Of a DNA stretch of 64,000 nt, positions 1 to 64,000 are shown one piece after another. Origin of the DNA: Candidatus Methylomirabilota bacterium (GTDB taxonomy: Bacteria; Methylomirabilota; Methylomirabilia; Rokubacteriales; CSP1-6); contig DATBIM010000156.1 of the NCBI GenBank assembly GCA_036556905.1, positions 2,210 through 66,209 of the forward strand. Reading direction: 5' to 3'. The position numbers and the translations under genes are program-made. The notes below the pieces were generated by a model. That model was not told the DNA's origin. It worked only from the letters and a program-made list of their open reading frames with translations, and did no database searches. How positions within the stretch are numbered: the stretch's first letter is position 1; every line of letters begins with the position of its first letter.

Positions 1-444
1 CTGGAGGTGCTGGCCGATGCGCTGGCCTCGGTCGGGGTCCTGATCGCCGCGCTGGTGGTGATCCTCAGCGGCTGGACGCTGGTGGATCCTCTCACCAGCG
101 CGGCGATTGCCGTGTTCATCGTGCCCCGCACCTGGCACCTGCTCGCGCAGGCCGTCAACGTCCTGCTCGAAGGCACCCCGGCCCACCTGCAGCTTGGCGA
201 GATCGCCGCCGCCATGGCGCGAGTGGCCGGGGTGCGGCGCATCCACGACCTGCACGTCTGGACGTTGACCTCGGGGCGCGACGCCATGAGCGCGCACGTG
301 GTGGTGGACGATCTCGCCGAGAGTTCCCGCTTGCTCGACGAGCTGCACGCGCTGCTCCACGTCCGCTTCGGCATCGATCACACCACGATCCAGCTCGAGA
401 AAGCGCCGCCGGCGGTGCTGCAGATCAAGACGCCGAGCCCCTGA
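1..444 (+). CDS. cation diffusion facilitator (CzcD/ZitB-like) metal transporter, C-terminal part; 5' end lies outside the window
   Basis: Reading frame is open from base 1. A TM helix is followed by the cytoplasmic CDF C-terminal domain pattern (…HDLHVWTLTSG…AHVVV…). Confidence 0.75.
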   Translation: MEVLADALASVGVLIAALVVILSGWTLVDPLTSAAIAVFIVPRTWHLLAQAVNVLLEGTPAHLQLGEIAAAMARVAGVRRIHDLHVWTLTSGRDAMSAHVVVDDLAESSRLLDELHALLHVRFGIDHTTIQLEKAPPAVLQIKTPSP

Positions 445-746
445 GGCCGGGCCGCGGCGGCCCCCGCCGAGCGAGCCTCAGCGGTGTCCCGGCGCCCGGC
501 CGAGGGAGCGCCGGGGCAGCCGGTCGGCGATGAACCGACGAAGCCGGCCGCGCCCGGCGGTAGCGACGCCCCCAGCGCAGCGCGAGGAAGCGGTAGCCAC
601 AGGCCTGGCAGCGGAACGGGTAGACATAGCCGAGGCTCAGGAGGCGCTCGGACTCCCGCTCCGCTGGGACCGGCGCACGACGCGTCCCCGGCACTTCGGG
701 CAGCTCAGGTCCTCGCCGCCCTCGGTTCCCTCCGACCGCGGCGAGC

Positions 747-1034
747 TCAGGACTGGACCACGGTGACCACGAGCCCGATCGCGGCCAGGACGTTGCCCAC
801 CCGGACACACTCCGTCTCGGGTCCGATCTTGACGACGGCCTTGCCGCTGTTGTGCACGCGCCAGGCGATGTCCCAGCCTTCCGCCTCGGTGCAGCCGATG
901 GCCTTTTGCAGTTGCTTGACCACCTGTTCGAACGTGTGACAGTTGCAGTTGTGAAGGATCGTCATCCAGGGTGGCGCCGCCGCCCCCTCGACGGTTTCCT
1001 CGACGTCCTCGGCCGGGAGTGTGTGCTCGGCCAT
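747..1034 (-). CDS. clpS: ATP-dependent Clp protease adaptor ClpS
   Basis: Motifs …WMTILHNCNCHTFEQVV…VHNSGKAVV… match the ClpS core. Start taken at the second Met (1034), giving ~95 aa typical of ClpS and leaving promoter space to the divergent neighbour. Confidence 0.7.
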   Translation of the reverse strand: MAEHTLPAEDVEETVEGAAAPPWMTILHNCNCHTFEQVVKQLQKAIGCTEAEGWDIAWRVHNSGKAVVKIGPETECVRVGNVLAAIGLVVTVVQS

Positions 1035-1091
1035 GGTCGTGCGACCCCCTGACCTCGCGAACGAGGCCATTTGCTTCCTGGGGAGTTTACA

Positions 1092-2726
1092 ATGGATGCG
1101 ATGTCGCTGGACGAGCCAGTCCTACAGTTGCAGCAACTGGTCGATCGTCTGGCTCGGCGCTTGCGGCTCGGTTCTGCGCCCGAGGCCGGTCCTCGCCGGC
1201 GCTTCCTCATCGTGCAGATCGACGGGTTGTCCCGATCCGTGCTCGAGCAGGCCCTGGCCGAGGGCCGCATGCCCTTCCTGAGAAGGCTGCTGGAACGCCA
1301 CCGTCACCGGCTCCGTCCCATGTGCGTGGGGCTGCCCAGCTCTACGCCGGCGTTTCAGATGGCCCTGATGTACGGCGTGAGGCCTGATATCCCCGGCTTT
1401 CACTACCACGACAAGCGCCAGCGGAGAGACATCTACTTTCCCCGCGGCGGCGACGCCGCGATGGTCGAGGCCACCCATGCCCGCGGCCGACTGGGCATCC
1501 TGGCCGGTGGCAGCGCCTATGGCTGCGTCTTCACGGGTGGCGCCGTCAACAATCTGTTCAGCTTTGCCATGATGAAGCGACCCAGCGGCGCCGGCCTCCT
1601 GCGGGCGGTCTCGGCCTTCGTCGTCCTCATCTGGGTGGTCATCAAGTGTCTGGCCCTGACCATTGTGGAGATCGTGCGGGCGCTGCTGCGCCTGGTGGCC
1701 GACCCCGTGGGGGAGGGCGCGCGAGGCTGGAAGTGGCTCGGTCTGAAGATCACGATGTCCGTCTGGTTACGGGAGCTCTTCACGCTGGTGACCTCGCGGG
1801 ACCTCTACGCCGGTGTCCCGGCCATCTACGTCAACTACCTGGACTACGACGTGTTCGCCCACTCCTTCGGGCCGCGGCACCGGCGGTCGCTGCACGCGCT
1901 CCGGCGGGTGGACCGCTCGATCCATCAGCTGTGGCGGGTGGCTCGCCGCGTCCCCGGGCATCGCTACGACCTGTACGTGCTCTCCGACCATGGGCAGACC
2001 CCCTCGGTGCCCTACCAGAAGATCTCCGGGGGTCGCCCCTTCGAGCGGGTGTTCTTCGAGGATCTCCTGCCTGCCGGCGTCGTGGAGATCAGCCCGGCCC
2101 ATCCCGACCACCGCCGCCTGGCCAGCGGCATCAAGGCCTTGCGGCAGGGGCGGGCGCCCGGAATGTTCCAACGGTTCGTGAACTACCTCGAGAAGGATTT
2201 TCCCTGGATGCTGAGGCAGACTCCCGAAGTGCGCGAGCAAGCGGGCGTGCGCGTCATCGCCGCCGGTCCCAACGCCTTCGTCTACTTTCTCGACGACGAT
2301 CAGCCGCTCGGCCTGGAGCAGATCGAGCAGCGGTTCCCGGGGCTGGCCGACGAGCTGTCCCGCGGCCGCGGCATCGGGTTCGTGCTGGCCCGGTCGTCGG
2401 CGGGCCCAGTCTGCCTGTGGCGGGGCAAGCGCTACGTCGTGGCCGACGAGGCCACGGGTCCCCTCCTCGGCCGGGAGGACGGAGCTCTCGTGACCCAGGG
2501 GATCCGGGACCTGATGGCCATGCCCAGCGCCGGTGACCTCGTGATCTACGGCAACGACTCGCCCGACGGGACCATCTCCTACGTGCCGGAGGTGGGGGCC
2601 CATGCCGGGCCATCCGCTGACGAGCTCCACACCTTCATCGTCAGTCCGCCCGACCGGTCGCCGTCGCTGCCCATCACGCATCCCCGAGAGCTCTACTCCC
2701 ACTTCGTGATGTACCGCGAGGGCTGA
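1092..2726 (+). CDS. alkaline-phosphatase superfamily protein (type I phosphodiesterase / nucleotide pyrophosphatase-like) with one TM segment
   Basis: FLIVQIDGLS metal-ligand motif near the N-terminus and YVLSDHGQT motif later. Start uncertain (ATGs at 1071, 1092, 1101). Confidence 0.55.
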   Translation: MDAMSLDEPVLQLQQLVDRLARRLRLGSAPEAGPRRRFLIVQIDGLSRSVLEQALAEGRMPFLRRLLERHRHRLRPMCVGLPSSTPAFQMALMYGVRPDIPGFHYHDKRQRRDIYFPRGGDAAMVEATHARGRLGILAGGSAYGCVFTGGAVNNLFSFAMMKRPSGAGLLRAVSAFVVLIWVVIKCLALTIVEIVRALLRLVADPVGEGARGWKWLGLKITMSVWLRELFTLVTSRDLYAGVPAIYVNYLDYDVFAHSFGPRHRRSLHALRRVDRSIHQLWRVARRVPGHRYDLYVLSDHGQTPSVPYQKISGGRPFERVFFEDLLPAGVVEISPAHPDHRRLASGIKALRQGRAPGMFQRFVNYLEKDFPWMLRQTPEVREQAGVRVIAAGPNAFVYFLDDDQPLGLEQIEQRFPGLADELSRGRGIGFVLARSSAGPVCLWRGKRYVVADEATGPLLGREDGALVTQGIRDLMAMPSAGDLVIYGNDSPDGTISYVPEVGAHAGPSADELHTFIVSPPDRSPSLPITHPRELYSHFVMYREG

Positions 2727-2729
2727 CGC

Positions 2730-3488
2730 GTGCAACTCGTCGTGGCCAGCTACAACATTCACCGCGGCGTCGGACTCGATCGCCGCCTGGACATCGATCG
2801 CATCGCCGACGTCATCCACGAGATCTCGCCGGATCTGATCGGCCTGCAGGAGGTCATCCGGCAGCCCGGGATGGGCTGGGCCGACCAGGCCGCCCATCTG
2901 GCCGAGCGCCTGGGGCTGACGCTGGTGATGGGAGTGACGCGACCGTACGAGGACGGGACCTTCGGCAACGCGGTCCTCACCCGGCTGCCGGTGCTCGGGT
3001 GGGCCGGCTGCGATTTGTCGTGCAACGCGCGGGAGCCCCGGGCCTGCCTGCGCGTGGACCTGGGCGCCAACGGTCGCACGCTCCACGTCTTCAACTGCCA
3101 CTTCGGCCTGAGCCTGCGCGAGCGCCGAGATCAACTCACGCTCCTGGCCGACTTCATCCGAGCTTCCTCCCGGCTGGAGGGGCCGCGCATCCTGCTGGGC
3201 GACTTCAACGAGTGGCACCGGGGGCCGGTGACCCGGGGCCTGCGCCGCGAGTTCTCCTCGCCCATGCGGCGGATGCGGCGAACCCATCCGGCGTTCTTTC
3301 CGCTCTTCAGGCTCGACCGGATCTACTGGGACGTGGAGCTCGAGGGGGAAACGTTCCAGGTGCATCGCAGCCGCCGGGCCCGGGTGGCTTCCGACCATCT
3401 GCCGGTGGTGGCGCGGCTGAGGGTTCGACCGAAGCCCTACACGGAGTATGGATACGTCGGACCCGAGGAGCTTCCGCCCCCGGAGTAA
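2730..3488 (+). CDS. endonuclease/exonuclease/phosphatase (EEP) family protein
   Basis: ASYNIH…DLIGLQEV…LGDFNE…SDHLPVV motifs. GTG start 4 nt after the upstream stop. Confidence 0.65.
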   Translation: MQLVVASYNIHRGVGLDRRLDIDRIADVIHEISPDLIGLQEVIRQPGMGWADQAAHLAERLGLTLVMGVTRPYEDGTFGNAVLTRLPVLGWAGCDLSCNAREPRACLRVDLGANGRTLHVFNCHFGLSLRERRDQLTLLADFIRASSRLEGPRILLGDFNEWHRGPVTRGLRREFSSPMRRMRRTHPAFFPLFRLDRIYWDVELEGETFQVHRSRRARVASDHLPVVARLRVRPKPYTEYGYVGPEELPPPE

Positions 3489-3490
3489 AT

Positions 3491-4702
3491 CTAGCCGCGG
3501 GTGGCGCCGATCGCCGCGACGTAGAAGCCGGGGAACTCGTCGCGGATGTGGATGAGGTCGGGCAGGAGCCGCACGTCCACGAAGCCGCTCGCCTCGATGG
3601 CCCCCGTCCACTGCTCCGGCGTGAGGAACCCGCCGTTCGGGCGGTGGGGCGGGCGGAGCCGGGAAGTCCGAAATGTCTCCATGAGATTGAACACGAACTC
3701 GGGGTAGATCGGCTGCCCGGCGCGTGGCCGCACGCACTCCGAGACGATGAGACGTCCGCCGGGTGCGAGCGCATCCCGGACCTCGGACAGAGTCGCCTCG
3801 AGGTCGTGGGCGACGTGCAGAGTGTTCACGGCGTACACGGCGATGAGGCTCCCGGGCGCCACGCCCTGCCCGGCCAGGGGCTGGTCCATATCGAGCCGAC
3901 CAAACGTCAGAAACGCGGCGTCCGGGAATCGGGACTGTAGCGCGCGCTGGCCACGCCGGAGGAAATGCGGCACCGGCTCGGTGAAGCGATACTCGCGGAT
4001 CTCGTTCAGGCGGCTGGCGCCTTGCAGCCGCTCGAGGAGCGCAATGGTGCCGCTGGCGAGGCCCCCGCCGAGCTCGAGGATCGCTCCGCCGCCCGCCGGC
4101 AGCCACGCTTCCACCGCCACGGCGCCGACGCGGTTGTTGATGGCGTAGAGGCCGTTGTCGTTCGAGAAATACGCCAGCCAGAGGGGGAATCGGGCGGGTG
4201 AGAACAGGATCTCCTCGCCGCTACGCTCGCCGCGCAGGAAGAGGGGATAATCGCGGGCGACGGCCTCGGCCAGGACGTAGGAGGGGAGCCACGAGGCGTC
4301 GTGGGCCCGCTGCTCCCGGCTCACCTCGGCGGGATCGAGATCGGGCAGGGCTTGCCGGAGCTGAAACCGTTCCTGGCCGTCGACGACCTTCGACTCGACG
4401 AGCCCTCGGGCGGCGAGGTGCCGGAGTAGCCAGTCCACGGCTGTCAGGGACCCTCCCGTAGTGAAGCCGGCCCGGGCGGCGATCTCGGATGCGCCGCCGG
4501 ACTCTCCGGCCGCCTGCGCCAGACCGGCGTTGCGCGCGACCTGGATCGTCAGCCGGTGGACGTATTCCTCGTAGAGGCTCGCCGAGCGGCAGAAGGAAGC
4601 GTCGAACAGTGGCACCAGCTCGGCGGGCAGGACGCGGCCGAGCGCGGTAGCCGTGCCAGCGGCGTCCGCCGCACTGCTCAGAGCCCGATCCACCATGCTC
4701 AT
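3491..4702 (-). CDS. class I SAM-dependent O-methyltransferase-like protein with an N-terminal dimerisation-like domain
   Basis: Motif I ILELGGGLASGT. Start placed at the Met at 4702. The upstream 108 codons of the long ORF are low-complexity and overlap the next gene. Confidence 0.55.
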   Translation of the reverse strand: MSMVDRALSSAADAAGTATALGRVLPAELVPLFDASFCRSASLYEEYVHRLTIQVARNAGLAQAAGESGGASEIAARAGFTTGGSLTAVDWLLRHLAARGLVESKVVDGQERFQLRQALPDLDPAEVSREQRAHDASWLPSYVLAEAVARDYPLFLRGERSGEEILFSPARFPLWLAYFSNDNGLYAINNRVGAVAVEAWLPAGGGAILELGGGLASGTIALLERLQGASRLNEIREYRFTEPVPHFLRRGQRALQSRFPDAAFLTFGRLDMDQPLAGQGVAPGSLIAVYAVNTLHVAHDLEATLSEVRDALAPGGRLIVSECVRPRAGQPIYPEFVFNLMETFRTSRLRPPHRPNGGFLTPEQWTGAIEASGFVDVRLLPDLIHIRDEFPGFYVAAIGATRG

Positions 4703-4706
4703 GGGT

Positions 4707-5618
4707 CTATTCACCGAACGGGTTCCACATATTGAAGAAATTGAACCAATGAGTCGGATGCTCACGGACGACCTCCTCGAGGTGAGCCACCCAACCGACC
4801 AGGGCATCGCGCTCGTCACCCGGGCGGATGCGGAGGGGCTCCGGCACGATGACGTGGTATCGATAATCGTCGCCGAGGATGCAAAAGGCCGGCGCGACGG
4901 GCACCCCGACGGCGGCGGCGAGCAGGAAGGGGCCCAGGGGAAAGGGGGCGGGCTGCCCGAAGAACGGCACGAGCGCATCGCCCCGAGTGCCGAGCGCCCG
5001 GTCGCCTTGCAGGGCCACGACCTCACCGCGGCGGAGGGCGGCCACCAGCGTCAGCGAGACCGTCGGTCGGGAGCGGGTGACGAAGTGAACGCCGTCGCCA
5101 TTGCGCCGCAGCCAGCGCTCCAGCTCCTGGCCTTCCTCCGGGGCCACCACTACGTGGGTGGCTCGCGCGGCGCGGCGCGCCAGCAGTCGACCGGCGAGCT
5201 CCCAGTTGCCCACGTGCGCGGTCAGCGAGATCAACCCGCCGCTGAGGGCGACGACGCGGTCGGCCCCGCTCACCGAGCCCACCAGCGCCGCCAGCCGGTC
5301 CGGGGGCTGGCGATTTGTGGAGACGAGGTCGCTGAAGCACATGGCGAACTCGCGAAAGACCCCGCGCGTAAGCGTGTCGAGCCGGGGCCCGGTCGCCCCC
5401 GTCACTCTGCCCAGCGTGGCGCGCACCACGCCCCGCTCGACGACGAGCAGTCGCGAGGCGAGCGAGCCCAGCCCCCGGGCCAGACGCAGGCGCAGGGGGC
5501 GTGGCAGGCGGCCCAGCGCCGCCGCCAGGCGGTACAGCTCGGCGCGATTGTACGGATGCGAGTACCAGCGGGGCCCCGCGGCGGTGGCAGCCGCCCGCTC
5601 ACCGGGAGGGGCAATCAC
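4707..5618 (-). CDS. lysophospholipid/lipid A acyltransferase (LpxL/HtrB family)
   Basis: HVGNWE acyltransferase motif. Size and layout fit the LPLAT family. Confidence 0.6.
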   Translation of the reverse strand: MIAPPGERAAATAAGPRWYSHPYNRAELYRLAAALGRLPRPLRLRLARGLGSLASRLLVVERGVVRATLGRVTGATGPRLDTLTRGVFREFAMCFSDLVSTNRQPPDRLAALVGSVSGADRVVALSGGLISLTAHVGNWELAGRLLARRAARATHVVVAPEEGQELERWLRRNGDGVHFVTRSRPTVSLTLVAALRRGEVVALQGDRALGTRGDALVPFFGQPAPFPLGPFLLAAAVGVPVAPAFCILGDDYRYHVIVPEPLRIRPGDERDALVGWVAHLEEVVREHPTHWFNFFNMWNPFGE

Positions 5619-6370
5619 GGTCCTCCGACACCCCCCGCAGGCAGCCGCTTGCGGCCGACGTATTCGCTGAGCAGTCCGAAGCGGACGGTCGTGTTCACGA
5701 CCTGGAATCCGGCATCGGCCATCGCCGTGACGATCGTGTCGGCGGGCACCAGATGCTCGACGGTGTCCCAGCAGTACCGCATGAGGGTCTGCGCTTCGCG
5801 GCGGTTGGACAGCAGGCGGGCGACCAGGGGCCCCAGGTGGTTCACGTGAAACCGCCCCAATCCGCGGCCGAGCCGGGAACGGGGACGGGCGAAGTCCAGA
5901 ATCAGCAGGGTGCCGCCGGGCCGCAGGACCCGGAAGTATTCGCCGAAGGTGTGCTTGAGATCGGAGACGTGGCGCAGCGCATAGCCCATGCTGACGAAGT
6001 CGAACTCGCCCTCCCGGAACGGCAGCTGTTCGGCGATGCCCTGGACCAGGGGGATCCGCAGCTTCCGTCTCGCCTCGGCCAGCATCCCGGAGCTGGGGTC
6101 GAGGCCGACCACGCGACCCGACGGGCCCACGATGCTGGCCGCCGCGCCGGCCACGGCCCCGGTCCCCACGGCGACGTCGAGCAGGCGGGCTCCCGCGCGG
6201 AGCCCGGTGCGGTGCAGGATCCAGCGCCGGTACCAGACGCCCCAGCCGAAGGCCATGATTCCGTTGATGCGGTCGTAGTGCTTCGCGGTTCCGTCGAACA
6301 TCACGGTGAGGAACCGGCGGCGCTGGGCCTCGTCTTCGTAGTAGCCGGGCAGGATAGGATGGGGCTTCAT
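5615..6370 (-). CDS. class I SAM-dependent methyltransferase (UbiE/MenG/COQ5-like)
   Basis: LDVAVGTG motif I and …LRPGGTLLILDF… post-motif. Overlaps the downstream gene by 4 nt. Confidence 0.6.
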   Translation of the reverse strand: MKPHPILPGYYEDEAQRRRFLTVMFDGTAKHYDRINGIMAFGWGVWYRRWILHRTGLRAGARLLDVAVGTGAVAGAAASIVGPSGRVVGLDPSSGMLAEARRKLRIPLVQGIAEQLPFREGEFDFVSMGYALRHVSDLKHTFGEYFRVLRPGGTLLILDFARPRSRLGRGLGRFHVNHLGPLVARLLSNRREAQTLMRYCWDTVEHLVPADTIVTAMADAGFQVVNTTVRFGLLSEYVGRKRLPAGGVGGP

Positions 6371-6382
6371 TCGGGGAGCGGC

Positions 6383-7615
6383 TCAGTCCTTCCCGATCGC
6401 CCCGGCCAGGTCGAGGACGGCGCCCAACAGCGTGTTGGCGCCGTGCTCGATGTCGTCCATCGGCGTGAACTCCTCCTCACAGTGGCTGCGGCCGTCGCGG
6501 GAGGGCACGAAGATCATTCCGGCCGGCCCGATGGTGGCCATGTACTGGGCGTCGTGGCCGGCGCCGGAACGGATCCGCCGGTAGCGGGCGCCGGCGGCCC
6601 TGGCCGCCCGCTCCACCGCATCGACCACGCCGGGGTCGAACGGCGTATAGGGCACTCGCCAGTAGTGCTCGAGCTCCCCGCGCACGCCTTCACGGTCGCA
6701 GGCGTCCTGCACCACGCGCTCGAGCATGGGCCGCGCGCGGTCCAGCGTGGCGTCACGGGGATCGCGAATGTCGATCGAGAGCACCACGCGCCCGGGGATG
6801 GCGTTGACGATGTTGGGTTGCACGACGAGGTTGCCCACGGTCGTCACGGTGTCGCCGCCCAGCTCTCGGGCGATGCGGCGGACGCCACCGATCACCTCCG
6901 CGGCGGCCACCAGGGCGTCGTGACGAATCCGCATCGGCGTGGGTCCGGCGTGGTCCTGGACACCGTGGATCGTCAGGCGCGACCACGAGATGGCCACGAT
7001 GCCTTCCACCACTCCCACCGAGAGGCCCTCCTCCTCGAGCAACGGGCCCTGTTCGATGTGGAGCTCGAGATAGGCTCGCAACGGCCGGGCCACGCAGGGC
7101 TCCGATCCCAGGTAGCCGATCCGCTCCAGCTCGTCCACGAGGCGGAGGCCGTCCTTGTCCCGCGCGTTATAGGCGTCCTCCAGCGGGATCTTGCCCGCCA
7201 TCACGCCGCTGGCGATCATGGCCGGCTGGAAGCGCGCGCCCTCCTCGTTGGTGAAAATGCTCAGCATGAGCGGATGGCGCGTCCGCACGCCGTGGTCGTC
7301 GAGGGCCCGGATCACCTCCAGCCCGCACAGCACGCCCAGCTGGCCGTCGTACTTGCCGCCGGTGGGCACGGAGTCCACGTGCGAGCCCACCATCACGGCC
7401 GGCAGGGCGTCGGTGCCGGGACGCTCGCCGAAGATGTTGCCCATCTGGTCGACGCGGACGCGCAGCCGGGCCTCCCGCATCCAGGTGACCATCTGGTCGC
7501 GGGCCCGCTTGTCATCGTCGCTGAGCGCCAGACGGCTGAGACCACCGCGGGGGGTCTCGCCGATCCGCCCCAACGCTTGAAAGGATTGCTCAAGGCGGCT
7601 CCGATCGATCTTCAT
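6383..7615 (-). CDS. M20 family Zn-dependent amidohydrolase (N-carbamoyl-amino-acid / allantoate amidohydrolase type)
   Basis: GSHVDSVPTGGKYDG…, …NEEGARF…, GAGHDA motifs. Confidence 0.65.
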   Translation of the reverse strand: MKIDRSRLEQSFQALGRIGETPRGGLSRLALSDDDKRARDQMVTWMREARLRVRVDQMGNIFGERPGTDALPAVMVGSHVDSVPTGGKYDGQLGVLCGLEVIRALDDHGVRTRHPLMLSIFTNEEGARFQPAMIASGVMAGKIPLEDAYNARDKDGLRLVDELERIGYLGSEPCVARPLRAYLELHIEQGPLLEEEGLSVGVVEGIVAISWSRLTIHGVQDHAGPTPMRIRHDALVAAAEVIGGVRRIARELGGDTVTTVGNLVVQPNIVNAIPGRVVLSIDIRDPRDATLDRARPMLERVVQDACDREGVRGELEHYWRVPYTPFDPGVVDAVERAARAAGARYRRIRSGAGHDAQYMATIGPAGMIFVPSRDGRSHCEEEFTPMDDIEHGANTLLGAVLDLAGAIGKD

Positions 7616-7624
7616 CAGACAGTC

Positions 7625-8239
7625 CTATAGCGCAACCGGGCCCCGGCGTCCAGAATGGCCCTTGGGCACCACGAGGTCACCGAAGCGCTCGGTCAGGTGC
7701 TGGTCGTGCTCGCGGGCGGTCAGGGCCGCGGCGATCGCATCGCGCTCGTCCTGGTCGAGGCGGACGGGCACGCCGGTCAGGGGCAGGCGCCGCAGCGCGG
7801 CCCGGGACCAGGCCGTTCGCGGTGCCCAGCGCCGGGGGCCGTACCAGCGCGTCCAGGAGGCGGTGGGGAAGCACTCGATCGCCGTCAGCCCCGCCGCCCC
7901 CAGGCCGCGATACAGGGCGAAGCCGTTGAGGATCCACTCGTAGTACCGGCTCGACCTCAAGGCCAGCCGGTCCGGCGTGAAGCGCAGTCCGCAAATCCTG
8001 GCGCGGGCGAACTCCCGCTCGCAGGGACGCGACCGTTCGCCATCGGGGGCCGGACGCAGCGGACTATCGACGGCGACGAGGCGTGGCTGCCACGATGCCA
8101 ACAGACGCACCGCCTCGGCCGCGCGGCGGCAGCGCTCGGGCCCGCCGACCAGGCCGCGCGAGTCGATCACCGCCACGTGAAAGCCCTTGGCGGCTGCCCC
8201 CACGTCCACGCCGGCCCACCGTCGCCGGCCCGTGGTCAT
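7625..8239 (-). CDS. DUF429-like protein (predicted RNase-H-fold nuclease)
   Basis: N-terminal WAGVDVGAAAKGFHVAV pattern resembles DUF429. Weak call. Confidence 0.35.
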   Translation of the reverse strand: MTTGRRRWAGVDVGAAAKGFHVAVIDSRGLVGGPERCRRAAEAVRLLASWQPRLVAVDSPLRPAPDGERSRPCEREFARARICGLRFTPDRLALRSSRYYEWILNGFALYRGLGAAGLTAIECFPTASWTRWYGPRRWAPRTAWSRAALRRLPLTGVPVRLDQDERDAIAAALTAREHDQHLTERFGDLVVPKGHSGRRGPVAL

Positions 8240-8946
8240 AGCCCCAGGTACGCCCGCTTGAGGCGCTCGTCACCGAGCAGGTCCCGGGCCGGGCCATCGA
8301 GCACCAGGCGTCCGCTCTCCAGCACGCAGGCACGGTGGGCGACGGTGAGAGCCTGGCGCACATTCTGTTCTACCAGGAGCACGGTCACCCCGTCGGCGTT
8401 GATCGTGCGGACCGTCTCGAAGATCTGCCGGACCAGCAGGGGCGCCAGGCCGAGCGTCGGCTCGTCGAGCATGAGGAGGCGGGGTCGGGCCATCAGGGCC
8501 CGGCCGATGGCGCACATCTGCTGCTCGCCACCGGAGAGTGAGCCGGCCAGTTGATCACGCCGCTCGGCCAGGATGGGGAACAGGCCGAAGACATACTCCA
8601 GCGCGCGGCCGCGCTCGGCCCGGGCCCGTTCCGGGTGAGCACCGAGCAGGAGATTCTCCATCACTGTCATGAAGGGGAACAGCCGGCGGCCTTCCGGGAC
8701 CTGCACGATACCGAGGTCGACCCGGCGATGAGCGGCCACCTGGGCCAGATCGTCCCCGGCGAAGAGCACGCGGCCTCGCTGGGGGGACAGCAGCCCCGAG
8801 ATCACCCGGATCGTGGTCGTCTTGCCGGCCGCGTTGGCACCTACCAGCGCGACGATCTCCCGATCGCGCACTTCCAGCGACACGCCGAAGAGGGCCTGCA
8901 GGTCATCGTAGAACGCGTCGATGGCGTCAAGCTTGAGCAAGCACAA
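8236..8946 (-). CDS. livF: branched-chain amino acid ABC transporter ATP-binding protein LivF
   Basis: Walker A GANAAGKTT, signature LSGGEQQM, Walker B LLMLDEP. Last gene of the livJHMGF run. Confidence 0.8.
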   Translation of the reverse strand: MCLLKLDAIDAFYDDLQALFGVSLEVRDREIVALVGANAAGKTTTIRVISGLLSPQRGRVLFAGDDLAQVAAHRRVDLGIVQVPEGRRLFPFMTVMENLLLGAHPERARAERGRALEYVFGLFPILAERRDQLAGSLSGGEQQMCAIGRALMARPRLLMLDEPTLGLAPLLVRQIFETVRTINADGVTVLLVEQNVRQALTVAHRACVLESGRLVLDGPARDLLGDERLKRAYLGL

Positions 8947-9652
8947 ACTCCTCGCCGAGATAGGCGTCGATCACCCGGCGGTCGCTGGCCACCTGCGCCG
9001 GCGGCCCTTCGGCGATCAGCTCGCCATGGTGCAGCACGGCGATGCGGTGGGCCAGGCGCATCATGGCCGCCATGATGTGCTCGATGACGACCAGGGTGAG
9101 CCCCTCGGCGTGGAGGTTCCGAATGAGATCGACCATGGCCGCGAGCTCCACCGGGTTGAGGCCGGCCATCACTTCGTCCAGGAGGAGCAGGCGGGGCCGG
9201 GTGGCCAGGGCCCGGGCCACCTCCAGCCGCTTGCGCAGCCCGATGGGCAGCGCCCTGGCCCGGGCCGGCGCATAGGCGGCGAGGCCGCAGGTCTCGACGA
9301 CCCGCTCGGCGTCGGCCCGGGCAGCCCGCAGGCTGGTCACCTTGGTGAGGGAGCCGATCATCACGTTGTCGAGGACGGACAGGTTGCCGAACGGCTTGAC
9401 GATCTGGAACGTGCGAGTCAGTCCGTTCTGGCAGATGGCGTGGGGGGGCAGGCCCGTGATGTCATGCTCGTCGAACATGACGCGCCCGGCCTCAGGCCGA
9501 TAGTAGCCGGCGATGACGTTGAAGAGCGTCGTCTTGCCGGCCCCGTTGGGCCCGATGATGCCGAGGAGATCGCCGGCATTCACATTCAGCGTCACCTCCC
9601 GCACGGCGGTCAGGCCCCCGAAGCGCTTGGTAACGGCCTCCAGGCGCAGCAT
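8927..9652 (-). CDS. livG: branched-chain amino acid ABC transporter ATP-binding protein LivG
   Basis: GPNGAGKTT, LLLLDE motifs; LivG-type C-terminus. Confidence 0.8.
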   Translation of the reverse strand: MLRLEAVTKRFGGLTAVREVTLNVNAGDLLGIIGPNGAGKTTLFNVIAGYYRPEAGRVMFDEHDITGLPPHAICQNGLTRTFQIVKPFGNLSVLDNVMIGSLTKVTSLRAARADAERVVETCGLAAYAPARARALPIGLRKRLEVARALATRPRLLLLDEVMAGLNPVELAAMVDLIRNLHAEGLTLVVIEHIMAAMMRLAHRIAVLHHGELIAEGPPAQVASDRRVIDAYLGEEFVLAQA

Positions 9653-9658
9653 GACGGG

Positions 9659-10636
9659 TCAGGCGAGCGCGCGCGCGGTTCTGGCGCGCAGGCGGGCAGC
9701 CACGCCGGCCAGGCCCTCGGGGACGAAGCGAACGACCAGAATGAGGACGCAGCCGTAGACGACCAGATAGATTCCCGTCAGGCCTGCCTGGACACCGGAG
9801 AAGGTGGCACGCAAGTACGTCTCGACGGAGGTGATGAGGATCGAGCCGAGGTAGGGGCCCAGGGCCGTCCCCATGCCGCCGATGATCGTGTGCAGCGCGA
9901 AGCGGACGGACAGGTCCACCGAGAAGACGTAGAACGGATCGACGAAACCGACGTATTGAGCCCACAGCGTTCCGCCCACCGAGGTGAGGGCGGCGCTCAG
10001 CGTGACCGCGAGGACCTTCAACCGGCGGCTGGGGATGCCGAGGGCCTCGGCGGCGTCCTCGTCCTCGCGCACGCCGGCGAGCCGGTAGCCAAGCCGGGAG
10101 CGCTCGAAGTAGAGCTGCACGAAGTAGTAGAGGATGGCCAGGGTCAGGGCCAGGTACACCCAGGCTACGTGGCTGAGCCCGAGCGTCCACAACCCCGGGC
10201 GGAAGGGCACGGGAATGCCCTCCGAGCCGGCCGTGAACCCTCGCCAGCGGCTGGCCACGATCAGGAGCACCTGGGAGAAGGCGATCGTCGACAGGGCGAA
10301 GTACGGGCCGCGGAGACGGTTGGAGAGATAGCCGATGACGGCGCCGGCCGCGAGCGAGACGGCGATCCCGACCAGCATCCCCAGCCAGGGGCTCTGCTGC
10401 CAGCGCGTGGACAGGAGCGCCGCCGAATAGGCGCCGAGGCCGAAGAAGGCCGAGTGACCGAGCGAGACCTGACCGGCATAGCCGCTGGCCACGTTCCAGG
10501 CGGCAGAGATGGCCCCCCACAAGAGGATCAGGATGACCGCGTCGAGGAAGAAGGCATCACGGACGACCAGCGGGATGAGCGCGGCGGTAGTGAAGAGGAG
10601 CCCGGCGCCCCACCGCCATCCGAGCAGGACCCGCAT
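9659..10636 (-). CDS. livM: branched-chain amino acid ABC transporter permease LivM
   Basis: Multi-TM LivM-like sequence. Start at ATG 10636, overlapping the livH stop (ATGA). Upstream part of the long ORF is low-complexity. Confidence 0.7.
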   Translation of the reverse strand: MRVLLGWRWGAGLLFTTAALIPLVVRDAFFLDAVILILLWGAISAAWNVASGYAGQVSLGHSAFFGLGAYSAALLSTRWQQSPWLGMLVGIAVSLAAGAVIGYLSNRLRGPYFALSTIAFSQVLLIVASRWRGFTAGSEGIPVPFRPGLWTLGLSHVAWVYLALTLAILYYFVQLYFERSRLGYRLAGVREDEDAAEALGIPSRRLKVLAVTLSAALTSVGGTLWAQYVGFVDPFYVFSVDLSVRFALHTIIGGMGTALGPYLGSILITSVETYLRATFSGVQAGLTGIYLVVYGCVLILVVRFVPEGLAGVAARLRARTARALA

Positions 10637-11550
10637 CAGGCGCCCAGCGTCTCGGCGCCCCGCTGGCCGAAGAGCCCGGCCGGCCGGAGCAAGAGGACCG
10701 CGATGAAGAGGATGAAATACAGCACTTCCTTCCACGCGGTGCCGATGAAATAGGAGCCGACGACTTCGACGAGGGCCACGATCAGGCTCCCGAAGAGCGC
10801 GCCCACCATGTCGCCGAGCCCGCCGAGGACCACCACCACGTAGGCGAGCAAGACGAACTGCAGGCCGGCGGTGGGGTACACCGCGTACAGCGGGGCCACC
10901 AGGACGCCGGCCACGCCCACGGCGGCGATGCCGATGGTCCAGGTGAGGCGATAGACGCGATCGGCATCGATGCCCATGAGTGTGGCCGCTTCCCGGTCCT
11001 GAGCCGTGGCCCGCATGACCCGCCCGGTGTGGGTCCACCGCATGAAGGCGAACAGGCCGATGGTCAGGGCCAGGGCGACCAGGAAAGCGACCACCTGAGA
11101 AAGGTTGAAGGCGACGTCGCCGACCCGGAGCACGACGAAGGAATGCCAGGGCCGCACCACGCGGTAGTCGCCCGTCCACAGCACCAGGGCCGCGTTCTGC
11201 AACGCGATGCTCAGCCCGACGGTGGTGAAGATCTGGACGTTGTGCGAGGCATGAATGACCCCCCGCATGATGAGGCCGTAACTGGCTAGCCCCACGACGA
11301 AGAAGACGGGGAGGGACAGAAACAGAGTGACATAGGGGTCGAGGGACGAGAAGGTGAACGCCCAGAAGGCCAGGTACATGCCGAGCATGAGGAACTCACC
11401 GTGGGCGAAATTCACCACGCGCATGATGCCGAAGATCAGGGTGAGGCCCACGGCGATCAGGGCATAGATGCCCCCTAACAGGACGGTGGCGACGCCGAGC
11501 TGGGCGAGGACGTCTATTTGCGCTGGTCCCAGGGCCCGAGCGGAATCCAC
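10636..11550 (-). CDS. livH: branched-chain amino acid ABC transporter permease LivH
   Basis: LivH-like N-terminus …LAQLGVATVLLGGIYALIAVGLTLIFG… Start tentatively GTG 11550, overlapping the livJ stop. Confidence 0.65.
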   Translation of the reverse strand: MDSARALGPAQIDVLAQLGVATVLLGGIYALIAVGLTLIFGIMRVVNFAHGEFLMLGMYLAFWAFTFSSLDPYVTLFLSLPVFFVVGLASYGLIMRGVIHASHNVQIFTTVGLSIALQNAALVLWTGDYRVVRPWHSFVVLRVGDVAFNLSQVVAFLVALALTIGLFAFMRWTHTGRVMRATAQDREAATLMGIDADRVYRLTWTIGIAAVGVAGVLVAPLYAVYPTAGLQFVLLAYVVVVLGGLGDMVGALFGSLIVALVEVVGSYFIGTAWKEVLYFILFIAVLLLRPAGLFGQRGAETLGA

Positions 11551-12788
11551 TTGGCCCGGAGGGTCGTGAACTCCTCGGGCCACACCGTGACCAGCTGGCC
11601 GCCCTGCCACTGCAGCATGTAGTGCTGGACGCGTTCGTTGGCGTTCTGGCCGTTCTCGGCGAATTTCATGCCCCAGCCGTTGATCCCCGAGCCCACCGGC
11701 AAATCCAGGGACATGACCGCGCTGCGAAACTTCTCGAGGTCGTCGCTGCCGGCCCGGTCGAGCACGAGCTTGAGGACCCACAGACCGCCGCCGGCCAGCT
11801 GGTGGCCGCCCAGCGGGTAGGAGCCCGTGCGCTTCTGCACGGCGTCACGGAACTCGCGCTCGATCTTCTGGCCCTCGGGTCGGAGCGCCTCCATCCGGAA
11901 GCCCGGCCCCGGCTCCAGCAGGGCGAAGACCCCGTTGGCGTCGGCGCCCAACGCCTTGCCGAAATCGGGCGAGCCGTAGCCGGTGGCGCCGGCATGGACC
12001 AGCGCTTTGAAGAGGAAGTTCTGCTCGCGGGCCTGTCGCCAGAAGAGCGGGGCGTCGTTAGTGTAGCCGATATGGTGGACGACGTCGGGATTGGCTTGCT
12101 TGTACTTCACGATGACGGGCGTGAAGTCGTTGATGGCCGTGAACGAGTAGTACTCAGTGCCCACCTCCTGCATGCCGAACTCTTGCTTGGCCCGCAGCCG
12201 CGCCGACTCGGTGACGCCCTGCCCATAGGACGAGTCTTCGGACAAGAAGGCGATCTTGAGCTGATTGGGGCGCAGGTTGAAGCGCGGGGCCAGGTGCTTG
12301 GCGATGAACTCGATGTTGTACCAGCCGAAGCCGGTGGCATCGATCTCGGTGCGGAAGACGGTCTTGAGGCCTCGCTTGTTGAAGCGGGGATCGACGCAGG
12401 AGGTCTCCCAGTAGATCACGTTGTGGCGGGCCGCCGCCTCGCTGGCCGCTCCGCACAGCCGCGAGGAGAACGTGCCGGTGATGATCTTGACACCCTCGCG
12501 CGTGATCAGCCGGTTGGCCTCGGTGGCGGCGGCGGTGGGATCGGGGGCGTCGGCGACGGTGAAGACGAGCCGCTTGCCCATCACGCCGCCCCGCTCGTTG
12601 ATCATGTCCCGCACGATCTCGTAGCCCTCGAGGTGGCGCTTGCCCTCGGAGGCCAGGGGCCCGGTCAGCGGCTCCAGGACGCCGATCTTGTATTCCCCCG
12701 AGAGGGGCTGGGCCTGGATGCCGCTCGACAGCGCGGCCACGGCGATGAGAAGGACGCTGGCAACGGAACCGACGGCACGCTGGCGCAT
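11514..12788 (-). CDS. livJ: ABC transporter substrate-binding protein (LivJ/LivK-like, PBP type I) with signal peptide
   Basis: N-terminal signal peptide and PBP1 pattern …YKIGVLEPLTGPLASEGK…. Confidence 0.7.
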   Translation of the reverse strand: MRQRAVGSVASVLLIAVAALSSGIQAQPLSGEYKIGVLEPLTGPLASEGKRHLEGYEIVRDMINERGGVMGKRLVFTVADAPDPTAAATEANRLITREGVKIITGTFSSRLCGAASEAAARHNVIYWETSCVDPRFNKRGLKTVFRTEIDATGFGWYNIEFIAKHLAPRFNLRPNQLKIAFLSEDSSYGQGVTESARLRAKQEFGMQEVGTEYYSFTAINDFTPVIVKYKQANPDVVHHIGYTNDAPLFWRQAREQNFLFKALVHAGATGYGSPDFGKALGADANGVFALLEPGPGFRMEALRPEGQKIEREFRDAVQKRTGSYPLGGHQLAGGGLWVLKLVLDRAGSDDLEKFRSAVMSLDLPVGSGINGWGMKFAENGQNANERVQHYMLQWQGGQLVTVWPEEFTTLRAKWIPLGPWDQRK

Positions 12789-12888
12789 ACGTGACCTCCC
12801 CGATGGCGAGAGAGAGCGCAGGATGTCGCCTGCCTTCTAACACCGCGTCACCGAAGGTGTCAAGGGACCGCGTGCTAGACTCGTTGAC

Positions 12889-13434
12889 GTGAGCGACGAT
12901 CCCGGTCCACGGTTCTTGGCGCCACACACCATCCACTTCTGCCCGCTGTGCGGCGGGCCCCTGGGCCGGGAGGCCGTACCGCCCGATCAGCGCGAACAGG
13001 CCGTGTGCTCGGCGTGCGATTTCGTCTTCTATCTCAATCCCAAAGTCGTCGCGGGCGCCATCCTCGAGCAGGACGGACGCGTGCTCCTCACCCGCCGCGC
13101 CATCAACCCCGGACGCGGCTTGTGGACCTTTCCGGGAGGCTTCGTCGATTTCGGTGAGACGGTGACAGATGCCGCGCTGCGCGAGACCTTCGAAGAGACG
13201 GGCCTTCACGTGGAGCTGACCGGCCTGCTGAACGTGTACTCCTACCCCGGCGCGCCGGTGATCATCGTCTACCGGGCGCGGGTGACGGGTGGGACCTTGA
13301 CGCCCTGCGACGAGAACGACGCCCTGGAGTGGATGAAGCTGTCGGAGATCCCCTGGGAGGCCCTGGCCTTCCCGTCCACGCGGGAAGCGCTGCGGGAGTG
13401 GGTGGGGCTCCGCGGCGAGCTGCCGGCCGGCTAG
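12889..13434 (+). CDS. NUDIX hydrolase with N-terminal zinc ribbon
   Basis: Nudix box GGFVDFGETVTDAALRETFEETG; CxxC…CxxC at the N-terminus; GTG start. Confidence 0.75.
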   Translation: MSDDPGPRFLAPHTIHFCPLCGGPLGREAVPPDQREQAVCSACDFVFYLNPKVVAGAILEQDGRVLLTRRAINPGRGLWTFPGGFVDFGETVTDAALRETFEETGLHVELTGLLNVYSYPGAPVIIVYRARVTGGTLTPCDENDALEWMKLSEIPWEALAFPSTREALREWVGLRGELPAG

Positions 13435-13877
13435 GCGACGGAGGAAAGCCGGGTCGGCAGCTGCAGCGTGGCCCGGCCGGTGACGACTTTCTCGCCCCGC
13501 TGGTTCTCGGCCCACACCTCCACCTCGACGACGTGCAGATCCCCCGTGGCCGTCTTGGCCAGCACGCGGGCCCGACACGTCACCGTGTCCTTGAGCCGCA
13601 CGAGCGCGGCGAAGCGGACGCTCAGCGTGCGCACCGTCCCGGGGCCGGCCCAATCGGTGAGGGCCTGGGCCACGAAGCCCATCGAGAGCATCCCGTGGGC
13701 GAACACCCCGCCCATCCCGGCGGCGCGGGCAAACTCCTCGTCCTGGTGGATGGGGTTGAAGTCCCCGGAGGCCCCGGCGTAGCGGGTGAGCTGGATCTGC
13801 TGGAGCGGCCCCTTGACGAGGGGCGGACCCTCGGCGCCCACCGCCACGTCTTCGTAGTAAAGCTTGCCGTACTTCAC
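13431..13877 (-). CDS. MaoC-like (R)-specific enoyl-CoA hydratase/dehydratase (hot-dog fold)
   Basis: …GDFNPIHQDEEFA…GGVFAHGM… MaoC motif. Confidence 0.7.
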   Translation of the reverse strand: MKYGKLYYEDVAVGAEGPPLVKGPLQQIQLTRYAGASGDFNPIHQDEEFARAAGMGGVFAHGMLSMGFVAQALTDWAGPGTVRTLSVRFAALVRLKDTVTCRARVLAKTATGDLHVVEVEVWAENQRGEKVVTGRATLQLPTRLSSVA

Positions 13878-14329
13878 AGCCGCACCACCGTCACCTGGCG
13901 CATGGTGGCCACGATGTCGTTGTCCCGATCGGTCACCGTCATCTCCCGCACCACGAAGCCCAGGGGGCCGGTGCGCCCGGGCTTCTCGTAGACATCGACC
14001 ACCCGCGTCCGGCAGAGCAGGGTCTCGCCCGGCGTGAGGGGACGGAACGACGCGAACTCCTGCTCGCCATGGAGCACACGGGAGATGTCCACGTCGAGAT
14101 CGCGGAGCAGCGCCGCCGAGTCGGAGGCCTCGTCGCGAAAGGTGACGGGAAAGGTGGGGGGCGCGATGATGTCGCCCCAGGGCGAGGCCCGCCCCACCGC
14201 GTCGTCGAGGTAGTGCGCGTTGAGATCGCCGATGGCCTGGGCGAACTCCTTGATCTTCACCCGCTCCAGGGTGACCGCGAAGGGCGGGTACTCCTTGCCG
14301 ACGATCTCCTTGTTGAGAGCGATGGGCAT
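13874..14329 (-). CDS. MaoC N-terminal-like hot-dog domain protein (HadA-like partner)
   Basis: 151 aa from Met 14329 (ATGA overlap with the upstream stop). Resembles the N-terminal pseudo-hot-dog half of two-part dehydratases. Confidence 0.5.
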   Translation of the reverse strand: MPIALNKEIVGKEYPPFAVTLERVKIKEFAQAIGDLNAHYLDDAVGRASPWGDIIAPPTFPVTFRDEASDSAALLRDLDVDISRVLHGEQEFASFRPLTPGETLLCRTRVVDVYEKPGRTGPLGFVVREMTVTDRDNDIVATMRQVTVVRL

Positions 14330-14724
14330 CAAGTCTGGCCCTTCTTCATGGCCCGCTCCAGGAATGTCTGGATGTCGGAGACCACGAAGCGCTCGTGGCG
14401 TCCCTCCGCGATCTTCTCCTTGTCGTCCCAGGCCTCCACCGCGAAGAGGTAGCGCCGACCGTCGGCCTGCAGGAGCGTGGCCCGGGCCCGCACTCGCATG
14501 CCGACCGGGGTGGCGGCCAGGTGCCGCATCTCCACCATCGTGCCCACGGTGCCCGCGCCCGGCGGCAGGTGGGGGTGGAGCACCGCTCCGGCGGCGTTCT
14601 CCAACAATCCCACCACGAACGGCGTGGCGAAGACGTGGACGCCCCGGTTGCCCATCGCGTCCGCAGTGTGGTCTGGCGTGACCGTGAGGGCGACCTCGGC
14701 GCTGGCTCCCGGGTCGAGATGCAT
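14329..14724 (-). CDS. hot-dog fold thioesterase-superfamily protein
   Basis: …VHVFATPFVVGLLENAA… pattern typical of small acyl-CoA thioesterase-like proteins. Confidence 0.5.
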   Translation of the reverse strand: MHLDPGASAEVALTVTPDHTADAMGNRGVHVFATPFVVGLLENAAGAVLHPHLPPGAGTVGTMVEMRHLAATPVGMRVRARATLLQADGRRYLFAVEAWDDKEKIAEGRHERFVVSDIQTFLERAMKKGQT

Positions 14725-14736
14725 GGCGCGCCACTA

Positions 14737-15468
14737 TTACCGCGAGATGAGGAGGAACTGCAAGCCCATGAGCACGAGAAAGACCTCCACCACGGCCAGG
14801 AACGCGCGATCGCTCATGCGGTCGAGGAGGCCACGGCCCAGCCAGGCCCCGACGAACATGACGGCGCCCAGTACCAGGCCGACGGCGACTGTCTCCCAGG
14901 TCATCAGGGCGAAGCCGGCGAAGGCCAGGCCCCGGGCCACGTGCATGCCCAGGGCGCACACGGACTCGGTTCCGATGTAGGCGCCGCGCCGCAGGCCGTA
15001 GGCGAGAAAGAACGGAGAGGCCACGGGGCCGGTGGCCACGACGATGCCGGACAGCACCCCGACGAGCGCGCCTACCACCGGGAAGTGGCGAAGCCGTACG
15101 GTGACGTTCCGGGTGAGCAGCAAGCGCCGCAGCGGCACCGAGGCGATGAGGAAGGCGCCCATGACCCAGCGCAGCGATTCTCCCGGGGCTCCGGCATAGA
15201 AGACGACGCCGAGGGCGGTCGCGGGGACGGCGCCGGCCAGGAAGCGGAGGGCCACGCCGGGGTGCACGTCACGTCGGCTCCACCAGATCCGCGACAGGTT
15301 GCCGATGAGCATGGTGACGGTGAGCACCGGCGCGGCGGCGCGGACGCCGACGGCCCAGACGAGCAGGGGCAGCAGGATCAGTCCGGCGCCGAAGCCGGCG
15401 ACGCCCCCGACGACCGAGCCGAGCACCGCACCGCCGAGCAGAAGAGCCCAGCCGAGGGGGTCAGGCAT
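14737..15468 (-). CDS. TSUP family sulfite/anion exporter (TauE/SafE)
   Basis: Two-repeat membrane protein with Gly-rich TM helices typical of TauE/SafE. Confidence 0.7.
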   Translation of the reverse strand: MPDPLGWALLLGGAVLGSVVGGVAGFGAGLILLPLLVWAVGVRAAAPVLTVTMLIGNLSRIWWSRRDVHPGVALRFLAGAVPATALGVVFYAGAPGESLRWVMGAFLIASVPLRRLLLTRNVTVRLRHFPVVGALVGVLSGIVVATGPVASPFFLAYGLRRGAYIGTESVCALGMHVARGLAFAGFALMTWETVAVGLVLGAVMFVGAWLGRGLLDRMSDRAFLAVVEVFLVLMGLQFLLISR

Positions 15469-15483
15469 CGCGCGTCCGCACTC

Positions 15484-16680
15484 GTGCCATCATACGCGAT
15501 CGTGGGCAGGGGGCTGGCGGGAGCGGGCGCCTTCGTGGTCTCGCTCGACTCCACCGTGAACATCGCCTTCCCGGCGATGGCGGCGGCCTTCGCCGTCCCG
15601 GCCGAACGGGTCCGCTGGGTCGTCATCAGTTACGTGCTCACGTACGCGCTGGTATCGTTCATCGGCGGCGCGGCGGGCGACCGTGTGGGCCACCGTCCGG
15701 TGTTCCTGGCCGGGATCGGGTTGAGCGCGCTGGGCTTTCTCGTCTGCGGCACGGCCACGAGCTTCACCATGCTGCTGGCCGGGCGCGTGCTGCAGGGGCT
15801 GGCGGGTGGGCTGGTCTACGGCACCGCGCCGGCGCTGGCGACGCTGGCCGCGGGGCCGGAGGCGCGGGGTCAGGCGCTCGGCTTCCTCAATGGAGCCATC
15901 GGCCTGGGCTTCGCCATCGGCCCCCTGATTGCGGGTGGAGTCGTGGACCGCGGAGGCTGGGAAGCGGTGTTCCTCCTGCGCGTGCCCCTGGCGGTGACCG
16001 TGCTGGCCTGGGCGATCGCGGCCGCTCCCCCAGTCCGGGGGCGTGTGGGCTCGCCGGTCTTGTTCCTGCGCGACGTCGCTCGCGCCAGCGTACTTGGCGC
16101 AGGCGCTCTCGCCTTCCTGGCCCAGGCCGGTATCTTCGCCATCTGGCTGCTCGGACCGTTCTATCTGATCGAGCGCCGGGGCCTGGACACGTTCTCGGGA
16201 GGCATGCTCTTCATGCTGACCCCATTGGGCACGGCCCTCGCCGCGACTCCGGCGGGCTGGCTCGCGGATCGGCTGGGGCCGTGGGCTCCCATGGCCGCCG
16301 GGCTCGGCCTGGAGGCGGCCGGACTGGGCGTGCTCTCCACCGCCGGCCCGGTAACGTCACCTGTCGTTCTGGGACTTGCCCTCGGCGCGGCCGGGCTGGG
16401 GCTGGGTCTCTTCCAGGTGCCCAACATGACGGCGTTGATGGCGCAGTTCCCGGCCGGCCAGCAAGGGGTCGCCGGAGGCTTTGCGTTTCTGGCCCGAACA
16501 CTGGGAACGGTCGCCGGCGTAGCGGTCCTCGCCCAGGTCTTCGCCGCGGTGCGGGTGGCCGCCGGCTTCGACGCCGCCTTCGCGCGGGCTTGTCTGGCGG
16601 CCGCCACCGCCGTCGGCCTGGCCGCGCTGGCAGCGCTCATCGTCGGGGTGGCCAGGCCACGGCGGGACCCGAGCGCGTGA
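15484..16680 (+). CDS. MFS transporter
   Basis: 12-TM MFS pattern. In-frame GTG start at 15484; no ATG available. Confidence 0.6.
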   Translation: MPSYAIVGRGLAGAGAFVVSLDSTVNIAFPAMAAAFAVPAERVRWVVISYVLTYALVSFIGGAAGDRVGHRPVFLAGIGLSALGFLVCGTATSFTMLLAGRVLQGLAGGLVYGTAPALATLAAGPEARGQALGFLNGAIGLGFAIGPLIAGGVVDRGGWEAVFLLRVPLAVTVLAWAIAAAPPVRGRVGSPVLFLRDVARASVLGAGALAFLAQAGIFAIWLLGPFYLIERRGLDTFSGGMLFMLTPLGTALAATPAGWLADRLGPWAPMAAGLGLEAAGLGVLSTAGPVTSPVVLGLALGAAGLGLGLFQVPNMTALMAQFPAGQQGVAGGFAFLARTLGTVAGVAVLAQVFAAVRVAAGFDAAFARACLAAATAVGLAALAALIVGVARPRRDPSA

Positions 16681-16691
16681 GCGGGGGCGCG

Positions 16692-17687
16692 ATGCCGGCG
16701 GGGGGCGTCGTCGTCTGGTTGCTTCTGGCGGTGGCCTTCGTGGCGCTTGATCTGAGCGGGATCGCGGAAGGTCTGGCGCTCCCGGTTCCCCTGGTCGTCG
16801 CGGCGGTGGTCGCTCGCGTTCTGGAGCACACACGCTGGGCCCGAGATCACGTAACGGGGCTGGCCCTCTCCGTGGCCGCGGTCTGCGCGGCGCTCGCTGC
16901 CATCACCTGGGCGTTCGAGCTAGAGCCCTTGGGGCTGGGCCCGGCCGAGATTGCCCTGGCCGCTCTCCTGGTGGCCGTGTTCGCCTCCCTGCTGGCGCCG
17001 ACGCGGCTCCGCGCCGCGCTGCTCCGCCCGTTGGGACTCGACCCCGCGTCGCCCGTCCACGCCGTGGCCGTCGTGGCCATGCTGCTGACCGTGCTGTCCT
17101 CGATCGCGCTGTTCGCGCAGCTGCAGGAGGAGCCCTCGGCGAGCGTGCCGTTTCACGCCACCGACTCGCTGGTCGCGGTGGCCTCCGACCTGGCCCTGGC
17201 CCTGGCCGGCATCGGCTTTCTCCTCACGCGCGACGCGCGAGCGGCTCTGGGCCGGCTCGATGTGCGGCCTCTCCGGCCGCGGCAGGTGGGATGGGCGCTG
17301 GCCACGGGCCTCCTGCTCAACGTCGCGGTGGCCGCTATGGAGTGGGTCGAGAGCCTGGTGCTCCCCGGGGTTCACGCGCTCGAGGACAGGTTCGACTACG
17401 AGTTCATCGGCATTCCCCCCGTGGTGGGTGCGGCCCTGGTGTCGCTGGCCGCCGGGGTGGGCGAGGAGGTCCTGTTTCGCGGGGCGCTCCAGCCCCGACT
17501 GGGCATCGGGTTGAGCGCCGCCCTATTCGCGATCCTCCACGTCCAGTACCAGATTCCCGGTATCCTCATGATCTTCGTCGTGGGCGTGGCTCTCGGCCTC
17601 GTGAAGCGGCGGACCTCGACGACGTTTACGATCGTCGTGCACGTGGTCTACGATCTGGTAGCGTTCCTGGCCGACATCTCGACCTAG
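16692..17687 (+). CDS. CPBP family intramembrane metalloprotease (CAAX protease / Abi-like)
   Basis: EEVLFRG and HVQYQ motifs in a multi-TM protein. Confidence 0.7.
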   Translation: MPAGGVVVWLLLAVAFVALDLSGIAEGLALPVPLVVAAVVARVLEHTRWARDHVTGLALSVAAVCAALAAITWAFELEPLGLGPAEIALAALLVAVFASLLAPTRLRAALLRPLGLDPASPVHAVAVVAMLLTVLSSIALFAQLQEEPSASVPFHATDSLVAVASDLALALAGIGFLLTRDARAALGRLDVRPLRPRQVGWALATGLLLNVAVAAMEWVESLVLPGVHALEDRFDYEFIGIPPVVGAALVSLAAGVGEEVLFRGALQPRLGIGLSAALFAILHVQYQIPGILMIFVVGVALGLVKRRTSTTFTIVVHVVYDLVAFLADIST

Positions 17688-17698
17688 GAGGAGCCGCG

Positions 17699-19309
17699 AT
17701 GGAGGTGCTGAGCCCGCTGGGGGTGGCTGACACCCGGCCCCGGCCACTGGCCAAGCGTCCGGCCCGCCTCGCCGGCTGCCGGGTCGCCGTCCTCGACAAC
17801 TCCAAGCCCAACGCCGACGTGCTGCTGGAACGGCTGGCCGAGCTGCTCGTAGCCCGGGCCGGTGTGGCCGAGGTCCGCCGCTGGCGCAAGCCGGGCAGCT
17901 CCCGAGCGGCCGAGGAGATCGACGCGATCGTCGCGGCCGCCGACGTCGTCCTCACCGGCTCGGCGGACTGAGGCTCCTGCACGTCGTGGAGTATCCACGA
18001 CGCGGCGCAGATCGAGGGGCGGGGAGTCCCCACCGTTGTCCTCGGCACCGACCTGTTCGCCTCGCTGGGCCACAGTGCCGCCGCGGCGCTGGGCCTGCCC
18101 GACCTGCCCCTCGTGACCGTCGCCCACCCGATCGGGGGCGTCGATCCCCATGCCGTGGCGGCCCGCGCTGACGGCGTCCTCGACGCCGTCGTGGCGGCGC
18201 TGACCCGAGCGCCGGCGCACTCGCCCGCCGCGGCGCCCGGTGCGGTGGCCCTGCTGGCCGCCCCCGATGACATCGACGCCTTTCAGGAATTTGCTCTGGC
18301 CGAGGGCTGGGGCGACGGGCTTCCCGTGCTCCCGCCCACTCCTGAGCGAGTCGCGCGTGTGCTGGCCGGCCAGCGTGGCGACCAGGTCGTGGCCACCTTG
18401 CCGCCTCGGCGGGGCGTGGCGACGCTCGAGGCCATTGCGGTCAACGCCGCGCTGGCCGGCGCCGGGCCCGAGCAACTGCCCCTGATCGTGGCCGCCGTGC
18501 GCGCCGTCGCCGACCCCCGCTTCAACCTGGACGCGATCCAGGCCACCACCCACCCCTGCACGCCGCTGGTGATCGTCAACGGCCCCCTCGCTCGGCGCCT
18601 GGGCGTGCACAGCGGAGCCAACGCGCTGGGCCAGGGTCACCGGGCCAATGCGGTCGTGGGCCGCGGGCTGCGGCTCACGCTGCAGAACGTGGGCGGGGCC
18701 CGGGCCGGGCAGGGCGACCGCGCCACGCTCGGGCACCCCGGCAAGTTCACGTACTGCGTCGCCGAGAACGAGGCGGAGTCGCCCTGGGAGCCGCTGCACG
18801 TGGAGCGCGGCTTCGATGCCGCGGCGAGCTGCGTGACGGTGTGCGGTGCCGAGGCGCCCCACAACGTGAATGACCACGGCTCGACGTCCGCCGAGGCTTT
18901 GCTGCTGGCCCTGGCCGGCACCGCGGCGACCACCGGCAACAACAACATCTATCTGGGCGGCGAGCCGCTGATCCTCCTCGGTCCCGAGCACGCGCGGACG
19001 ATCGCCGGATCGGGCTGGTCCAAGCGCGATCTCAAGCGAGCATTGTTCGACCGCGCGCGGGTGCGCCTGGGGGCCTTCAGCGCGGAGAACCTGGCCCGCT
19101 TCGCCACGATCGATCCCGCGCGCTTCCGCGGCCGCTCGCCCGACGACACCGTCACCGTGGCCGTCACGCCGGACGACGTGATGGTGGTGGTGGCGGGGGG
19201 GCCCGGCAAGCACTCCGCCATCGTCCCCACGTTCGGCGCGACGCGCGCGGTGACCGTGCCCGTCGAGGCCCCGGGCGACGCGCCGGTTGCGGGGCCCCGC
19301 TCGCGGTGA
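17699..19309 (+). CDS. UGSC-motif selenoprotein fused to a ~400 aa domain of unknown function (in-frame UGA = Sec at 17969-17971)
   Basis: Same frame continues through TGA 17969-71 (…DVVLTGSAD-U-GSCTSW…). Both flanks are homologous to the stand-alone UGSC protein at 20429-20959. A hairpin follows the UGA. RBS AGGAGG before ATG 17699. Confidence 0.6.
17978..18010 (+). promoter_or_regulatory. candidate bacterial SECIS hairpin for UGA 17969
   Basis: GTCGTGG-AGTAT-CCACGAC (extendable), starting about 11 nt after the UGA. Confidence 0.5.
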
Positions 19310-19340
19310 TAGCGTGGCCGGCGCGAAAGGGAGGAGCCTC

Positions 19341-20432
19341 ATGGCGATCACGTTGACCTCACCGCGCCACGCCGTGGCGAACCTGGATGACGCTATCGAG
19401 TTCTGCTTCCAGCAGGGCTGGAGCGACGGGCTGCCCGTGGTGCCCCCCACCGAGGCCAAGGTGCAGGCCATGCTGGACGCCGCCAAGCTCGATCCCCAGC
19501 ACCAGGTGGCCTACGTGGAGCACCGGGCGGTATCCATCACCGCCGAGAAGGTGGCGATCAACGCGGTGATGGCCGGTTGCCTGCCCGCGTACATGCCGGT
19601 GGTGGTGGCTGCCGTCGAGGCCATCGGGGATCCTCGGTGGTCGTATCATGGCCCGGGCACCTCCACCGCCGGCGCCGGCGTGCTCATGATCGTGAACGGT
19701 CCCATTCGCCGTGAGCTCGACATCAACTGCGGCGACAACCTCTTCGGCCCGGGCTGGCGGTCGAATCTGACCATCGGCCGCGCCGTCCGCCTGATCATGC
19801 GCAACGTGTGCGGCTCGTGGCCGGGACGGCTCGACCGGGGGACGCTGGGCCATCCCGGCAAGCTCTCCTACGTCATCGGGGAAAACGAGGAGGAGAGCCC
19901 GTGGCCGCCGCTCCACGTCGAGCGGGGGCTGCGCCGCGAGCAGAGCGCGGTGACGGTGATGGCGGCGGAGGCGCCGCACCAGATCTACAACCAGCTCTCC
20001 AGCACCGCCGAGGGCGTCCTCACCACGCTCAGCGACGCCATGCGGATCTCCGGCAACGTGATGGGGCAGCCGCACTATGCCCTGATCCTCGCCGGCGAGC
20101 ACATGCGGACGATCGCCGGGAGCGGGTGGGGCAAGGACCAGATCCGGCGCTTCGTGTGGGAGCACACGCAGAACTCCCACGCCCACCTGCGGCGGACCGG
20201 TCGTATGGCGGGTCCCGTGCAGCCCGGCGACGAGGACAGGCTGCGACCGCTGGTGGAGAGCCCGGATGATATCCTGGTTGTGGCCGCCGGAGGCCGGGCC
20301 GGAAGCTTCTCGGCCTACATCCCCGGCTGGGGCAGCAAACGTTCCTCGCAGGCGGTGACAGTGGTGGTCGGAGGTGAGGTGAGCCGCTCGCCGAGCCGAC
20401 CCTTCAACGAGGCAAAGGAGGTCAGGCAATGA
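19341..20432 (+). CDS. conserved protein of unknown function, paralog of the C-terminal domain of the 17699-19309 gene
   Basis: Shared blocks with the upstream gene: GW(S/G)DGLPV(V/L)PPT, TLGHPGK..Y…ENE.ESPW.PLHVERG, TIAGSGW. RBS AGGGAGG before ATG 19341. Confidence 0.55.
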   Translation: MAITLTSPRHAVANLDDAIEFCFQQGWSDGLPVVPPTEAKVQAMLDAAKLDPQHQVAYVEHRAVSITAEKVAINAVMAGCLPAYMPVVVAAVEAIGDPRWSYHGPGTSTAGAGVLMIVNGPIRRELDINCGDNLFGPGWRSNLTIGRAVRLIMRNVCGSWPGRLDRGTLGHPGKLSYVIGENEEESPWPPLHVERGLRREQSAVTVMAAEAPHQIYNQLSSTAEGVLTTLSDAMRISGNVMGQPHYALILAGEHMRTIAGSGWGKDQIRRFVWEHTQNSHAHLRRTGRMAGPVQPGDEDRLRPLVESPDDILVVAAGGRAGSFSAYIPGWGSKRSSQAVTVVVGGEVSRSPSRPFNEAKEVRQ

Positions 20433-20959
20433 TCGAGATCCTCGACCCTACCACCCCGGCCGCCCGCCAGGCCATCGCCTATGCGCCGCGGCCCGGATCA
20501 CTCACGGGCAAGCGTGTCGCGTTGATCGAGAACACCAAGTTCAACTCCGATCGGCTGCTCCAGAAGATCGGCGACATCATGGTCAGGGAGTATGGGGCCG
20601 CCTCCACCCGGATGTGGCGCAAGAAGAACGCCAGCGTGCCGGCGCACGAGGAGATCATCGCCGAGGTGCGCCGAACCTGCGACGTGGTCGTCGCCGGCAT
20701 CGGTGATTGAGGGTCCTGCTCGTCGGGCAGTGTGCTCGACGGAATCGTGCTCGAGAAGGCCGGCGTTCCCTCGGCGTCGATCGTGACCGACGTGTTCGAG
20801 CGGACGGCCCGGGCCATGGCCGAGCAGTGGGGCCTCCCGACCTACCGGTTCCTCATGATGCCGCACCCCATCGCCAACCTCAGCGAGGCCGAGCTGGACC
20901 AGCGAGCTCGCGCGATCGTCTCGGAGGTGGCCAAGCTCCTCCTCCAGGGTCAGGAGTGA
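20429..20959 (+). CDS. UGSC family selenoprotein, stand-alone (in-frame UGA = Sec at 20708-20710)
   Basis: …DVVVAGIGD-U-GSCSSGS… Reading frame continues to 20959. Homologous to both flanks of the UGSC region of the 17699 gene. ATGA overlap with the upstream gene; RBS AGGAGG. Confidence 0.6.
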
Positions 20960-20969
20960 GGCCGGCGCG

Positions 20970-21947
20970 CTGACGCGCACCCGGGATTTTCGGCCGGCCT
21001 GGTGGTGCCGGCATCGGCATCTGCAGACCCTCTGGGGGCCGCTCTTTCGCCGGGGCCGGACCCCCCTGCGGCGCGAGCGCCTGGAGATGGTCGATGGCGA
21101 TTTCGTCGACCTCGACTGGCTCGAGGGTCGGCCAGGGGCTCCCCTGGTGGTGGTGCTTCACGGTCTGGAAGGCTCGATCCGCTCCCACTATGTGGTCGGC
21201 CTGCTCCGGGAGGCGGCGGCTCGGGGCTGGCGTGGGGTCGTGCTGAACTTCCGATCGTGCAGCGGCGAGTTGAACCGCCTGCCCCGGTTCTATCACTCGG
21301 GCGAGACCTCGGATCTGGACGCGGTGATCGCTCGACTGCTGGAGCGGGAGCCCGCGCTCCGCATCGGCGCCATCGGGGTGTCGCTGGGCGGCAACGTGCT
21401 GCTCAAGTGGCTGGGCGAGAGAGAGCTGGACGCGCCCAAGCAGGTCGCGGGCGCCGCGGTGATCTCCGTCCCGTTCGACCTCGCGGCCAGCGCCCGGGCG
21501 CTGGACCGCGGCCTGTCCCGTGCCGTCTACACCAAGAGCTTCCTGAGGACCATGAAACGCAAGGTCGAGGCGAAGGCCGAGCGCTTTCCGGGGTTCGTCG
21601 ACGTGGCGGCGGCCCGCCGGGCCCGCACCTTTGCCGAGTATGACCGCGCCGTCACCGCCCCCCTGAACGGGTTCGCCGACGAGGTGGACTACTGGATGCG
21701 GGCCAGCAGCGGCCCCTACCTGCCGAAGATCCGTCGCCCCACGCTCCTGATCAGCGCCATTGACGACCCCCTGGTGCCGGCGGCGTCATTGCCGGATGTC
21801 AGCGGCCTGCCCGACGGCGTGATTGCGGAGTTCGTGGACCGGGGCGGTCACGTGGGCTTCATCGAGGGCCGGTGGCCGTGGCGGGCGCGCTCCTGGGCGG
21901 AGCGTCGGGCCATGGAGTTCCTGGAAACGGTGTTGGCTGAGGGCTAG
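20970..21947 (+). CDS. YheT-type alpha/beta hydrolase
   Basis: Matches YheT (…CRHRHLQTLWGPLFRR…LEMVDGDFVDLDW…VVVLHGLEGS). Similarity extends upstream of the first ATG (21087), where there is no in-frame ATG/GTG/TTG. CTG 20970 with an upstream GGAGTGAGG is a tentative start. Confidence 0.5.
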   Translation: MTRTRDFRPAWWCRHRHLQTLWGPLFRRGRTPLRRERLEMVDGDFVDLDWLEGRPGAPLVVVLHGLEGSIRSHYVVGLLREAAARGWRGVVLNFRSCSGELNRLPRFYHSGETSDLDAVIARLLEREPALRIGAIGVSLGGNVLLKWLGERELDAPKQVAGAAVISVPFDLAASARALDRGLSRAVYTKSFLRTMKRKVEAKAERFPGFVDVAAARRARTFAEYDRAVTAPLNGFADEVDYWMRASSGPYLPKIRRPTLLISAIDDPLVPAASLPDVSGLPDGVIAEFVDRGGHVGFIEGRWPWRARSWAERRAMEFLETVLAEG

Positions 21948-22888
21948 TGGGTGAGAACGCGCCGAGGGTCCAGCGCGTCCCGGAGCCCGTCACCGATGTA
22001 GTTGATCGACAGCACGGTCAAGAAGATGGCCGTGCCGGGGAACAGCGCCCAGTGTGGGGCGAAGTCGAGATTGTCCTTGGCGTCGAAGAGGATCCGCCCC
22101 CAGGTGGGAATGTCAGGTGGAAAGCCCAGCCCGAGGAACGACAGCGTGGACTCGGCGATGATCGCCGTGGCCACGTCCAGCGAGCCGGCCACGATCACCG
22201 GGCCCATGGCGTTGGGCAGGATGTGACGCACGACCTCGCGAAGGGGTGGGGCGCCCAGGCCTCGGGCCGCTTCCACGAATTCCTTCTCGCGGAGCGACAG
22301 GAACTGGGCGCGGACCAGCCGGGCCACCGGCATCCAGCGGAGCCCGCCGATCACGGCCACGATGAGCACGAACACACCGGCCTCCTGGCCCAGGGTGTTC
22401 TTCAGCATGTCGCGGAAGAGGTAGACGATGAGCAGCAGCAGGGGGAGCTGGGGCAACGACAAGAACAGGTCGGTGAGCCGCATCAACAGGTGATCGATCA
22501 CGCCGCCGAGATAGCCGGAGGCGGCGCCGATGAGCGTGCCGACGGTGATGGCGATGAGCATGGCGGCCACGCCCACGGCCAGCGAGATGCGCCCGCCGTA
22601 GAGCATCCGGGCCAGCAGGTCCTGACCCAGATCGTCGGTGCCGAGCGGGTGCGCCCGCGAGGGGCCCTGCAGCTTGGCCCGGAAGTCGATCTCGTCGATC
22701 GGCACGCGGTAGAGGAGCGGCCCCACCACCACGGCCATGACCATCACGGCCAGCACCAGCGTTCCCCCCATGGCCAGCCGATGCCGCCGGAAGCGGCGCT
22801 GCAAATCGCTCCACAGCGTCTGGCCCGGCGCCGGCCGGGGGAGCGGGGGAGCCCGGACGGTGGCGGGCGACGCCGCGTCGTCGGCCAT
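21944..22888 (-). CDS. peptide/nickel ABC transporter permease (DppC/OppC-like)
   Basis: Typical OppC/DppC TM layout. Start ATG 22888, overlapping the upstream stop. Confidence 0.75.
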   Translation of the reverse strand: MADDAASPATVRAPPLPRPAPGQTLWSDLQRRFRRHRLAMGGTLVLAVMVMAVVVGPLLYRVPIDEIDFRAKLQGPSRAHPLGTDDLGQDLLARMLYGGRISLAVGVAAMLIAITVGTLIGAASGYLGGVIDHLLMRLTDLFLSLPQLPLLLLIVYLFRDMLKNTLGQEAGVFVLIVAVIGGLRWMPVARLVRAQFLSLREKEFVEAARGLGAPPLREVVRHILPNAMGPVIVAGSLDVATAIIAESTLSFLGLGFPPDIPTWGRILFDAKDNLDFAPHWALFPGTAIFLTVLSINYIGDGLRDALDPRRVLTH

Positions 22889-23847
22889 CAGCGGAACGAG
22901 ATCCGGGGGTCGAGCCACCCGTAGGCGAGGTCGGCCACCAGGTTGAACAGCACGACCAGGCACGAGAAGACGAAGGTGATGGCCATGATCACCGGCGTGT
23001 CATTGGCCAGGATGGCCGAGATCAGCAGGGAGCCGATGCCGGGGACCCGGAAGATCTGCTCCGTCACCACCGCCCCGGTGAAGATCTGGGGCAGCTGCAG
23101 CGCCAGCAGCGTGACGACCGGGATGAGGGCGTTGCGGGTGACGTGCTTGAGGATGGTGACGCGCTCGGAGAGCCCTTTGGCCCGCGCGGTGGTGACGTAG
23201 TCCAGTCGGATCACATCGAGCACCGCCGAGCGAGTGAAGCGCGTCAGCGAGGCCGCCTGGAAGAGGCCGAGCACGGTCACGGGCATGATCGCTTGCTTGA
23301 GGTGCTCCCAGTACCATCGCCACCCGGTCGCCGCGATGTCGGCGTGGTAGATGAAGGGCAGCCAGTCGAGATAGATGCTGAAGAACAGGATGAAGAGCAG
23401 GCCGGTGAAGAAGGTCGGCAGGGAGAAGCCGATGAAGGCCAGCGTCGTCGCGATCTGGTCGAAGAAGGAGTAGGGGCGCATGGCCGAGAGCGTCCCCACC
23501 GGCAGCGCGATGAGCAACCCTAGCAGCTGGGCCGAGCCCAGGACCACCAGGGTCGTCGGTAGCCTTTGCCAGATCAGGGTGTCGACGTCCACCCGGCTCA
23601 TGAACGAGAAGCCCCACTCGCCCCGCAGCATCGCCGTGAGCCAGCGCACGTAGCGCAGCGGCAGGGGGTCGTCCAGGCCGAACTTCGCGCGCAGGTTCAA
23701 CCGGACCTCGGCGGGGACGTTGGGGTTGGTGGCCAGCTCTTCGAAGGGGTCGCCGGGGGCCAGGGCCAGGACCGTGAACAGCACGACGCTGATCCCCAGG
23801 AGGGCGGGAATCGCGATCAGGAGCCGGCGGACGAGGTACCTGGACAT
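22888..23847 (-). CDS. peptide/nickel ABC transporter permease (DppB/OppB-like)
   Basis: DppB-like N-terminus MSRYLVRRLL… and EAA-loop region. Confidence 0.75.
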   Translation of the reverse strand: MSRYLVRRLLIAIPALLGISVVLFTVLALAPGDPFEELATNPNVPAEVRLNLRAKFGLDDPLPLRYVRWLTAMLRGEWGFSFMSRVDVDTLIWQRLPTTLVVLGSAQLLGLLIALPVGTLSAMRPYSFFDQIATTLAFIGFSLPTFFTGLLFILFFSIYLDWLPFIYHADIAATGWRWYWEHLKQAIMPVTVLGLFQAASLTRFTRSAVLDVIRLDYVTTARAKGLSERVTILKHVTRNALIPVVTLLALQLPQIFTGAVVTEQIFRVPGIGSLLISAILANDTPVIMAITFVFSCLVVLFNLVADLAYGWLDPRISFR

Positions 23848-23895
23848 CTCGCTTGAGCGGGGCCGGGGCGAGCGCCCCGGCCCGGGCCCGTGGCG

Positions 23896-25692
23896 CTACG
23901 CGCGTGACCAGTAGGGCAGATTCCAGACGTCCACGTCCCAGCCGCTCTGGACGACGTCCCGCATACGGTTGGAGATCCCGGCCACGCGCGGACGATAGAC
24001 GACCGGGATGACCACCACGTGTTGGATGACCAGGTCGTTCATTTTGATGAACAGGGCCGCCCGCTTGACCGGATCCATCTCGGCCTCGGCGGCTTTCCAG
24101 AGCTTGTCGTACTCCTCGTTGCGCCAGCGAGTCTTGTTGCGCCCCTGCCACTTGTTGGCCCGGGACGCCACCTCCCAGGAGGTGAACTGGTCCATGAAGC
24201 GCTGGGGATCGGGCTCGGTCATCGTGGTCGTGTACATCTGGATGTCGGTGGCGAAGTGATTGTAGGTATCCCAGTTCGCCGCGTCCGACGAGAAGTACAC
24301 GGAGGCGGTGACAGTCTTGAGCTCCACGTCGATGCCGGCCTTGGCGCAGGCCTGCTTGACGATCTGCTGGTTCTTCTGGCGGGGGGCGTTGATGGAGGTC
24401 TGGTACACGAGCTTGAGCCTCTTGCCGTCCTTGGCCCGCATGCCGTCGCCGCCCCGCTTCCAGCCGGCCTGGTCCAGGATCTGGTTGGCCTTGTCGATGC
24501 TGAACTCGAAGCGGGTGTTCTTCGAGCGGACCTTCTCGGGGGCGTTGAGGAAGTTGGCCGTGGCCAGCCCGGTGCGCCCATAGATCTGCTCTTGCACCGA
24601 GGCCCGGTCCACGAGGAGATTGAGGGCCTGGCGCACCGCGGGGTCGGTGAGGAAGGGATGCTTGCTCTTGGCCGAGGAGCGCTCGCCCTCGACCTCGGTC
24701 CACGGGTCGGTATTGTTGAGCTGGATGTGCTCGATGTTGCCGGTGGCGGCGATGTCCACCCGCCCCTTGCCGCCCTGCTCCAGGCGCTTGAGGATGTCGT
24801 CCTCCACCTGCAGGTTCCAGGCATAGTCGTATTCCCCGGTCTGGATGACCGCGCGCGCCGCCGAGACAGCGTCGCCACCTCCCTTGATCTCGATCTGGTC
24901 GAAGAACGGCCGGTTGGCCACGTGATAATTGGGGTTGATCTCGCCCCGCACGATGTCGCCGGGCTTGAAGTCCACGAACCGGAAGGCCCCGGTGCCGATG
25001 GGCTTGAGGTTGGTGGGGGCCTCGCGCGACTTGTCACCCTTGAACGCCGCGAAGAGATGCTTGGGGATGATCATCCCGGTCGCCCCGCAGAAGGGGGCCG
25101 ACCAGAACGGGCTAGGGTTCTTGAAGACGATCTTGACGGTGTGGCTGTCGAGCTTGTCGATGCGCGCGATGTCCCGGTAGGGGCCGGCCGTGAGCGCGGC
25201 CGTCCCCGGATCCATCACGTACTCCCAGTTGAAGACGACGTCGTCGGCGGTGAAGGGCTTGCCGTCGTGCCAGGCGACGTTCTTCCTGAGCCGCCAGGTC
25301 ACCGACAACCCGTCCTTGGCGACCATCCCGTTCTGGAGGCTGGGCACCTCGGCGGCCAGGGTCGGGACGATGTTGCCGTCCGGGTCATAGGAGCCCAACG
25401 GCTCGTAGAATACTCGCGAGGCGATCTGGTCCTTGGTGCCCGTCGCGAAGTGCGGATTGAGCAGCGTGGGCGCCTGCCACAGCAAGATCTTGACCGGCCC
25501 CCCGCCGCCCCGCTTGCTCGGGGTGAACCCCGGGGTTTTGGGCTGGGCCTGAGCGATGCCGGCCGAGGCCAGCATCTGGCTCACCATGGGCGCGGTCAAC
25601 CCCAGCGCCAGCATCGACGTCGTGAAGGCGCGGCGCGAGAGGCGTCCGGCCTTGACCTGTCGCAGCAACTCCTGCAGCGCGTGCTCATCCAT
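23896..25692 (-). CDS. ABC transporter substrate-binding protein, family 5 (peptide/nickel), Tat signal
   Basis: RRAFTTSMLALGL twin-arginine signal; ~600 aa SBP-5 architecture. Confidence 0.7.
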   Translation of the reverse strand: MDEHALQELLRQVKAGRLSRRAFTTSMLALGLTAPMVSQMLASAGIAQAQPKTPGFTPSKRGGGGPVKILLWQAPTLLNPHFATGTKDQIASRVFYEPLGSYDPDGNIVPTLAAEVPSLQNGMVAKDGLSVTWRLRKNVAWHDGKPFTADDVVFNWEYVMDPGTAALTAGPYRDIARIDKLDSHTVKIVFKNPSPFWSAPFCGATGMIIPKHLFAAFKGDKSREAPTNLKPIGTGAFRFVDFKPGDIVRGEINPNYHVANRPFFDQIEIKGGGDAVSAARAVIQTGEYDYAWNLQVEDDILKRLEQGGKGRVDIAATGNIEHIQLNNTDPWTEVEGERSSAKSKHPFLTDPAVRQALNLLVDRASVQEQIYGRTGLATANFLNAPEKVRSKNTRFEFSIDKANQILDQAGWKRGGDGMRAKDGKRLKLVYQTSINAPRQKNQQIVKQACAKAGIDVELKTVTASVYFSSDAANWDTYNHFATDIQMYTTTMTEPDPQRFMDQFTSWEVASRANKWQGRNKTRWRNEEYDKLWKAAEAEMDPVKRAALFIKMNDLVIQHVVVIPVVYRPRVAGISNRMRDVVQSGWDVDVWNLPYWSRA

Positions 25693-25747
25693 GTCCGACC
25701 TCCTCGCTTGAGGCAGGCATCATCTCGAGGCGGGCATAATATAGAGG

Positions 25748-26446
25748 GTGCTCCGATCCATGTCGAGAGTACCGATCTCGCTTGCGCTGGCCACCGTGCT
25801 GATCACCGTCGCCACGGGCGTGGCGTATCTCGCCCTGCGCTGGGAGCCGGGGGACGAGACGGCAACCCCGATCGCCGCTCAGCCGCCGCGCGCCGAGCCG
25901 ACGGCGCCTTCAGCGTCGGCCCCGCCGCCGGCGGACACTCCGTCCCCCCGCCCGGCCAAGCCGCGGCCCGGCCGCCAGCTCGCTCTCGACGCCGCCATGC
26001 GCGAGCTCGACCTGATCCAGCCGTCGCGGACGCGCGCCGTGCAGGATTTCACGCTGCCGCTGGTGGGCGGCAAGTCGTTCCGCCTGACCGGCCATCGGGG
26101 GCAGATCCTGCTCATCAATTTCTGGGCGACCTGGTGCCCGCCCTGCCTCGAGGAGATGCCGGCGCTGGAGCGCCTGTGGCGTCAGCATCGGGACCACGGC
26201 TTCGTCCTGCTCGCCGTGTCGCTGGACACCGATTCCGGGCTCGTGGGTCCCTTCCTGGCCCGGCATCGCCTCACCTTCCCGGTCGCGCTCGACCCCAAGT
26301 ACGAGGTGGCCAATCTCTACGGCGTGCGGGCGCTGCCCGCGACCTTCGTCGTCGATCGGCTCGGGAACCTGGCCGCGCTGGCGCTGGGACCGCGAACCTG
26401 GGACAATGACGCGGCGCATTCCCTGGTGGAGGCTCTGGCGAAATAG
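25748..26446 (+). CDS. TlpA/ResA-like thiol:disulfide oxidoreductase (membrane-anchored thioredoxin fold)
   Basis: WATWCPPC active site with an N-terminal TM anchor. Confidence 0.7.
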   Translation: MLRSMSRVPISLALATVLITVATGVAYLALRWEPGDETATPIAAQPPRAEPTAPSASAPPPADTPSPRPAKPRPGRQLALDAAMRELDLIQPSRTRAVQDFTLPLVGGKSFRLTGHRGQILLINFWATWCPPCLEEMPALERLWRQHRDHGFVLLAVSLDTDSGLVGPFLARHRLTFPVALDPKYEVANLYGVRALPATFVVDRLGNLAALALGPRTWDNDAAHSLVEALAK

Positions 26447-26448
26447 GG

Positions 26449-27186
26449 ATGGGACAGTCGGTCGGCGTGGCAGTGGCGTTCAGCGCGGGCCTCTTCTCGT
26501 TCTTGTCGCCCTGCGTGCTGCCGCTGTTCCCCTCGTACCTGTCCTTTATCACTGGCATGTCGGTGGCCGACCTCACGGGCGACATCGCCCCCGCTGCGCG
26601 CCGGCGCGTGCTCCTGCACGCCCTGACCTTCGTGGCCGGCTTCTCGATGGTCTTCATCTCGCTGGGAGCGACCTTCAGCGCGGCCGGGCAGTTCCTGCTC
26701 GAGCATCGTGAGTCGATCCGCCGCCTGGGCGGCGCGCTGATCGTGCTCTTCGGCCTCTACATCGCCGGGGTGTTTCGCCTGGGCCTCTTCGGCCGCACCG
26801 CACAGCTCCAGTTCCGTGAGAAGCCGGCGGGTTATGCTGGCTCGCTCCTGGTGGGCATCACCTTCGCGATTGGGTGGACGCCCTGCGTGGGTCCCATCCT
26901 GGGGGCGATCCTGTCGTTGGCCGGTACCGCGGAGACGGTGCAGCGGGGTGTGGGCCTCCTCATCGCCTATTCGGCGGGCCTGGGTGTGCCCTTCCTGCTC
27001 TCCGCGCTGGCGCTCGGCTCGTTCCTGCGCTTCTTCAAGCGCTACCGCCCGTTCATCCCCGTCGTCGAGCGCGCCGCCGGGGTCCTGCTCGTCGTGGTGG
27101 GCGTGCTCGTCTTCACGAATTACTACACGGTCCTCAACGCCTGGGCCATCTCCCTGACGCCCGAGTGGCTGCTCAAGCGGCTCTAG
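26449..27186 (+). CDS. ccdA: cytochrome c-type biogenesis protein CcdA (DsbD-like thiol-disulfide transporter)
   Basis: FLSPCVLPLFP and …TPCVGPILG… Cys pair. Confidence 0.75.
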   Translation: MGQSVGVAVAFSAGLFSFLSPCVLPLFPSYLSFITGMSVADLTGDIAPAARRRVLLHALTFVAGFSMVFISLGATFSAAGQFLLEHRESIRRLGGALIVLFGLYIAGVFRLGLFGRTAQLQFREKPAGYAGSLLVGITFAIGWTPCVGPILGAILSLAGTAETVQRGVGLLIAYSAGLGVPFLLSALALGSFLRFFKRYRPFIPVVERAAGVLLVVVGVLVFTNYYTVLNAWAISLTPEWLLKRL

Positions 27187-28091
27187 CGCCGCACGTCCGG
27201 GTCCGGGTCCCGGCCAGCACGGCCAACCTGGGCCCCGGCTTCGATGCGCTCGGTCTGGCGCTCGCACTCTACAACGAGGTCACCGCGCGGGAGACCGACA
27301 CCATCAGCGTGACGGTGGAGGGCGAGGGCGCCGGCAAGGTGCCGACCGGTGAAGACAACGTCGTCGCCCGCGCCGTGCGCGCGGTCTACGAGGCGACCGG
27401 CCGACGCTTCCCCGGGTGCGCGCTGACCTGCCTGAACCGGATCCCGCTGGCCCGGGGGCTCGGCTCCAGCGCGGCGGCCTGGGTCGGCGGGCTGCTGGCC
27501 GGCAACGCCCTGCTGGGCTCGCCGCTCGACCGCGGGGCGGTGCTCACGCTGGCCGCCGGCGCCGAAGGGCATCCCGACAACGTGGCGGCCGCGCTCTACG
27601 GGGGGCTGACCGTGGCCTGCCCCGGGCCGGGTGGCACCACCGCCGTGTCCCTCCCGGTGCCCGCGCATCTCCGCTGGGTGGTGCTCATCCCCGAGATGAC
27701 GAGCGCGACGGCCGAAGCCCGGGCGGTGTTGCCCCCGACGGTGCCCAGGGCCGATGCGGTCTTCAACGTCCAGCGGGTGGCCCTGCTGCTGGCCAGCCTG
27801 CAGGCGGATCGCCCGGAAGGTCTTCGCCTCGCGCTGCACGACCGGCTCCACGAGCCCTATCGCCTGTCGCTGTTTTCGTGGATGTCGGATGTGGCCGCCG
27901 CGGCCCGCGAGGCCGGCGCGCTGGGATGCGTGCTCAGCGGGGCCGGTCCCTCGCTACTGGCCGTCGTCTCCGGTGACGCGCAGGCCGTCAGCGTGGCGAT
28001 GGAAACGGCGCTCCGCCGCGCCGGGATCGCTGGCAGGGCCCGCACCCTGGGCGTCGATGGGCAGGGCGCCGTCGTCCACGCCGTCGCGTGA
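27165..28091 (+). CDS. thrB: homoserine kinase
   Basis: VRVPASTANLGPGFD GHMP-kinase N-terminus and …LPHDRLHEPYR… region. GTG 27165 as start; no ATG available. Confidence 0.7.
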   Translation: MAAQAALAPHVRVRVPASTANLGPGFDALGLALALYNEVTARETDTISVTVEGEGAGKVPTGEDNVVARAVRAVYEATGRRFPGCALTCLNRIPLARGLGSSAAAWVGGLLAGNALLGSPLDRGAVLTLAAGAEGHPDNVAAALYGGLTVACPGPGGTTAVSLPVPAHLRWVVLIPEMTSATAEARAVLPPTVPRADAVFNVQRVALLLASLQADRPEGLRLALHDRLHEPYRLSLFSWMSDVAAAAREAGALGCVLSGAGPSLLAVVSGDAQAVSVAMETALRRAGIAGRARTLGVDGQGAVVHAVA

Positions 28092-29362
28092 CGGCGGCGC
28101 GTTCGTCGGGCGCCGGCCTTCCGCCGGAGCCCCGACGGCAGTTCCAGGTCGTCGCGACGGTCTGGCTCATCCTGGCCGCGGCCTACGGCGTCGCCTTCGC
28201 CTTCCCGATCTTCTTCGTCGCGCTGCTCGACGAGTTCCGCTGGTCGCGCGCGCTGACGGCCGGGGCCATGTCGATGTCCACGCTGTTGCAGGGCCTCCTG
28301 GCTCCCGTCACCGGCATCGTGGTGGACCGCATCGGCCCGCGTCGCGTCATTCTCGCCGGCGTGGGGCTGCTGGGCGCTTCGTCCATCCTCGCCGCCACGA
28401 TCCGCACGCCCTGGGAGCTCTACCTCTATACCGGCCTGGTGGGCGCCATGGGGATCGTGGCGCTGGGCTGGGTGCCCATGGGTGTGCTGCTCTCTCACTG
28501 GGTGACGGAGCGGCGCGGCCGCATGGTCGGTCTGGCGTTTTCCGGCATGGGCGCTGGTATCTTCGTCCTCGGTCCGCTCAGCCAGTGGCTCATCGATCGC
28601 CTGGGCTGGCGCGCCGCCAGTCTGGCGCTTGGCGTGGCGGTGCTGATCGTGTTGCTGCCGAGCGCCTGGTGGGGCTGTCGTGTCCCCGAGCGACGGCGGG
28701 GCGGGCCGGGCGGATTCCGCCGCGACGAACGGGATGGGGGGCAGGGCGGTGGCGCCGGCCCGCCGCGGCGCGACGGCGAAGCGACGCTGGCGGATGCGTT
28801 GCGCACCCGCGCCTTCTGGGCGCTCTTTGCCGCCTACCTGCTGACGCCGCTTGCCGTCTTTCCCGTCTTCACGCATCAGGTTGCGTTCGCCGTGGACGTG
28901 GGCTTCCCCCGGCTGCTCGTGGCCTCGATCTTCGGGCTGATGGGTTTGATGTCGAGCCTGGGCCGCCCGCTCTTCGGGGTGGTGGCCGACCGGTTCGGAG
29001 GTGCGGTGTCGGCCACGATCTCGTTCGGCTGTACGGCCGGCGGCGCCGTGGCGCTGGTGGCGGCGGAGGTTTGGCCCCACACGGTGTGGCTCGGGATCTA
29101 CGCGGTGCTCTTCGGACTCGGCTTCGGGGCCCGGGGCCCGATCATCACCGCGATCGCCACCGAGCTGTTCGCAGGCCGGCGCTTCGGGGTGATCTATGGC
29201 GTGCTGAACATGGGCAACGGTGTGGGCGCGGCCATCGGGCCCTGGTTCGGCGGGGCGGTGCATGACGCGCTGGGGTCGTACCGGATGGTGTTCCTCTCGT
29301 CCATCGTTTTCAGCGCGCTGGCCTCGGCCTGCTTCTGGCTGGCCCGCCGGCGGACACCTTGA
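28088..29362 (+). CDS. MFS transporter (oxalate/formate antiporter-like)
   Basis: 12-TM MFS pattern with a central cytoplasmic loop. GTG start overlapping the thrB stop. Confidence 0.6.
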   Translation: MTAARSSGAGLPPEPRRQFQVVATVWLILAAAYGVAFAFPIFFVALLDEFRWSRALTAGAMSMSTLLQGLLAPVTGIVVDRIGPRRVILAGVGLLGASSILAATIRTPWELYLYTGLVGAMGIVALGWVPMGVLLSHWVTERRGRMVGLAFSGMGAGIFVLGPLSQWLIDRLGWRAASLALGVAVLIVLLPSAWWGCRVPERRRGGPGGFRRDERDGGQGGGAGPPRRDGEATLADALRTRAFWALFAAYLLTPLAVFPVFTHQVAFAVDVGFPRLLVASIFGLMGLMSSLGRPLFGVVADRFGGAVSATISFGCTAGGAVALVAAEVWPHTVWLGIYAVLFGLGFGARGPIITAIATELFAGRRFGVIYGVLNMGNGVGAAIGPWFGGAVHDALGSYRMVFLSSIVFSALASACFWLARRRTP

Positions 29363-29395
29363 CGGTCGCGCAGGCGCGATGCTAAGTGAAGCGCG

Positions 29396-30556
29396 ATGAG
29401 GCGGCGCCCTGCGCCCCGGCCTGGCCTCCGTCCCGGCGTGCTTCCCTATCAGGCGCTGCGGGCCGGCGTCGCCGCGGGCTGGATCCGCGCCGCCGCTCCG
29501 CTCGAGGACCAGCAATTCCAGCCGGCCAGTCTCGACCTGCGTCTGGGCGCCGTGGCCTATCAGCTCCGCGCCAGCTTCCTGCCCTACCGGGAGTCCGTCG
29601 AAGCCCGGCTGCGCCAGGAGACTCCGGCAGACAGTGACCTCGTCATCGATCGACTGTCGCTGGAGGCGGGGGCGACGCTCCAGCGGGGCTCGGTCTACCT
29701 GGTACCCCTCCTGGAATCGCTGGTGCTGCCGCCGTCCGTGCGCGGACGGTGCAATCCCAAGAGCACCACGGGCCGCCTCGACATCTTTACCCGCGTCATC
29801 ACCGACGCCGCTCCGCGCTTCGACGAGATTCGCGCCGGCTACGCCGGCCCGCTCTATCTCGAAGTCTCCCCCCAGTCCTTCCCGGTGCGCGTGCAGCGCG
29901 GCCAGTCGCTGAACCAGCTGCGGTTGCTGAGCGGCCAGGCGCTGATCTCCGATCCGGGACTGGCCGACGTGTACCGCGCGACGCCGCTCCTCTACGACGA
30001 TGACGACTGTCCGATTCCGCTCGCGCGGGTTGTCTTCAACGACGGGCTGTGCATGGGGGTGGATCTCTCGGGCCGCCACACCGGGGGCATCATCGGCTAC
30101 CGGGCGCACCCCAACCCTCCCGCCGTGGATTTGAGCCGGGTTGATTTCTACGATCCGGCCGAGTTCTGGGAACCCATCAAGCGGTCCGGTCGCGACGCCT
30201 ACATCCTGGAAGCGAACCGGTTCTACATCCTGGTCTCGCGCGAGCGCATCCGGGTGCCCCCCGACTTCGCCGCCGAGATGGTGGTCTACGACGCCGGGGC
30301 CGGGGAGATCCGGACCCACTACGCGGGTTTCTTCGATCCCGGCTTCGGCTACGGGGACGGTCGAGTCCTGGGCACCAAGGTGGTGATGGAGGTGCGGGCC
30401 CGGGAGGTCCCCTTCCTCCTCTACGACGGCCAGATCTCCTTCAAGGTGCTCTTCGAGCGGCTGGCCAGCCGGCCCGAGCGCGTGTACGGGGTGGGCCTGA
30501 ACTCCTCCTACCAGCACCAGACCCTGACCCTGAGCAAGCACTTCCGCCGGGCCTGA
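29396..30556 (+). CDS. dcd: 2'-deoxycytidine 5'-triphosphate deaminase, long (~380 aa) form
   Basis: …LPYQALRA…FQPASLDLRLG…YQLRASFLP… matches the long-form dCTP deaminase family. Confidence 0.55.
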   Translation: MRRRPAPRPGLRPGVLPYQALRAGVAAGWIRAAAPLEDQQFQPASLDLRLGAVAYQLRASFLPYRESVEARLRQETPADSDLVIDRLSLEAGATLQRGSVYLVPLLESLVLPPSVRGRCNPKSTTGRLDIFTRVITDAAPRFDEIRAGYAGPLYLEVSPQSFPVRVQRGQSLNQLRLLSGQALISDPGLADVYRATPLLYDDDDCPIPLARVVFNDGLCMGVDLSGRHTGGIIGYRAHPNPPAVDLSRVDFYDPAEFWEPIKRSGRDAYILEANRFYILVSRERIRVPPDFAAEMVVYDAGAGEIRTHYAGFFDPGFGYGDGRVLGTKVVMEVRAREVPFLLYDGQISFKVLFERLASRPERVYGVGLNSSYQHQTLTLSKHFRRA

Positions 30557-30640
30557 AAAGAACCGCTGGCCTTCCGCATCTGTTAGAATTGAGCGGGGAC
30601 GGTGGTATGGGCGTTAGCCACCGACCGACGGAGAGCGCCT

Positions 30641-30844
30641 ATGGCAGAGCAGAAGAAGAAAGAGACGAGGCCCACCAAGCCCTCCGAGGGCGGCGACGGG
30701 GCGGCGGCAGGCAGCCCGGAGCTGGCCAAGAAGGGCAAGAAGATCAAGGAAGACATCGACAAGCTCCTCGACGAGATCGATGAGATTCTCGAAGAGAATG
30801 CCGAGGAGTTCGTGAAGAGCTACGTGCAGCGGGGAGGCCAGTAG
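30641..30844 (+). CDS. pup: prokaryotic ubiquitin-like protein Pup (C-terminal GGQ)
   Basis: …IKEDIDKLLDEIDEILEENAEEFVKSYVQRGGQ* is near-identical in pattern to the actinobacterial Pup C-terminus. RBS GGAGAG before ATG 30641. Confidence 0.75.
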   Translation: MAEQKKKETRPTKPSEGGDGAAAGSPELAKKGKKIKEDIDKLLDEIDEILEENAEEFVKSYVQRGGQ

Positions 30845-30847
30845 CCG

Positions 30848-31060
30848 GTGCCCCTGTACGAGTACCGCTGTGCCGGCTGCAATCAGGAGTTCGAACGCTA
30901 TGTGGCCACGCCGACCGCCGCGGTAACGTGCCCGGCCTGCACAAGCGGGAACGTCAAGCGCAAGCTCTCGCTGTTCGCCTTCAAGGCGGAAGGGGGAGCG
31001 ATGTCGACCGCCATGCCCTCGGGCGGCTCCTGCTGCGGGGGCGGTTGCTCCTGCCACTGA
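30848..31060 (+). CDS. FmdB family zinc-ribbon protein
   Basis: MPLYEYRCAGCNQEFE…CPAC…; Cys/Gly-rich tail. Confidence 0.65.
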   Translation: MPLYEYRCAGCNQEFERYVATPTAAVTCPACTSGNVKRKLSLFAFKAEGGAMSTAMPSGGSCCGGGCSCH

Positions 31061-31089
31061 CCGCCCGGCCCTGACGGGCCGACGACCCG

Positions 31090-32004
31090 ATGGATCTTCG
31101 CCGGCTCGAGGTCTTCGTGAAAGTCGCCGAGCTGGGGAGCTTCTCGCGCGCCGCCGAGGCGCTCTTTCTCACCCAGCCGACGGTGTCCGAGCATGTGCGC
31201 GCTCTCGAGGAGGACCTGGGTGTGCAACTGCTCGATCGCCTGGGCCGGGGAGCCGCCCCCACTCCGGCGGGACAGCTCCTGCTGGGCTACGCCCACCGCA
31301 TCCTGGCACTCATGCGCGAGGCGCGTCAGGCTGTCGATCGATTCCAGGGCCGTTTGCTCGGAGAGCTCATCGTGGGCGGCAGCACCATCCCCGGCGAGTA
31401 CATCCTTCCCGCCCTCATCGGCCAGTTCAAGGCCAAGTATCCCGATATCTCCATCAGCCTGCGCGTCGGTTCCAGCCAGCAGATCAGCGAGTGGGTGGAA
31501 GAGGGTCGGGTGGAGATCGGTGTCGTCGGGGCTCGTCCGGGCAGCCGGGCGCTGGTCGCCCGCGAGTTGATGGCCGACGAGATGGTGATCGTGGTGCCTC
31601 CCGAGCACCCCTGGACCCGACGGCCGAGCGTCGGGCTGGCCGACATCCGCGCGGAACCGCTCCTGCTGCGGGAACGCGGCTCGGGGACGCGGCAAGCGCT
31701 GGAGCGCGCGTTGGCCGAGGCGGGGACGGACCTGAGCGCCTTCCGGGTGGCTGGCGAGATGGGGTCCACCCAGGCGGTGAAGCAGGCGGTGCGAGCCGGG
31801 ATCGGCGTGACATTGCTGTCCAGGCTGGCCGTCGAGGACGAGTGCCGGGCCCGGCTCCTCGTGTGCGTGCGCGTGGAGGGTCTCGACGTTCGCCGGTCGT
31901 TCCACCTGGTGACCCATCGCGAACGCAGTCGCTCGCCGCTGGCGCAGGCCTTCCTGGAGTTCATAGAATCCCAGGCCGCCTCGGGGGCATCGCAAGAGCC
32001 GTGA
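31090..32004 (+). CDS. LysR family transcriptional regulator
   Basis: N-terminal HTH …FSRAAEALFLTQPTVSEHVRALE… and a LysR substrate-binding domain. Confidence 0.8.
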   Translation: MDLRRLEVFVKVAELGSFSRAAEALFLTQPTVSEHVRALEEDLGVQLLDRLGRGAAPTPAGQLLLGYAHRILALMREARQAVDRFQGRLLGELIVGGSTIPGEYILPALIGQFKAKYPDISISLRVGSSQQISEWVEEGRVEIGVVGARPGSRALVARELMADEMVIVVPPEHPWTRRPSVGLADIRAEPLLLRERGSGTRQALERALAEAGTDLSAFRVAGEMGSTQAVKQAVRAGIGVTLLSRLAVEDECRARLLVCVRVEGLDVRRSFHLVTHRERSRSPLAQAFLEFIESQAASGASQEP

Positions 32005-33062
32005 CGGGCAAAGAGATCCGTCTCACCGCCTACGCCTCCTGCGCGGGCTGAGCGTCCAAGATGGCTCCTGGAGATCTCCAGGAGGTGCTGGCCGTGCTCA
32101 GATCCGATCGCCCGACGGCCGCCCACGAGAACCTGCTGGTGGGCCTGGGACGCGCGGACGATGCGGCCGTCTACCGGTTGGCTCCCGATCTGGCTATCGT
32201 CGAGACGCTCGACTTCTTTCCGCCGGTCGTCGATGACCCTTATGTGTGGGGTGCCGTCGCCGCGGCCAATGCCATGTCCGACGTCTATGCGATGGGGGGC
32301 GAGGTGATGTTCGCCCTGGCCATCGCCGGCTTTCCCCGCGACATGCCCAAGTCGATCATCGCCGATGTCTTCCGGGGCGCCGCGGACAAGGTGGCCGAGG
32401 CGGGAGGCGTCGTGGCCGGGGGCCATACCGTCATCGACAACGAGCCCAAGTATGGGCTCTGTGTTACCGGCCGAATCCATCCCGATCGCGTCCTCCTCAA
32501 GGGCGGCCTCCGCCCGGGTGACCGTCTGTTCCTGTCCAAGCCCCTGGGCACCGGCGTCATCACCACGGCGGGCAAGGACGATGCGGCTCCGAGCGATATT
32601 CTGGCCGGCGCCGTCGCCAGCATGCTGAGGCTCAACCGGGTGGCGGCCCAGGTGGCCATTGCCGGCGGCGCCCGGGGCGCGACCGATGTCACGGGGTTCG
32701 GCCTGCTCGGTCACGCCGGCGAGATGGTGGAGGCGTCGGGGGCTGGGATCGAGGTGTCCTCCCGCCGCCTTCCGCTGCTGCCCGGCGCCCTGGCCCTCGC
32801 CGAGAAGGGACACTTCAGCGGGGGGATGAAGCGCAACCGCCGCTACGTCGAGGGCGTGTTCGGGCCCCGGCTCACGATCGACGCCGCGGTGGCTCCCGCG
32901 CTCGCTTCCCTCATGTTCGAGGCAGAGACCTCCGGGGGGCTGCTCTTCTCCGTCACGCCTGACCGGGCCCAGCGCGTGCTGGCCGACTTTGCCACTCGGG
33001 GGGAAACGGGCGTCGAGATCGGCGTCGTCCTCAGCGAGCCGCTGATTCGCGTCGTCCCCTGA
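32001..33062 (+). CDS. selD: selenide, water dikinase (selenophosphate synthetase) SelD with active-site selenocysteine (UGA 32049-32051)
   Basis: GTG 32001 overlaps the LysR stop (GTGA). N-terminus MTGKEIRLTAYASCAG-U-ASK… matches the SelD Sec/Cys loop. Downstream AIR-synthase-like fold. Hairpin after the UGA. Confidence 0.75.
32066..32085 (+). promoter_or_regulatory. candidate SECIS hairpin for selD UGA
   Basis: Perfect inverted repeat CTCCTGGAGA/TCTCCAGGAG, 15 nt downstream of the UGA. Confidence 0.5.
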
Positions 33063-33074
33063 CCGCCGAGGCGT

Positions 33075-33620
33075 CTAGGGCAGAAGCCCTCTCACGCGAG
33101 CCAGAACGTCATCGGTCGCCCAGTCCAGCTCGCCAACGACAGAGTAGCGGACAAGACCATCCGGACCGACCAGGAAGGTGGCTGGCAGCGTACGCACCCG
33201 CCAGGCCTCGATGGCCTCGTGGCGAGGATCGCGCAGCATCGGAAAGTCAACGGGCACGTGCCCCAGAAAGCTATTGATACGGGAGGCCGACTCGCCGTAG
33301 TTGACGCCCAGCACCGCGAAGGGCTGGCCGGCCAGCCGCTCGCGGAGCCGTTGGATCGAAGGCATCTCATCGCGGCAGGGCGGGCACCACGTCGCCCAGA
33401 AGTTGATCAAGACCACGCGGCCCTGGTACCGGGCGAGCGTATGGGTGGTTCCGCCGAGATCCTTGAGCTCCAGCGGTGGCGTTGGTCCGCGCCAGGGCCG
33501 AAACCGATCGACGTTTTCCGCGTCGGCCTGGACCCACAGCGCCAGCACGAGGAGCAGCGCGGCCGTGACGAGGCGCGGGCAGCTCCACCCGGGCGGAAGG
33601 CCGGCCGAGGGGTCAGGCAC
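33075..33620 (-). CDS. TlpA family thiol-disulfide oxidoreductase, secreted
   Basis: FWATWCPPC motif with an N-terminal signal/anchor. Confidence 0.7.
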   Translation of the reverse strand: MPDPSAGLPPGWSCPRLVTAALLLVLALWVQADAENVDRFRPWRGPTPPLELKDLGGTTHTLARYQGRVVLINFWATWCPPCRDEMPSIQRLRERLAGQPFAVLGVNYGESASRINSFLGHVPVDFPMLRDPRHEAIEAWRVRTLPATFLVGPDGLVRYSVVGELDWATDDVLARVRGLLP

Positions 33621-34728
33621 GGACCTCGCGCGCCGCGATCGTGTATTTGAAGTTGTCCGGATCGAGGCTGTCGAGCCGCCCTTCGTCCGTCTCGGCCTGG
33701 GGATACATCAGGAAGCCCAGCCTGCTCTTCACGGTCGCGTGCGGCAACGCCAGGTCGTGGGCCATGTTGTACGCCAGCCAGTTGCTCTCCCAGCTCCCGA
33801 AGAGCCGCGGGCGCACGGTCTTCAGGAGCGGGTGATCGACCTTGACCCACTCGCTGGTCTCTTCTCGGGCCACCTTGGCGACGTCGGCCGGGTCCATCGC
33901 CACCCAGCCGTAGTCGCGGAGGAACACGTCAGCCCGGCAGTGCTGGGCTCGAGTGATGTTGGGGCTATTGGCGCCCAGAGCCTTGTACCCGAACGCCGAA
34001 GGGGCGACCCGAATGCCGTAGATGTCCCGGGCCGGCAGCCCCGCGGCTCGGGACAGGGCCACGAACAGGCCGTTGAGATCGGCACATTTGCCTCCGAAGC
34101 TCTTCGTCTCCAGCATGGTCTTGACATCGCCGATGCCACAGCCGCGAACCTTGGGCTCACGGTAGGTGTTGCTGACCACCCAGTCATAGATGGCCCGCGC
34201 CTTATCGACATCCCCCGACGCGCTCTTGGTGATCGTCAACGCCGTGTCGCGGACGATGCCATCTGTGGGCAGGAGCTCGGTGGGCTGCGTCCAGAACGTC
34301 AGTGCTGCCGGGTCCTCTTTAGGGGCGCTCTTGCGGGACCAGTCGACGGCGCGGTCTTGAGTCTTGAACCGACTCACCAGCTCCACCACGGGATGCGGCT
34401 CAGCCTGGGCGAACTCGGCATAGAGCATGACGGCGCGGTACTTCGGCTCGGTCAGGAGCTGCGCCGTCCCGGCGTTGCCCGACCACCGGTTGTCGAGGAC
34501 CTGCTGGTGTTCGTCATTGACCGCCGGCACGGGAAGCCAGACGCGTGTGATGCCCTTGGGCCACTGGATCTCCACGCGGGTGGTGACCTCGAACGTGCGC
34601 CACGTACCAGGGCGGGGGTCGAACATTTTCTCGTCGGCGAGGACCCGGGTTCGGGCGCCCGGCAGATCGGAGAACGCCGCGAGGCTTGCGCAAGCCGTCG
34701 TTGTCTTGAGGAAGGTTCGTCGATTCAC
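33613..34728 (-). CDS. transglutaminase-like cysteine protease superfamily protein, Tat signal
   Basis: GTG start gives MNRRTFLKTTTACASLAA (Tat motif). Core GGKCADLNGLFVALSRAAGLPAR. RBS AGGAG 7 nt upstream. Confidence 0.65.
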   Translation of the reverse strand: MNRRTFLKTTTACASLAAFSDLPGARTRVLADEKMFDPRPGTWRTFEVTTRVEIQWPKGITRVWLPVPAVNDEHQQVLDNRWSGNAGTAQLLTEPKYRAVMLYAEFAQAEPHPVVELVSRFKTQDRAVDWSRKSAPKEDPAALTFWTQPTELLPTDGIVRDTALTITKSASGDVDKARAIYDWVVSNTYREPKVRGCGIGDVKTMLETKSFGGKCADLNGLFVALSRAAGLPARDIYGIRVAPSAFGYKALGANSPNITRAQHCRADVFLRDYGWVAMDPADVAKVAREETSEWVKVDHPLLKTVRPRLFGSWESNWLAYNMAHDLALPHATVKSRLGFLMYPQAETDEGRLDSLDPDNFKYTIAAREVRA

Positions 34729-34877
34729 GCGTGAGCTCCTTTTGGTTGGTGGCGGTCGCGTGAGCGGAATGATGCGTCGATTTCGGTGACTTACAAATCG
34801 GAAATATAGATAGTTCTTGCCTGATGTTATCGTCGAGCTCGATCCGAGAGAGGGGGAGGGTCCGGGGTCGGCGTCGA

Positions 34878-35162
34878 TTACGGCGAAGGGGGCTGAGTCC
34901 GAAGGACTGTCAGCACTCGCTGCTTGAGCTCGGGGGGGATCGAGACATCGCGCAGGCTGCGCGTGGCGCGGATGGTGCCCCGATAGGTGTTCAGAAAGGC
35001 TACGCAGGGAGCGCAGCCGTCGATGTGCCACTCCAGCAGCTCAGCGGTCCGGCGGGGCAGGGAGCCGTCGAGATAGTCCGCCAGCAGCTCCGCGATCTGT
35101 CGACACTCGATCTCGGAGGGTGCGGCGCCGGCCGGATCTGAAGACCCCCGGGTATCTGACAT
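34878..35162 (-). CDS. anti-sigma factor, zf-HC2 type
   Basis: HxxxCxxC motif (EWHIDGCAPC) in a 94 aa protein. No sigma gene adjacent. Confidence 0.5.
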   Translation of the reverse strand: MSDTRGSSDPAGAAPSEIECRQIAELLADYLDGSLPRRTAELLEWHIDGCAPCVAFLNTYRGTIRATRSLRDVSIPPELKQRVLTVLRTQPPSP

Positions 35163-35262
35163 CTGACCTCATTATAAGGAGATGCCGGACCCCACAGCGG
35201 GGATTCTTTGGGCGGCCCCGCGTCTGGACGCGCGCGCGCGATCCACGTATCCTCGGGTGACC

Positions 35263-36309
35263 ATGGCGTCGAGAATCGCCGTACTGACGCCCTTCGCCCT
35301 CCCCTCGGTCCGCGGCAATGCCGTGACCGTCGAGCGCATTGTCCGCGGTCTGCGTGAGCACGGCCTGGAGCTCGCGGTATGGGACCTGTCGGTCACCCCC
35401 GAGGCCACGATCGAGGGGGCGGTGGAGGCGTTCCGGCCCTGCGTCATCCACGCCTTCCACGCCTTCCGGGCCGGACCGCTGGGACTGCGGCTGGCCCGCC
35501 GCATGGAGCTGCCCCTGGTCGTGACGCTGACGGGAACCGACGCCAACCATGACCTGTTCGATCCCCAGCGGGCCTCGATGGTACGGCGCGTGTTGGAGGG
35601 GGCCGCCGCCATCGTGGTCTTTCACGGCTCGATCGGCGAACGCATCGCCGCCGCGCTGCCCGATCTGCGGGCACGGCTGGTCATCGTACCGCAGGCAGCG
35701 GCGCTGCCGGCGGGTGAGCCCTTCGACCTCGCCGCCCGCTGGCCATTGCCCGCCGGGCGAGTTCTGTTCTTGTTCCCCGCCGGGATCCGCCCGGTGAAGC
35801 GTCCGCGCCTGCCGTTGACCCCCCTGGGACGATTGGCGGCGCGCCGTCCGGAGCTGCGGCTTCTCTACGCAGGCCCGGTCCTCGACGCCGAGGAGGGCGA
35901 GGCCCTGCGCTCGGCGCTCGTGGGCCGGCCGTGGGCGCGCCACGAGGGCGCCGTGCCGCACGCCCAGATGGCCTCGCTGCTCGCGCAGAGCGATGTCGTG
36001 CTGAACTGTTCGATCTCGGAAGGCGGCATGGCGAACTCGGTCCTGGAAGCTCTCGGGGCCGGCCGAGCAGTGCTGGCGGCCGATATCGAAGGCAACCGCT
36101 CGCTGATCGAGGACGGCGTGACCGGTCTTCTCTTCCAGGGGGAGGGGGAGCTGGAGGCGCAAGCCGAGCGGCTCGTGGCCGACCCTGCGCTGCGGGCGCG
36201 GCTGGGTGCGGTCGGGCGCGCCCGGGTGGCCGCGCTCTATCCACCGGAGCGTGAGATCAGCGGTTACCTCGATATCTATCGGCGCCTTTTGCCGGTCCCG
36301 CAGACGTGA
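35263..36309 (+). CDS. glycosyltransferase family 4 (GT-B, group 1)
   Basis: C-terminal …ISEGGMANSVLEALGAGRAVLAADIEGN… EX7E-type motif. Confidence 0.65.
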   Translation: MASRIAVLTPFALPSVRGNAVTVERIVRGLREHGLELAVWDLSVTPEATIEGAVEAFRPCVIHAFHAFRAGPLGLRLARRMELPLVVTLTGTDANHDLFDPQRASMVRRVLEGAAAIVVFHGSIGERIAAALPDLRARLVIVPQAAALPAGEPFDLAARWPLPAGRVLFLFPAGIRPVKRPRLPLTPLGRLAARRPELRLLYAGPVLDAEEGEALRSALVGRPWARHEGAVPHAQMASLLAQSDVVLNCSISEGGMANSVLEALGAGRAVLAADIEGNRSLIEDGVTGLLFQGEGELEAQAERLVADPALRARLGAVGRARVAALYPPEREISGYLDIYRRLLPVPQT

Positions 36310-36493
36310 GCGATCGGCCGAAGGCCCTTCGCGCCTCGCCGGCATCGGGGCGGTGAGCGCGGCGGCCGGGGGCGAGGCCGGCCCCACCGCTTCTTTTGAG
36401 CAGCCACCTTGCCTGAGACGATAGAATCAGGTCAGATCAAAAGGCCGGGGGCGCGGGGCCGCAACCTCCGCGCCCGGAGCGGGGAGGGGTTCG

Positions 36494-37507
36494 ATGACGC
36501 AGGAGGCCAGGGTCCAGGAGTTCGTCGCCGGCTTCGGCGCGCTGCGGAGCGAGGTGGAGAAGATCATCGTCGGGCAGCGCGAGATCATCGATCACGTCCT
36601 CATCGGGATGTTCGCCGGTGGCCATCTGCTCCTGGAGGGCGTGCCGGGCCTGGGCAAGACGCTCCTCATCAAGACGCTAGCCGAAGGGCTGGAGCTGTCC
36701 TTCTCGCGCATCCAGTTCACGCCGGATCTCATGCCGGCCGACATCATCGGCACGAACATCATCGTGGAGGACGCCTCGGGCCGGAAGCACTTCGAGTTCC
36801 AGCACGGGCCCATCTTCGCCCATATTCTGTTAGCCGACGAGATCAATCGGGCCACGCCCAAGACGCAGTCGGCCCTGCTGGAGGGGATGCAGGAAGGCTA
36901 CGTCACCGTGGGCGGGGCCTCCCGGCCGCTGCCGGTCCCGTTCTTCGTCCTGGCCACACAGAATCCCATCGAGATGGAGGGCACCTACCCCTTGCCGGAG
37001 GCCCAGCTGGACCGCTTCATGTTCAAGCTGCGCGTGCGCTATCCCGCCATCGACGAGCTCAACGCGATCATCGATCGCACCACCCAGATCCGTCAGGTGG
37101 CGGTCCAGCGCGTGATGAGCGGGCCCGGTGTGATCGGTTATAGAGAGCTGATCCGCGAGGTGCCCATCGCCTCTCATGTCCGCGACTTCGCGTCGGCGGT
37201 GGTCATGGCTACGCACCCGGAGTGGGAGCACGCCCCCGACATCACCCGGCGCTTCGTCCGCTACGGAGCCAGCCCCCGGGGGGCTCAGGCGCTGGTGCTG
37301 GGGGCCAAGGTGCGGGCCTTGTGTCAGGGGCGATTCAATGTGAGCGTGGAGGATCTCAAGGCGCTGGCCGCGCCGGCGCTCCGGCACCGCGTGATCCTGA
37401 ACTTCGAAGGTGAGGCCGAGGCCGTGGACACCGACACGCTCATCGGCGATATCGTCGCCGGCGTCGAGCAACACGCGACGCAGGGCAAGGAGCTCTTTCT
37501 CCGCTGA
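36494..37507 (+). CDS. MoxR family AAA+ ATPase
   Basis: GVPGLGKT Walker A, …LLADEINRATPKTQSALLEGMQE…. Confidence 0.85.
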   Translation: MTQEARVQEFVAGFGALRSEVEKIIVGQREIIDHVLIGMFAGGHLLLEGVPGLGKTLLIKTLAEGLELSFSRIQFTPDLMPADIIGTNIIVEDASGRKHFEFQHGPIFAHILLADEINRATPKTQSALLEGMQEGYVTVGGASRPLPVPFFVLATQNPIEMEGTYPLPEAQLDRFMFKLRVRYPAIDELNAIIDRTTQIRQVAVQRVMSGPGVIGYRELIREVPIASHVRDFASAVVMATHPEWEHAPDITRRFVRYGASPRGAQALVLGAKVRALCQGRFNVSVEDLKALAAPALRHRVILNFEGEAEAVDTDTLIGDIVAGVEQHATQGKELFLR

Positions 37508-37525
37508 TCGCACCTGGAGGGCCTG

Positions 37526-38986
37526 ATGGCCGATAGGGACGAGCCTCTCCCCGAGCTCGACGCGCTGGTACGCCGCATCGTCAGCCAGGTGCGCTGGCGT
37601 CGGGCCGAGCACTTCGCGCTGCGCGGCGTGTTCTGGGGCGCCGTCGCTGGGGTCATCGTCCTGCTCCTGAAAGTTGTGGTCGGCGCCTACTGGGCGTCCG
37701 TCCTGGCCGGCGCCTTCGTCGTGGCTGGCCTCCTGGGGGGCGGCTGTTGGGGCCTGGCCCGCCGGGTGGCCCCGCTCGCGGCCGCCCGGCTCGGTGACCG
37801 GGCCTTCGGGCTGGAGGACCGTGTGGCCACCGCCCTGGAGTGGGCGGGCCGGGCCGACCGGACACCGCTGGTGGATTCGCTCATCGCCGACGCTCGCACG
37901 CGGGCGTCCCGGTTGACCCCACGTCAGATCGTGCCACGGGTACTGCCCCGCGAGGTGAAGTGGCTGCCGGCACCGGCGCTGGCGGCCCTCGTCCTGGTGC
38001 TGAGCCCTCCGGTGCCGCTCCCGGCCGGCCGGCTGTTCGACCTGCCGACCGGGGCCGAGGAGGCCGAGTCAACGGACCGATCGGCTGGTGACCTGCTTCA
38101 GGAAGACAAGCGGCCGGCGGCGAAGGATCCCCTCCGCCGCCCCGCTCTGGAGGAGCGCGACTACATGCCGCGGACGGCCGGGGGCGGAGCCCCGACCGCG
38201 GGAGATCTGAGCGCGATCTTCAAGGACACCTCGCTCGGCAACCAGCGGCCCGACTTCAACAGCTTCCTCAAGAAGGGCGACGAGCGCCTCAAGCTGCTCG
38301 AGCAGGTGGACCGCCTGCCCGATCTGCAGTCGGACTTCACGAACAATCAGTACAAGATGGTGTTCCGTAAGTCCAAGGCCCTGCGGGGCGGCCTGCGCCC
38401 GGATCAGATCTCGCCGCAGAAGCTGCGCGAGCTGCTCGAGGAGATGGAGCGCCTGGGCCGCAAGGGCGGCAACTGGAGTTCCGACGTGGGCGAGGGCATG
38501 GAGGCCCTGGAGTACGGCGACCAGGATCGCGCCATGGACGCCATGGAGAAGGCCCTCAACAAGCTCCGGGCCATGGAGGAAGGAAAGCGCTCGGGCCGGG
38601 GGCTTCGCGGTGGTCGCGAGACCGATCGCGACCGGGAGCGTGGCCGGGGCGGATCGAGCGCGGGTGGCGAGGATCCGGATTTCGGTGAGAGCGAAGGGCT
38701 GTTGCCCGGCAAGGGCAAGAGCCCTTCGCCGAAGGGCGAGGCCTCCAAGCGCTTGCGCGCCAACCCTTATGACGTGGGCGTGGAGGGCGAGTCCCGGCCG
38801 GGCCGCAAAGACGGCTATGACACGAACCTCACCGGGCGCGCCGGCCACACACCCTCCCGCCTCACTTACCTGGGGGTCATCGGCCAGTACCGCAAGGCGA
38901 TGGAGGATGCGCTGGTCCGCGAACAGGTGCCCCGTGACTACCACGAGCAGATTCGCGACTACTTCCAGTCCCTCGACGAGCGCTGA
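37526..38986 (+). CDS. hypothetical membrane protein with a long charged low-complexity region (Bat-cluster associated)
   Basis: Two N-terminal TM helices, RDRERGRGG-rich centre, conserved-looking C-terminus. Lies between MoxR and DUF58. Confidence 0.4.
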   Translation: MADRDEPLPELDALVRRIVSQVRWRRAEHFALRGVFWGAVAGVIVLLLKVVVGAYWASVLAGAFVVAGLLGGGCWGLARRVAPLAAARLGDRAFGLEDRVATALEWAGRADRTPLVDSLIADARTRASRLTPRQIVPRVLPREVKWLPAPALAALVLVLSPPVPLPAGRLFDLPTGAEEAESTDRSAGDLLQEDKRPAAKDPLRRPALEERDYMPRTAGGGAPTAGDLSAIFKDTSLGNQRPDFNSFLKKGDERLKLLEQVDRLPDLQSDFTNNQYKMVFRKSKALRGGLRPDQISPQKLRELLEEMERLGRKGGNWSSDVGEGMEALEYGDQDRAMDAMEKALNKLRAMEEGKRSGRGLRGGRETDRDRERGRGGSSAGGEDPDFGESEGLLPGKGKSPSPKGEASKRLRANPYDVGVEGESRPGRKDGYDTNLTGRAGHTPSRLTYLGVIGQYRKAMEDALVREQVPRDYHEQIRDYFQSLDER

Positions 38987-38989
38987 GCG

Positions 38990-39880
38990 GTGCCGGCGGC
39001 CACCCACCACGGCTTTTTCAGCTCGGAGTTCCTGGCCCAGCTCGAGCGCTTGACCCTGGCCTCCCGCCGCACCTTCCGGGGACGGGTGAAGGGCGAGCGG
39101 CGGAGCCCCCGCAGGGGGCAGAGCGTCGAGTTCGCCGACTACCGGCCCTACGGGATCGGAGACGACCTCCGGTACGTCGACTGGAACATCTACGGGCGGC
39201 TGGAGCGTCTGCACGTGAAGCTGTTCGTCGACGAAGAGGATCTCTGCGTGCATCTGCTCGTGGACGGGTCGAGCTCTATGGCCTTCGGCCAGCCGACCAA
39301 GCTGCGCTACGCGGCCCGGGTGGCGGCGGCGCTCGGCTTCGTGGGGCTGGTGAGCCTGGAGCGCGTGGGCATCGGTGTGCTTCGCGAGAAGGTGAGCGAA
39401 GGGTGGGCGCCCACTCGCGGGCGTAACCAGTTCGTGACGCTGGTGGACTTCCTCTCGCGACTCGAGGCCGGGGGGGCCACCAGCCTCAACCGCGGCCTGA
39501 GCGACTACGCCGTGCGCGCCCGCGAGCCGGGGCTGGCCATTCTGATCTCCGACCTGCTAGACCCTGCCGGCTTCGAGAGCGGGGTCCGGGCGCTGCTCGA
39601 GCGCCGGTTCGAGGTGCACGTGATCCACGTGCTGGCCGCGGAGGAGCTGCACCCCACCCTGGCCGGAGACCTCCGCCTGCACGACAGCGAGACCGACGCG
39701 ACGCTCGAGATCACCATCGACGGCGAGGCGCTGAGTGGTTATCGGCAGCGGCTCGGGCAGTTCCTGCAGCGGGTGGAGGAGTTCTGCCGTTCTCAGGAGA
39801 TCGGCTACCGGCGGGTGAGCACCGAGATCCCGGTGGAGGAGTTCGTCCTGTCCCACCTGCGGGGTCTGGTGCTGGGGTGA
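38990..39880 (+). CDS. DUF58 domain protein (MoxR-associated, VWA-like)
   Basis: …EFADYRPYGIGDDLRYVDWNIYGR… DUF58 signature. Confidence 0.75.
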   Translation: MPAATHHGFFSSEFLAQLERLTLASRRTFRGRVKGERRSPRRGQSVEFADYRPYGIGDDLRYVDWNIYGRLERLHVKLFVDEEDLCVHLLVDGSSSMAFGQPTKLRYAARVAAALGFVGLVSLERVGIGVLREKVSEGWAPTRGRNQFVTLVDFLSRLEAGGATSLNRGLSDYAVRAREPGLAILISDLLDPAGFESGVRALLERRFEVHVIHVLAAEELHPTLAGDLRLHDSETDATLEITIDGEALSGYRQRLGQFLQRVEEFCRSQEIGYRRVSTEIPVEEFVLSHLRGLVLG

Positions 39881-39890
39881 GGGAGGACCG

Positions 39891-42800
39891 GTGAGCTTCC
39901 TGACCCCTCTGGCCTTTGCCCTGCTCGGGCTGACCCTGCCCCTGGTATTGCTCTACTTCCTCAAGGTGCGACGGCGTCAACAACGGGTACCCAGCCTCCT
40001 CTTCTGGGAGGCGACGCTGCACGACCGTCAGGCCTCGGCATTCTTCCAGCGGTTGCAGCGCGATCCCCTCCTCATCCTCCAGATCCTGGCCCTGCTGGCG
40101 CTGACGCTGGCCCTGGCCCGGCCGGCCCTCACGGTGACCGGTGACGGTGCTCGCAAGGTGGCGGTGGTTCTGGACGGTTCCGCCTCGATGAAAACGCGCG
40201 ATGGCGGTGGGTCCCGGTTCGCCGCGGCCAGATCCGAAGCGGCGGCCATGGTGAGTCGGCTGGGTGAGGGGGCCGAGGTGCTGGTGGTGGAGACCGGCGC
40301 GCACCCCCGCGTACTGGCGCCGCTCTCGCGGGACCGCGATCGGGCTCTGGCCGCCATCCGTTCGGCACAGGCGCGCGACCTTCCCAATCGCCTGCCCGAG
40401 GCGCTGCGGACGGCGCGCGCGCTCGTGGGGGCCGACCCGACGGCCGAGATCTACGTGTACACGGACGGCGCGTTTACGCTGCCGCGGGCGCCGGAGACCA
40501 CCGACGGCCGGCTCCGCTGGATCGCGGTGGGAGGCGGAGGCCGCAACGTCGGCCTCACCAACCTGGCGGTGCGCAAGAGTTACCAGGGGTCCCCGGAGTA
40601 CCAGGCCTTCGCCTCCCTGGTGAACTATTCGTCGGACACCCAGACCTTCACGCTCAGGCTGGAGCTCGACGGCACGCTCATCGCCGAGAAGTCCTTGAGC
40701 CTGGAGCCCAACATCCGCCGTTCGGTGGTCCTGCCCTTCAGCCACACGGGCGGGGGCACCCTGAAGGCCGGCATCGACGTGCGCGACGACCTGGCTTCGG
40801 ACAACGTCGCCTACGCCGTGCTGCCGCCGCCCCGCAAGATCCAGGTCTTGCTGGTGAGTCGCGGCAATCTGTTCCTGGAAAAAGTCCTCCGCACCGATCC
40901 TCAGGTCGCGCTGGAGGTCCGCACGCCCGATCTGTACCAGGGCGGTATGGCCGAGGCCGACATCGTGATGCTGGATTCGACCGCGCCCGCCCGGGTGGGG
41001 CCGGGGCGGTTCTTCTTCGTCAACGTGGTGCCGCCCGACGTGCCGCTGGAGGCGTTGGGCCGTATTGAGCGGCCGACCATCATGGACTGGGACCGGGCCC
41101 ATCCGATCATGCGGCACGTCGAGCTGGCCAAGGTGGTCATCGAGGACGCGCTGCGCATCCGGCCTCTGGCTCCGGGGCGGCCGCTGGTGGAGGCGATCGG
41201 TGGTCCGCTCGTCTACGCCCTCGAGGAGGCGGAGCGCAAGGCCGTCTTCATCGGCTTCGACCTGTTCAAGACCGACTTCCCGCTGCGGGTGGCCTTCCCG
41301 CTGATCCTGTCCAACAGCCTGCGCTGGCTCCACCCGGCGGCCCTGGACCAGTCCAGCCTGCAGCTGGCTTCCGGGCAGCCGATCCTGCTGCCGGTCGAGC
41401 ACGGCGTGAGCTCGGTCACCGTCACCACGCCAGGCGGGCGCAGCACGAAGGCGCAGATCACCCGGGGCGTGGTGAGCTACGCCGAGACCGACGAGGTGGG
41501 GATCTATCGCTTCACGACCTCGCGGGGTGAGATGCGAGTGGCCGTCAACCTCGCTGACGCCGAAGAGTCCCACGTGCAGCCCCGGCCGCTGCCGGCGTCC
41601 GCGGGCCCGCCCCCGGAGGCCACGGTGCCGGTACCGGTGCAGCGGGAGCTGTGGCAGCTGTTCGTCCTGCTGGCGGTGATCCTGCTCGCCCTGGAAGGCG
41701 TGCTCTACTGGCGGCGTCAGAGCGGGCACTGGCCGATGCTGCCCCGGGTTTCCGGTGATCGCTGGGCGCTGGGGCTCCGAGCCGCCCTGCTCGTCGTGCT
41801 GTGCTCCACGCTGTTGAAGCCCACGCTGCCGCGGCTCGTCGACCGCCAGAACGTCATCTTCCTTTTCGATCACTCGGACAGCGTGAGCCTGGCCGCGCGA
41901 GAGCGCGCCTGGCGGTTCGCCGCGGAATCGATGAAGTCCATGCGTCCCGGTGATCGTGCCGGTGCGGTGGTGTTCGGCGAGGACGCAGTGGTCGATCAGC
42001 CGCTGGCCTCGCGGCCCACCCTGGAGCGTCCCCGGAGCCCGGTGGCCCCCCGCGGGACCAACCTGTTCCAGGCGGTCCAGCTGGCCCTGGCCACGCTGCC
42101 TCCCGGACACGCCAACCGCATCGTCATGCTGACCGACGGTCGCCAGACGAGCGGCAACGCGCTGGCGGCGGCCCAGGCGGCCAAGGACGCCGGCGCTGAC
42201 ATCTACTACGTGCCGGCGCCGCTCACCTTCGAGCAGGAGGTGGTGGCCGAATCCCTCGTGCTTCCACAGGAGGTGAAGTTCGGCGAGCCGTTCCAGGCCA
42301 AAGTGGTGGCGTGGAGCCTCAAGGACACCCAGGGGCGGCTCTCGCTCTTCCGCAACGGAGAGTTCCTGGGCTCCCAGGTAATCCGGCTCAACACGGGCAA
42401 GAACGTGTTCAGCTACCGCCAGTCGCTGGACTCCAGCGGGATCCACGTCTACCAGGCGGCCATCGAGGTCGACGGGGACACGATCGAAGACAACAACCGG
42501 GCGGTCGGTACGGTGGTCGTGCGAGGTCGGCCGCAGGTGCTGCTGGCCGAGAAGGACCGGAGCCACGCCCAGTCTCTGGTGGCCGCCCTGCGCTCGCAGA
42601 ACATCGAGGTGACCGTCGTCGAGGCCAACGGGATCCCCAAAGACGTGGCCGGCCTGCAGAAGTACGACGGTCTCATCCTCTCCAACATCTCGTCGCTCAA
42701 GCTCACCCGGGTCCAGATGGCGAACATTCGGGACTACGTCCGCGACTACGGGGGCGGCTTGATCATGGTGGGCGGTGAGGAGAGCTTCGGCCTCGGCGGC

Positions 42801-44300
42801 TACTACCGTACGCCGGTCGAGGAGGCGCTGCCCGTCACCATGGAGGTCAAGCAGAAGGTCGAGATCCCCAGCCTGGCCGTCGTCCTCTCGATCGACCGAT
42901 CGGGCTCGATGGCCATGTCGACCGGCGACGAGAAGGTCACCAAGCTGGACGTGGCCAAGGAAGCGGCCCACCTCGTCGTCGATCTCCTCGACGAACGCAA
43001 CGAGGTCGGGGTGCAAAGCTGGGACACCGAGTTCATCTGGGATGCCGCAATCCGGCCCGCTCGCGATCGGTCCGCCGTCCACCATGCCATCGCCACGATC
43101 AAGGCGGGTGGGGGAACGGACGGCTATCCGGCGCTCAAGGATACCTACTCGGTGCTCTTCGAGCGCCCGGCGCTCCTCAAGCACGTCATCTTCCTGTCCG
43201 ACGGCCAGATGACGCGTGGTGACTTCACGGGCCTGCTCCGCCGCATGGCCAAGGACAAGATCACGGTGTCGACGGTGGCCATCGGCAAGGACGCCGATCT
43301 GCAGCTCATGGTCGACATCGCCAAGTGGGGGCGAGGTCGCTTCTACTACACCGAGGACTCCCAGACCATCCCCAGGATCTTCACCCTGGAAACCCAGCTG
43401 GCCTCCAAGGCCTCGCTGATCGAGCAGCCCTTCCGGCCCCAGCTCACGGCACCTGGCCACGAGGCGATGCAGGACATCGAATGGCGCACGGCCCCGCCGC
43501 TGGGAGGCTATGTGGCCACGACGGTCAAAGGGACCGCCGAGCTCGTGCTCATGAGCCATCAGGAAGATCCGGTCCTGGCCACGTGGCGTTACGGGCTCGG
43601 GCGAACGGCGGCGTTCACCTCCGACGCCAAAGCCAAGTGGGGCGTCCTCTGGCTGCGCTGGCAGAATTTCAACAAGTTCTGGGCGCAGCTCACTCGCTGG
43701 ACCCTGCGCAGCTCGACGCGCTCGGATACGGTGGTTCTGGTGGAACGTCGCGATGGCATGGGGGAGGTCGTCGTCGATGCCGTGGACGTCAAAGGGGAGT
43801 TCATCAACTTCCTGGACTCCCAGGTCGGGGTGGTGGCGCCCAACCGGGAACGATCGGTCATCGATCTCGAGCAGGTGGCGCCGGGACGGTACCGGGGTCG
43901 CTTCCCGGCCTCCCAGGAGGGCGTCTACCTGATCGGCACGGCGCAGCGTCGGAACGAGCGGGTGATCGGCTCTCAATTGGCAGGACTAGTGATACCGTAT
44001 GCTCAGGAGTTCCGGGACCTCGGGGTGGATGAGACAGCGCTGCGGGAGCTGGCCGAGCTGTCCAACGGTGGCCCGCTGACTCAGCCCGGGGAGATATTCC
44101 TGAAGGCGCGCCGCGAGTCCCGGATCCCCGTGGACATGTGGCCCTGGCTTGTTGGCGCTGTGGCGGTCCTTTTGATTCCAGAGATTGCGCTCCGGCGGCT
44201 CGGCCCCGGGGCCCTGCGGTGGGGCCGGGCGCTCTTGTCCCGGCGCCCCGCAGGTGAGGGCGATGCACGGCCGGCGCGAGGAGGACATGATGGTGCGTGA
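39891..44300 (+). CDS. BatA-like aerotolerance/VWA giant fusion protein (1469 aa)
   Basis: N-terminal MSFLTPLAFALLGLTLPLVLLYFLK (BatA N-terminal domain). Three VWA-like segments (VAVVLDGSASM, VIFLFDHSDSVSL, AVVLSIDRSGSMA). Mid-protein TM helices and a GATase1-like segment. Confidence 0.7.
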   Translation: MSFLTPLAFALLGLTLPLVLLYFLKVRRRQQRVPSLLFWEATLHDRQASAFFQRLQRDPLLILQILALLALTLALARPALTVTGDGARKVAVVLDGSASMKTRDGGGSRFAAARSEAAAMVSRLGEGAEVLVVETGAHPRVLAPLSRDRDRALAAIRSAQARDLPNRLPEALRTARALVGADPTAEIYVYTDGAFTLPRAPETTDGRLRWIAVGGGGRNVGLTNLAVRKSYQGSPEYQAFASLVNYSSDTQTFTLRLELDGTLIAEKSLSLEPNIRRSVVLPFSHTGGGTLKAGIDVRDDLASDNVAYAVLPPPRKIQVLLVSRGNLFLEKVLRTDPQVALEVRTPDLYQGGMAEADIVMLDSTAPARVGPGRFFFVNVVPPDVPLEALGRIERPTIMDWDRAHPIMRHVELAKVVIEDALRIRPLAPGRPLVEAIGGPLVYALEEAERKAVFIGFDLFKTDFPLRVAFPLILSNSLRWLHPAALDQSSLQLASGQPILLPVEHGVSSVTVTTPGGRSTKAQITRGVVSYAETDEVGIYRFTTSRGEMRVAVNLADAEESHVQPRPLPASAGPPPEATVPVPVQRELWQLFVLLAVILLALEGVLYWRRQSGHWPMLPRVSGDRWALGLRAALLVVLCSTLLKPTLPRLVDRQNVIFLFDHSDSVSLAARERAWRFAAESMKSMRPGDRAGAVVFGEDAVVDQPLASRPTLERPRSPVAPRGTNLFQAVQLALATLPPGHANRIVMLTDGRQTSGNALAAAQAAKDAGADIYYVPAPLTFEQEVVAESLVLPQEVKFGEPFQAKVVAWSLKDTQGRLSLFRNGEFLGSQVIRLNTGKNVFSYRQSLDSSGIHVYQAAIEVDGDTIEDNNRAVGTVVVRGRPQVLLAEKDRSHAQSLVAALRSQNIEVTVVEANGIPKDVAGLQKYDGLILSNISSLKLTRVQMANIRDYVRDYGGGLIMVGGEESFGLGGYYRTPVEEALPVTMEVKQKVEIPSLAVVLSIDRSGSMAMSTGDEKVTKLDVAKEAAHLVVDLLDERNEVGVQSWDTEFIWDAAIRPARDRSAVHHAIATIKAGGGTDGYPALKDTYSVLFERPALLKHVIFLSDGQMTRGDFTGLLRRMAKDKITVSTVAIGKDADLQLMVDIAKWGRGRFYYTEDSQTIPRIFTLETQLASKASLIEQPFRPQLTAPGHEAMQDIEWRTAPPLGGYVATTVKGTAELVLMSHQEDPVLATWRYGLGRTAAFTSDAKAKWGVLWLRWQNFNKFWAQLTRWTLRSSTRSDTVVLVERRDGMGEVVVDAVDVKGEFINFLDSQVGVVAPNRERSVIDLEQVAPGRYRGRFPASQEGVYLIGTAQRRNERVIGSQLAGLVIPYAQEFRDLGVDETALRELAELSNGGPLTQPGEIFLKARRESRIPVDMWPWLVGAVAVLLIPEIALRRLGPGALRWGRALLSRRPAGEGDARPARGGHDGA

Positions 44301-45645
44301 CCTCCGACGAGGATTGACTCTGTCGCTGACCATCCTGGTCGCGGTCCTGGGGCCGCCGGGCCTGGCCGGTGCCGCCCCTGCCGCTAAACCCCAGGTGGTG
44401 CTGGTCATGCCGTTCGACGCCAGCGGGACCGGGGCCGATTGGGCGTGGGTGGGCCAGGCAGTGGCCGAGGTGCTGACCCTGGGCTTGAGCCAGCATCCGG
44501 CGTTCGTCCAGATCGACCCGGCTCGGCTTCGGGCCTTCGGACAGCCGGAGGCCTGGGGCGAGAGCGCCGTTGTCCAGGCCGCCCGCTCGTTACGCGCCGA
44601 CACGGCGCTGTTCGGAACGGTAACCCGCGCCGGCTCCGACTTCACCATTCGGGCCCGGCTGCTCGAGGTCAAGGGCACGGGAGCCGATGTCATCGGGCTC
44701 GAGCCGCTGACGTTCCCCGGGGACGAGCTGCTGGCTCAGCTGCCCGGCCTGGTCAGCACCTACGCGCGGACGATGAAAGTCCCGCTGACCGACGCGGAAA
44801 CCGCCCGCATCGAGAAGGCGGCGCGGCCGACCAACACGCTGAGGGCCTTCGAGCTCTACGCGCGCAGTCAGCAGGCGGCCTACCGCGGCGGCCAGGAGGG
44901 CAACGAGAGCGCGGCTGACCTGCTGGCCCGGGCCATCGAGGCCGACCCGAGCTTTGTGGTCGCTCAATACTCCCTAGGCCGGGTGCATCAGGCGCTGGGC
45001 AACCGCTGGAAGGCGGCGGCGCAGTATCGGGCCGCCACTCAGCTCGATCCCCTCTACCCCGAGCCCTACAAGGCCCTGGGCGACTTGCTGCTGTTGGCGC
45101 CGCGCCGGCTCTTTGACCAAGCCGTGGAAGCCTACCAGAAGGCCATCGAGCGACGCCCGTTCTACGCCGACGCCCACGTGGGACTGGGTGACGCTCTGGC
45201 CGCCAAGGGAGATGTGGACGGGGCCATCAACGCCTACCAGCGGGCCCTGACCTTCCACACCGCCAACCCGCGGGTCCATGTGAGCCTCGGCAAGATTTAT
45301 TACAGCGAGAAGGGGCTCTATTACGAGTCCGTGAATGCTTACAAACGCGCGATCGATCTGGACGCGCGGTCGATCGAGGCCCGGATGGGCCTGGGCGAAG
45401 TCTACGAGGAAAAGGGTCTGTACAAGGAAGCGATCGACGAGTACCGGCGGGTGATCGAGACCGAGCCGTTGCACGCGGAGGCCCTCTACAATCTGGCCCT
45501 GGTCTACGAGAAGGTGGACCCGCGTGAGGCGATCACCCACTGGGAGCGCTACATCGCGCTGGCCTCGCAGATTCCCGCGCAGAAGGATTGGGTCGACGTC
45601 GCCCGCCAGCACCTGCGCAAGCTGCGGAACCAGGTCAAGGACTAG
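44287..45645 (+). CDS. TPR-repeat protein with signal peptide (BatC-like)
   Basis: N-terminal signal peptide and multiple 34-aa TPR repeats (…AYQKAIE…P.YA.AH..LG…). ATG overlaps the upstream stop. Confidence 0.7.
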   Translation: MMVRDLRRGLTLSLTILVAVLGPPGLAGAAPAAKPQVVLVMPFDASGTGADWAWVGQAVAEVLTLGLSQHPAFVQIDPARLRAFGQPEAWGESAVVQAARSLRADTALFGTVTRAGSDFTIRARLLEVKGTGADVIGLEPLTFPGDELLAQLPGLVSTYARTMKVPLTDAETARIEKAARPTNTLRAFELYARSQQAAYRGGQEGNESAADLLARAIEADPSFVVAQYSLGRVHQALGNRWKAAAQYRAATQLDPLYPEPYKALGDLLLLAPRRLFDQAVEAYQKAIERRPFYADAHVGLGDALAAKGDVDGAINAYQRALTFHTANPRVHVSLGKIYYSEKGLYYESVNAYKRAIDLDARSIEARMGLGEVYEEKGLYKEAIDEYRRVIETEPLHAEALYNLALVYEKVDPREAITHWERYIALASQIPAQKDWVDVARQHLRKLRNQVKD

Positions 45646-45874
45646 CCAGGAGCTCCTGCAGTCGGGCCTTGTCGAACCCGACGACGACCTGACCGTCCAC
45701 CACGATCACCGGGATGGACATGCGTCCGGTGAGCCGGATGAGCTCCTCTCGGGCTTCAGCGCTCTCGACCACGTTGACATCCTGGTAGGCGACGTTCTGA
45801 GACGAAAGAAACTCTTTCGCCGCGCGGCATGGGCCTCAGGTGGGACTCGAATACACGACGACGACGCGCGCCAT
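45635..45874 (-). CDS. glutaredoxin-like (NrdH/YruB-type) selenoprotein, active site U-G-P-C (UGA at 45836-45838)
   Basis: Minus-strand ATG 45874: MARVVVVYSSPT-U-GPCRAAKEFL…IPVIVVDGQVVVGFDKARLQELL. The frame is continuous through the UGA. Classic small Grx fold with Sec in place of the first Cys. Confidence 0.6.
45803..45819 (-). promoter_or_regulatory. candidate SECIS hairpin for the Grx-like UGA
   Basis: mRNA CGAAAGA-GUU-UCUUUCG, about 16 nt after the UGA. Confidence 0.4.
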
Positions 45875-45910
45875 GGCCTCCTCCGATTTGTGTCGTCCTG
45901 CCGGCCGGCC

Positions 45911-45925
45911 CCCGTATGATCCTAT
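45911..45925. promoter_or_regulatory. palindrome ATCCTA-TCT-TAGGAT in a divergent promoter region
   Basis: Perfect 6-3-6 inverted repeat between the divergently transcribed Grx-like selenoprotein and galT-like genes. Confidence 0.35.
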
Positions 45926-45986
45926 CTTAGGATGCGCGGGCCGGGTGAGCCGGTTCTCGGCCCCGACCGGGTGAGCGGGAGGCCAT

Positions 45987-46970
45987 GTGGACGAGCTGAG
46001 GAAGGATCCGACACGGGGCCGCTGGGTCCTGGTCCGGCCCAAGCCGAGACCAGAGTCGGACGGCGAGTGTCCGTACTGTCCGGGGACGGAAAACCTGACC
46101 ACGGAGATCGCCGCCTACCGTGAGAACGGCTCGCCACCGGGGGGACCGGGCTGGACCGTGAGGGTGGTGCCGGCCGGCGACCCATACTTCCGCATCGAGC
46201 GGGAATTGATTCGAGAGGGCGTCGGCATGTTCGACATGATCACGCCTCGGGGTGCGGGCGAGCTCATCCTGGACTCCCCCCGCCACGACGCCACGCTGGC
46301 CACCATGGAGCCGACCCAGATCGAGGCGGTCCTCTGGATGTATCGAGATCGGATCCTCGATCTCAAGCGGGACAGCCAGATCCGCGACATCCTGGTTCTG
46401 CGCCACCACAAGAAGCCGGGTGTCCCTCCTCACCATCCCTACTCCCGGGTGACCGCGATTCCCATCGTCTTCGACGAGACCCGGCGCGAGCTGCGAGAGG
46501 CGCGCGAATACTATCAGTACAAGCGGCGTTGCCTGTACTGCGACATGGTACGTCAGGAGATCGCCGCCGAGGAGCGCGTGATCAAGTTGACGCCTGCCTT
46601 CGTGGCCCTGGTGCCGTACGCCGCCCGGGCTCCGCTGGAGACCTGGATCCTTCCGCGCCAGCACGGCTGCACCTACGAGGAGGCCATGACCCCGCAAACG
46701 GTGGGCGATCTGGCCCGCCTGCTCTCCCAGTATTTCCGCACGCTGGCCAAGGGCTTTGCGGACCCTGGGTACGAGATGGTTCTGCACAACGCCCCGAATC
46801 TGAAGTCCCGTATCCTCCAGGGGGATTGGGCTACCATCCGGGACGACTACCACTGGCATATCGAGGTGGTGGGCAACCCGGAGCGGACCAATCGGGTGGG
46901 CGGGATCTTCGTGAACGAGAAACCCCCGGAGACGACCGCCGCCGAGCTGCGCCAGGTCTGGGAAGGCTAG
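45987..46970 (+). CDS. galactose-1-phosphate uridylyltransferase-like (GalT/HIT-superfamily nucleotidyltransferase)
   Basis: N-terminal CPYCPG zinc motif and GalT-like two-half-site layout. GTG start. Confidence 0.55.
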   Translation: MDELRKDPTRGRWVLVRPKPRPESDGECPYCPGTENLTTEIAAYRENGSPPGGPGWTVRVVPAGDPYFRIERELIREGVGMFDMITPRGAGELILDSPRHDATLATMEPTQIEAVLWMYRDRILDLKRDSQIRDILVLRHHKKPGVPPHHPYSRVTAIPIVFDETRRELREAREYYQYKRRCLYCDMVRQEIAAEERVIKLTPAFVALVPYAARAPLETWILPRQHGCTYEEAMTPQTVGDLARLLSQYFRTLAKGFADPGYEMVLHNAPNLKSRILQGDWATIRDDYHWHIEVVGNPERTNRVGGIFVNEKPPETTAAELRQVWEG

Positions 46971-46987
46971 TCCCGACGAGCTTTTGC

Positions 46988-46993
46988 TTGACA
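46988..46993 (+). promoter_or_regulatory. -35-like TTGACA upstream of iscR
   Basis: TTGACA, then 17 nt, then CAGACT (weak -10), about 80 nt before the iscR ATG. Confidence 0.25.
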
Positions 46994-47071
46994 CCAGTCC
47001 CGACCGGTGGCAGACTCCGACAGAAATAGTCGCCGATCAAATGAGTCGGTGTTACAGGGGGCGGCGCCGGA

Positions 47072-47503
47072 ATGCTGCGATTCACCAAGCGCGCTGACTA
47101 CGGACTGATGGCGATCTACTACATCGCCGTGCACGAGGACGGCGGGGCTGTCAGCGCCAAGCGGATCGCGGAAGAATTCGGGATTCCGCCCGAGCTTCTG
47201 GCCAAGATCCTCCAGCGGCTGGCCCGCGAGCGACTGATCGTGAGTCAGAACGGCCCCAAGGGGGGGTACGTGCTGAGCCGGCGGCCCAGTGAGGTCACGG
47301 TGGGGGAAGTGCTCCGCGCCATCGAAGGCCCGATCAACATCGTGAGTTGTCTCGAGGACTCCGAGTGTCCCCAGATCGAGCGGTGCAACCTGCGGCGTCC
47401 GGTTCAGAAGATCCAGGCCGCCATCACGCAACTGCTGGACACGATGAGCCTGGCCGAGCTGGGGGGCCAAGACGTGCCCCTGCTGCTGGCCATCAAGGGA
47501 TGA
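47072..47503 (+). CDS. iscR: Rrf2-family Fe-S cluster regulator IscR
   Basis: MLRFTKRADYGLMAIYY… wHTH and C-terminal C…C…C ligands. First gene of the isc operon. Confidence 0.8.
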   Translation: MLRFTKRADYGLMAIYYIAVHEDGGAVSAKRIAEEFGIPPELLAKILQRLARERLIVSQNGPKGGYVLSRRPSEVTVGEVLRAIEGPINIVSCLEDSECPQIERCNLRRPVQKIQAAITQLLDTMSLAELGGQDVPLLLAIKG

Positions 47504-47522
47504 GGGTGAGGGGAGCGCATCG

Positions 47523-48749
47523 ATGACCGTGAAGTTTCCCATTTTCCTGGACGCGCAATCGACGACCCCCTGTGATCCCCGGGTGGTCGAGGCCATGTTG
47601 CCGTACTTCACCGAGAAATTCGGGCACCCGGCCAGTCGCAACCACCCCTTCGGCTGGGAGGCCGAGGGGGCCTGCGACGCGGCTCGGGCCAGCATCGCGC
47701 GACTGATCGGCGCGCGCGATCCCAAGGAAGTGGTGTTCACCTCGGGGGGCACAGAGGCGATCAACCTCGCCCTCAAGGGTGCCGCCGAGATGTACCGGGA
47801 GAAGGGGACACACATCGTCACCACCGTCATCGAGCAGCGGGCGGGGATCGACACCTGCAAGCGTCTGGAGCGGCAGGGGTTCCAGGTGACGTATGTGCCG
47901 GTGCAGTCCAACGGGCTCGTCGACGTCGAGGAGATCGGCCGGGCCGTCACCAACGCGACGATTCTCATCTCGGTGATGTTCGCCAACAACGAGATCGGGA
48001 CGATCCAGGACGTCGCCGCCATCGGAAGGCTGGCCAAGGACAGGGGCATCATCTTCCACACCGATGCCACCCAGGCCGTAGGCAAGATCCCGGTCGACGT
48101 GGAGGCCATGGGCATCGACCTCCTGTCCTGCACGGCCCACCTCATGTACGGGCCCAAAGGGGTCGGTGCGCTCTACGTCCGCCGCAAGGCGCCGCGGGTC
48201 CGCCTGGCCGCGCTCCTCGATGGGGGCGGTCATGAGCGCGGCCTCCGCTCGGGGACGTTGCCGGTTCCCCTCTGCGTCGGCTTCGGCCGGGCGGCCGAGA
48301 TCTGTCGGGAGGTCATGCCGGAGGAGAGCCAGCGCCTGGGCAAGCTCCGGGACCAGCTTCAAGATTTCATCCTGGCCAACGTGGAGGATGCTTACCTCAA
48401 CGGTGATCCCGATCGGCGGCTGCCCCACAACCTCAACGTGTCGTTCGCCTACGTGGAGGGAGAGTCGGTGCTGATGGGGCTGAACAAGGAGACCGCGCTC
48501 AGCTCGGGCTCGGCCTGCACCTCGTCGACCCTGGAGCCCTCGTACGTGATCGCGGCCCTGGGGGCCAGCGCGGAGCTGGCCCACTCGTCGATCCGGTTCA
48601 GCCTGCACCGGTTCACCACCCAGGCTGAGATCGACTGGGTCGGCCGGCGGACGGTGGAGGTTGTCAAACGGCTACGGGACATGTCGCCGCTCTACGAGCT
48701 GGCGAAAGAAGGTGTGGATCTGAAGTCCATCCAGTGGAAGGCCGAGTAG
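47523..48749 (+). CDS. iscS: cysteine desulfurase IscS
   Basis: PLP-dependent class V motifs and the SSGSACTS active-site Cys loop. Confidence 0.9.
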   Translation: MTVKFPIFLDAQSTTPCDPRVVEAMLPYFTEKFGHPASRNHPFGWEAEGACDAARASIARLIGARDPKEVVFTSGGTEAINLALKGAAEMYREKGTHIVTTVIEQRAGIDTCKRLERQGFQVTYVPVQSNGLVDVEEIGRAVTNATILISVMFANNEIGTIQDVAAIGRLAKDRGIIFHTDATQAVGKIPVDVEAMGIDLLSCTAHLMYGPKGVGALYVRRKAPRVRLAALLDGGGHERGLRSGTLPVPLCVGFGRAAEICREVMPEESQRLGKLRDQLQDFILANVEDAYLNGDPDRRLPHNLNVSFAYVEGESVLMGLNKETALSSGSACTSSTLEPSYVIAALGASAELAHSSIRFSLHRFTTQAEIDWVGRRTVEVVKRLRDMSPLYELAKEGVDLKSIQWKAE

Positions 48750-48760
48750 GGGGACGGGCC

Positions 48761-49153
48761 ATGGCCTACAGCGAGAAGGTCGTCGACCACTACAACAACC
48801 CCCGCAACGTGGGGTCCTTCGGCAAGGACCTGCCGAACGTGGGCACCGGTCTGGTGGGGGCGCCGGAGTGCGGCGATGTCATGAAGCTCCAGATCAAGGT
48901 GAACCCCTCCACCGGCGTGATCGAGGACGCGAAGTTCAAGACCTTCGGGTGCGGGAGCGCCATCGCTTCGTCGAGCCTGGCGACCGAGTGGCTCAAGGGC
49001 AAGACCCTGGACGAAGCGGCCAAGATCCGTAACACCGAGATCGTGAACGAGCTCAAGCTACCGCCCGTCAAGATCCACTGCTCGGTCCTGGCCGAGGATG
49101 CCATCAAGGCGGCCCTGGCCGACTATCAGGCCAAGCACGGCGCGGGGCGGTAA
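48761..49153 (+). CDS. iscU: Fe-S cluster scaffold IscU
   Basis: MAYSEKVVDHYNNPRNVG…GAPECGDVMKLQ…LPPVKIHCS. Confidence 0.9.
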   Translation: MAYSEKVVDHYNNPRNVGSFGKDLPNVGTGLVGAPECGDVMKLQIKVNPSTGVIEDAKFKTFGCGSAIASSSLATEWLKGKTLDEAAKIRNTEIVNELKLPPVKIHCSVLAEDAIKAALADYQAKHGAGR

Positions 49154-49178
49154 AGTAAGGATTGGGAGGTCGCGTCCG

Positions 49179-49508
49179 ATGGCAGTGGCACTGACCGAAA
49201 CGGCCGTGAAGCAGGTGAAGGAGCTCAAACAGGCCCAGAACCTGGGCGACGAGGTCTTTCTCCGGATGGGTGTCCGGGGTGGCGGGTGCTCGGGCATGTC
49301 ATACGCCCTGGAGTTCGACACCGAGAAGACGGCGCATGACCGGGAGTTCGAGATCGACGGCATCAAGGTGATCGTCGACAAGAAGAGCTACCTGTATCTG
49401 ACTGGCACGACGCTCGACTATGTCCGGGAGGGCCTTACCGGCGGATTTACGTTCGTCAACCCGAACGCCAAGTCGTCCTGTGGGTGCGGGACGTCGTTTT
49501 CGGCGTAG
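49179..49508 (+). CDS. iscA: iron-sulfur cluster insertion protein IscA/ErpA
   Basis: …GGGCSGMSY…CGCGTSF C-terminus. Confidence 0.85.
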   Translation: MAVALTETAVKQVKELKQAQNLGDEVFLRMGVRGGGCSGMSYALEFDTEKTAHDREFEIDGIKVIVDKKSYLYLTGTTLDYVREGLTGGFTFVNPNAKSSCGCGTSFSA

Positions 49509-49530
49509 CCGGGGCCCGGCGAACGGCGGC

Positions 49531-49560
49531 AAACGGGCCCCTGGGGGCCCGTTTTATTTT
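49531..49560 (+). terminator. rho-independent terminator between iscA and hscB
   Basis: AAACGGGCCCC-TGG-GGGCCCGTTT followed by TATTTT. Confidence 0.7.
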
Positions 49561-49573
49561 GGCAGCCTGAAGG

Positions 49574-50164
49574 ATGGGGGCCCTGGCGACGATCATGGAC
49601 TACTTCGAGGTGTTCGGATTGCCCCGCCGTCTGGGGATCGATGCCCAGACGCTGCAGCGCCGGTTCTACGAGCTGTCGCGACGCTACCACCCTGACTTTC
49701 ACGCGGGCGCGCCGCGCGAGGAGCAGGCGCGGACCCTGGAGGCCTCGGCCCGATTGAACGCGGCCTACCGGGCGTTGCGCGATCCCATCGCCCGGATCGA
49801 GTATCTCGTGCAGCTGGAAGAGGGTCGGCAAACCAGGGAAGGCGCGACGGTCAAGCCCCAGGCGCCTGCCGAGCTGCTGGCCGAGATGTTCGAGATCCAG
49901 GAGGCGCTGGACGAGACCCGGGCGGGTGACCTGGCCGAGACGGCCCGGGAGACCCTCCGCGCCCAGCGCGAGCGGCTGATGGCGCGGCGGCGGGAGGAGG
50001 GCGTGCGCCTCACCGGTCCGCTGGCCGCGGCCTGGGATGCCGCCGGCCCGGGCGAGCGTTCCGCCCTGCTCGAGGAGCTCAAGCGGGCACTGGCCGCCCG
50101 CGCCTACCTCCAGACCGTCATCGATGACCTCGCCCAGGCGCTGGGCGACGACGAGGCCCCCTAG
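49574..50164 (+). CDS. hscB: Fe-S co-chaperone HscB (J-domain)
   Basis: J-domain …YHPD… and HscB helical C-terminal domain. Confidence 0.75.
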   Translation: MGALATIMDYFEVFGLPRRLGIDAQTLQRRFYELSRRYHPDFHAGAPREEQARTLEASARLNAAYRALRDPIARIEYLVQLEEGRQTREGATVKPQAPAELLAEMFEIQEALDETRAGDLAETARETLRAQRERLMARRREEGVRLTGPLAAAWDAAGPGERSALLEELKRALAARAYLQTVIDDLAQALGDDEAP

Positions 50165-50167
50165 CCC

Positions 50168-52021
50168 ATGGGACGGATCGTGGGCATCGATCTGGGCACG
50201 ACCAACAGCCTGGTCGCTTACGTGGACGAACGCACGGGACTGCCCGAGGCCATTGCCGACGCCGAGGGGCACCGGCTGCTGCCCTCGGTCGTGGCCTTCA
50301 CGCCGCAGGGGATCCTGGTGGGCGAGGCGGCCCGGCGCTACCTGGTTCGACGGCCGGAGGCGACCGTGTACTCGGTGAAGCGATTCATGGGGCGTAGCTA
50401 CGAGGACGTCAAGGAGGAGCTACGCTACTTCCCGTTCGCGGTCCGGCCGGCCGACGGGATCGTGCGTCTGCAGGTGGGGGACCGCGAGGTCACTCCGCCC
50501 GAAGTGTCGGCGGTCATCCTCAAGACGTTGAAGGAGCGGGCGGAGGGGCATTTCGGCGAGCCGGTCGAGAAGGCGGTCATCACCGTGCCCGCCTACTTCA
50601 ACGACAGCCAGCGGCAAGCCACCCGCGACGCCGGGCGCATCGCCGGGCTGGAGGTCGCCCGCATCCTGAATGAGCCGACGGCGGCTTCGCTCGCCTATGG
50701 CCTCCACCGGCTACGTGAGGGCGTCATCGCCGTCTACGACCTGGGCGGGGGCACCTTCGACATCTCGATTCTGCGCGTCAAGGGCGGCATCTTCGAGGTC
50801 CTGGCCACGAACGGCAACACGCACCTCGGCGGCGACGACTTCGATCGCGTGCTCATGCTGTGGCTGCTCGAGGACATCCAGGCCCGTCACCATCGGGACC
50901 TGGCCTGCCGGCCAGTCGACCTCGCCCGCGACAACGAGGCCATGCAGGAGCTCAGGCTGGCCGCGGAGGCCGCGAAGATCCGTCTCTCCAGCGAGGAGCG
51001 GACCACGCTCATCCTCCCCTTCGAGGACTTCATCTACCGGCGAGAGATCACTCGGGCGGAGCTGGAGCGGCTCCTGGAGCCACTGGCCCAGAAGACCCTG
51101 GGGCCCTGCCGTCAGGCGCTGGCCGATGCCGGGCTGGGGCCGGACGGCATCGACGACGTGGTGCTGGTGGGGGGCTCCACCCGGGTCCCTCTGGTGCGGC
51201 AGCGGGTGCAGCAGTTGTTCGGCAAGACCCCCCACAGCCAGCTCAATGCCGACGAGGTGGTGGCCCTGGGGGCGGCGGTGCAGGCGCACATCCTGGCGGG
51301 CGGCATCAGCGACATGCTGCTGCTCGATGTGACCCCCCTGTCGCTGGGGATCGAGACGCTGGGGGGCATCGTGAGCGTTCTCATCCCCCGCAACACCACC
51401 ATTCCGACCAGCGCCCGAGAGATGTTCACGACGTCCGCCGATGGCCAGACGGTGGTCGACCTGCACGTGGTGCAGGGCGAGCGGGAGCTGGCCCGAGACT
51501 GCCGGTCGCTGGCTCGCTTCGAGCTGCGGGGGATCGATCCGATGCCGGCGGGGATGCCCAAGATCGAGGTGACGTTCCTGATCGACGCCGATGGCATTCT
51601 CAAGGTCACGGCCCGCGAGCTCCGCACGGGGAAGGTGGCCGCGATCGACGTCACCCCGACCTACGGCCTGACCGAGGGTGAGATCGAACGCATGGTGGAG
51701 GACTCTTTCCAGTATGCCGAGGCCGACGTGGAGGCCCGGATGCTGATCGAGGTCCGCAACGAGGCCGACACGGTGATGACCCATGTTCGTCGCGCCCTCA
51801 AGCAGGGTGGGCATCTGGTGACGGAGGCGGAGGGGGCCCACATCACGGCGGTCCTGGAGGAGCTGGCGCGGGTCCGCGAGACGGACGAGCGCGAGCTCAT
51901 CCGCAGCAAGACGGTGGAGCTCAATCGCGTGACCGAGCGCCTGGCCCAGGTGTTGATGGACGCGGCCCTGCAGGGAGCCCTGGGGACGCGCCGCGCCGCC
52001 GAGCTCATGGAGTCGGAGTGA
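50168..52021 (+). CDS. hscA: Fe-S chaperone HscA (Hsp70 family)
   Basis: [21 protein letters not shown] Hsp70 motifs; 617 aa. Confidence 0.85.
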
Positions 52022-52344
52022 TGGCGGTGCACCGGGTGACGTTCCTGCCTCTCAACGCCACCGTGGAGGTCGACGACGAGAAGTACCCCCTGGCCGATCA
52101 CGGCAAGCCCGGCTCGCTGCTGGATATCGCGCTGGCCCATCACATCCACCTCGACCACAACTGTGGGGGGAGCTGCGCCTGCACCACCTGCCACGTGATC
52201 GTGAAGGAAGGCGAGGCGAATCTCTCCCCGATGCAGACCGACGAGGAGGATCGTCTCGACACGGCCGAGGGACTGACCATTCATTCCCGCCTGGGCTGCC
52301 AGGCGGTGGTGCGAGGCGACGTGGTTGTGGAGATCCCGAAATGA
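52018..52344 (+). CDS. fdx: ISC-system [2Fe-2S] ferredoxin
   Basis: C…CGGSCACTTCH…C adrenodoxin-type motif. Confidence 0.8.
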   Translation: MMAVHRVTFLPLNATVEVDDEKYPLADHGKPGSLLDIALAHHIHLDHNCGGSCACTTCHVIVKEGEANLSPMQTDEEDRLDTAEGLTIHSRLGCQAVVRGDVVVEIPK

Positions 52345-52553
52345 CGGCGAAGATGACGTGGCGGGACGCCGAGGACATTGGCATCGCTCTGGCCGAGCGC
52401 TTCCCGGACACCGATCCCCTGACGGTACGGTTCACGGACCTGCACCGCTGGGTGACGGAGTTGCCCGGATTCGCCGACGACCCCAAGGGATCCACCGAGG
52501 GTGCCCTCGAGAAAATCCAGATGGCATGGTTGGAGGAGTACCGGAACCGATGA
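52341..52553 (+). CDS. iscX: Fe-S assembly protein IscX
   Basis: MKWTD-like start, …FTDLHRWV…LPGF.DDP…. Confidence 0.7.
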   Translation: MTAKMTWRDAEDIGIALAERFPDTDPLTVRFTDLHRWVTELPGFADDPKGSTEGALEKIQMAWLEEYRNR

Positions 52554-52759
52554 TCGGTCCGGCTCGGGGGTGGCGGGGGCTATTCGACCACGGGCGCGAC
52601 GGCGACGGTTGCGGCGCGCTCGCCCATCGACCCGCCAGGGCTGCCTACGCCAGGGAAACGGGTCTCACAGCCCCCACCACCCCCGAGCCGGGCGACCGTC
52701 AGCGCGGTGCGCTCGAGCACGGCCGGCAGGCCGGATCGAACATGCCGGGTTCGGAGCTT

Positions 52760-52987
52760 CTACCAGGTGAGGACGTGGTCGGCGGCGAAGATCAGCTCGA
52801 GCAGCCCGTCGTAGGAGAGATCGTCGGGGACCCGGAGGGCGCGGACCCCGGCGGGCAGGGACGGCCCGGGGGCGCCGTGGAGCAGGGCGACCGTGACCGC
52901 ATTCCCGTCGGCGAGCTGCTGGCCGATGGTGGCCAGGATCAGCTCGTCCTGGGCGCTGCTCTTCACGAGGTGGAGCTGAGCCGCCAT
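52760..52987 (-). CDS. TusB/DsrH-like sulfur relay protein
   Basis: ~75 aa; C-terminal …ADHVLTW resembles TusB/DsrH. Confidence 0.45.
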   Translation of the reverse strand: MAAQLHLVKSSAQDELILATIGQQLADGNAVTVALLHGAPGPSLPAGVRALRVPDDLSYDGLLELIFAADHVLTW

Positions 52988-53343
52988 CAGAAGATGAGGG
53001 CCCGTTCGGCGCCCCGCACCAGCGCGGCGATGCCCTCGCGACTGACGGCGAGCACCGGGTGCTTGTCGGCATTCCAGGCCGGGTCCGCTGGCACCGCGTC
53101 CGCCTCCACGTGGAAGGCCACGCCCAGGGCCCGGAGGGTGGCGCGGAACTTGGCGATCTCGTCACCGTCCACGAGCCCGTCGGTGTCCTCGTCGAGGAGA
53201 TGGACGGCGGCACCGGTGAGCACGAAGGTCACCGCGTTCTCGCCGGCCACCACACCAGTTCCGATGCGCATGGCTTCGAAGGCCCGGTGGCTGACGCGGG
53301 GATCGGCCGAGATGAGAACGACGACCGACTCGTGGCTGGCCAC
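52987..53343 (-). CDS. TusC/DsrF-like sulfur relay protein
   Basis: 118 aa DsrE/DsrF-fold; C-terminal …ALIF. Confidence 0.5.
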   Translation of the reverse strand: MASHESVVVLISADPRVSHRAFEAMRIGTGVVAGENAVTFVLTGAAVHLLDEDTDGLVDGDEIAKFRATLRALGVAFHVEADAVPADPAWNADKHPVLAVSREGIAALVRGAERALIF

Positions 53344-53350
53344 GCCGCGA

Positions 53351-53674
53351 TCAGTTCAGCGCGATGAAGCGATCGGTCGCGTTGATGATGTCGGTCAGGA
53401 CGACCAGGCCGCAGTAGGTCAGCTCAGGGGAGTCTTCGAGGGGAATGCGGCGCTTCTGGCAGCCGTACGCGCACAGGAAGAGCTTGGCCCCGCGCGCCGG
53501 CAGGGCGCGGAGGCGGGGATCGCGCACGGCCCGCACCCCGTCGTCGATCAGGTACAGGTAGAGATCGGTGCCGTGATCGAGCGCGGCGGTCGCCAGCCCC
53601 AGCGCGGTCTCGATGTTCGGATGCTCGGGGCCGGTGGAAAGCAGCAGGCCGAACTTTTTTCTGCCCGGGGCCAT
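53351..53674 (-). CDS. TusD/DsrE-like sulfur relay protein
   Basis: 107 aa with LFLCAYGCQ active-Cys region typical of DsrE/TusD. Confidence 0.55.
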   Translation of the reverse strand: MAPGRKKFGLLLSTGPEHPNIETALGLATAALDHGTDLYLYLIDDGVRAVRDPRLRALPARGAKLFLCAYGCQKRRIPLEDSPELTYCGLVVLTDIINATDRFIALN

Positions 53675-53715
53675 CGCCGCCCGAGCCTAACATCGGGGCG
53701 GCGAGAGGGCAACCG

Positions 53716-54873
53716 ATGAGCCGGCGGGTCTATCTCGATCACAACGCCTCCACGCCCGTTCATCCCGACGTCGTTGACGCGATGCTGCCGTACCTGGGTG
53801 AACGGTTCGGGAACCCATCCAGCGTTCATGGCTTCGGCCGGGAGGCCCGCGACGGCGTGGAGCAGGCCCGCGAGCGGGTCGCGAGCCTGCTGGGTGTCTC
53901 GCCCGAGGAGATCGTGTTCACCTCGGGCGGTACGGAGTCCGACAACCTCGGGATCAAGGGCCTGGCCGGGGCCGGCCCCCGCGGTCACCTCATCACCTCG
54001 CAGATCGAGCATCCCGCCGTGCTCCGCACGTGCCAGGCGCTGGAAGCCGAGGGCTTTGCCGTCACCTACCTGCCGGTGGACGAGCACGGCGTGGTCGATC
54101 CTGGCGACGTCAAGCGGGCCATCCGCCCCGACACCCGCGCCATCAGCGTCATGCACGCCAACAGCGAGATCGGCACCGTGCAGCCGGTGGCCGCCATCGG
54201 CGCCATCGCCCGCGAGCACGGCATCGCCTTGCACGTGGACGCCGTGCAGACCTTCGGGAAGATTCCCCTGGATCTGACCGCGCTGGCCATCGACGCCATG
54301 TCGGTATCCGCCCACAAGATTTATGGCCCCAAAGGGGTGGGTGCCCTCTTCGTCCGCCGGGGGACGCGGATGGTGGGGATCCAGCATGGTGGTGAGCACG
54401 AGCGACGGCGGCGGGCCGGCACCGAGAACGTCCCGGGCATCGTGGGCTTCGGCCGGGCCGTGGAGATCCGGTCCCGCGAGATGGGGCCGGAGGCCGAGCG
54501 CCTGCGTGCGCTGCGCGACCGGTTAACGGATGGTGTGCGGGCCCGTCTGGACGAGGTCCGGCTCATCGGGCATCCCGGGGAGCGGCTCCCCGGGACGGCG
54601 AATCTCGCCTTCCGCCACGTGGAGTCGGAGTCCATCGTCCTCGGGCTGGATCTCAAGGGCGTGGCCGTGTCGGCCGGCACAGCGTGCACCGCCGGCCATG
54701 TGGAGCCCTCCCACGTGCTGACGGCGCTGGGGCTGCCGCCGGCGTGGGCGATGGGCGCGGTGCGGTGCTCCCTGGGCCGCTCCACCACGGCCCAGGACAT
54801 CGACTACGTCATCGAGTGCCTGGAGGCGGTGGTGGGGAAGCTGCGCCGCCTGCTCCCGACAGGGCCCGCATGA
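53716..54873 (+). CDS. NifS/IscS-type cysteine desulfurase (second copy)
   Basis: Class V aminotransferase fold motifs; active loop SAGTACTAG. Confidence 0.8.
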   Translation: MSRRVYLDHNASTPVHPDVVDAMLPYLGERFGNPSSVHGFGREARDGVEQARERVASLLGVSPEEIVFTSGGTESDNLGIKGLAGAGPRGHLITSQIEHPAVLRTCQALEAEGFAVTYLPVDEHGVVDPGDVKRAIRPDTRAISVMHANSEIGTVQPVAAIGAIAREHGIALHVDAVQTFGKIPLDLTALAIDAMSVSAHKIYGPKGVGALFVRRGTRMVGIQHGGEHERRRRAGTENVPGIVGFGRAVEIRSREMGPEAERLRALRDRLTDGVRARLDEVRLIGHPGERLPGTANLAFRHVESESIVLGLDLKGVAVSAGTACTAGHVEPSHVLTALGLPPAWAMGAVRCSLGRSTTAQDIDYVIECLEAVVGKLRRLLPTGPA

Positions 54874-55250
54874 GGTACAGTGCGACCGTGATCGACCATT
54901 TCCTGAACCCGCGCAATGCCGGGCTCATGCGTGAGCCGGACGCCGTGGGTCAGGGGGAGTACGAGGGTTGCGGTGACCTGGCCCGGTTCTTTCTGCGGGT
55001 GCGGGGTGGTCAGGCCACCGAGGTGCGTTTCCAGGCGTACGGTTGTGGCCCCACCATCGCCGCGGCCAGCCTGGCCAGCGAGCTGGTGACGGGGCGCGCC
55101 GTCGGTGACCTGCTCCACGTCAAGCCCGAGGAGATCGAGAGGGCGCTGGACGGCCTGCCCGCCGACCGCCGGCATGCCGCCGACGTGGTGACCGAGGCGC
55201 TGCGGGCCGCGGCCCGGGACTGGCACCAGCGGGAGGATCAGCGTGTTTGA
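54870..55250 (+). CDS. NifU N-terminal-domain-like Fe-S scaffold
   Basis: [18 protein letters not shown]…GCGD…YGCGP… IscU/NifU-N pattern. ATGA overlap with nifS. Confidence 0.7.
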
Positions 55251-55908
55251 GGCGATCCGGCAAGACGTGCGAGCGGTACAGGAGCGCGACCCGGCCGCGC
55301 GGTCCACGCTGGAGGTCGTGCTCTGCTACCCGGGCGTTCACGTGCTGATGTTCCACCGCCTCGCCCACCGGTTGTGGAACCGCGGGTGGCCGACCACGGC
55401 GCGGTGCCTCATGCAGCTGGCGCGATTCCTGACGGGGATCGAGATCCATCCCGCGGCCCGGCTGGGGCCCGGCCTGTTCATCGATCACGGCATGGGCGTG
55501 GTCATCGGGGAGACGGCCGAGCTGGGTGAGAACGTCACCCTGCTCCAGGGGGTGACGCTGGGCGGCACCAGCCTCAAGCGGGAGAAACGGCATCCGACCC
55601 TCGGCAACAACGTGGTGGTGGGAGCGGGGGCCAAGATCATCGGCGCCTTCAAGATCGGCGATGGCAGCCGCATCGGGGCCGGCTCGGTGGTCGTGCGCGA
55701 GGTGCCGCCGAACTCCGTTGTCGTCGGAGTGCCTGGCCGCGTAACATACCGCGACGGCCAGCGGGTCACCGGGGAGATCGATTTGAACCAGACGGACCTT
55801 CCCGATCCCGTGGCCAAGGCCATCGAGCAACTCATGGAACGCCTGCGGCTCCTGGAGGCTGAGGTCGAGACCCTGCGCCGGGCCGCGGAGTCGGAGAGGA
55901 TCAAGTGA
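55243..55908 (+). CDS. cysE: serine O-acetyltransferase CysE
   Basis: Hexapeptide-repeat LbH core …[27 protein letters not shown]…. Confidence 0.8.
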
Positions 55909-56120
55909 GCCAAGGAGGGGACAGACCGGTGACGCCCAAGGACGTCATGACGATGCAAGAGGCTTCTGCGTATCTGGCGATGGACGAGGCCGCGCTGACG
56001 CTCCTGGCGAGCCAGCGGCGGATCCCGTGCCTCGAGATGAACGGAACCTGGGTGTTCTCGAAGAAATCGATCGACAAGTGGCGGAGCCAGTCGCCGCGCG
56101 CCGGAGGGACAGGAAGATGA
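55905..56120 (+). CDS. small helix-turn-helix (excisionase/MerR-like) DNA-binding protein
   Basis: …[45 protein letters not shown]… Xis-type HTH. Confidence 0.45.
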
Positions 56121-57313
56121 CAACCCCCCTTGCTGCCATCCTGGTCGCGGTGCTCCTCGGGATCGCGACGCCCGTGCTGGCCCAGACGCCGGGAGTGACC
56201 GACACCGAGATCGCCGTGGGCCTGACCACGCCGCTCTCCGGCCCGGCCGCCGCCTGGGGCAATACGGCGGTGGCCATGGAAGCCTGGGCCAGGCATCTGA
56301 ATGCCCAGGGCGGCATCAACGGCCGCAAGCTGCGCGTGGAGATCAAGGACGACGGGTACAACCCCGGCCGGGCTATGGCCAACCTCAAAGAGATTCACCA
56401 GAAAGTCTTCATGAACGTGGGTCTCCTCGGCTCGGCGATCCTCAATGCGGGCAAGGAGTTCCCCCACGAGAACAAGTTTCCTGTCATCTATCCCTACGGC
56501 AACCCGATGATCTGGGCCAAGCAACCCCGCGATCGGCTCCGCTACGTCTTCGTGGCCTACACCGATTATGTGGACGAGGGCGACTTCCTGGTGACGCAGG
56601 CGGCCACCCGTCTCGGCGCCAAGAAGGTCGCGGTCTTCTACCAGAACGACGAGTACGGCAAGGGCGGGCTGGAAGGCGTCAACCGGGGGCTCAAGGGGCT
56701 GGCCGGCAAGGCGACGCTGGCCACGGCGGTGTCCTACGAGATCAGCGATCGCGAGCTGGGGACGCACGCCCTGAAGCTCAAGGACTCGGGTGCCGACACC
56801 GTCATCCTCTATCCCACCATCACCCACGGCGCCAACGTGATCAAGGAGATGGCCAAGGCCGGGTACCGACCCAAGCTCGTGGCCTCCTTCCCGCTCGGCG
56901 ACTACGTGATCATGTACCGACTCCTCGGCGAGCTGTGGGAAGGCGCCCACTTCAATGCCCTCAACGGCGCGGCCCTGGCCGGCGATCCGGCCGGCAAGGC
57001 GATCGTCGACATCGTGACCAAGCAGGAGCCCAAGCTCGTCGGCAAGGAGAGCACGGCGCTGGCCGGAGCCCTGGCGATGATCGTGGCCAGCGAGGGGCTC
57101 AAGCGCGCGGGTCGGAACCTCACCCGCGAGTCGTTCGTAGAGGCCATGGAGACGGTCAAAAACTTCAACGCCATGGGCGCCAGCCCCGGGATCACCTTCG
57201 GGCCCAACCGCCGTCACGGCTTGAACGCGACCCGGATGCTGCGGGCCGTGAAGGCGGCCGACAACTCGTATGTCGAAGTCGTGCCGCCGCAGATCTTCCA
57301 GCCGCATTTTTGA
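56117..57313 (+). CDS. ABC transporter substrate-binding protein (Liv-like, PBP type I) with signal peptide
   Basis: Signal peptide then …TEIAVGLTTPLSGPAAAWG… PBP1 pattern. Confidence 0.7.
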   Translation: MTTPLAAILVAVLLGIATPVLAQTPGVTDTEIAVGLTTPLSGPAAAWGNTAVAMEAWARHLNAQGGINGRKLRVEIKDDGYNPGRAMANLKEIHQKVFMNVGLLGSAILNAGKEFPHENKFPVIYPYGNPMIWAKQPRDRLRYVFVAYTDYVDEGDFLVTQAATRLGAKKVAVFYQNDEYGKGGLEGVNRGLKGLAGKATLATAVSYEISDRELGTHALKLKDSGADTVILYPTITHGANVIKEMAKAGYRPKLVASFPLGDYVIMYRLLGELWEGAHFNALNGAALAGDPAGKAIVDIVTKQEPKLVGKESTALAGALAMIVASEGLKRAGRNLTRESFVEAMETVKNFNAMGASPGITFGPNRRHGLNATRMLRAVKAADNSYVEVVPPQIFQPHF

Positions 57314-57359
57314 CGACACGTTTACGGTGAGGTCCGCTGCGCGGGGCCCCACCACCGAC

Positions 57360-58154
57360 ATGAGTGGGCCTGGGAGGGTGGAGACCACCCCCCCAGGCCC
57401 TCCCCGTCACCTGCTGGAGATCCGCGACCTCAGCCTCTCCTTTGGGGGGATCACCGCCCTGCAGGGTGTCGGGCTGTCATTGGACGAGGGCGAGACGCTC
57501 GCCGTCATCGGACCCAACGGCTCCGGCAAGACATCGCTGTTCAACTGCATCAGCGGGATCTATCGGCCCGAGGCCGGGACGATCCGCTTCCGGGGCGAGT
57601 CGCTGCGCGAGCTGGCCCCCGACGCCATTGCCCGCCAGGGCATCGCCCGCACGTTTCAGAATCTGCGACTGTTCCCCACGATGAACGTGCTGGACAACCT
57701 GATGGTCGGCCGGCACCTGCACTTTCGAAAGAGCTTCCTCGCCGCCCTGCTTCGTCGTCGCACCGAAGAGACGCGCCACCGCCGCCGCTGCGAGGAGCTC
57801 ATCGAGTTCCTGAATCTGGAGATGGTGCGCAAGGCCCGGGTGGCGGACTGCCCGTACGGGATCCAGAAACGTGTGGAGCTGGCGCGAGCGCTGGCCACGG
57901 AACCGACGCTGCTGTTGCTGGACGAGCCGGTATCGGGACTCACCCAGGAGGAGAAGGAAGAGTTCGCCTACTGGGTCCACGAGATCCGGGGGCGCTTCGG
58001 GATCACGGTGCTCCTGGTCGAACACGACCTCCGGGTGGCCTCGCGCCTGGCCGGGCGCATGGTGGCGCTCGACCACGGCGTCAAGATCGCCGAGGGCGCG
58101 CCGGGCGAGGTCCAGCGCCACCCCGAGGTCGTCAAGGCCTACCTCGGTGAGTGA
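57360..58154 (+). CDS. ABC transporter ATP-binding protein (LivG-like)
   Basis: GPNGSGKTS, LLLLDEP, LivG-type insert. Confidence 0.75.
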   Translation: MSGPGRVETTPPGPPRHLLEIRDLSLSFGGITALQGVGLSLDEGETLAVIGPNGSGKTSLFNCISGIYRPEAGTIRFRGESLRELAPDAIARQGIARTFQNLRLFPTMNVLDNLMVGRHLHFRKSFLAALLRRRTEETRHRRRCEELIEFLNLEMVRKARVADCPYGIQKRVELARALATEPTLLLLDEPVSGLTQEEKEEFAYWVHEIRGRFGITVLLVEHDLRVASRLAGRMVALDHGVKIAEGAPGEVQRHPEVVKAYLGE

Positions 58155-58184
58155 GCCGGGCGGGATCGGCGGTGGTGCGGCCCC

Positions 58185-58242
58185 GCGCGAACAGGGGGGT
58201 ATGGGGGGAGCGGGTCGTGACACCTGGCGCGAACAGGGGGGT

Positions 58243-58269
<27 letters not shown>
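58185..58269 (+). repeat. 26-nt tandem direct repeat (58185-58210, 58227-58252) ending in an 11-bp-stem hairpin (58245-58269)
   Basis: GCGCGAACAGGGGGGTATGGGGGGAG twice. GGGGGGAGTTG-TCT-CAACTCCCCCC hairpin overlaps the second RBS+ATG. Confidence 0.6.
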
Positions 58270-59039
<770 letters not shown>

Positions 59040-59040
<1 letters not shown>

Positions 59041-60842
59041 TGCAGACGCAAGCCCGGACTCTTCCCGAGCTGTTCTTCCGCCAGGTCGAGCGCCTGGGCG
59101 ACCGGCTGGCCATCCGCTACAAGGCCTACGGGATCTGGCACCGCGTGAGCTGGCGCCAGTACGGCGAGGAGGTTCGCCGGGTAGCCGCTGCCCTCATCGC
59201 GTTCGGACTGCGGCCAGGCGAGCACGTGGCCATCCTCGCCGACAACCGCCCCGAATGGCTGTACTGCCATCTCGGCGTCCAGAGCACGGGCGGCGCCACC
59301 TGCGGCGTCTACCCGACGTCGTCGCCGGAGCAGGTGCAGTACGTGCTCCGGCATTCCGAGGCCAGGCTCATCTTCGTGGACAACGACGAACAACTCGACA
59401 AGGTGCTGGCCCTGGTGGGGGCCACCGCGGTCGAGCGTATCGTGGTCTGGGATGCCAAGGGGCTGTGGGGTTTCGCCGACGATCGGGTCGTCTTCTTCGA
59501 GGACTTCATCAAGCAAGGCCTGAGCTTCGCCCAGGCCCACCCGGGAGCCGTGGCCGACCGGCTGGCGGCCATCGGGCCCGACGACACCGCGATGATCATC
59601 TACACCTCAGGGACCACCGGACCCCCCAAGGGGGCGATGCTGGGCCATCGCTCGATCGTCTGGGTCACCGGGGCCTTCGGGGAGGTCAACCCGCTCGGCC
59701 CCGACGACGAGGTGGTGTCCTATCTGCCATTCGCGCACGTCTACGAAAACCTCGTCAGCGTGTTCGGAGGGGTCTACAACGGCTATGCGGTCAGCTTCGT
59801 GGAGAGCATGGCCACCCTGTTCCAGAATCTCCGCGAGGTCTCGCCGACGTATTTTGCCAGCGTGCCGCGCATCTGGGAGAAGCTCGCCTCCACGATCGAG
59901 CTGCGCATGGCCGATTCGACGCCCCTCAAGCGAGCCCTCTACCGAGCGGCGGTCAGCGTGGGGCGCCGGCACGCGCGGGCTCGCCTGGCCGGGCGCGTGC
60001 CCCTGGCCCTGGCCCTGCTCTACCGCCTGGCCGCCTGGGGAGCCCTGCTGCCGCTGCGGCGACGCCTCGGGCTCGACCGGATCCGGCTGGCCATCTGCGG
60101 GGCGGCCCCCGCGTCCCCGGAGCTGTTCGAGTACTTCCACGCGCTGGGGGTCCCGCTCGTCGAAGGCTACGGCCTGACCGAGTCCACCGGCGTGATCGCC
60201 GTGAACCCGGTGGCCCGGCCCCGCGTGGGGACGGTGGGCCAGCCGATTCCCGGGATCGAGGTGGTCCTGGCCGAGGACGGCGAGATCCTCACCCGGGGCC
60301 CCCATGTCTTCAAGGGTTACTTCAAAGACCCTGAGCTGACCGCGCGAACCATCGACGCCGAGGGCTGGCTCCACACCGGGGACATCGGCGCCTGGGAGGA
60401 CGGGTATCTCAAGATCCTCGATCGGAAGAAGGACATCATCATCACCGGGGGAGGCAAGAACATCACCCCGGCCTGGATCGAGAACAAGCTGAAGTTCAGC
60501 CCGTACGTCCAGGACGCCGTGGTGATCGGTGACCGGCGAAAGTATCTGGTGGCGTTGATCCTCATCGACGAGGACACCGTGACCAAGTTCGCCCAGGACC
60601 ACCGCATCCCCTTCACGACGTTCCAGGACCTCACCCAGCACCCCGACATCGTCCGGCTGATCGAGGCCGAGGTCGCCAAGGTGAACGGCACCCTGTCGCA
60701 GGTCGAGGCGATCAAGCGGATCGCGCTGCTCCCGCGCCGCTTCTATGAGGAGGAAGGCGACGTGACGCCGACCAAGAAGGTCAAGCGCCGGGCGGTGGAG
60801 ACCCGCTACGCCCCGCTCATCGAGTCCCTGTACCGGGACTGA
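59040..60842 (+). CDS. long-chain-fatty-acid--CoA ligase (AMP-dependent synthetase)
   Basis: IIYTSGTTGPPKG AMP-binding motif, …GYGLTE…, …TGDIG… motifs. Confidence 0.8.
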
Positions 60843-60920
60843 CGTGGCCGTGCCCGCCGCCGCCCACAGTAGGAGCCGCAGCCGTCAGGCGAGGCGACCG
60901 ATGGGGATCGAGGCGAGCCC

Positions 60921-61901
60921 GTGGACCTGATCGAGTCGTATCGCCAGGAGCTGGCCTTGGCCCGGACGCCGGTGGCCCGCGGGCTGCTGGCGCTGCTGGT
61001 CCTGGCTCTCGTGGTCTGGCCATGGGTGGCGCCCGAGCATCTGGTGTTCCTGTCCACGCTGGTGGCCCTCTATGCCATCGGCGTGATCGGCCAGAACTTG
61101 CTGATCGGGTACACGGGCCAGGTGTCCTTCGGGCAGGCCGGGTTCCTGGCCATCGGGGCCTTCGCCTTCGGGCATCTCCGCGGCGGCGGCGCACCCTTCC
61201 TGCTGGCCCTGACGGGGGCGGGGATCGCCGCGGCCGTCGCCGGCGTCATCGTCGGGTTTCCCTCGCTCCGGCTCAAGGGCCCCTATCTGGCCATCGCCAC
61301 CCTGGGCTTCGGAGTCGCCGTCTACCAGATGTTCGTGAACTGGGAGGTGCTGTCCGGCGGACGCTCGGGCCTGGCCATCCCGAAGCTCATTCCCCTGTTC
61401 GGCCTGCACCCCTACCGGTTCGAATACTACGTCTACGTCACGCTCCTGGCCGGCTTCACCCTGGTCAGCTACAACCTGGTCTCCTCGTACGTGGGGCGGG
61501 CCTGGATGGCGATCCGCGACTCCGACATCGCCGCCGAGGTCAACGGAGTGAACACCACGCGCTACAAGCTCCTGGCCTTCGCCGTTTCCTCGTTCTATAC
61601 GGGCGTCCACGGCGCCCTCTATGCCCAGGTCTTGGGCCACATCGAGCCGCAGATCTTCAACATTCTGGAGTCCATCACGCTGTTCGTGGCCGTGATCGTG
61701 GGGGGCGTGGCCTCGATCGAGGGCTCCATCCTGGGCGCCCTCTTCGTTCTCCTGGTGCCCAAGGTCATGGCCGACTTCCGCGAACTGGTCCCCGTGGTGT
61801 ACGGGGTGGCCATTCTGCTGGTGATGATGGTCGAACCGCTCGGCCTGTACGGCCGCTGGCTGAAGACGCGGCTGTATTTCCAGCTCTGGCCGTTCCGGTG
61901 A
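60921..61901 (+). CDS. ABC transporter permease (LivM-like)
   Basis: LivM-type TM pattern, …LIGYTGQVSFGQAGF…. Confidence 0.7.
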   Translation: MDLIESYRQELALARTPVARGLLALLVLALVVWPWVAPEHLVFLSTLVALYAIGVIGQNLLIGYTGQVSFGQAGFLAIGAFAFGHLRGGGAPFLLALTGAGIAAAVAGVIVGFPSLRLKGPYLAIATLGFGVAVYQMFVNWEVLSGGRSGLAIPKLIPLFGLHPYRFEYYVYVTLLAGFTLVSYNLVSSYVGRAWMAIRDSDIAAEVNGVNTTRYKLLAFAVSSFYTGVHGALYAQVLGHIEPQIFNILESITLFVAVIVGGVASIEGSILGALFVLLVPKVMADFRELVPVVYGVAILLVMMVEPLGLYGRWLKTRLYFQLWPFR

Positions 61902-61926
61902 ACCGGTTTCCAACGTCGAGCAGGGC

Positions 61927-62808
61927 ATGGAACGGCTCGCCCAGTACGCGCTGACCGGGCTCTCGGCCGGGAGCCTCTACGCCCTGGTGGCCCTCGGCAT
62001 CGTGCTGATCTACCGATCGACGCGTGTGCTCAACTTCGCCCACGGCGACATCGCCACGCTCGCGACCTTCGTGACCTTCTCACTCCTGTCGCATCGCTAC
62101 TCCTTCCTGCTGGCGGCCGGAGCGAGCCTGGCCGTGGGGGCGGCCGTCGGCGTCGTGTTCTACTTCACGGTGCTGCTCCGCGCCCAGCGGGAGGGCGTCA
62201 ATCTCCTGGGGATGGTGATCCTCACCCTGGGCCTGGCCCTCATCATCCAGGGTCTGGTCGTGTACGTCTGGGGCGCCGAGCCGGTGTCGCTGCCCTTCCC
62301 GATCTCGGAAACCGCGACCTACCGTGTCGGCGGGGTGGTGGTCAGCCACCTGGCGCTCGCCACCATCGCCGCCGGTGTCGTGGGCAGCACGCTCCTCTAT
62401 CTGCTCGTTCAGCGCACCCGCCTGGGGCTGGCCATGCGGGCCACGTCCGAGAACCTCATGGCGGCGCAGACCCTGGGGATCCCGACCCGGGTGGTCCTGG
62501 GCGTCGCGTGGGCCGTGGCCTCGGGGCTGGGCGTGGTCGCCGGCATCTTTCTGGCTCCGGCCCTGCTGCTCGATCCCTTCTTCATGCTCGACCCGTTTCT
62601 CAAGGGCTTCGCCGCCGCCGTTCTGGGCGGGCTCAACAGTCTGCCGGGCGCCATCGTGGGTGGCCTGGTGCTCGGTGTCGCCGAAAGCCTCGTGGGCGCC
62701 TACCTCACGATCCAGTTCAAGAACACGCTCGCCTTCCTGGTCATCATTCTCGTGCTGCTGCTCCGCCCCGAGGGGCTGCTGGGGAGGGAGTTCAAGGAGC
62801 GCGTATAA
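61927..62808 (+). CDS. ABC transporter permease (LivH-like)
   Basis: …GSLYALVALGIVLIYRSTRVLNFAHGD…. Confidence 0.75.
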   Translation: MERLAQYALTGLSAGSLYALVALGIVLIYRSTRVLNFAHGDIATLATFVTFSLLSHRYSFLLAAGASLAVGAAVGVVFYFTVLLRAQREGVNLLGMVILTLGLALIIQGLVVYVWGAEPVSLPFPISETATYRVGGVVVSHLALATIAAGVVGSTLLYLLVQRTRLGLAMRATSENLMAAQTLGIPTRVVLGVAWAVASGLGVVAGIFLAPALLLDPFFMLDPFLKGFAAAVLGGLNSLPGAIVGGLVLGVAESLVGAYLTIQFKNTLAFLVIILVLLLRPEGLLGREFKERV

Positions 62809-62817
62809 TACTGGGCC

Positions 62818-63573
62818 ATGGAGCGACCGATCGCGTACGACAGGCTGGCGCGCGAGGAGCGATTCGTACGCGCTCGGGCCCGCGACGTCGGCGCGCTGCG
62901 TTTGGCCCAGGGGCTGTCGCCCATGGCCGACCTGGCCAGCCGTGACTCCATCCGGGAGCGGGTGCACGGCATCCTGGTCGGCGAGCTGCAGGCCATGGAG
63001 GGCGCGGGGCGCACGGTGTGTGATTTTCCCGACGCGCCGTGGGAGTTCACCATGGACATGGCGCGCCAGGTCTGGGATGAATCGCGCCACGTGGAGATCT
63101 ACCTGGATCTGCTCGATCACCTGGACGGCTATGTCGGGGAGTTTCCGGAGTCGACCATTCTCTGGCGATGCGCCAGCGCCGAAGACGCCGCCGCCCGGGT
63201 GGCGGGAGTCAACCGCGGGCTCGAGGGCCTGGCCTGCGACGTGTTCAACCAGCTGGTGCACATCGCCCGCAAGATCGGCGACCCCATCATCGAGCGCGCG
63301 GTGGACTACGTGCTCGCCGATGAGATCACCCACGTCCGCATGGGCTCGAAGTGGCTCAACGAGCTGACCCAGGGCGATCCCGAGCGTCGTCGCCGCGCCG
63401 TCGAGTTCCAGGAGTCCATCGACGAGCGCTTCAACCTGGGCGGCGTGCGGCAGGACGGGCGCCACGAGGACGTGGCCATCTCCATCGCCAGAGAGGCGCG
63501 CCGGCTCGCCGGCTTCACCGACGAGGAGATCGATCGCCTCATCCGCAGCACGCAGCGCTCGCCCGTCTACTGA
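62818..63573 (+). CDS. ferritin-like di-iron domain protein (DUF455-like)
   Basis: Two ExxH motifs (DESRHVE, DEITHVR) in a helical protein. Confidence 0.45.
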   Translation: MERPIAYDRLAREERFVRARARDVGALRLAQGLSPMADLASRDSIRERVHGILVGELQAMEGAGRTVCDFPDAPWEFTMDMARQVWDESRHVEIYLDLLDHLDGYVGEFPESTILWRCASAEDAAARVAGVNRGLEGLACDVFNQLVHIARKIGDPIIERAVDYVLADEITHVRMGSKWLNELTQGDPERRRRAVEFQESIDERFNLGGVRQDGRHEDVAISIAREARRLAGFTDEEIDRLIRSTQRSPVY

Positions 63574-63595
63574 CCGCCGGCCCGATGGTCTATTC

Positions 63596-64000
63596 GTGAC
63601 CGCCCATCCGCTGGCCGGCGCCTTCTCCGTGGAGGCTTCGGCGCGGCGGGTTCGCCACTACCGCTACGTCGAGGAGCGGATGATGCGGGCGCTCGCCGGC
63701 TGGATCGCGCTGACCCCGGAGCTGCCGGTGAAGTTGCTGTTCGGTCGTCACGTGTGGGACTGCGCGCAGCATGCCGACCTCTGGGGTCGTCGCTTGCCCG
63801 AGCTGCGGGCTCCCGCGCAGCAGTCCGAGCCGGCCAACGCGGGGATCGTGCGCTTCCTGGATCGGCTGGACGCCCGCGAGGCTCGGGGGGAATCGCTGGA
63901 ACGGGTGGTCGGCGTGTACCGGGTGCTCAAGCCGCACCTGCTCGCCACCTACCAGGCGCATCTCGCTGCCGCCAACCCGGTGTACGAGCCGCCGACCCGG
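63596..64000 (+). CDS. hypothetical protein, 3' end lies outside the window
   Basis: GTG-initiated ORF open to the window edge; no family recognised. Confidence 0.3.
   Translation, partial: MTAHPLAGAFSVEASARRVRHYRYVEERMMRALAGWIALTPELPVKLLFGRHVWDCAQHADLWGRRLPELRAPAQQSEPANAGIVRFLDRLDAREARGESLERVVGVYRVLKPHLLATYQAHLAAANPVYEPPTR

Follow-up and report, generated by a model that had tools for sequence, protein, structure and literature searches.

A probable two-locus Pup-proteasome system in Candidatus Rokubacteria, with the Pup gene set apart from the enzyme genes

The stretch of DNA analysed here (64,000 nucleotides; hereafter, the window) carries a small open reading frame at positions 30641-30844 of the forward strand, running from an ATG at 30641 to a TAG at 30842-30844, whose 67-aa product (MAEQKKKETRPTKPSEGGDGAAAGSPELAKKGKKIKEDIDKLLDEIDEILEENAEEFVKSYVQRGGQ) has the C-terminal stretch ...LDEIDEILEENAEEFVKSYVQRGGQ and RGGQ as its last residues. 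The features on which the analysis relies are the following.

19287..21947, forward strand: a block of genes for a 381-aa protein, two UGSC proteins and an alpha/beta-hydrolase
21944-25692, reverse strand: Opp operon, directly after the hydrolase-UGSC block in the window
29396..30556, forward strand: long-form dCTP deaminase gene, dcd (DCD_N and DCD_C in Pfam; NF005734, 438 bits)
30629..30632, forward strand: GGAG ribosome-binding site, 9-12 nt upstream of the pup ATG, read from the sequence
30641..30844, forward strand: pup, 67-aa prokaryotic ubiquitin-like protein with C-terminal GGQ (PF05639, TIGR03687)
30848..31060, forward strand: FmdB-family zinc ribbon, 70 aa (PF09723, 49.1 bits vs. 34.4; TIGR02605, 53 bits vs. 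31.3)
31090..32004, forward strand: LysR-family regulator (Pfam/NCBIfam assignment)
32061..33062, forward strand: selD (TIGR00476, 325 bits)

The ATG at 30641 was taken as the start, rather than an upstream GTG at 30602, because all homologues begin with MAEQ. Judged by its sequence, the frame is a genuine pup gene and its product is Pup proper: the protein matches the Pfam Pup model along its full length (PF05639, 80.9 bits vs. a cut-off of 27) and the NCBIfam equivalog-domain model for "ubiquitin-like protein Pup" (TIGR03687, 62.9 bits vs. 41.45), and it aligns to the M. tuberculosis Pup chains in PDB entries 7PX9, 3M9D, 4BJR and 7OXY, which bears out the identification made in the first-pass annotation. 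Over the last 26 residues, the differences from M. tuberculosis Pup are conservative substitutions only, and the C-terminal helical region, which docks on the Mpa coiled coil and in the PafA/Dop groove (3M9D being the Mpa-Pup structure, 4BJR PafA-Pup and 7OXY Dop-Pup), is invariant across about 70 Rokubacteria species. Size and ending also fit the Pup family (67 aa, GGQ; homologues end in GGQ or GGE only), and the GC3 of the gene is 0.83. When one genome per species was searched with the Pup sequence, 80 loci were obtained, the best of them 99% and 96% identical and nearly all labelled Candidatus Rokubacteria, Rokuibacteriota or Methylomirabilota, while the identical protein was found on at least 23 further independent contigs (JGI, ENA, NCBI) with the same gene order every time. 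The host is accordingly a member of Candidatus Rokubacteria, phylum Methylomirabilota (NC10), as anticipated by the earlier suggestion of a Pup-bearing lineage outside the Actinobacteria. Promoter, terminator and Rfam scans around pup gave nothing informative.

Among L044, L052, L057, L070, L081, L083 and L088, pup loci of the Rokubacteria/Methylomirabilota type are found in MAGs with the labels Nitrosocosmicus (an archaeon), Deferrimicrobiaceae, Binatia and Baltobacteraceae, and bins with the labels Saccharibacteria, Sungbacteria and Omnitrophota have Pup C-termini that are nearly identical. Bin contamination or mislabelling is the likely source of the former four labels.

None of the enzymes that act on Pup is encoded near the gene. 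In the 64-kb window, 39 ORFs were scanned with Pfam and none proved to be Mpa, Dop, PrcA, PrcB or PafA; six-frame tblastn of the window with Mpa, Dop, PrcB, PrcA and PafA of the Methylomirabilota type (from L089, plus the PafA of L079) returned nothing, and the same search with the Rokubacteria enzymes described below gave a best E value of 0.02, that is, noise and no remnants. The description of this pup as locally orphaned is thus upheld over the full 64 kb by the Pfam scans and both tblastn sets. The window locus does not show the canonical order mpa-dop-pup-prcB-prcA-pafA, in which pup lies between dop and prcB, and the neighbours originally named (a long dCTP deaminase, an FmdB zinc ribbon and LysR-selD) are as stated according to Pfam and NCBIfam. 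LysR and selD represent conserved downstream synteny, and we do not think it likely that they belong to the Pup system.

Several other features of the window are worth recording in their own right. A transglutaminase-core protein with a weak TAT-signal match is encoded three genes downstream of pup (33613-35031, reverse strand), adjoined by a thioredoxin-fold redoxin (33075-33620, reverse strand), and this pair is kept near selD in many Rokubacteria loci. Further on, positions 36494-45645 encode a MoxR AAA ATPase, a 486-aa protein without a Pfam match, a DUF58 protein, a 1469-aa BatA/VWA/GATase1-like protein and a TPR protein; these genes resemble a Bat/aerotolerance-type operon and are kept downstream of the pup neighbourhood in relatives. 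Two adjacent ORFs with coding-like GC3 and no Pfam match, 18113-19309 (398 aa) and 19287-20432 (381 aa), precede the two small UGSC-domain genes and are paralogous to each other; their homologue in L094/L098 is ~42% identical to the first and ~76% to the second. In a 923-kb long-read contig (L003; ENA ERZ25039469 contig_27710), several genes that the window has in one piece are fragmented, among them those for the MFS transporter, DsbD and the Opp permease and binding protein, and homopolymer or indel assembly errors are to be assumed there before any of them is called a pseudogene.

The placement of pup in the window is an order-wide, fixed architecture and is not peculiar to one genome. About 60 Rokubacteria species share the order GHMP kinase, (optionally an MFS transporter), dcd, pup, zinc ribbon, (optionally a 2-oxoacid:ferredoxin oxidoreductase), LysR, selD, the optional insert between the zinc ribbon and LysR being an indolepyruvate/2-oxoacid:ferredoxin oxidoreductase found in some species only, and none of these roughly 60 species has a Pup enzyme gene within 10 kb of dcd-pup-zinc ribbon. 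The gene directly upstream of pup encodes a dCTP deaminase in all Rokubacteria (e.g., window 29396-30556); about half of the species have the long two-domain form and the rest a short 183-aa form (L050 9409-9960 and ~28 other loci), and the occurrence of long and short dcd at one position looks like non-orthologous replacement in place. Some Rokubacteria MAGs also have a second, divergent pup (L086 10001-11344; L087 2399-3745), with the same C-terminus ...VLEENAEEFVKSYVQRGGE and a different N-terminal half. It is followed within 7-10 nt by the gene for a 378-aa DUF6062 protein and then by a Na+/H+ exchanger gene, with no zinc ribbon, and the pairing with DUF6062 is kept in two MAGs.

The sister order, Methylomirabilales, indicates what the arrangement may have been before. 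In L071, the order is pup-zinc ribbon-mpa-dop-prcB-prcA-pafA; in L075, L076 and L081, pup-zinc ribbon is followed by mpa, and in L082 by a partial mpa fragment at the contig end. L089 has zinc ribbon-mpa-dop-pup-prcB-prcA-pafA, and L072 and L088 show the canonical gene order. Upstream of pup, the Methylomirabilales-type genomes have a Mrp/NUBPL gene and a MoCF-biosynthesis gene, and no dcd; therefore, the pup-zinc ribbon pair is the older of the two linkages, dcd-pup occurs in Rokubacteria alone, and we rejected the idea that the dcd-pup linkage is ancestral. Based on the order pup-zinc ribbon-mpa and onwards in Methylomirabilales, we propose that an ancestral Methylomirabilota operon, pup-zinc ribbon-mpa-dop-prcB-prcA-pafA, would have broken in Rokubacteria between the ribbon gene and mpa. 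The junction between pup-zinc ribbon and mpa is a rearrangement point that is marked also by an integrase in L084: a phage-type integrase gene (10688-11875, reverse strand; no tRNA gene nearby) lies there directly after pup-zinc ribbon, at the site where its close relative L082 has mpa (10790 onward).

The zinc-ribbon gene stayed with the tag gene. In the window, its start codon follows the pup stop codon at a distance of 3 nt, and it encodes two CxxC pairs and a Cys/Gly-rich tail, the protein being an exact match to NCBI HEY7366496.1 (from a "Methylomirabilota bacterium" TPA MAG); in most loci the start lies 0-7 nt after the pup stop. An N-terminal MPxYEYxC motif and the two CxxC pairs are conserved among 70 distinct zinc-ribbon sequences, and an HMM built from these 70 sequences places the ribbon next to pup in nearly all Methylomirabilota loci, compared to none of 57 non-Rokubacteria Pup loci and none of 42 Rokubacteria enzyme loci. 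The ribbon gene heads the full operon together with pup in Methylomirabilales, and when the operon split in Rokubacteria it remained with the tag and not with the enzymes. The PDB, searched with the zinc ribbon, gave neither a solved structure for it nor a relative of known function, and no functional literature on a pup-linked zinc ribbon was found; this conserved partner is the sole unexplained element of the Pup system here.

The enzymes themselves are encoded in a separate operon that is widespread in Rokubacteria. As bait, we used P0159, a GC-rich Pup_ligase representative from a library clustered at 50% identity, whose source is an ENA sample that also yields a Rokubacteria contig; it retrieved 451-aa PafAs labelled by NCBI as Candidatus Rokubacteria or Rokuibacteriota, which comprise about 120 PafA clusters at 75-100% identity. 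Two other routes were rejected: the best 120 matches to a Methylomirabilales PafA profile were all from Methylomirabilis/NC10, with no Rokubacteria PafA among them, and GC content is not diagnostic of Rokubacteria (the Methylomirabilales locus L071 is itself 72% GC), clusters at 50% identity being too broad as well. The context of the 451-aa PafA is always mpa(≈610)-dop(≈499)-prcB-prcA-pafA(451), and every Rokubacteria locus that spans dop-prcB lacks pup (L091-L098, L104-L118, L184-L191); even a permissive search of the Rokubacteria enzyme loci with every Pup variant found none. As a positive control, the same metagenome scan showed pup between dop and prcB in every non-Rokubacteria locus spanning these two genes except L161. 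All five enzymes pass their equivalog cut-offs (TIGR03689, 03688, 03690, 03691 and 03686, in L094 and others) and keep the Mpa Walker motifs and GQYL tail, the catalytic Thr of PrcB (G|TTxLA) and the Dop loop, so that, as far as such motifs tell, they are apparently competent. Their PafA is 62-63% identical to that of the Methylomirabilota-type reference, L089. The enzyme operon and the pup unit were also recovered from one genome bin, MAG159, which belongs to a sub-clade other than that of the window, with the enzymes on contig JBIOTN010000004 and dcd-pup-zinc ribbon on contigs JBIOTN010000190 and JBIOTN010000089, a link that depends on metagenomic binning and in which the two pup loci may mean that two Rokubacteria populations are mixed.

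Two further groups of PafA genes deserve mention. In a set of loci with 62-64% GC (L117, L119-L123 and L125), PafA is 86-87% identical to that of the Rokubacteria operon, and the sequence upstream of pafA, up to 10 kb, contains none of prcA, prcB and dop; the enzyme operon may be further dispersed in these lineages. The PafA ORF of this group has 521 aa, suggesting a possible N-terminal extension. Separately, P0159 and P0305-P0343 (449 aa) form a clade of stand-alone PafAs, with P0159 54% identical to the operon PafA. A stand-alone PafA-like gene adjoins gas-vesicle genes in L090 (9834-11188; ENA ERZ25039469 contig_81474), a Rokubacteria-like contig of 70.6% GC with a tetranucleotide correlation of r=0.994 to Rokubacteria L077; this copy is frameshifted, probably by a long-read assembly error.

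For the window's own genome, the evidence is of a different kind. In another Rokubacteria lineage, orthologues of the hydrolase-UGSC block directly abut the pafA of the enzyme operon, and the window genes at 19287-21947 are 62-77% identical to their counterparts in L094, L098 and L099 by tblastn. In the window, this block is followed by an unrelated Opp operon (the Opp genes being only 22-40% identical between the window and the L094-type arrangement), and therefore we infer that the enzyme operon is present elsewhere in the window genome. Among the PafA contigs examined, none came from the window's samples or from MAG CDHKAN, and no enzyme operon could be assigned to the genome or strain of the window; the one PafA that NCBI labels in the style of the window's zinc-ribbon protein has an accession that belongs to another assembly, and the metagenome scan for enzyme loci covered samples other than those of the window. 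Hence, the proposal of a dispersed Pup system, which the first-pass annotation had offered as one option, holds for the order, where a pup-less operon lies elsewhere, and in the case of the window genome it is backed by lineage-level evidence and by purifying selection on pup.

This selection is very strong. Among 64 distinct Rokubacteria sequences, the last 26 codons of pup show a pS of 0.394 and a pN of 0.0058, i.e., a pN/pS of about 0.015 in the C-terminal part of the gene. The window pup differs from those of L001, L003 and L004 by 10-13 synonymous and 0 nonsynonymous changes, and comparisons inside the window's clade gave 10-15 synonymous vs. 0-3 nonsynonymous changes. At the last position, 35 loci have Q and 35 have E, and no other residue occurs; this equal split, together with the Dop equivalog in the Rokubacteria enzyme operon, fits the earlier remark that a GGQ ending needs Dop. 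Such a substitution pattern is as expected for a tag that would be recognised by Mpa, PafA and Dop and could be matured by a deamidase, and it argues against Pup being a relic in the window's own clade.

Alternatively, the sub-lineage to which the window belongs might have lost the enzyme operon and kept Pup for a role independent of conjugation, e.g., binding the zinc-ribbon protein. The 64 kb without enzyme genes or remnants would agree with such a loss, as would the site that has the operon in L094 and L098 and lacks it in the window, the failure to link any enzyme locus with the clade of the window, and the tight coupling of the pup-zinc ribbon pair, which stays together when the operon splits. 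However, the residues conserved in Pup coincide exactly with the contacts to Mpa, PafA and Dop in the solved complexes, synonymous changes greatly outnumber nonsynonymous ones in the window's clade (the counts given above), the two terminal residues seen (Q or E) are the only ones compatible with gamma-carboxylate ligation, and the enzyme operon is widespread in Rokubacteria, with its roughly 120 PafA clusters at 75-100% identity. We consider loss of the operon improbable on these grounds.

Nor is it at all probable that the window Pup is conjugated mainly by some other enzyme, such as a stand-alone PafA paralogue or a transglutaminase acting on the C-terminal Gln. A distinct 449-aa Pup_ligase clade does exist, with one member on the Rokubacteria-like contig L090, but this paralogue belongs to a different sub-clade, no link between it and pup was found, and canonical PafA is present in the lineage. 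As for the transglutaminase-core gene three genes downstream of pup, it is encoded on the opposite strand, and a weak TAT-signal match makes export of its product probable; for these reasons we rejected it as a direct Gln-Lys cross-linker. Finally, it is hardly credible that the frame is open by chance or belongs to a pseudogene in decay: GC-rich DNA yields spurious ORFs (86 of at least 40 aa overlap the surrounding 10-kb stretch), but full-length matches to curated HMMs, a GC3 of 0.83, conservation in about 80 genomes and the C-terminal pN/pS of about 0.015 already refute it.

Hence, we favor the hypothesis, which we regard as very probable, that the window gene encodes a functional tag and that the Pup-proteasome system to which it belongs is canonical, with its genes at two separate loci in Rokubacteria. 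Under this hypothesis, Pup would be made from the small unit dcd-pup-zinc ribbon, whose pup and ribbon genes probably share a transcript and are coupled in translation, and the enzymes for tagging and degradation would come from the remote, pup-less operon mpa-dop-prcB-prcA-pafA. Dop would first deamidate the C-terminal Gln of Pup to Glu, PafA would then ligate Pup-Glu to lysines of target proteins, and the Mpa ATPase, on recognising the tag, would deliver the target to the PrcAB 20S proteasome, with Dop also able to remove the tag. These biochemical steps are carried over from the established mycobacterial pathway; the novelty lies in the organisation of the Pup system and not in its mechanism.

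A more tentative suggestion concerns the FmdB-type zinc-ribbon protein, which might possibly be a dedicated part of the Methylomirabilota Pup system that has escaped recognition (e.g., a chaperone of Pup, an Mpa adaptor or a factor controlling tag supply). If it is, the split would let tag production be controlled apart from the enzymes, possibly together with dcd; if the link is only historical, the finding amounts to a gene-order curiosity in a known system. Binding of the ribbon protein to Pup or Mpa is the one question raised here that merits an experiment.

Almost all work on the Pup-proteasome system concerns Actinobacteria. The results reported here point to a whole order of abundant, uncultured soil bacteria with a complete Pup system in which the tag gene sits apart from the enzymes, and to a phylum-wide pairing of the tag gene with a small zinc-ribbon gene. 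Searches that look for pup beside dop and prcB would miss the Rokubacteria gene or misread it as absent. Automated annotation already names the Rokubacteria PafA and window-type proteins correctly, and no description of Pup in Rokubacteria, of a split pup locus or of the zinc-ribbon partner was found in the literature.

It is useful to compare this arrangement with the systems already known. UBact resembles the window protein in being a small, disordered, Pup-related tag that occurs in non-actinobacterial lineages together with homologues of Mpa, Dop, PafA and the proteasome. It is, however, a family separate from Pup, with the C-terminus R-T/S-G-E/Q, and we rejected a UBact identity for the window protein since the latter ends in RGGQ and passes the Pup equivalog model. 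The Methylomirabilales/NC10 locus shares with that of Rokubacteria the phylum, the pup-zinc ribbon pair, a nearly identical Pup C-terminus and closely related enzymes, and differs in that the pair is contiguous with the enzymes there (L071) and has Mrp/NUBPL and a MoCF gene upstream instead of dcd. Dop/PafA homologues in NC10 draft genomes were noted by Hecht et al. 2020 (PMC7947786), where the pupylation pathway is placed in Actinobacteria and Nitrospirae, with sporadic homologues elsewhere, including NC10. With the actinobacterial (mycobacterial) system, the Rokubacteria system has in common the tag with its GGQ C-terminus, five enzymes that pass the equivalog models, and the catalytic and docking motifs. 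In Actinobacteria, the gene order is "rigidly conserved", with pup between dop and prcB (PMC3511204), whereas Rokubacteria, a non-actinobacterial candidate lineage, have an unlinked pup between dcd and the FmdB zinc ribbon and an enzyme operon without pup. A further parallel is the proteasome-less pupylation of Corynebacterium and relatives, where the components are likewise not all kept together, a separation by which tagging can be regulated apart from degradation (PMC3511204). The direction of the separation is different in the two cases: Corynebacterium and its relatives are wholly without prcBA and have pup beside dop, whereas Rokubacteria keep prcBA and have moved pup away.

Follow-up and report, generated by a model that had tools for sequence, protein, structure and literature searches.

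A selenophosphate synthetase with a predicted UGA-encoded selenocysteine, cut short by annotation in Candidatus Methylomirabilota

The window analysed here, a stretch of 64,000 nucleotides from a Candidatus Methylomirabilota bacterium, carries on its forward strand a selenium-associated LysR regulator gene (LysR_Se; 31090..32004) followed in the same direction by selD. The regulator scores 305.6 bits against the LysR_Sec_metab model NF040786 (cutoff 250) and therefore passes the equivalog cutoff of LysR_Se/HrsM, a subfamily whose reported hosts all possess SelD and nearly always decode selenocysteine (Sec); like other members it adjoins a Sec-pathway gene (PMC5322559), and in at least 68 of the 80 related loci a LysR_Se gene is the immediate 5' neighbour of selD. 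Whereas a divergent layout is common for LysR regulators, the two genes here are co-directional and the stop of the first overlaps the start of the second. The ORF listing gives selD as an open frame at 32061..33062 with an ATG start and 333 aa, an identical 333-aa product is labelled SelD in public records, and all 120 homologue clusters listed, some of them named Rokubacteria or Methylomirabilota, are shortened likewise to ~332 aa. Upstream of ATG 32061 the same frame translates as AVTGKEIRLTAYASCAG*ASKMAPGDLQEVL, where the asterisk is TGA 32049-51, and continues back to a GTG at 32001. The full selD coding sequence would thus occupy 32001..33062 on the forward strand (353 codons including Sec, GTG start, true stop TGA 33060-62). 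As the sequence-only reading had pointed out, the listed frame begins downstream of the in-frame TGA and misses the N-terminal loop, and the upstream GTG shares a GTGA (32001..32004) with the regulator gene, selD GTG 32001-03 lying over the LysR stop TGA 32002-04.

Reading through TGA 32049-51 yields a protein that matches the SelD family almost from end to end. The extended product scores 347.6 bits against TIGR00476 (cutoff 125), the alignment running from its residue 7 over positions 1-310 of the 311 in the profile, a match that needs the upstream segment; it also contains AIRS (PF00586, 76.2 bits) and AIRS_C (PF02769, 66 bits) domains, and its PDB matches include SelD of E. coli (3u0o, 2.9e-61) and Aquifex (2yye, 2.3e-55). 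The alignment to 3u0o retains the DDAAVY, DFF, SD(V/I)YAMGG and TDVTGFGLLGH motifs, which hold the Asp residues that bind metal and ATP. With the TGA read through, IRLTAYASCAG[U]ASK aligns with IRLTQYSHGAG[C]GCK of E. coli and SSG[C]AAK of Aquifex, so that the TGA, predicted to encode Sec at residue 17, falls on the catalytic Cys/Sec column at E. coli Cys17, and Lys20 is kept three residues on. E. coli SelD is inactive upon loss of Cys17 or Lys20. The placement of Sec in the active-site loop proposed earlier agrees with this alignment, although the loop motif proposed with it, G-x-G-U/C-x-x-K, holds for the U and the K but not for the first G, which is Cys here (C-A-G-U-A-S-K). According to the family profile, and likewise to the E. 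coli and Aquifex structures, residues 13-20 of the extended protein are the sole site of the catalytic loop; the product starting at ATG 32061 contains no second Cys/Sec loop and, as had been argued, lacks the catalytic one. The residue-17 column is the classic Sec/Cys site of the family (PMC13188914). Since the genome uses TGA as a normal stop, as at the ends of LysR and of selD itself, any recoding at 32049-51 must be local.

Just downstream of this codon, CTCCTGGAGATCTCCAGGAG at 32065-32084 forms a perfect 20-nt palindrome, predicted to fold into a bacterial SECIS core hairpin (forward strand, 32065..32084) with an 8-bp stem (CUCCUGGA/UCCAGGAG), a GAUC loop, a UGA-to-loop distance of 21 nt and a folding energy of -12.6 kcal/mol. 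The palindrome had been noted correctly in the earlier reading, but its distance of 15 nt is amended here to 13 nt, counted from the end of the TGA (16 nt from its first base). The hairpin falls within all four published bSECIS criteria, as given in the bSECISearch consensus (PMC13188914 Fig. 2): its 4-nt loop lies in the range of 3-9 nt, its 8-bp upper stem in that of 4-16 bp, its MFE of -12.6 kcal/mol below the limit of -7.5 kcal/mol, and its loop begins with G where at least one G is called for in the first two positions; the 21-nt spacing is likewise in range. Most bSECIS loops have G followed by G or U, whereas the next base here is A, so the commoner G[G/U] sub-pattern is absent. By folding energy alone the hairpin stands out only modestly from shuffled sequence (z about -2.2 to -2.3), with 3-7 of 200 shuffles folding equally well. 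The MFE fold includes extra U-G/G-U pairs outside the core, and wobble pairs at the flanking positions may lengthen the stem; a long-range lower stem in the same fold, pairing the UGA region with 32090-32100, was not counted because the downstream bases vary among relatives. Neither a gathering scan of the whole window nor a permissive scan of 31950-32200 returned a relevant Rfam family, and bacterial SECIS elements are not modelled in Rfam so as to catch this hairpin.

Comparison with related genomes argues more strongly than folding energy for a functional element. The related set comprises 80 genome loci (species-level representatives at 52-85% amino-acid identity, from Rokubacteria/Methylomirabilota plus three Chloroflexi), and TGA occupies the Sec column in all 80, hence in 81 of 81 Sec-type sequences. 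Of the stem codons, GCT and CCT are fixed in all 76 Rokubacteria genomes and GGA in 72 of them, yet in the rest of these genes the three account for 2.5%, 3.3% and 5.7% of synonymous codons; the stem codons CTC, CAG and GAG are each fixed in 76/76 against backgrounds of 49%, 94% and 89%. Multiplied together, the background frequencies of the stem codons and the loop codon GAT give ~3.6e-6 for a single sequence. Because these rare synonymous codons are frozen, codon usage across the genomes shows that the predicted hairpin is under selection at the RNA level. Across the 81 sequences 95.8% of the cells of the stem are paired, with just 4 changed on both sides, and with so little variation in the stem, covariation gives it weak support; a simple hairpin within the bSECIS ranges was not found in two loci from divergent lineages (L074 and L077). 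The comparative evidence, namely the TGA in 81 of 81 sequences and the frozen rare stem codons, is decisive over folding energy in our sequence-level assessment.

The contrast with Cys-type relatives bears on the same point. In 19 more distant metagenome relatives (L087-L105; 41-48% identity), which share the domain layout and a loop of the form ...CAG-C-ASKMGPGDL..., the Sec column holds TGY (Cys) within one continuous ORF. These genes differ from the selD studied here in having TGY for TGA and no hairpin at the homologous 20 nt: the homologous segment folds at -3.2 to +10.6 kcal/mol, against -12.6 kcal/mol here, and the third positions of its Gly and Pro codons are free to vary.

The near invariance of nucleotides in Rokubacteria extends over a 27-nt block, ATGGCTCCTGGAGATCTCCAGGAGGTG (forward strand, 32061..32087), that includes the ATG of Met21, and the most durable of the competing explanations is that this block is kept for a role other than, or besides, that of a SECIS, for example as a pause site or attenuator, a binding site for a protein or sRNA, or an internal Shine-Dalgarno sequence. 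We consider this unlikely. Conservation does reach beyond the 8-bp stem (ATGG on the 5' side and GTG on the 3' side, 74/76), the GAUC loop is fixed as well, and an AGGAGG lies within the 3' arm; but a SECIS alone predicts that stem, loop and distance from the UGA are all kept, the element is lost in Cys-type relatives, and there is no independent evidence for another role. An internal start at GTG 32094 driven by the AGGAGG of the 3' arm was rejected, since this in-frame GTG, 8 nt past the AGGAGG, is not conserved (Val in 47/76). A related and similarly improbable idea is that the 27-nt element, with its atypical GAUC loop, flanking wobble pairs and AGGAGG, is a lineage-specific SelB recognition code or a dual-purpose element tying SelD translation to the availability of Sec-tRNA and SelB; if true, the latter would be a switch with positive feedback, linked to the overlapping LysR_Se gene, by which the size of an unusually large selenoproteome is set.

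Conservation on the 5' side of the TGA concerns the protein. In the 80 loci the peptide before the TGA reads [IV]RLT[AS]YA[AS]CAG, its amino acids constant and its third codon positions variable, which supports the earlier proposal that the upstream extension is coding. At the column of GTG 32001, 11 relatives have ATG and one (L007) has GTG, in line with the start proposed there, and an ATG 15-23 codons 5' of the Sec codon is present in nearly all relatives; the ATG 32061 used by gene callers is a conserved internal Met21 and has no Shine-Dalgarno site upstream. These observations make it very improbable that the TGA is a genuine stop, with SelD starting at ATG 32061, working or repurposed without its N-terminal loop, and the 16 upstream codons being non-coding or a leader peptide. 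Such a gene structure does match the ORF calling and all public annotations (~332-aa products in >100 clusters), and no Sec machinery was seen in the window; against this, the upstream segment is conserved as in-frame protein in genomes out to the Chloroflexi and can be aligned residue by residue with the family profile and the E. coli loop, neither TAA nor TAG ever takes the place of the TGA although both stops are present at other sites of these loci, the corresponding codon in homologues specifies Cys within a single continuous ORF, and the shortened protein would lack the counterparts of the two residues whose loss inactivates the E. coli enzyme. We therefore return to a TGA that is read through, and consider which residue it encodes.

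Two further genes in the window, predicted selenoprotein genes of the UGSC family, bear on this question; like selD both were overlooked by annotation, and both are on the forward strand. UGSC gene 1 (17700..18207, in a frame open to 19309) scores 172.8 bits against PF24696 (profile 1-171 of 172) and 140.5 bits against NF041046 (cutoff 125), with the motif D-U-GSC-T at its Sec TGA (17969-71) and a 9-bp hairpin with a GUA loop at 17982-18002; UGSC gene 2 (20430..20960) scores 144.7 bits against NF041046 (same cutoff), with D-U-GSC-S at its Sec TGA (20708-10) and a 9-bp hairpin with a GUG loop at 20721-20741. These SECIS-like hairpins have the same geometry as that of selD, and the two genes lend indirect, sequence-level support to Sec decoding, as do the neighbouring LysR_Se gene and the Sec use published for Methylomirabilota (PMC13188914, PMC13582414). 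That the UGA is decoded not, or not only, as Sec but as Cys or Trp by near-cognate or dedicated tRNAs, or as Cys through SelB at low selenium, making the enzyme effectively Cys-type, finds a precedent in the non-canonical recoding of Sec codons by tRNA-Cys and SelB in some bacteria (Vargas-Rodriguez et al. 2018, cited in PMC13582414), and DNA cannot tell the identity of the inserted residue, but this reading seems hardly credible given a hairpin with the geometry of SelB-dependent SECIS elements, a position at the classic Sec/Cys site (PMC13188914), TGA serving as an ordinary stop at neighbouring genes, and the same arrangement in both genes of the UGSC type, a known kind of selenoprotein.

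Searches for selA, selB and tRNA-Sec, the genes of the Sec machinery, were negative both across the 64-kb window and, in the 80 related loci, up to ~6 kb from selD. Nearly all coding-like ORFs of the window were scanned with Pfam, which gave no selA or selB, an approximate motif search for the SelA (GDK..GGPQ) and SelB (GH[VI]DHGK[TS]) signatures gave none in ~1 Mb of window and loci, and ARAGORN detected zero tRNAs of any kind in the window. Its sole match among 56 related loci, a 94-nt 'tRNA-???' in L061, was dismissed as a false positive that lies inside long ORFs and has no Rfam support. We take the machinery to be encoded elsewhere in the genome. A Methylomirabilota MAG with 63 selenoproteins is said to originate from Deng et al. 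2026. Sec use has been published for Methylomirabilota, a selenoprotein-rich phylum (PMC13188914, PMC13582414) for which the largest predicted bacterial selenoproteome has been reported (PMC13188914).

On the evidence of gene structure, alignment and hairpin, selD very probably encodes a complete selenophosphate synthetase with Sec17 in its N-terminal catalytic loop, specified by UGA 32049-51. Translation would start at GTG 32001, and the overlap of this codon with the LysR_Se stop, together with the shared direction of the genes, suggests that lysR and selD lie on one transcript; co-transcription and translational coupling of the two are probable. A ribosome reaching the UGA would find the hairpin 13 nt on, which would act as a bacterial SECIS and, by analogy with E. 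coli fdhF, recruit SelB-GTP-Sec-tRNASec so that Sec is inserted in place of termination. Insertion of Sec at residue 17 and the interaction with SelB are what this analogy leads us to infer, and SelD synthesis would then depend on its own product. The autoregulation of selenium use by a Sec-containing SelD, invoked in the sequence-only reading, is a hypothesis of the literature.

The closest known systems are the Sec-containing SelD/SEPHS2 enzymes of Haemophilus influenzae, Aquifex aeolicus and Methanococcus, which are of this enzyme family and have, at the corresponding position of the N-terminal loop, a Sec with x-x-Lys after it, together with a SECIS just 3' of the Sec codon within the coding region. 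In the Aquifex structure 2yye, ...SSG[C]AAKVGPGDLQEIL aligns with ...CAG[U]ASKMAPGDLQEVL here, the native residue being Sec, changed to Cys for crystallography. The present enzyme differs in coming from Rokubacteria/Methylomirabilota, in a SECIS whose sequence is specific to the lineage and all but invariant throughout the phylum and, unlike E. coli SelD with its C17/C19 pair, in a Cys placed three residues ahead of Sec (CxxU). The hairpin resembles the bSECIS consensus, with E. coli fdhF/fdnG as prototype, in being an in-ORF stem-loop after the UGA with an 8-bp upper stem, a 4-nt G-initial loop and a 21-nt spacing; it differs from the consensus in its GAUC loop and from the fdhF/fdnG elements in having no sequence resemblance to them. 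Among the selenoprotein families of prokaryotes, Sec-type SelD is described as the second most widespread (PMC13188914).

The Sec-type arrangement described here is real but well known, and it has been cut short by gene callers and public annotations alike. Its main value is as an annotation correction, we claim no discovery, and the finding leaves the understanding of Sec decoding unchanged. The SelD of this organism has 353 residues with a predicted Sec17, as opposed to the 333-aa product in public records, and correct models of this kind are important when selenium dependence and selenoproteome size are estimated for Methylomirabilota, a phylum of soil and groundwater. The invariant SECIS can serve directly as a pattern for finding Sec-type SelD across the phylum, and the pairing of Sec-type with hairpin-free Cys-type SelD provides a clean natural case of RNA constraint at synonymous sites.

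The ORF listing contained an open frame at 32061..33062 (forward strand, ATG start, 333 aa), and an identical 333-aa product is named 'selenide, water dikinase SelD [Methylomirabilota bacterium]' in public records, the short SelD model thus being present in databases as well as in the ORF track. Read upstream of ATG 32061, the frame runs ...AVTGKEIRLTAYASCAG*ASKMAPGDLQEVL..., with TGA 32049-51 as the stop, and contains a GTG at 32001-03; the stop codon of the upstream LysR-type ORF (31090..32004 in the ORF listing) is the TGA at 32002-04 and therefore overlaps this GTG as GTGA. A sequence-only reading had proposed a selenocysteine (Sec)-containing SelD on these features and a palindrome downstream, and all of them were found where it had placed them. 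Scored with Sec written as Cys, the extended protein matched the NCBIfam selD model TIGR00476 with 347.6 bits (cutoff 125), the match starting at residue 7 and spanning profile positions 1-310 of 311, contained AIRS and AIRS_C domains and matched the structures of E. coli SelD (3u0o, 2.9e-61) and Aquifex aeolicus SelD (2yye, 2.3e-55). In the alignment of the window protein (IRLTAYASCAG[U]ASKMAPGDL) with E. coli SelD (IRLTQYSHGAG[C]GCKISPKVL), the TGA column is exactly Cys17 and the Lys three residues on is Lys20; Aquifex SelD reads SSG[C]AAKVGPGDLQEIL at the same loop. The downstream motifs DDAAVY, DFF, SDxYAMGG and TDVTGFGLLGH are intact, and the ATG-32061 protein holds no second Cys/Sec loop, in line with the claim that the short protein is without its catalytic loop.

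Scanning one genome per species yielded 80 selD loci with 52-85% identity to the window protein, nearly all titled Rokubacteria or Methylomirabilota, with three Chloroflexi and a few with other bin labels. TGA occupied the loop column in every locus (80/80), preceded by [IV]RLT[AS]YA[AS]CAG and followed by ASKM; the codon was never TAA or TAG, though TAA and TAG stops were found just upstream in the same loci. Ahead of the TGA, amino acids were kept while third codon positions varied (Arg as CGG, CGC, CGA, CGT and AGG; Thr as ACC, ACG and ACT), a pattern that marks this segment as translated. Genome-wide reassignment of TGA does not account for the pattern, because TGA terminates both LysR and selD in the window. 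An ATG lies 15-23 codons ahead of the selD TGA in nearly all of the 80 loci; in 11 relatives it falls exactly at the column of GTG 32001, where L007, the nearest relative, likewise has GTG, which supports the proposed GTG 32001 as the selD start.

The hairpin after the TGA was indeed a perfect 20-nt palindrome (CTCCTGGAGATCTCCAGGAG, 32065-32084), folding into an 8-bp stem capped by a GAUC loop, but its spacing, put at 15 nt in the sequence-only reading, is really 13 nt from the last TGA base. The bacterial SECIS (bSECIS) criteria are a 4-16 bp stem carrying an apical loop of 3-9 nt, a G among the first two loop positions, a UGA-to-loop distance of 16-37 nt and an MFE no higher than -7.5 kcal/mol (PMC13188914, Fig. 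2 legend). With a 4-nt loop starting with G, an 8-bp stem, a UGA-loop distance of 21 nt and -12.6 kcal/mol, the selD hairpin fits all four. Its sole departure from the consensus is a loop beginning G then A, where G then G or U is commoner. The energy was only moderately unusual relative to shuffles (z about -2.2), and covariation analysis was uninformative, the stem barely varying. A perfect Shine-Dalgarno-like AGGAGG (32080-32085) lies within the 3' arm, followed 8 nt later by an in-frame GTG; this GTG was not conserved, which makes an internal start from the AGGAGG unlikely. The AGGAGG might have a role in pausing.

Codon choice provides strong evidence that the hairpin is under RNA-level selection, since rare synonymous codons are kept in the stem, which is spelled GCT-CCT-GGA-(GAT)-CTC-CAG-GAG. 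Against a background of codon usage in the rest of the same 76 Rokubacteria selD genes, where GCT makes up 2.5% of Ala, CCT 3.3% of Pro, GGA 5.7% of Gly and GAT 18.9% of Asp codons, these codons stood at the hairpin in 76/76, 76/76, 72/76 and 74/76 genomes, respectively, and the three GGA-to-GGG variants kept the pair as G-U. The product of the background frequencies, by arithmetic from codon counts, is ~3.6e-6 for a single sequence, and codons nearby (Ala +1, Ser +2, Lys +3, Leu +13) showed normal variation. A natural control came from a single metagenome scan for this loop in its Cys-type form, which yielded 19 contigs encoding a SelD with ...CAG-C-ASKMGPGDL... (41-48% identity); there the hairpin could not fold from the homologous 20 nt (-3.2 to +10.6 kcal/mol), and third positions of the Gly and Pro codons varied freely. 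Given how distant these relatives are, the control is suggestive and not strict; it agrees with a report that Cys-type SelD genes have lost the SECIS structure (Inoue et al. 2024, cited in PMC13582414).

Three Chloroflexi loci with Sec-type SelD (L084, L085 and L086) were without the Rokubacteria hairpin and had a different one, of 7 bp, 26-45 nt after the selD UGA (GGCGCA[G/A]-GU[G/C]-[C/U]UGCGCC; UGA-loop distance 33 nt), which satisfied the bSECIS criteria and in which one pair differs between lineages by a compensatory change from G-C to A-U. No simple bSECIS-grade hairpin was found just downstream of the selD UGA in two divergent Sec-type loci (L074 and L077; 67% identity, MGPGELQDVL), whose SECIS may contain a bulge or belong to a different class.

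The gene adjoining selD upstream scored 305.6 bits (cutoff 250) against NF040786, 'selenium metabolism-associated LysR family transcriptional regulator', and at least 68 of the 80 loci have this regulator (LysR_Se) as the gene immediately before selD. Also on the forward strand are a Pup-like (prokaryotic ubiquitin-like) protein gene (30602-30844; PF05639, 80.7 bits; ending ...GGQ) and, after it, a small Zn-ribbon protein gene (30848-31060), the two lying just upstream of lysR_Se-selD. A TlpA/ResA-like thiol:disulfide oxidoreductase gene (WCPPC; 33075-33620, reverse strand) converges on selD with 12 nt between stop codons, and another (WCPPC; 25745-27186, forward strand) has a DsbD_TM gene as its partner; the two oxidoreductase genes flank the locus and are Cys forms, not Sec. 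Two forward-strand genes encode class-V aminotransferases/cysteine desulfurases, IscS (47448-48746; NF010611, 593.9 bits), near which lie genes for Rrf2, a DnaJ-domain protein and Hsp70, and a second at 53389-54870. Cysteine desulfurase-type enzymes can serve as selenocysteine lyases giving selenide to SelD.

Within the 64-kb window, ARAGORN found no tRNA genes, Rfam at the gathering threshold gave no match over 1-64000, and no SelA or SelB turned up when essentially all coding-like ORFs were scanned with Pfam; a SelA/SelB motif search covering ~1 Mb (the window and related loci together) was likewise negative. In one relative (L061, 3818-3911), ARAGORN called a 94-nt 'tRNA-???' ~2 kb before selD; the call is probably false, as it lies inside long ORFs and Rfam supported it neither as tRNA nor as tRNA-Sec. 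For the phylum, Sec use is supported by the 63 selenoprotein genes predicted in a Methylomirabilota MAG (Deng et al. 2026, cited in PMC13188914) and by Sec-type [NiFeSe] hydrogenases reported from Methylomirabilota (PMC13582414).

A systematic scan of the window for TGA codons with coding-like sequence on both sides yielded two more candidates, both on the forward strand, each with a literal UGSC motif and both missed by ORF calling. Gene 1 (17700-18207, ATG 17700 with an AGGAGG upstream, Sec TGA 17969-71, ...TGSAD-U-GSCTSW...) and gene 2 (20430-20960, ATG 20430, Sec TGA 20708-10, ...AGIGD-U-GSCSSG...) scored 140.5 and 144.7 bits when read through against NF041046, 'UGSC family (seleno)protein' (cutoff 125), and gene 1 covered the whole Pfam UGSC profile (172.8 bits). 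Their hairpins, a perfect 9 bp with a GUA loop beginning 10 nt after the UGA (17982-18002) and 9 bp with a GUG loop (20721-20741), each with a UGA-loop distance of 19 nt, satisfied the bSECIS criteria. The window thus holds three independent UGA and hairpin units of like geometry, all in known selenoprotein families. The gene 1 frame stays open for ~369 more codons (18200-19309, forward strand) with coding-like GC3, the next ORF is 19254-20432 (forward strand, 392 aa), and neither product matched Pfam or NCBIfam; between the UGSC genes are two proteins without a family match, or a long C-terminal extension.

Mechanistically, SelB-GTP-Sec-tRNASec would bind the selD hairpin, with Sec inserted at residue 17, and lysR_Se and selD would share one transcript with translational coupling through the GTGA overlap. 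Since SelD makes the selenophosphate for its own Sec, its synthesis may be self-reinforcing, an old hypothesis in the literature. Sec-type SelD itself is a textbook selenoprotein: among prokaryotic selenoprotein families it has been described as second in how widely it occurs, its Sec residing in the N-terminal selenium-binding loop (PMC13188914). The LysR_Se neighbour and SECIS geometry are of known kinds; lineage-specific are a SECIS sequence essentially frozen across the phylum and its GAUC loop. Also specific to the lineage is the protein-loop motif C-A-G-U, a CxxU, with Cys14 (32040-32042) three residues before Sec in 81/81 Sec-type sequences and also present in the 19 Cys-type relatives, giving CxxC. 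E. coli SelD has Cys17/Cys19 in place of this pair, which suggests that the resolving thiol is arranged differently in the window's SelD subfamily. Public selD gene models of the lineage are systematically short, and the result is a solid annotation correction for selD, to which the window adds two more selenoprotein genes that had been missed.

Follow-up and report, generated by a model that had tools for sequence, protein, structure and literature searches.

A probable glutaredoxin-like selenoprotein with a U-G-P-C active site encoded in a Methylomirabilota genome

The minus-strand gene that begins with the ATG at position 45874 of the window (the whole stretch of DNA analysed here, 64 kb in length) very probably encodes a thioredoxin-fold thiol-disulfide oxidoreductase of the YruB/Cp9 type, in which the UGA of codon 13 would be decoded as selenocysteine (Sec) by means of a hairpin acting as SECIS element. 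The comparison of related loci supports the view that this is a real glutaredoxin-like selenoprotein gene of 79 residues, with Sec at the position of the first active-site Cys. The reading frame, the family, the pairing of Sec with Cys, selection at the RNA level on the hairpin and a context of selD and a further selenoprotein gene are established by this analysis. Family, motif and decoding mechanism are already established, and the gene adds one member to them, chiefly as a correction of annotation.

Reading frame and annotation of the gene

Translation of the frame yields MARVVVVYSSPT, the in-frame TGA at codon 13 and then GPCRAAKEFLSSQNVAYQDVNVVESAEAREELIRLTGRMSIPVIVVDGQVVVGFDKARLQELLASP, which ends in LLASP at the stop codon. 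This is exactly the frame that a preliminary description of the DNA had proposed, with GPCRAAKEFL following the UGA. The start is preceded by a Shine-Dalgarno sequence (Table 1), the ATG of the orthologues lies 12-14 codons 5' of the TGA, and the N-terminal codons VxVYSSPT ahead of the TGA are conserved. The Cys16 column, occupied by TGC or TGT, is invariant among the aligned Sec forms and pairs with Cys16 of the PDB chain 7c10. A consensus scan for promoters and terminators around the glutaredoxin gene found none.

Table 1. Positions of the glutaredoxin gene, its predicted decoding elements and the selenium-related genes within the window
Feature	Position	Strand	Remarks
Sec-glutaredoxin CDS (predicted)	45635..45874	-	79 codons including Sec13; TGA stop 45637..45635
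In-frame UGA, predicted Sec13, attacking residue of U-G-P-C	45836..45838	-	Sec/Cys pairing, conserved TGA
Cys16 codon TGC, predicted resolving residue of UxxC	45827..45829	-	Translation, alignment
Shine-Dalgarno sequence GGAGGAGG	45877..45884	-	2 nt upstream of the ATG at 45874
SECIS-like hairpin GGCGAAAGA-GUU-UCUUUCGUC	45801..45821	-	Within the CDS, codons A-A-K-E-F-L-S-S
selD (selenophosphate synthetase), Sec form	32001..33062	+	In-frame TGA 32049..32051; tblastn, TIGR00476
Selenium-metabolism LysR regulator NF040786	31090..32004		Precedes selD

As the preliminary description had noticed, the list of open reading frames breaks the gene at the UGA, at position 45836, and splits it into an ORF at 45836..46102 (-) and a remnant of 45 aa at 45635..45772 (-). 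Public gene calls hold a fragment of 45 aa at this locus, begun at an internal GTG, and fragments of 45-66 aa when the homologues are included. The earlier statement that codon 52 is the only Met downstream of the UGA is right as far as Met is concerned, yet GTG codons exist there and one of them is the start used in the public calls. The convergent overlap of 11 nt with the TPR gene of the Bat cluster was likewise recovered (45635..45645), the plus-strand TPR ORF ending at 45645.

Comparison of Sec and Cys forms and the SECIS-like hairpin

Across 80 related loci, codon 13 is TGA in 48 and TGC or TGT in 32. Cys homologues at the same codon, for which the preliminary description had suggested looking, are thus present, and the pairing of Sec with Cys at the UGA codon supports its proposal that Sec stands in place of the first active-site Cys. 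In the syntenic orthologues from Rokuibacteriota/Methylomirabilota the codon is TGA without exception (19/19). A sequencing or assembly error that hides a true TGC or TGT codon is extremely improbable: the source is uncultured and of metagenome type and TGA differs by only one base from TGC or TGT, but the identical TGA with its flanks is present in four independent JGI assemblies, and the TGA also in the 19 orthologous MAG loci, which were drawn from different studies.

Since TGA is the usual stop codon of most genes in the window, the genetic code is not reassigned here. That TGA is a normal stop in this genome, together with the short fragments given by the public calls, would fit a genuine stop at codon 13, which would leave either a pseudogene in decay or a leader of 12 codons followed by a truncated protein of 45-66 aa translated from an internal GTG. 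We consider this highly unlikely, as such a fragment would be devoid of the whole active site and of strand beta-1, while the TGA, the in-frame codons upstream of it, the ATG and the Shine-Dalgarno sequence are kept in all 19 syntenic orthologues and across several phyla. Moreover, the internal starts vary among the homologues, as would be given by arbitrary choices of a gene caller, and the RNA-level selection on the hairpin codons described below is seen only where the TGA is present.

By folding, the hairpin has a stem of 9 bp and the loop GUU and begins 14 nt past the UGA. Its core of 7 bp, CGAAAGA-GUU-UCUUUCG, starts 16 nt past the UGA, so that the hairpin of the preliminary description, placed at about this distance, was found again and proved to extend to 9 bp; counted from the A of the UGA, the loop G is at a distance of 23 nt. 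The median local folding energy is -10.7 kcal/mol in the Sec forms vs -5.9 kcal/mol in the Cys forms (p = 2e-10). Across the alignment, 92.9% of the cells of the stem are paired, with double changes at three pairs and compensatory changes such as A-U to G-C in one orthologue (L007); because the stem is almost invariant, this covariation is modest, and conservation of the AKEFLS peptide accounts for part of the invariance. The codons that form the hairpin are rare in the window (usage of AAA 9.3%, TTT 9.2% and CTT 2.8%) and are fixed in the Sec forms (AAA in 42/43, TTT in 39/43 and CTT in 43/43), but not in the Cys forms, the closest Cys homologue having AAG and CTG instead, which disrupt the stem. 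These data support the conclusion that the hairpin is kept specifically in TGA forms through rare synonymous codons, as expected of RNA-level selection.

When the glutaredoxin hairpin was folded as a single sequence and compared with shuffles, its energy was not significant (z = -0.5 to -1.1) in this GC-rich sequence, so that the case for a SECIS is a comparative one. A search of Rfam returned no SECIS or other RNA family, neither for the whole window at the gathering thresholds nor for positions 45740..45880 at E <= 10. Bacterial SECIS elements are stem-loops that directly follow the UGA and carry G in a small apical loop (PMC1088965). Taken together, the 48 TGA codons among 80 loci, the contrast in hairpin energy between Sec and Cys forms and the fixation of rare hairpin codons place the observation beyond chance.

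Selenium context and proposed decoding

The window contains selD, the gene of selenophosphate synthetase, itself in a Sec form (TIGR00476, 347.6 bits vs a cut-off of 125), whose translation reads YASCAG-U-ASKMAP around the in-frame TGA and which carries a hairpin with a GAUC loop downstream of that TGA (z = -2.2). A selenoprotein gene of the UGSC family is found in the same window. The glutaredoxin gene (grx), selD and the UGSC gene each have, about 20-24 nt past the TGA, a hairpin with a small loop that begins with G. A relaxed scan of the window for further genes with an in-frame TGA returned only the UGSC gene; it missed grx and selD and is thus not exhaustive. NCBIfam scans of about 20 of the larger ORFs of the 64-kb window revealed neither selA nor selB, the ORF of SelA size at 33613..35031 (-) had no NCBIfam match, and ARAGORN found no tRNA at all in the window, and hence no tRNA-Sec. 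A literature search for Rokubacteria combined with selenocysteine gave nothing relevant. For a Methylomirabilota MAG, 63 selenoprotein genes have been predicted (PMC13188914).

The window showed no selA, selB or selC, and sequence analysis alone does not identify the inserted residue; both points would be compatible with a read-through in which near-cognate suppression or a local recoding signal places a standard amino acid (Trp, Cys or Gly) at the UGA. Such a decoding appears very improbable in view of several observations: all homologues without TGA have their catalytic Cys at this position, the hairpin has the form of a bacterial SECIS in that its small apical loop begins with G at about 23 nt from the UGA (PMC1088965), the selD of the window has a TGA of its own at a known Sec/Cys position, and the nearest relative to have been characterised is proven to be a selenoprotein, with its Sec at residue 13 (PMC4479559, PMC7642778).

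For decoding as Sec, we propose that the hairpin, situated inside the reading frame, would act as a bacterial SECIS element. SelB carrying Sec-tRNA(Sec) would, from what is known of the family, bind the hairpin, resulting in insertion of Sec instead of termination; the actual incorporation of Sec at this UGA is likewise expected from knowledge of the family. The selenophosphate for Sec synthesis would be supplied by the selD gene 13 kb away, which would act in trans for the UGA of grx. In catalysis, as judged from related proteins, the selenolate of Sec13 would attack a substrate disulfide or an oxidised Cys or Sec, and Cys16 would resolve the mixed selenenylsulfide. Re-reduction of the Se-S bond may be achieved, again by analogy within the family, by a flavoprotein resembling thioredoxin reductase (TrxR) or by glutathione. 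Glutathione is the reductant of classical glutaredoxins, and a TrxR-like flavoprotein is that of Cp9. Relatives from Methanoregula are fused to a TrxR-like oxidoreductase, which is a hint at the reductant.

Family, known relatives and possible role

With Cys in place of U, the protein matched the glutaredoxin family PF00462 with 73.3 bits (E = 1.8e-20; cut-off 22.9) and the YruB family TIGR02196 of NCBIfam with 90.6 bits vs a cut-off of 88.55. It could be aligned over its full length with the solved chains 7c10 and 3zij, with U13 and C16, P55 in the cis-Pro segment and G66-F67 in register, and the C/UxxC, cis-Pro and Gly-Phe motifs of the thioredoxin fold, as listed in PMC3720550, are all present. 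Of the label "NrdH/YruB-type" given in the preliminary description, the YruB part is upheld by the TIGR02196 score. The NrdH part is not: TIGR02194 was matched with 54.6 bits vs a cut-off of 85.75, the protein does not have the C-V-Q-C motif, and its gene is not part of an nrdHIEF operon. Like the NrdH-redoxins, the protein has a small fold of glutaredoxin type with about 75-80 residues, and it shares with them the N-terminal motif and the positions of the Pro and the Gly-Phe.

The UXX-star selenoproteins, in which Sec lies three residues ahead of the stop codon, as the family name indicates, share a related glutaredoxin-like fold. The gene under study was rejected as a member (NF041212, 63.3 vs a cut-off of 66), as it ends in LLASP and the stop codon without a penultimate UGA and has its predicted Sec at the N-terminal UxxC site. 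Thioredoxin was also considered and rejected, PF00085 giving 16.9 bits vs a cut-off of 23.5 and the 79 residues comparing with a fold of about 105 that has an additional beta-alpha unit at its N-terminus; the likeness to the WCGPC of thioredoxin is limited to the G-P dipeptide.

The closest solved structure is PDB 7c10, with 48% identity over 77 residues. This chain has CPHC at residues 13-16 and the chains 7c12 and 7c13 have CPHS; by sequence, they appear to be the U13C and U13C/C16S forms, respectively, of Grx1 from C. oremlandii. The selenoprotein glutaredoxin Grx1 of C. oremlandii OhILAs was reportedly characterised by Kim et al. in 2011. Glutaredoxin selenoproteins of the UxxC type have been known from 2005 and were characterised in 2011. 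In Clostridium (Alkaliphilus) oremlandii OhILAs, Grx1 is a native selenoprotein and thiol-disulfide reductase with the active site U13-P-H-C16 (PMC7642778, PMC4479559). The protein described here resembles it in size (79 residues vs 84 in the PDB chain), in the positions of Sec at residue 13 and of the resolving Cys at residue 16, in the K-E-F-L-S after the active site, in the VPVI cis-Pro segment and in the VGFD motif. In contrast to the U-P-H-C of Grx1, its active site is U-G-P-C with the thioredoxin-type GP dipeptide; its host belongs to the high-GC Rokuibacteriota instead of the Firmicutes, and no selenoprotein MsrA partner was seen nearby.

Besides passing the TIGR02196 cut-off of the YruB redoxins, to which Cp9 from Clostridium pasteurianum belongs, the protein shares with Cp9, NrdH and BC3987 the N-terminal motif [IV]x[ILV][YF][ST] (here VVVYS) and the conserved Pro, Gly-Phe and Leu, and its G-P falls within the active-site range C-[PGI]-[PYWQ]-C given for Cp9 (PMC3720550). 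However, Cp9 has Cys where Sec is predicted here, and its gene is flanked in its operon by those of an NADH-dependent TrxR-like protein and of a peroxiredoxin, whereas the gene in the window lies between the TPR/Bat cluster and a GalT-like gene. Mining of the Sargasso Sea data yielded ten Grx UxxC selenoprotein sequences (PMC1088965), and Grx (PF00462, UxxC) is listed as a verified selenoprotein family in a review, with WP_010943784.1 of Geobacter as a member (PMC13188914). By description, these mined proteins agree with the present one in PF00462, in UxxC and in a SECIS directly after the UGA with G in a small loop (PMC1088965, PMC13188914), but their sources are marine and deltaproteobacterial lineages and not Rokuibacteriota.

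On the side opposite to the TPR/Bat cluster, the gene is flanked by a divergent GalT-like HIT gene, beyond which iscR-iscS-iscU lie, and nearly all 19 orthologous loci show this synteny. It is conceivable, but unlikely, that the UGPC Sec-glutaredoxin is a dedicated partner of the GalT-like HIT enzyme and of iscR-iscS-iscU or takes part in selenium trafficking to SelD, the latter being proposed because, at locus L081, the nearest Cys homologue and selD form a divergent pair. In either role, the Sec-glutaredoxin might reduce persulfide or perselenide intermediates.

The correction restores a complete redox protein at a locus where dozens of orthologues have also been called as products of 45-66 aa that are devoid of the active site. 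In this genome of 69% GC, the AKEFLS codons are an example of dual coding, specifying a peptide and, as predicted, a SECIS element at the same time, and are constrained to rare codons. Like the Sec-form selD and the UGSC gene of the same window, the glutaredoxin gene adds to the evidence of heavy selenium use in the Rokuibacteriota/Methylomirabilota lineage, which is common among the MAGs from soil and groundwater that this analysis recovered.

Frame and family of the selenocysteine glutaredoxin

The glutaredoxin gene (grx) occupies 45874..45635 of the minus strand and reads MARVVVVYSSPT-TGA-GPCRAAKEFLSSQNVAYQDVNVVESAEAREELIRLTGRMSIPVIVVDGQVVVGFDKARLQELLASP-stop. Translation bore out the UGA-containing frame from ATG 45874 and the U-G-P-C active site of the preliminary description, and the mechanical ORF list indeed breaks the gene at this TGA. 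The identical TGA with its flanks is present in four independent JGI assemblies, and a sequencing error is therefore excluded. Since TGA serves as the stop codon of most ordinary genes here, there is no reassignment of the code.

Profile searches with U read as C matched the protein to Pfam Glutaredoxin (73.3 bits, E = 1.8e-20) and, narrowly over the curated cut-off of 88.55, to the YruB-family glutaredoxin-like protein TIGR02196 of NCBIfam (90.6 bits). The YruB part of the earlier label "NrdH/YruB-type" was thus retained, whereas the NrdH part was not (54.6 bits, cut-off 85.75). Identities as UXX-star family (63.3 bits, cut-off 66) or thioredoxin (16.9 bits, cut-off 23.5) were also rejected. 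Among solved structures, chain 7c10_A is the closest (48% identity over 77 residues, E = 1e-17), with C-P-H-C at residues 13-16, while the 7c12/7c13 chain carries C-P-H-S. By sequence, these entries appear to correspond to the U13C (dithiol) and U13C/C16S (monothiol) forms of Grx1 from Clostridium oremlandii. Native Grx1 has been described as a selenoprotein whose active site is U(C)PXC and which serves as a reductant of selenoprotein MsrA (PMC7642778, PMC4479559). Sec is residue 13 in both Grx1 and grx; the G-P of grx is a thioredoxin-type motif and falls within the range C-[PGI]-[PYWQ]-C of Cp9-type active sites (PMC3720550).

Selenoproteins of the glutaredoxin UxxC type were described in 2005 from the Sargasso Sea (10 sequences; PMC1088965), and recent reviews (PMC9312934, PMC13188914) list the family among those verified by experiment. 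Therefore, grx is a further member of a known family; its site is the variant U-G-P-C, and the selenoproteome of its phylum was noted only recently. Public gene calls wrongly truncate it.

Sec and Cys forms and the conserved hairpin

Protein-database matches to grx were mostly fragments of 45-66 aa starting at assorted ATG or GTG codons past the active site, the signature of gene callers halting at an in-frame TGA. A genome scan with one genome per species, followed by in-frame translation, gave 80 related loci (L001-L080), in which the first active-site codon is TGA in 48 and TGC/TGT in 32; the latter are the Cys homologues that the preliminary description had proposed to look for. Among the TGA forms, those of Rokuibacteriota/Methylomirabilota read U-G-P-C (U-V-P-C in L017 and L019) or, in a second paralogue group, U-Q-S-C (U-R-S-C in L054). 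Dehalococcoidia have U-G-Y-C, other Chloroflexota U-P-Y-C (U-P-W-C in L079), Thermodesulfobacteriota U-G-A-C (L026) and U-P-H-C (L077), and one Clostridia MAG U-P-H-C. The TGA is kept in 19/19 closest loci (L001-L019), L004 being almost identical to the window, which places the window in Rokuibacteriota. The closest Cys-containing homologue, P0001 (locus L081, T-C-G-P-C), is 67% identical to grx.

The hairpin following the UGA, the proposed SECIS of grx, is under selection at the RNA level. Its core, CGAAAGA-GUU-UCUUUCG, has 7 bp and starts 16 nt past the UGA, as previously described; it lengthens to a 9-bp stem GGCGAAAGA/UCUUUCGUC within the codons for A-A-K-E-F-L-S-S (45821..45801, minus). 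The median local folding energy over nt 12-45 after the TGA or Cys codon was -10.7 kcal/mol in 49 Sec forms (window plus 48 loci) versus -5.9 kcal/mol in 32 Cys forms (Mann-Whitney p = 2e-10). The stem depends on the codons AAA, TTT and CTT, which are rare in the window's genes, at 9.3%, 9.2% and 2.8% of their synonymous sets. Where K-E-F-L is encoded at this position, Sec forms use AAA in 42/43, TTT in 39/43 and CTT in 43/43 genes, while among the five Cys forms AAA occurs in two and CTT in one; P0001 has AAG ... CTG, which mismatches the stem. Across 47 distinct Sec-form sequences, 92.9% of the aligned hairpin cells are paired, and three stem pairs show two-sided changes, e.g. A-U to G-C in L007 and G-C to C-G in Dehalococcoidia. 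Single-sequence folding z-scores of the grx hairpin were not significant (-0.5 to -1.1), and no Rfam family matched it. Two constraints acting together, one on the conserved peptide and one on the stem that is required, best account for its near-invariance across phyla. A sequence-specific requirement of SelB is an unlikely cause, since the two other selenoprotein genes of the window have quite different hairpins.

Selenium genes and gene neighbourhood

The SelD encoded next to P0001, used as a tblastn query, found a match in the window. From GTG 32001 this match reads VTGKEIRLTAYASCAG-TGA-ASKMAP..., i.e. ...YASCAG-U-ASKMAP..., and its TGA would correspond to the Sec/Cys position known from E. 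coli SelD. The protein, with U read as C, scored 347.6 bits against TIGR00476 (cut-off 125). The ORF list opens selD only at 32061, past the TGA, which is followed by a perfect 8-bp hairpin with a GAUC loop (z = -2.2). The GTG start is overlapped by the TGA stop of a LysR family regulator. The UGSC gene, split at its TGA in the ORF list, reads ...VVVAGIGD-U-GSCSSGS..., and its hairpin has a GUG loop whose G lies 19 nt past the UGA. In grx, selD and UGSC alike, the small loops open with G at positions 23-27 (U of UGA = 1). The 64-kb window contains no tRNA and, among the ORFs scanned, no selA or selB. P0001 has a Cys-form selD (...AHGGGCGCKLAP...) as its divergent neighbour; at this one locus, the glutaredoxin clade is linked to selenium metabolism. 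For Methylomirabilota, a review (PMC13188914) reports one MAG in which 63 selenoprotein genes are predicted.

Gene order in L001-L019 is as in the window: BatA/VWA, TPR, grx (opposite strand), GalT-like, Rrf2, IscS and IscU, with grx/GalT-like/Rrf2/IscS conserved in most of L002-L018. The reported 11-nt convergent overlap of the grx stop with the TPR gene, ending at 45645 on the plus strand, was confirmed. The ISC Fe-S assembly cluster begins 1.2 kb from the grx start, and Pfam supports its Rrf2/IscR, IscS, IscU and DnaJ-domain HscB-like genes. On the other side of grx, the Bat/MoxR-type cluster encodes a MoxR AAA ATPase, an unannotated 486-aa protein, a DUF58 protein, a 1469-aa protein (BatA N-terminus, several VWA domains and a GATase1-like domain) and the TPR protein. 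A putative 472-aa ORF without NCBIfam match at E <= 1e-10 sits between a TlpA/ResA-like oxidoreductase and a glycosyltransferase. A dedicated role of grx tied to the GalT-like gene and isc operon, or in selenium delivery to SelD, would draw on synteny within one phylum, which is weak evidence, and seems very improbable.

Coordinates of features in the window and at two related loci
Feature	Position	Strand	Remarks
GGAGGAGG, closely 5' of grx ATG	45884..45877	minus
In-frame TGA, grx codon 13	45838..45836	minus
TGC, Cys16 of grx	45829..45827	minus
UGSC family (seleno)protein gene	20429..20959	plus	TGA 20708..20710; NF041046 144.7 bits, cut-off 125
Selenium metabolism-associated LysR family regulator	31090..32004	plus	NF040786 305.6 bits, cut-off 250
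selD, Sec form	32001..33062	plus	TGA 32049..32051
TlpA/ResA-like thiol-disulfide oxidoreductase	33075..33620		WCPPC
Putative ORF	33613..35031	minus
Bat/MoxR-type cluster	36494..45645	plus
ISC cluster	47072..52344	plus
Possible IscA	49098..49508		position and size
Possible HscA	50168..52021		position and size
Possible ferredoxin	52018..52344		position and size
NifS-like cysteine desulfurase, after ISC cluster	53716..54873	plus	TIGR03402 509 bits, narrowly under cut-off 530.75
selD, Cys form (L081)	1511..2563	minus
P0001 (L081)	3001..3240	plus
Methanoregula fusion (L075)	3001..4176		392 aa; Pfam Glutaredoxin + Pyr_redox_2

Proposed reaction and related groups

The frame, family, Sec/Cys pair and selenium context of grx are observed here, as is the selection on its hairpin RNA, and the steps of decoding and catalysis draw on what is established for Sec decoding in bacteria and for C/UxxC redoxins. 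SelB with Sec-tRNA would bind the grx hairpin, leading to Sec insertion at codon 13; the Sec13 selenolate would attack an oxidised substrate, Cys16 would resolve the mixed Se-S intermediate, and the oxidised protein would be re-reduced afterwards. Glutathione has been discussed with C. oremlandii Grx1 (PMC7642778 / PMC4479559). Cp9 of C. pasteurianum, the family prototype, receives electrons from a TrxR-like protein that depends on NADH and hands them on to a peroxiredoxin (PMC3720550). Because Cys-form relatives in the archaeon Methanoregula are fusion proteins with a TrxR-like pyridine-nucleotide disulfide oxidoreductase, a flavoprotein reductase would be favoured for the grx clade; the fusion was confirmed by Pfam for L075, and L061, L068, L072, L073 and L078 were placed in this group by sequence clustering alone.

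The second Rokuibacteriota paralogue group (YWSST-U-QSC-HAAKEFLSS; L020, L021, L025, L027-L031, L035, L040, L045-L054) has the same SECIS hairpin as grx. Its adjoining genes encode, according to Pfam, MerR-type regulators, an HMA metal-binding domain, MerB (alkylmercury lyase) and a LysW-like zinc ribbon, a context that looks mercury or metal-resistance-like, unlike that of grx. Dehalococcoidia and other Chloroflexota have the Sec-glutaredoxin domain joined to a PDZ domain at its C-terminus (~170 aa in all, Pfam Glutaredoxin + PDZ_2; L038, L056, L058, L059, L064, L066, L071, L074, L079, L080), and Cys versions of this fusion exist as well, e.g. L023.
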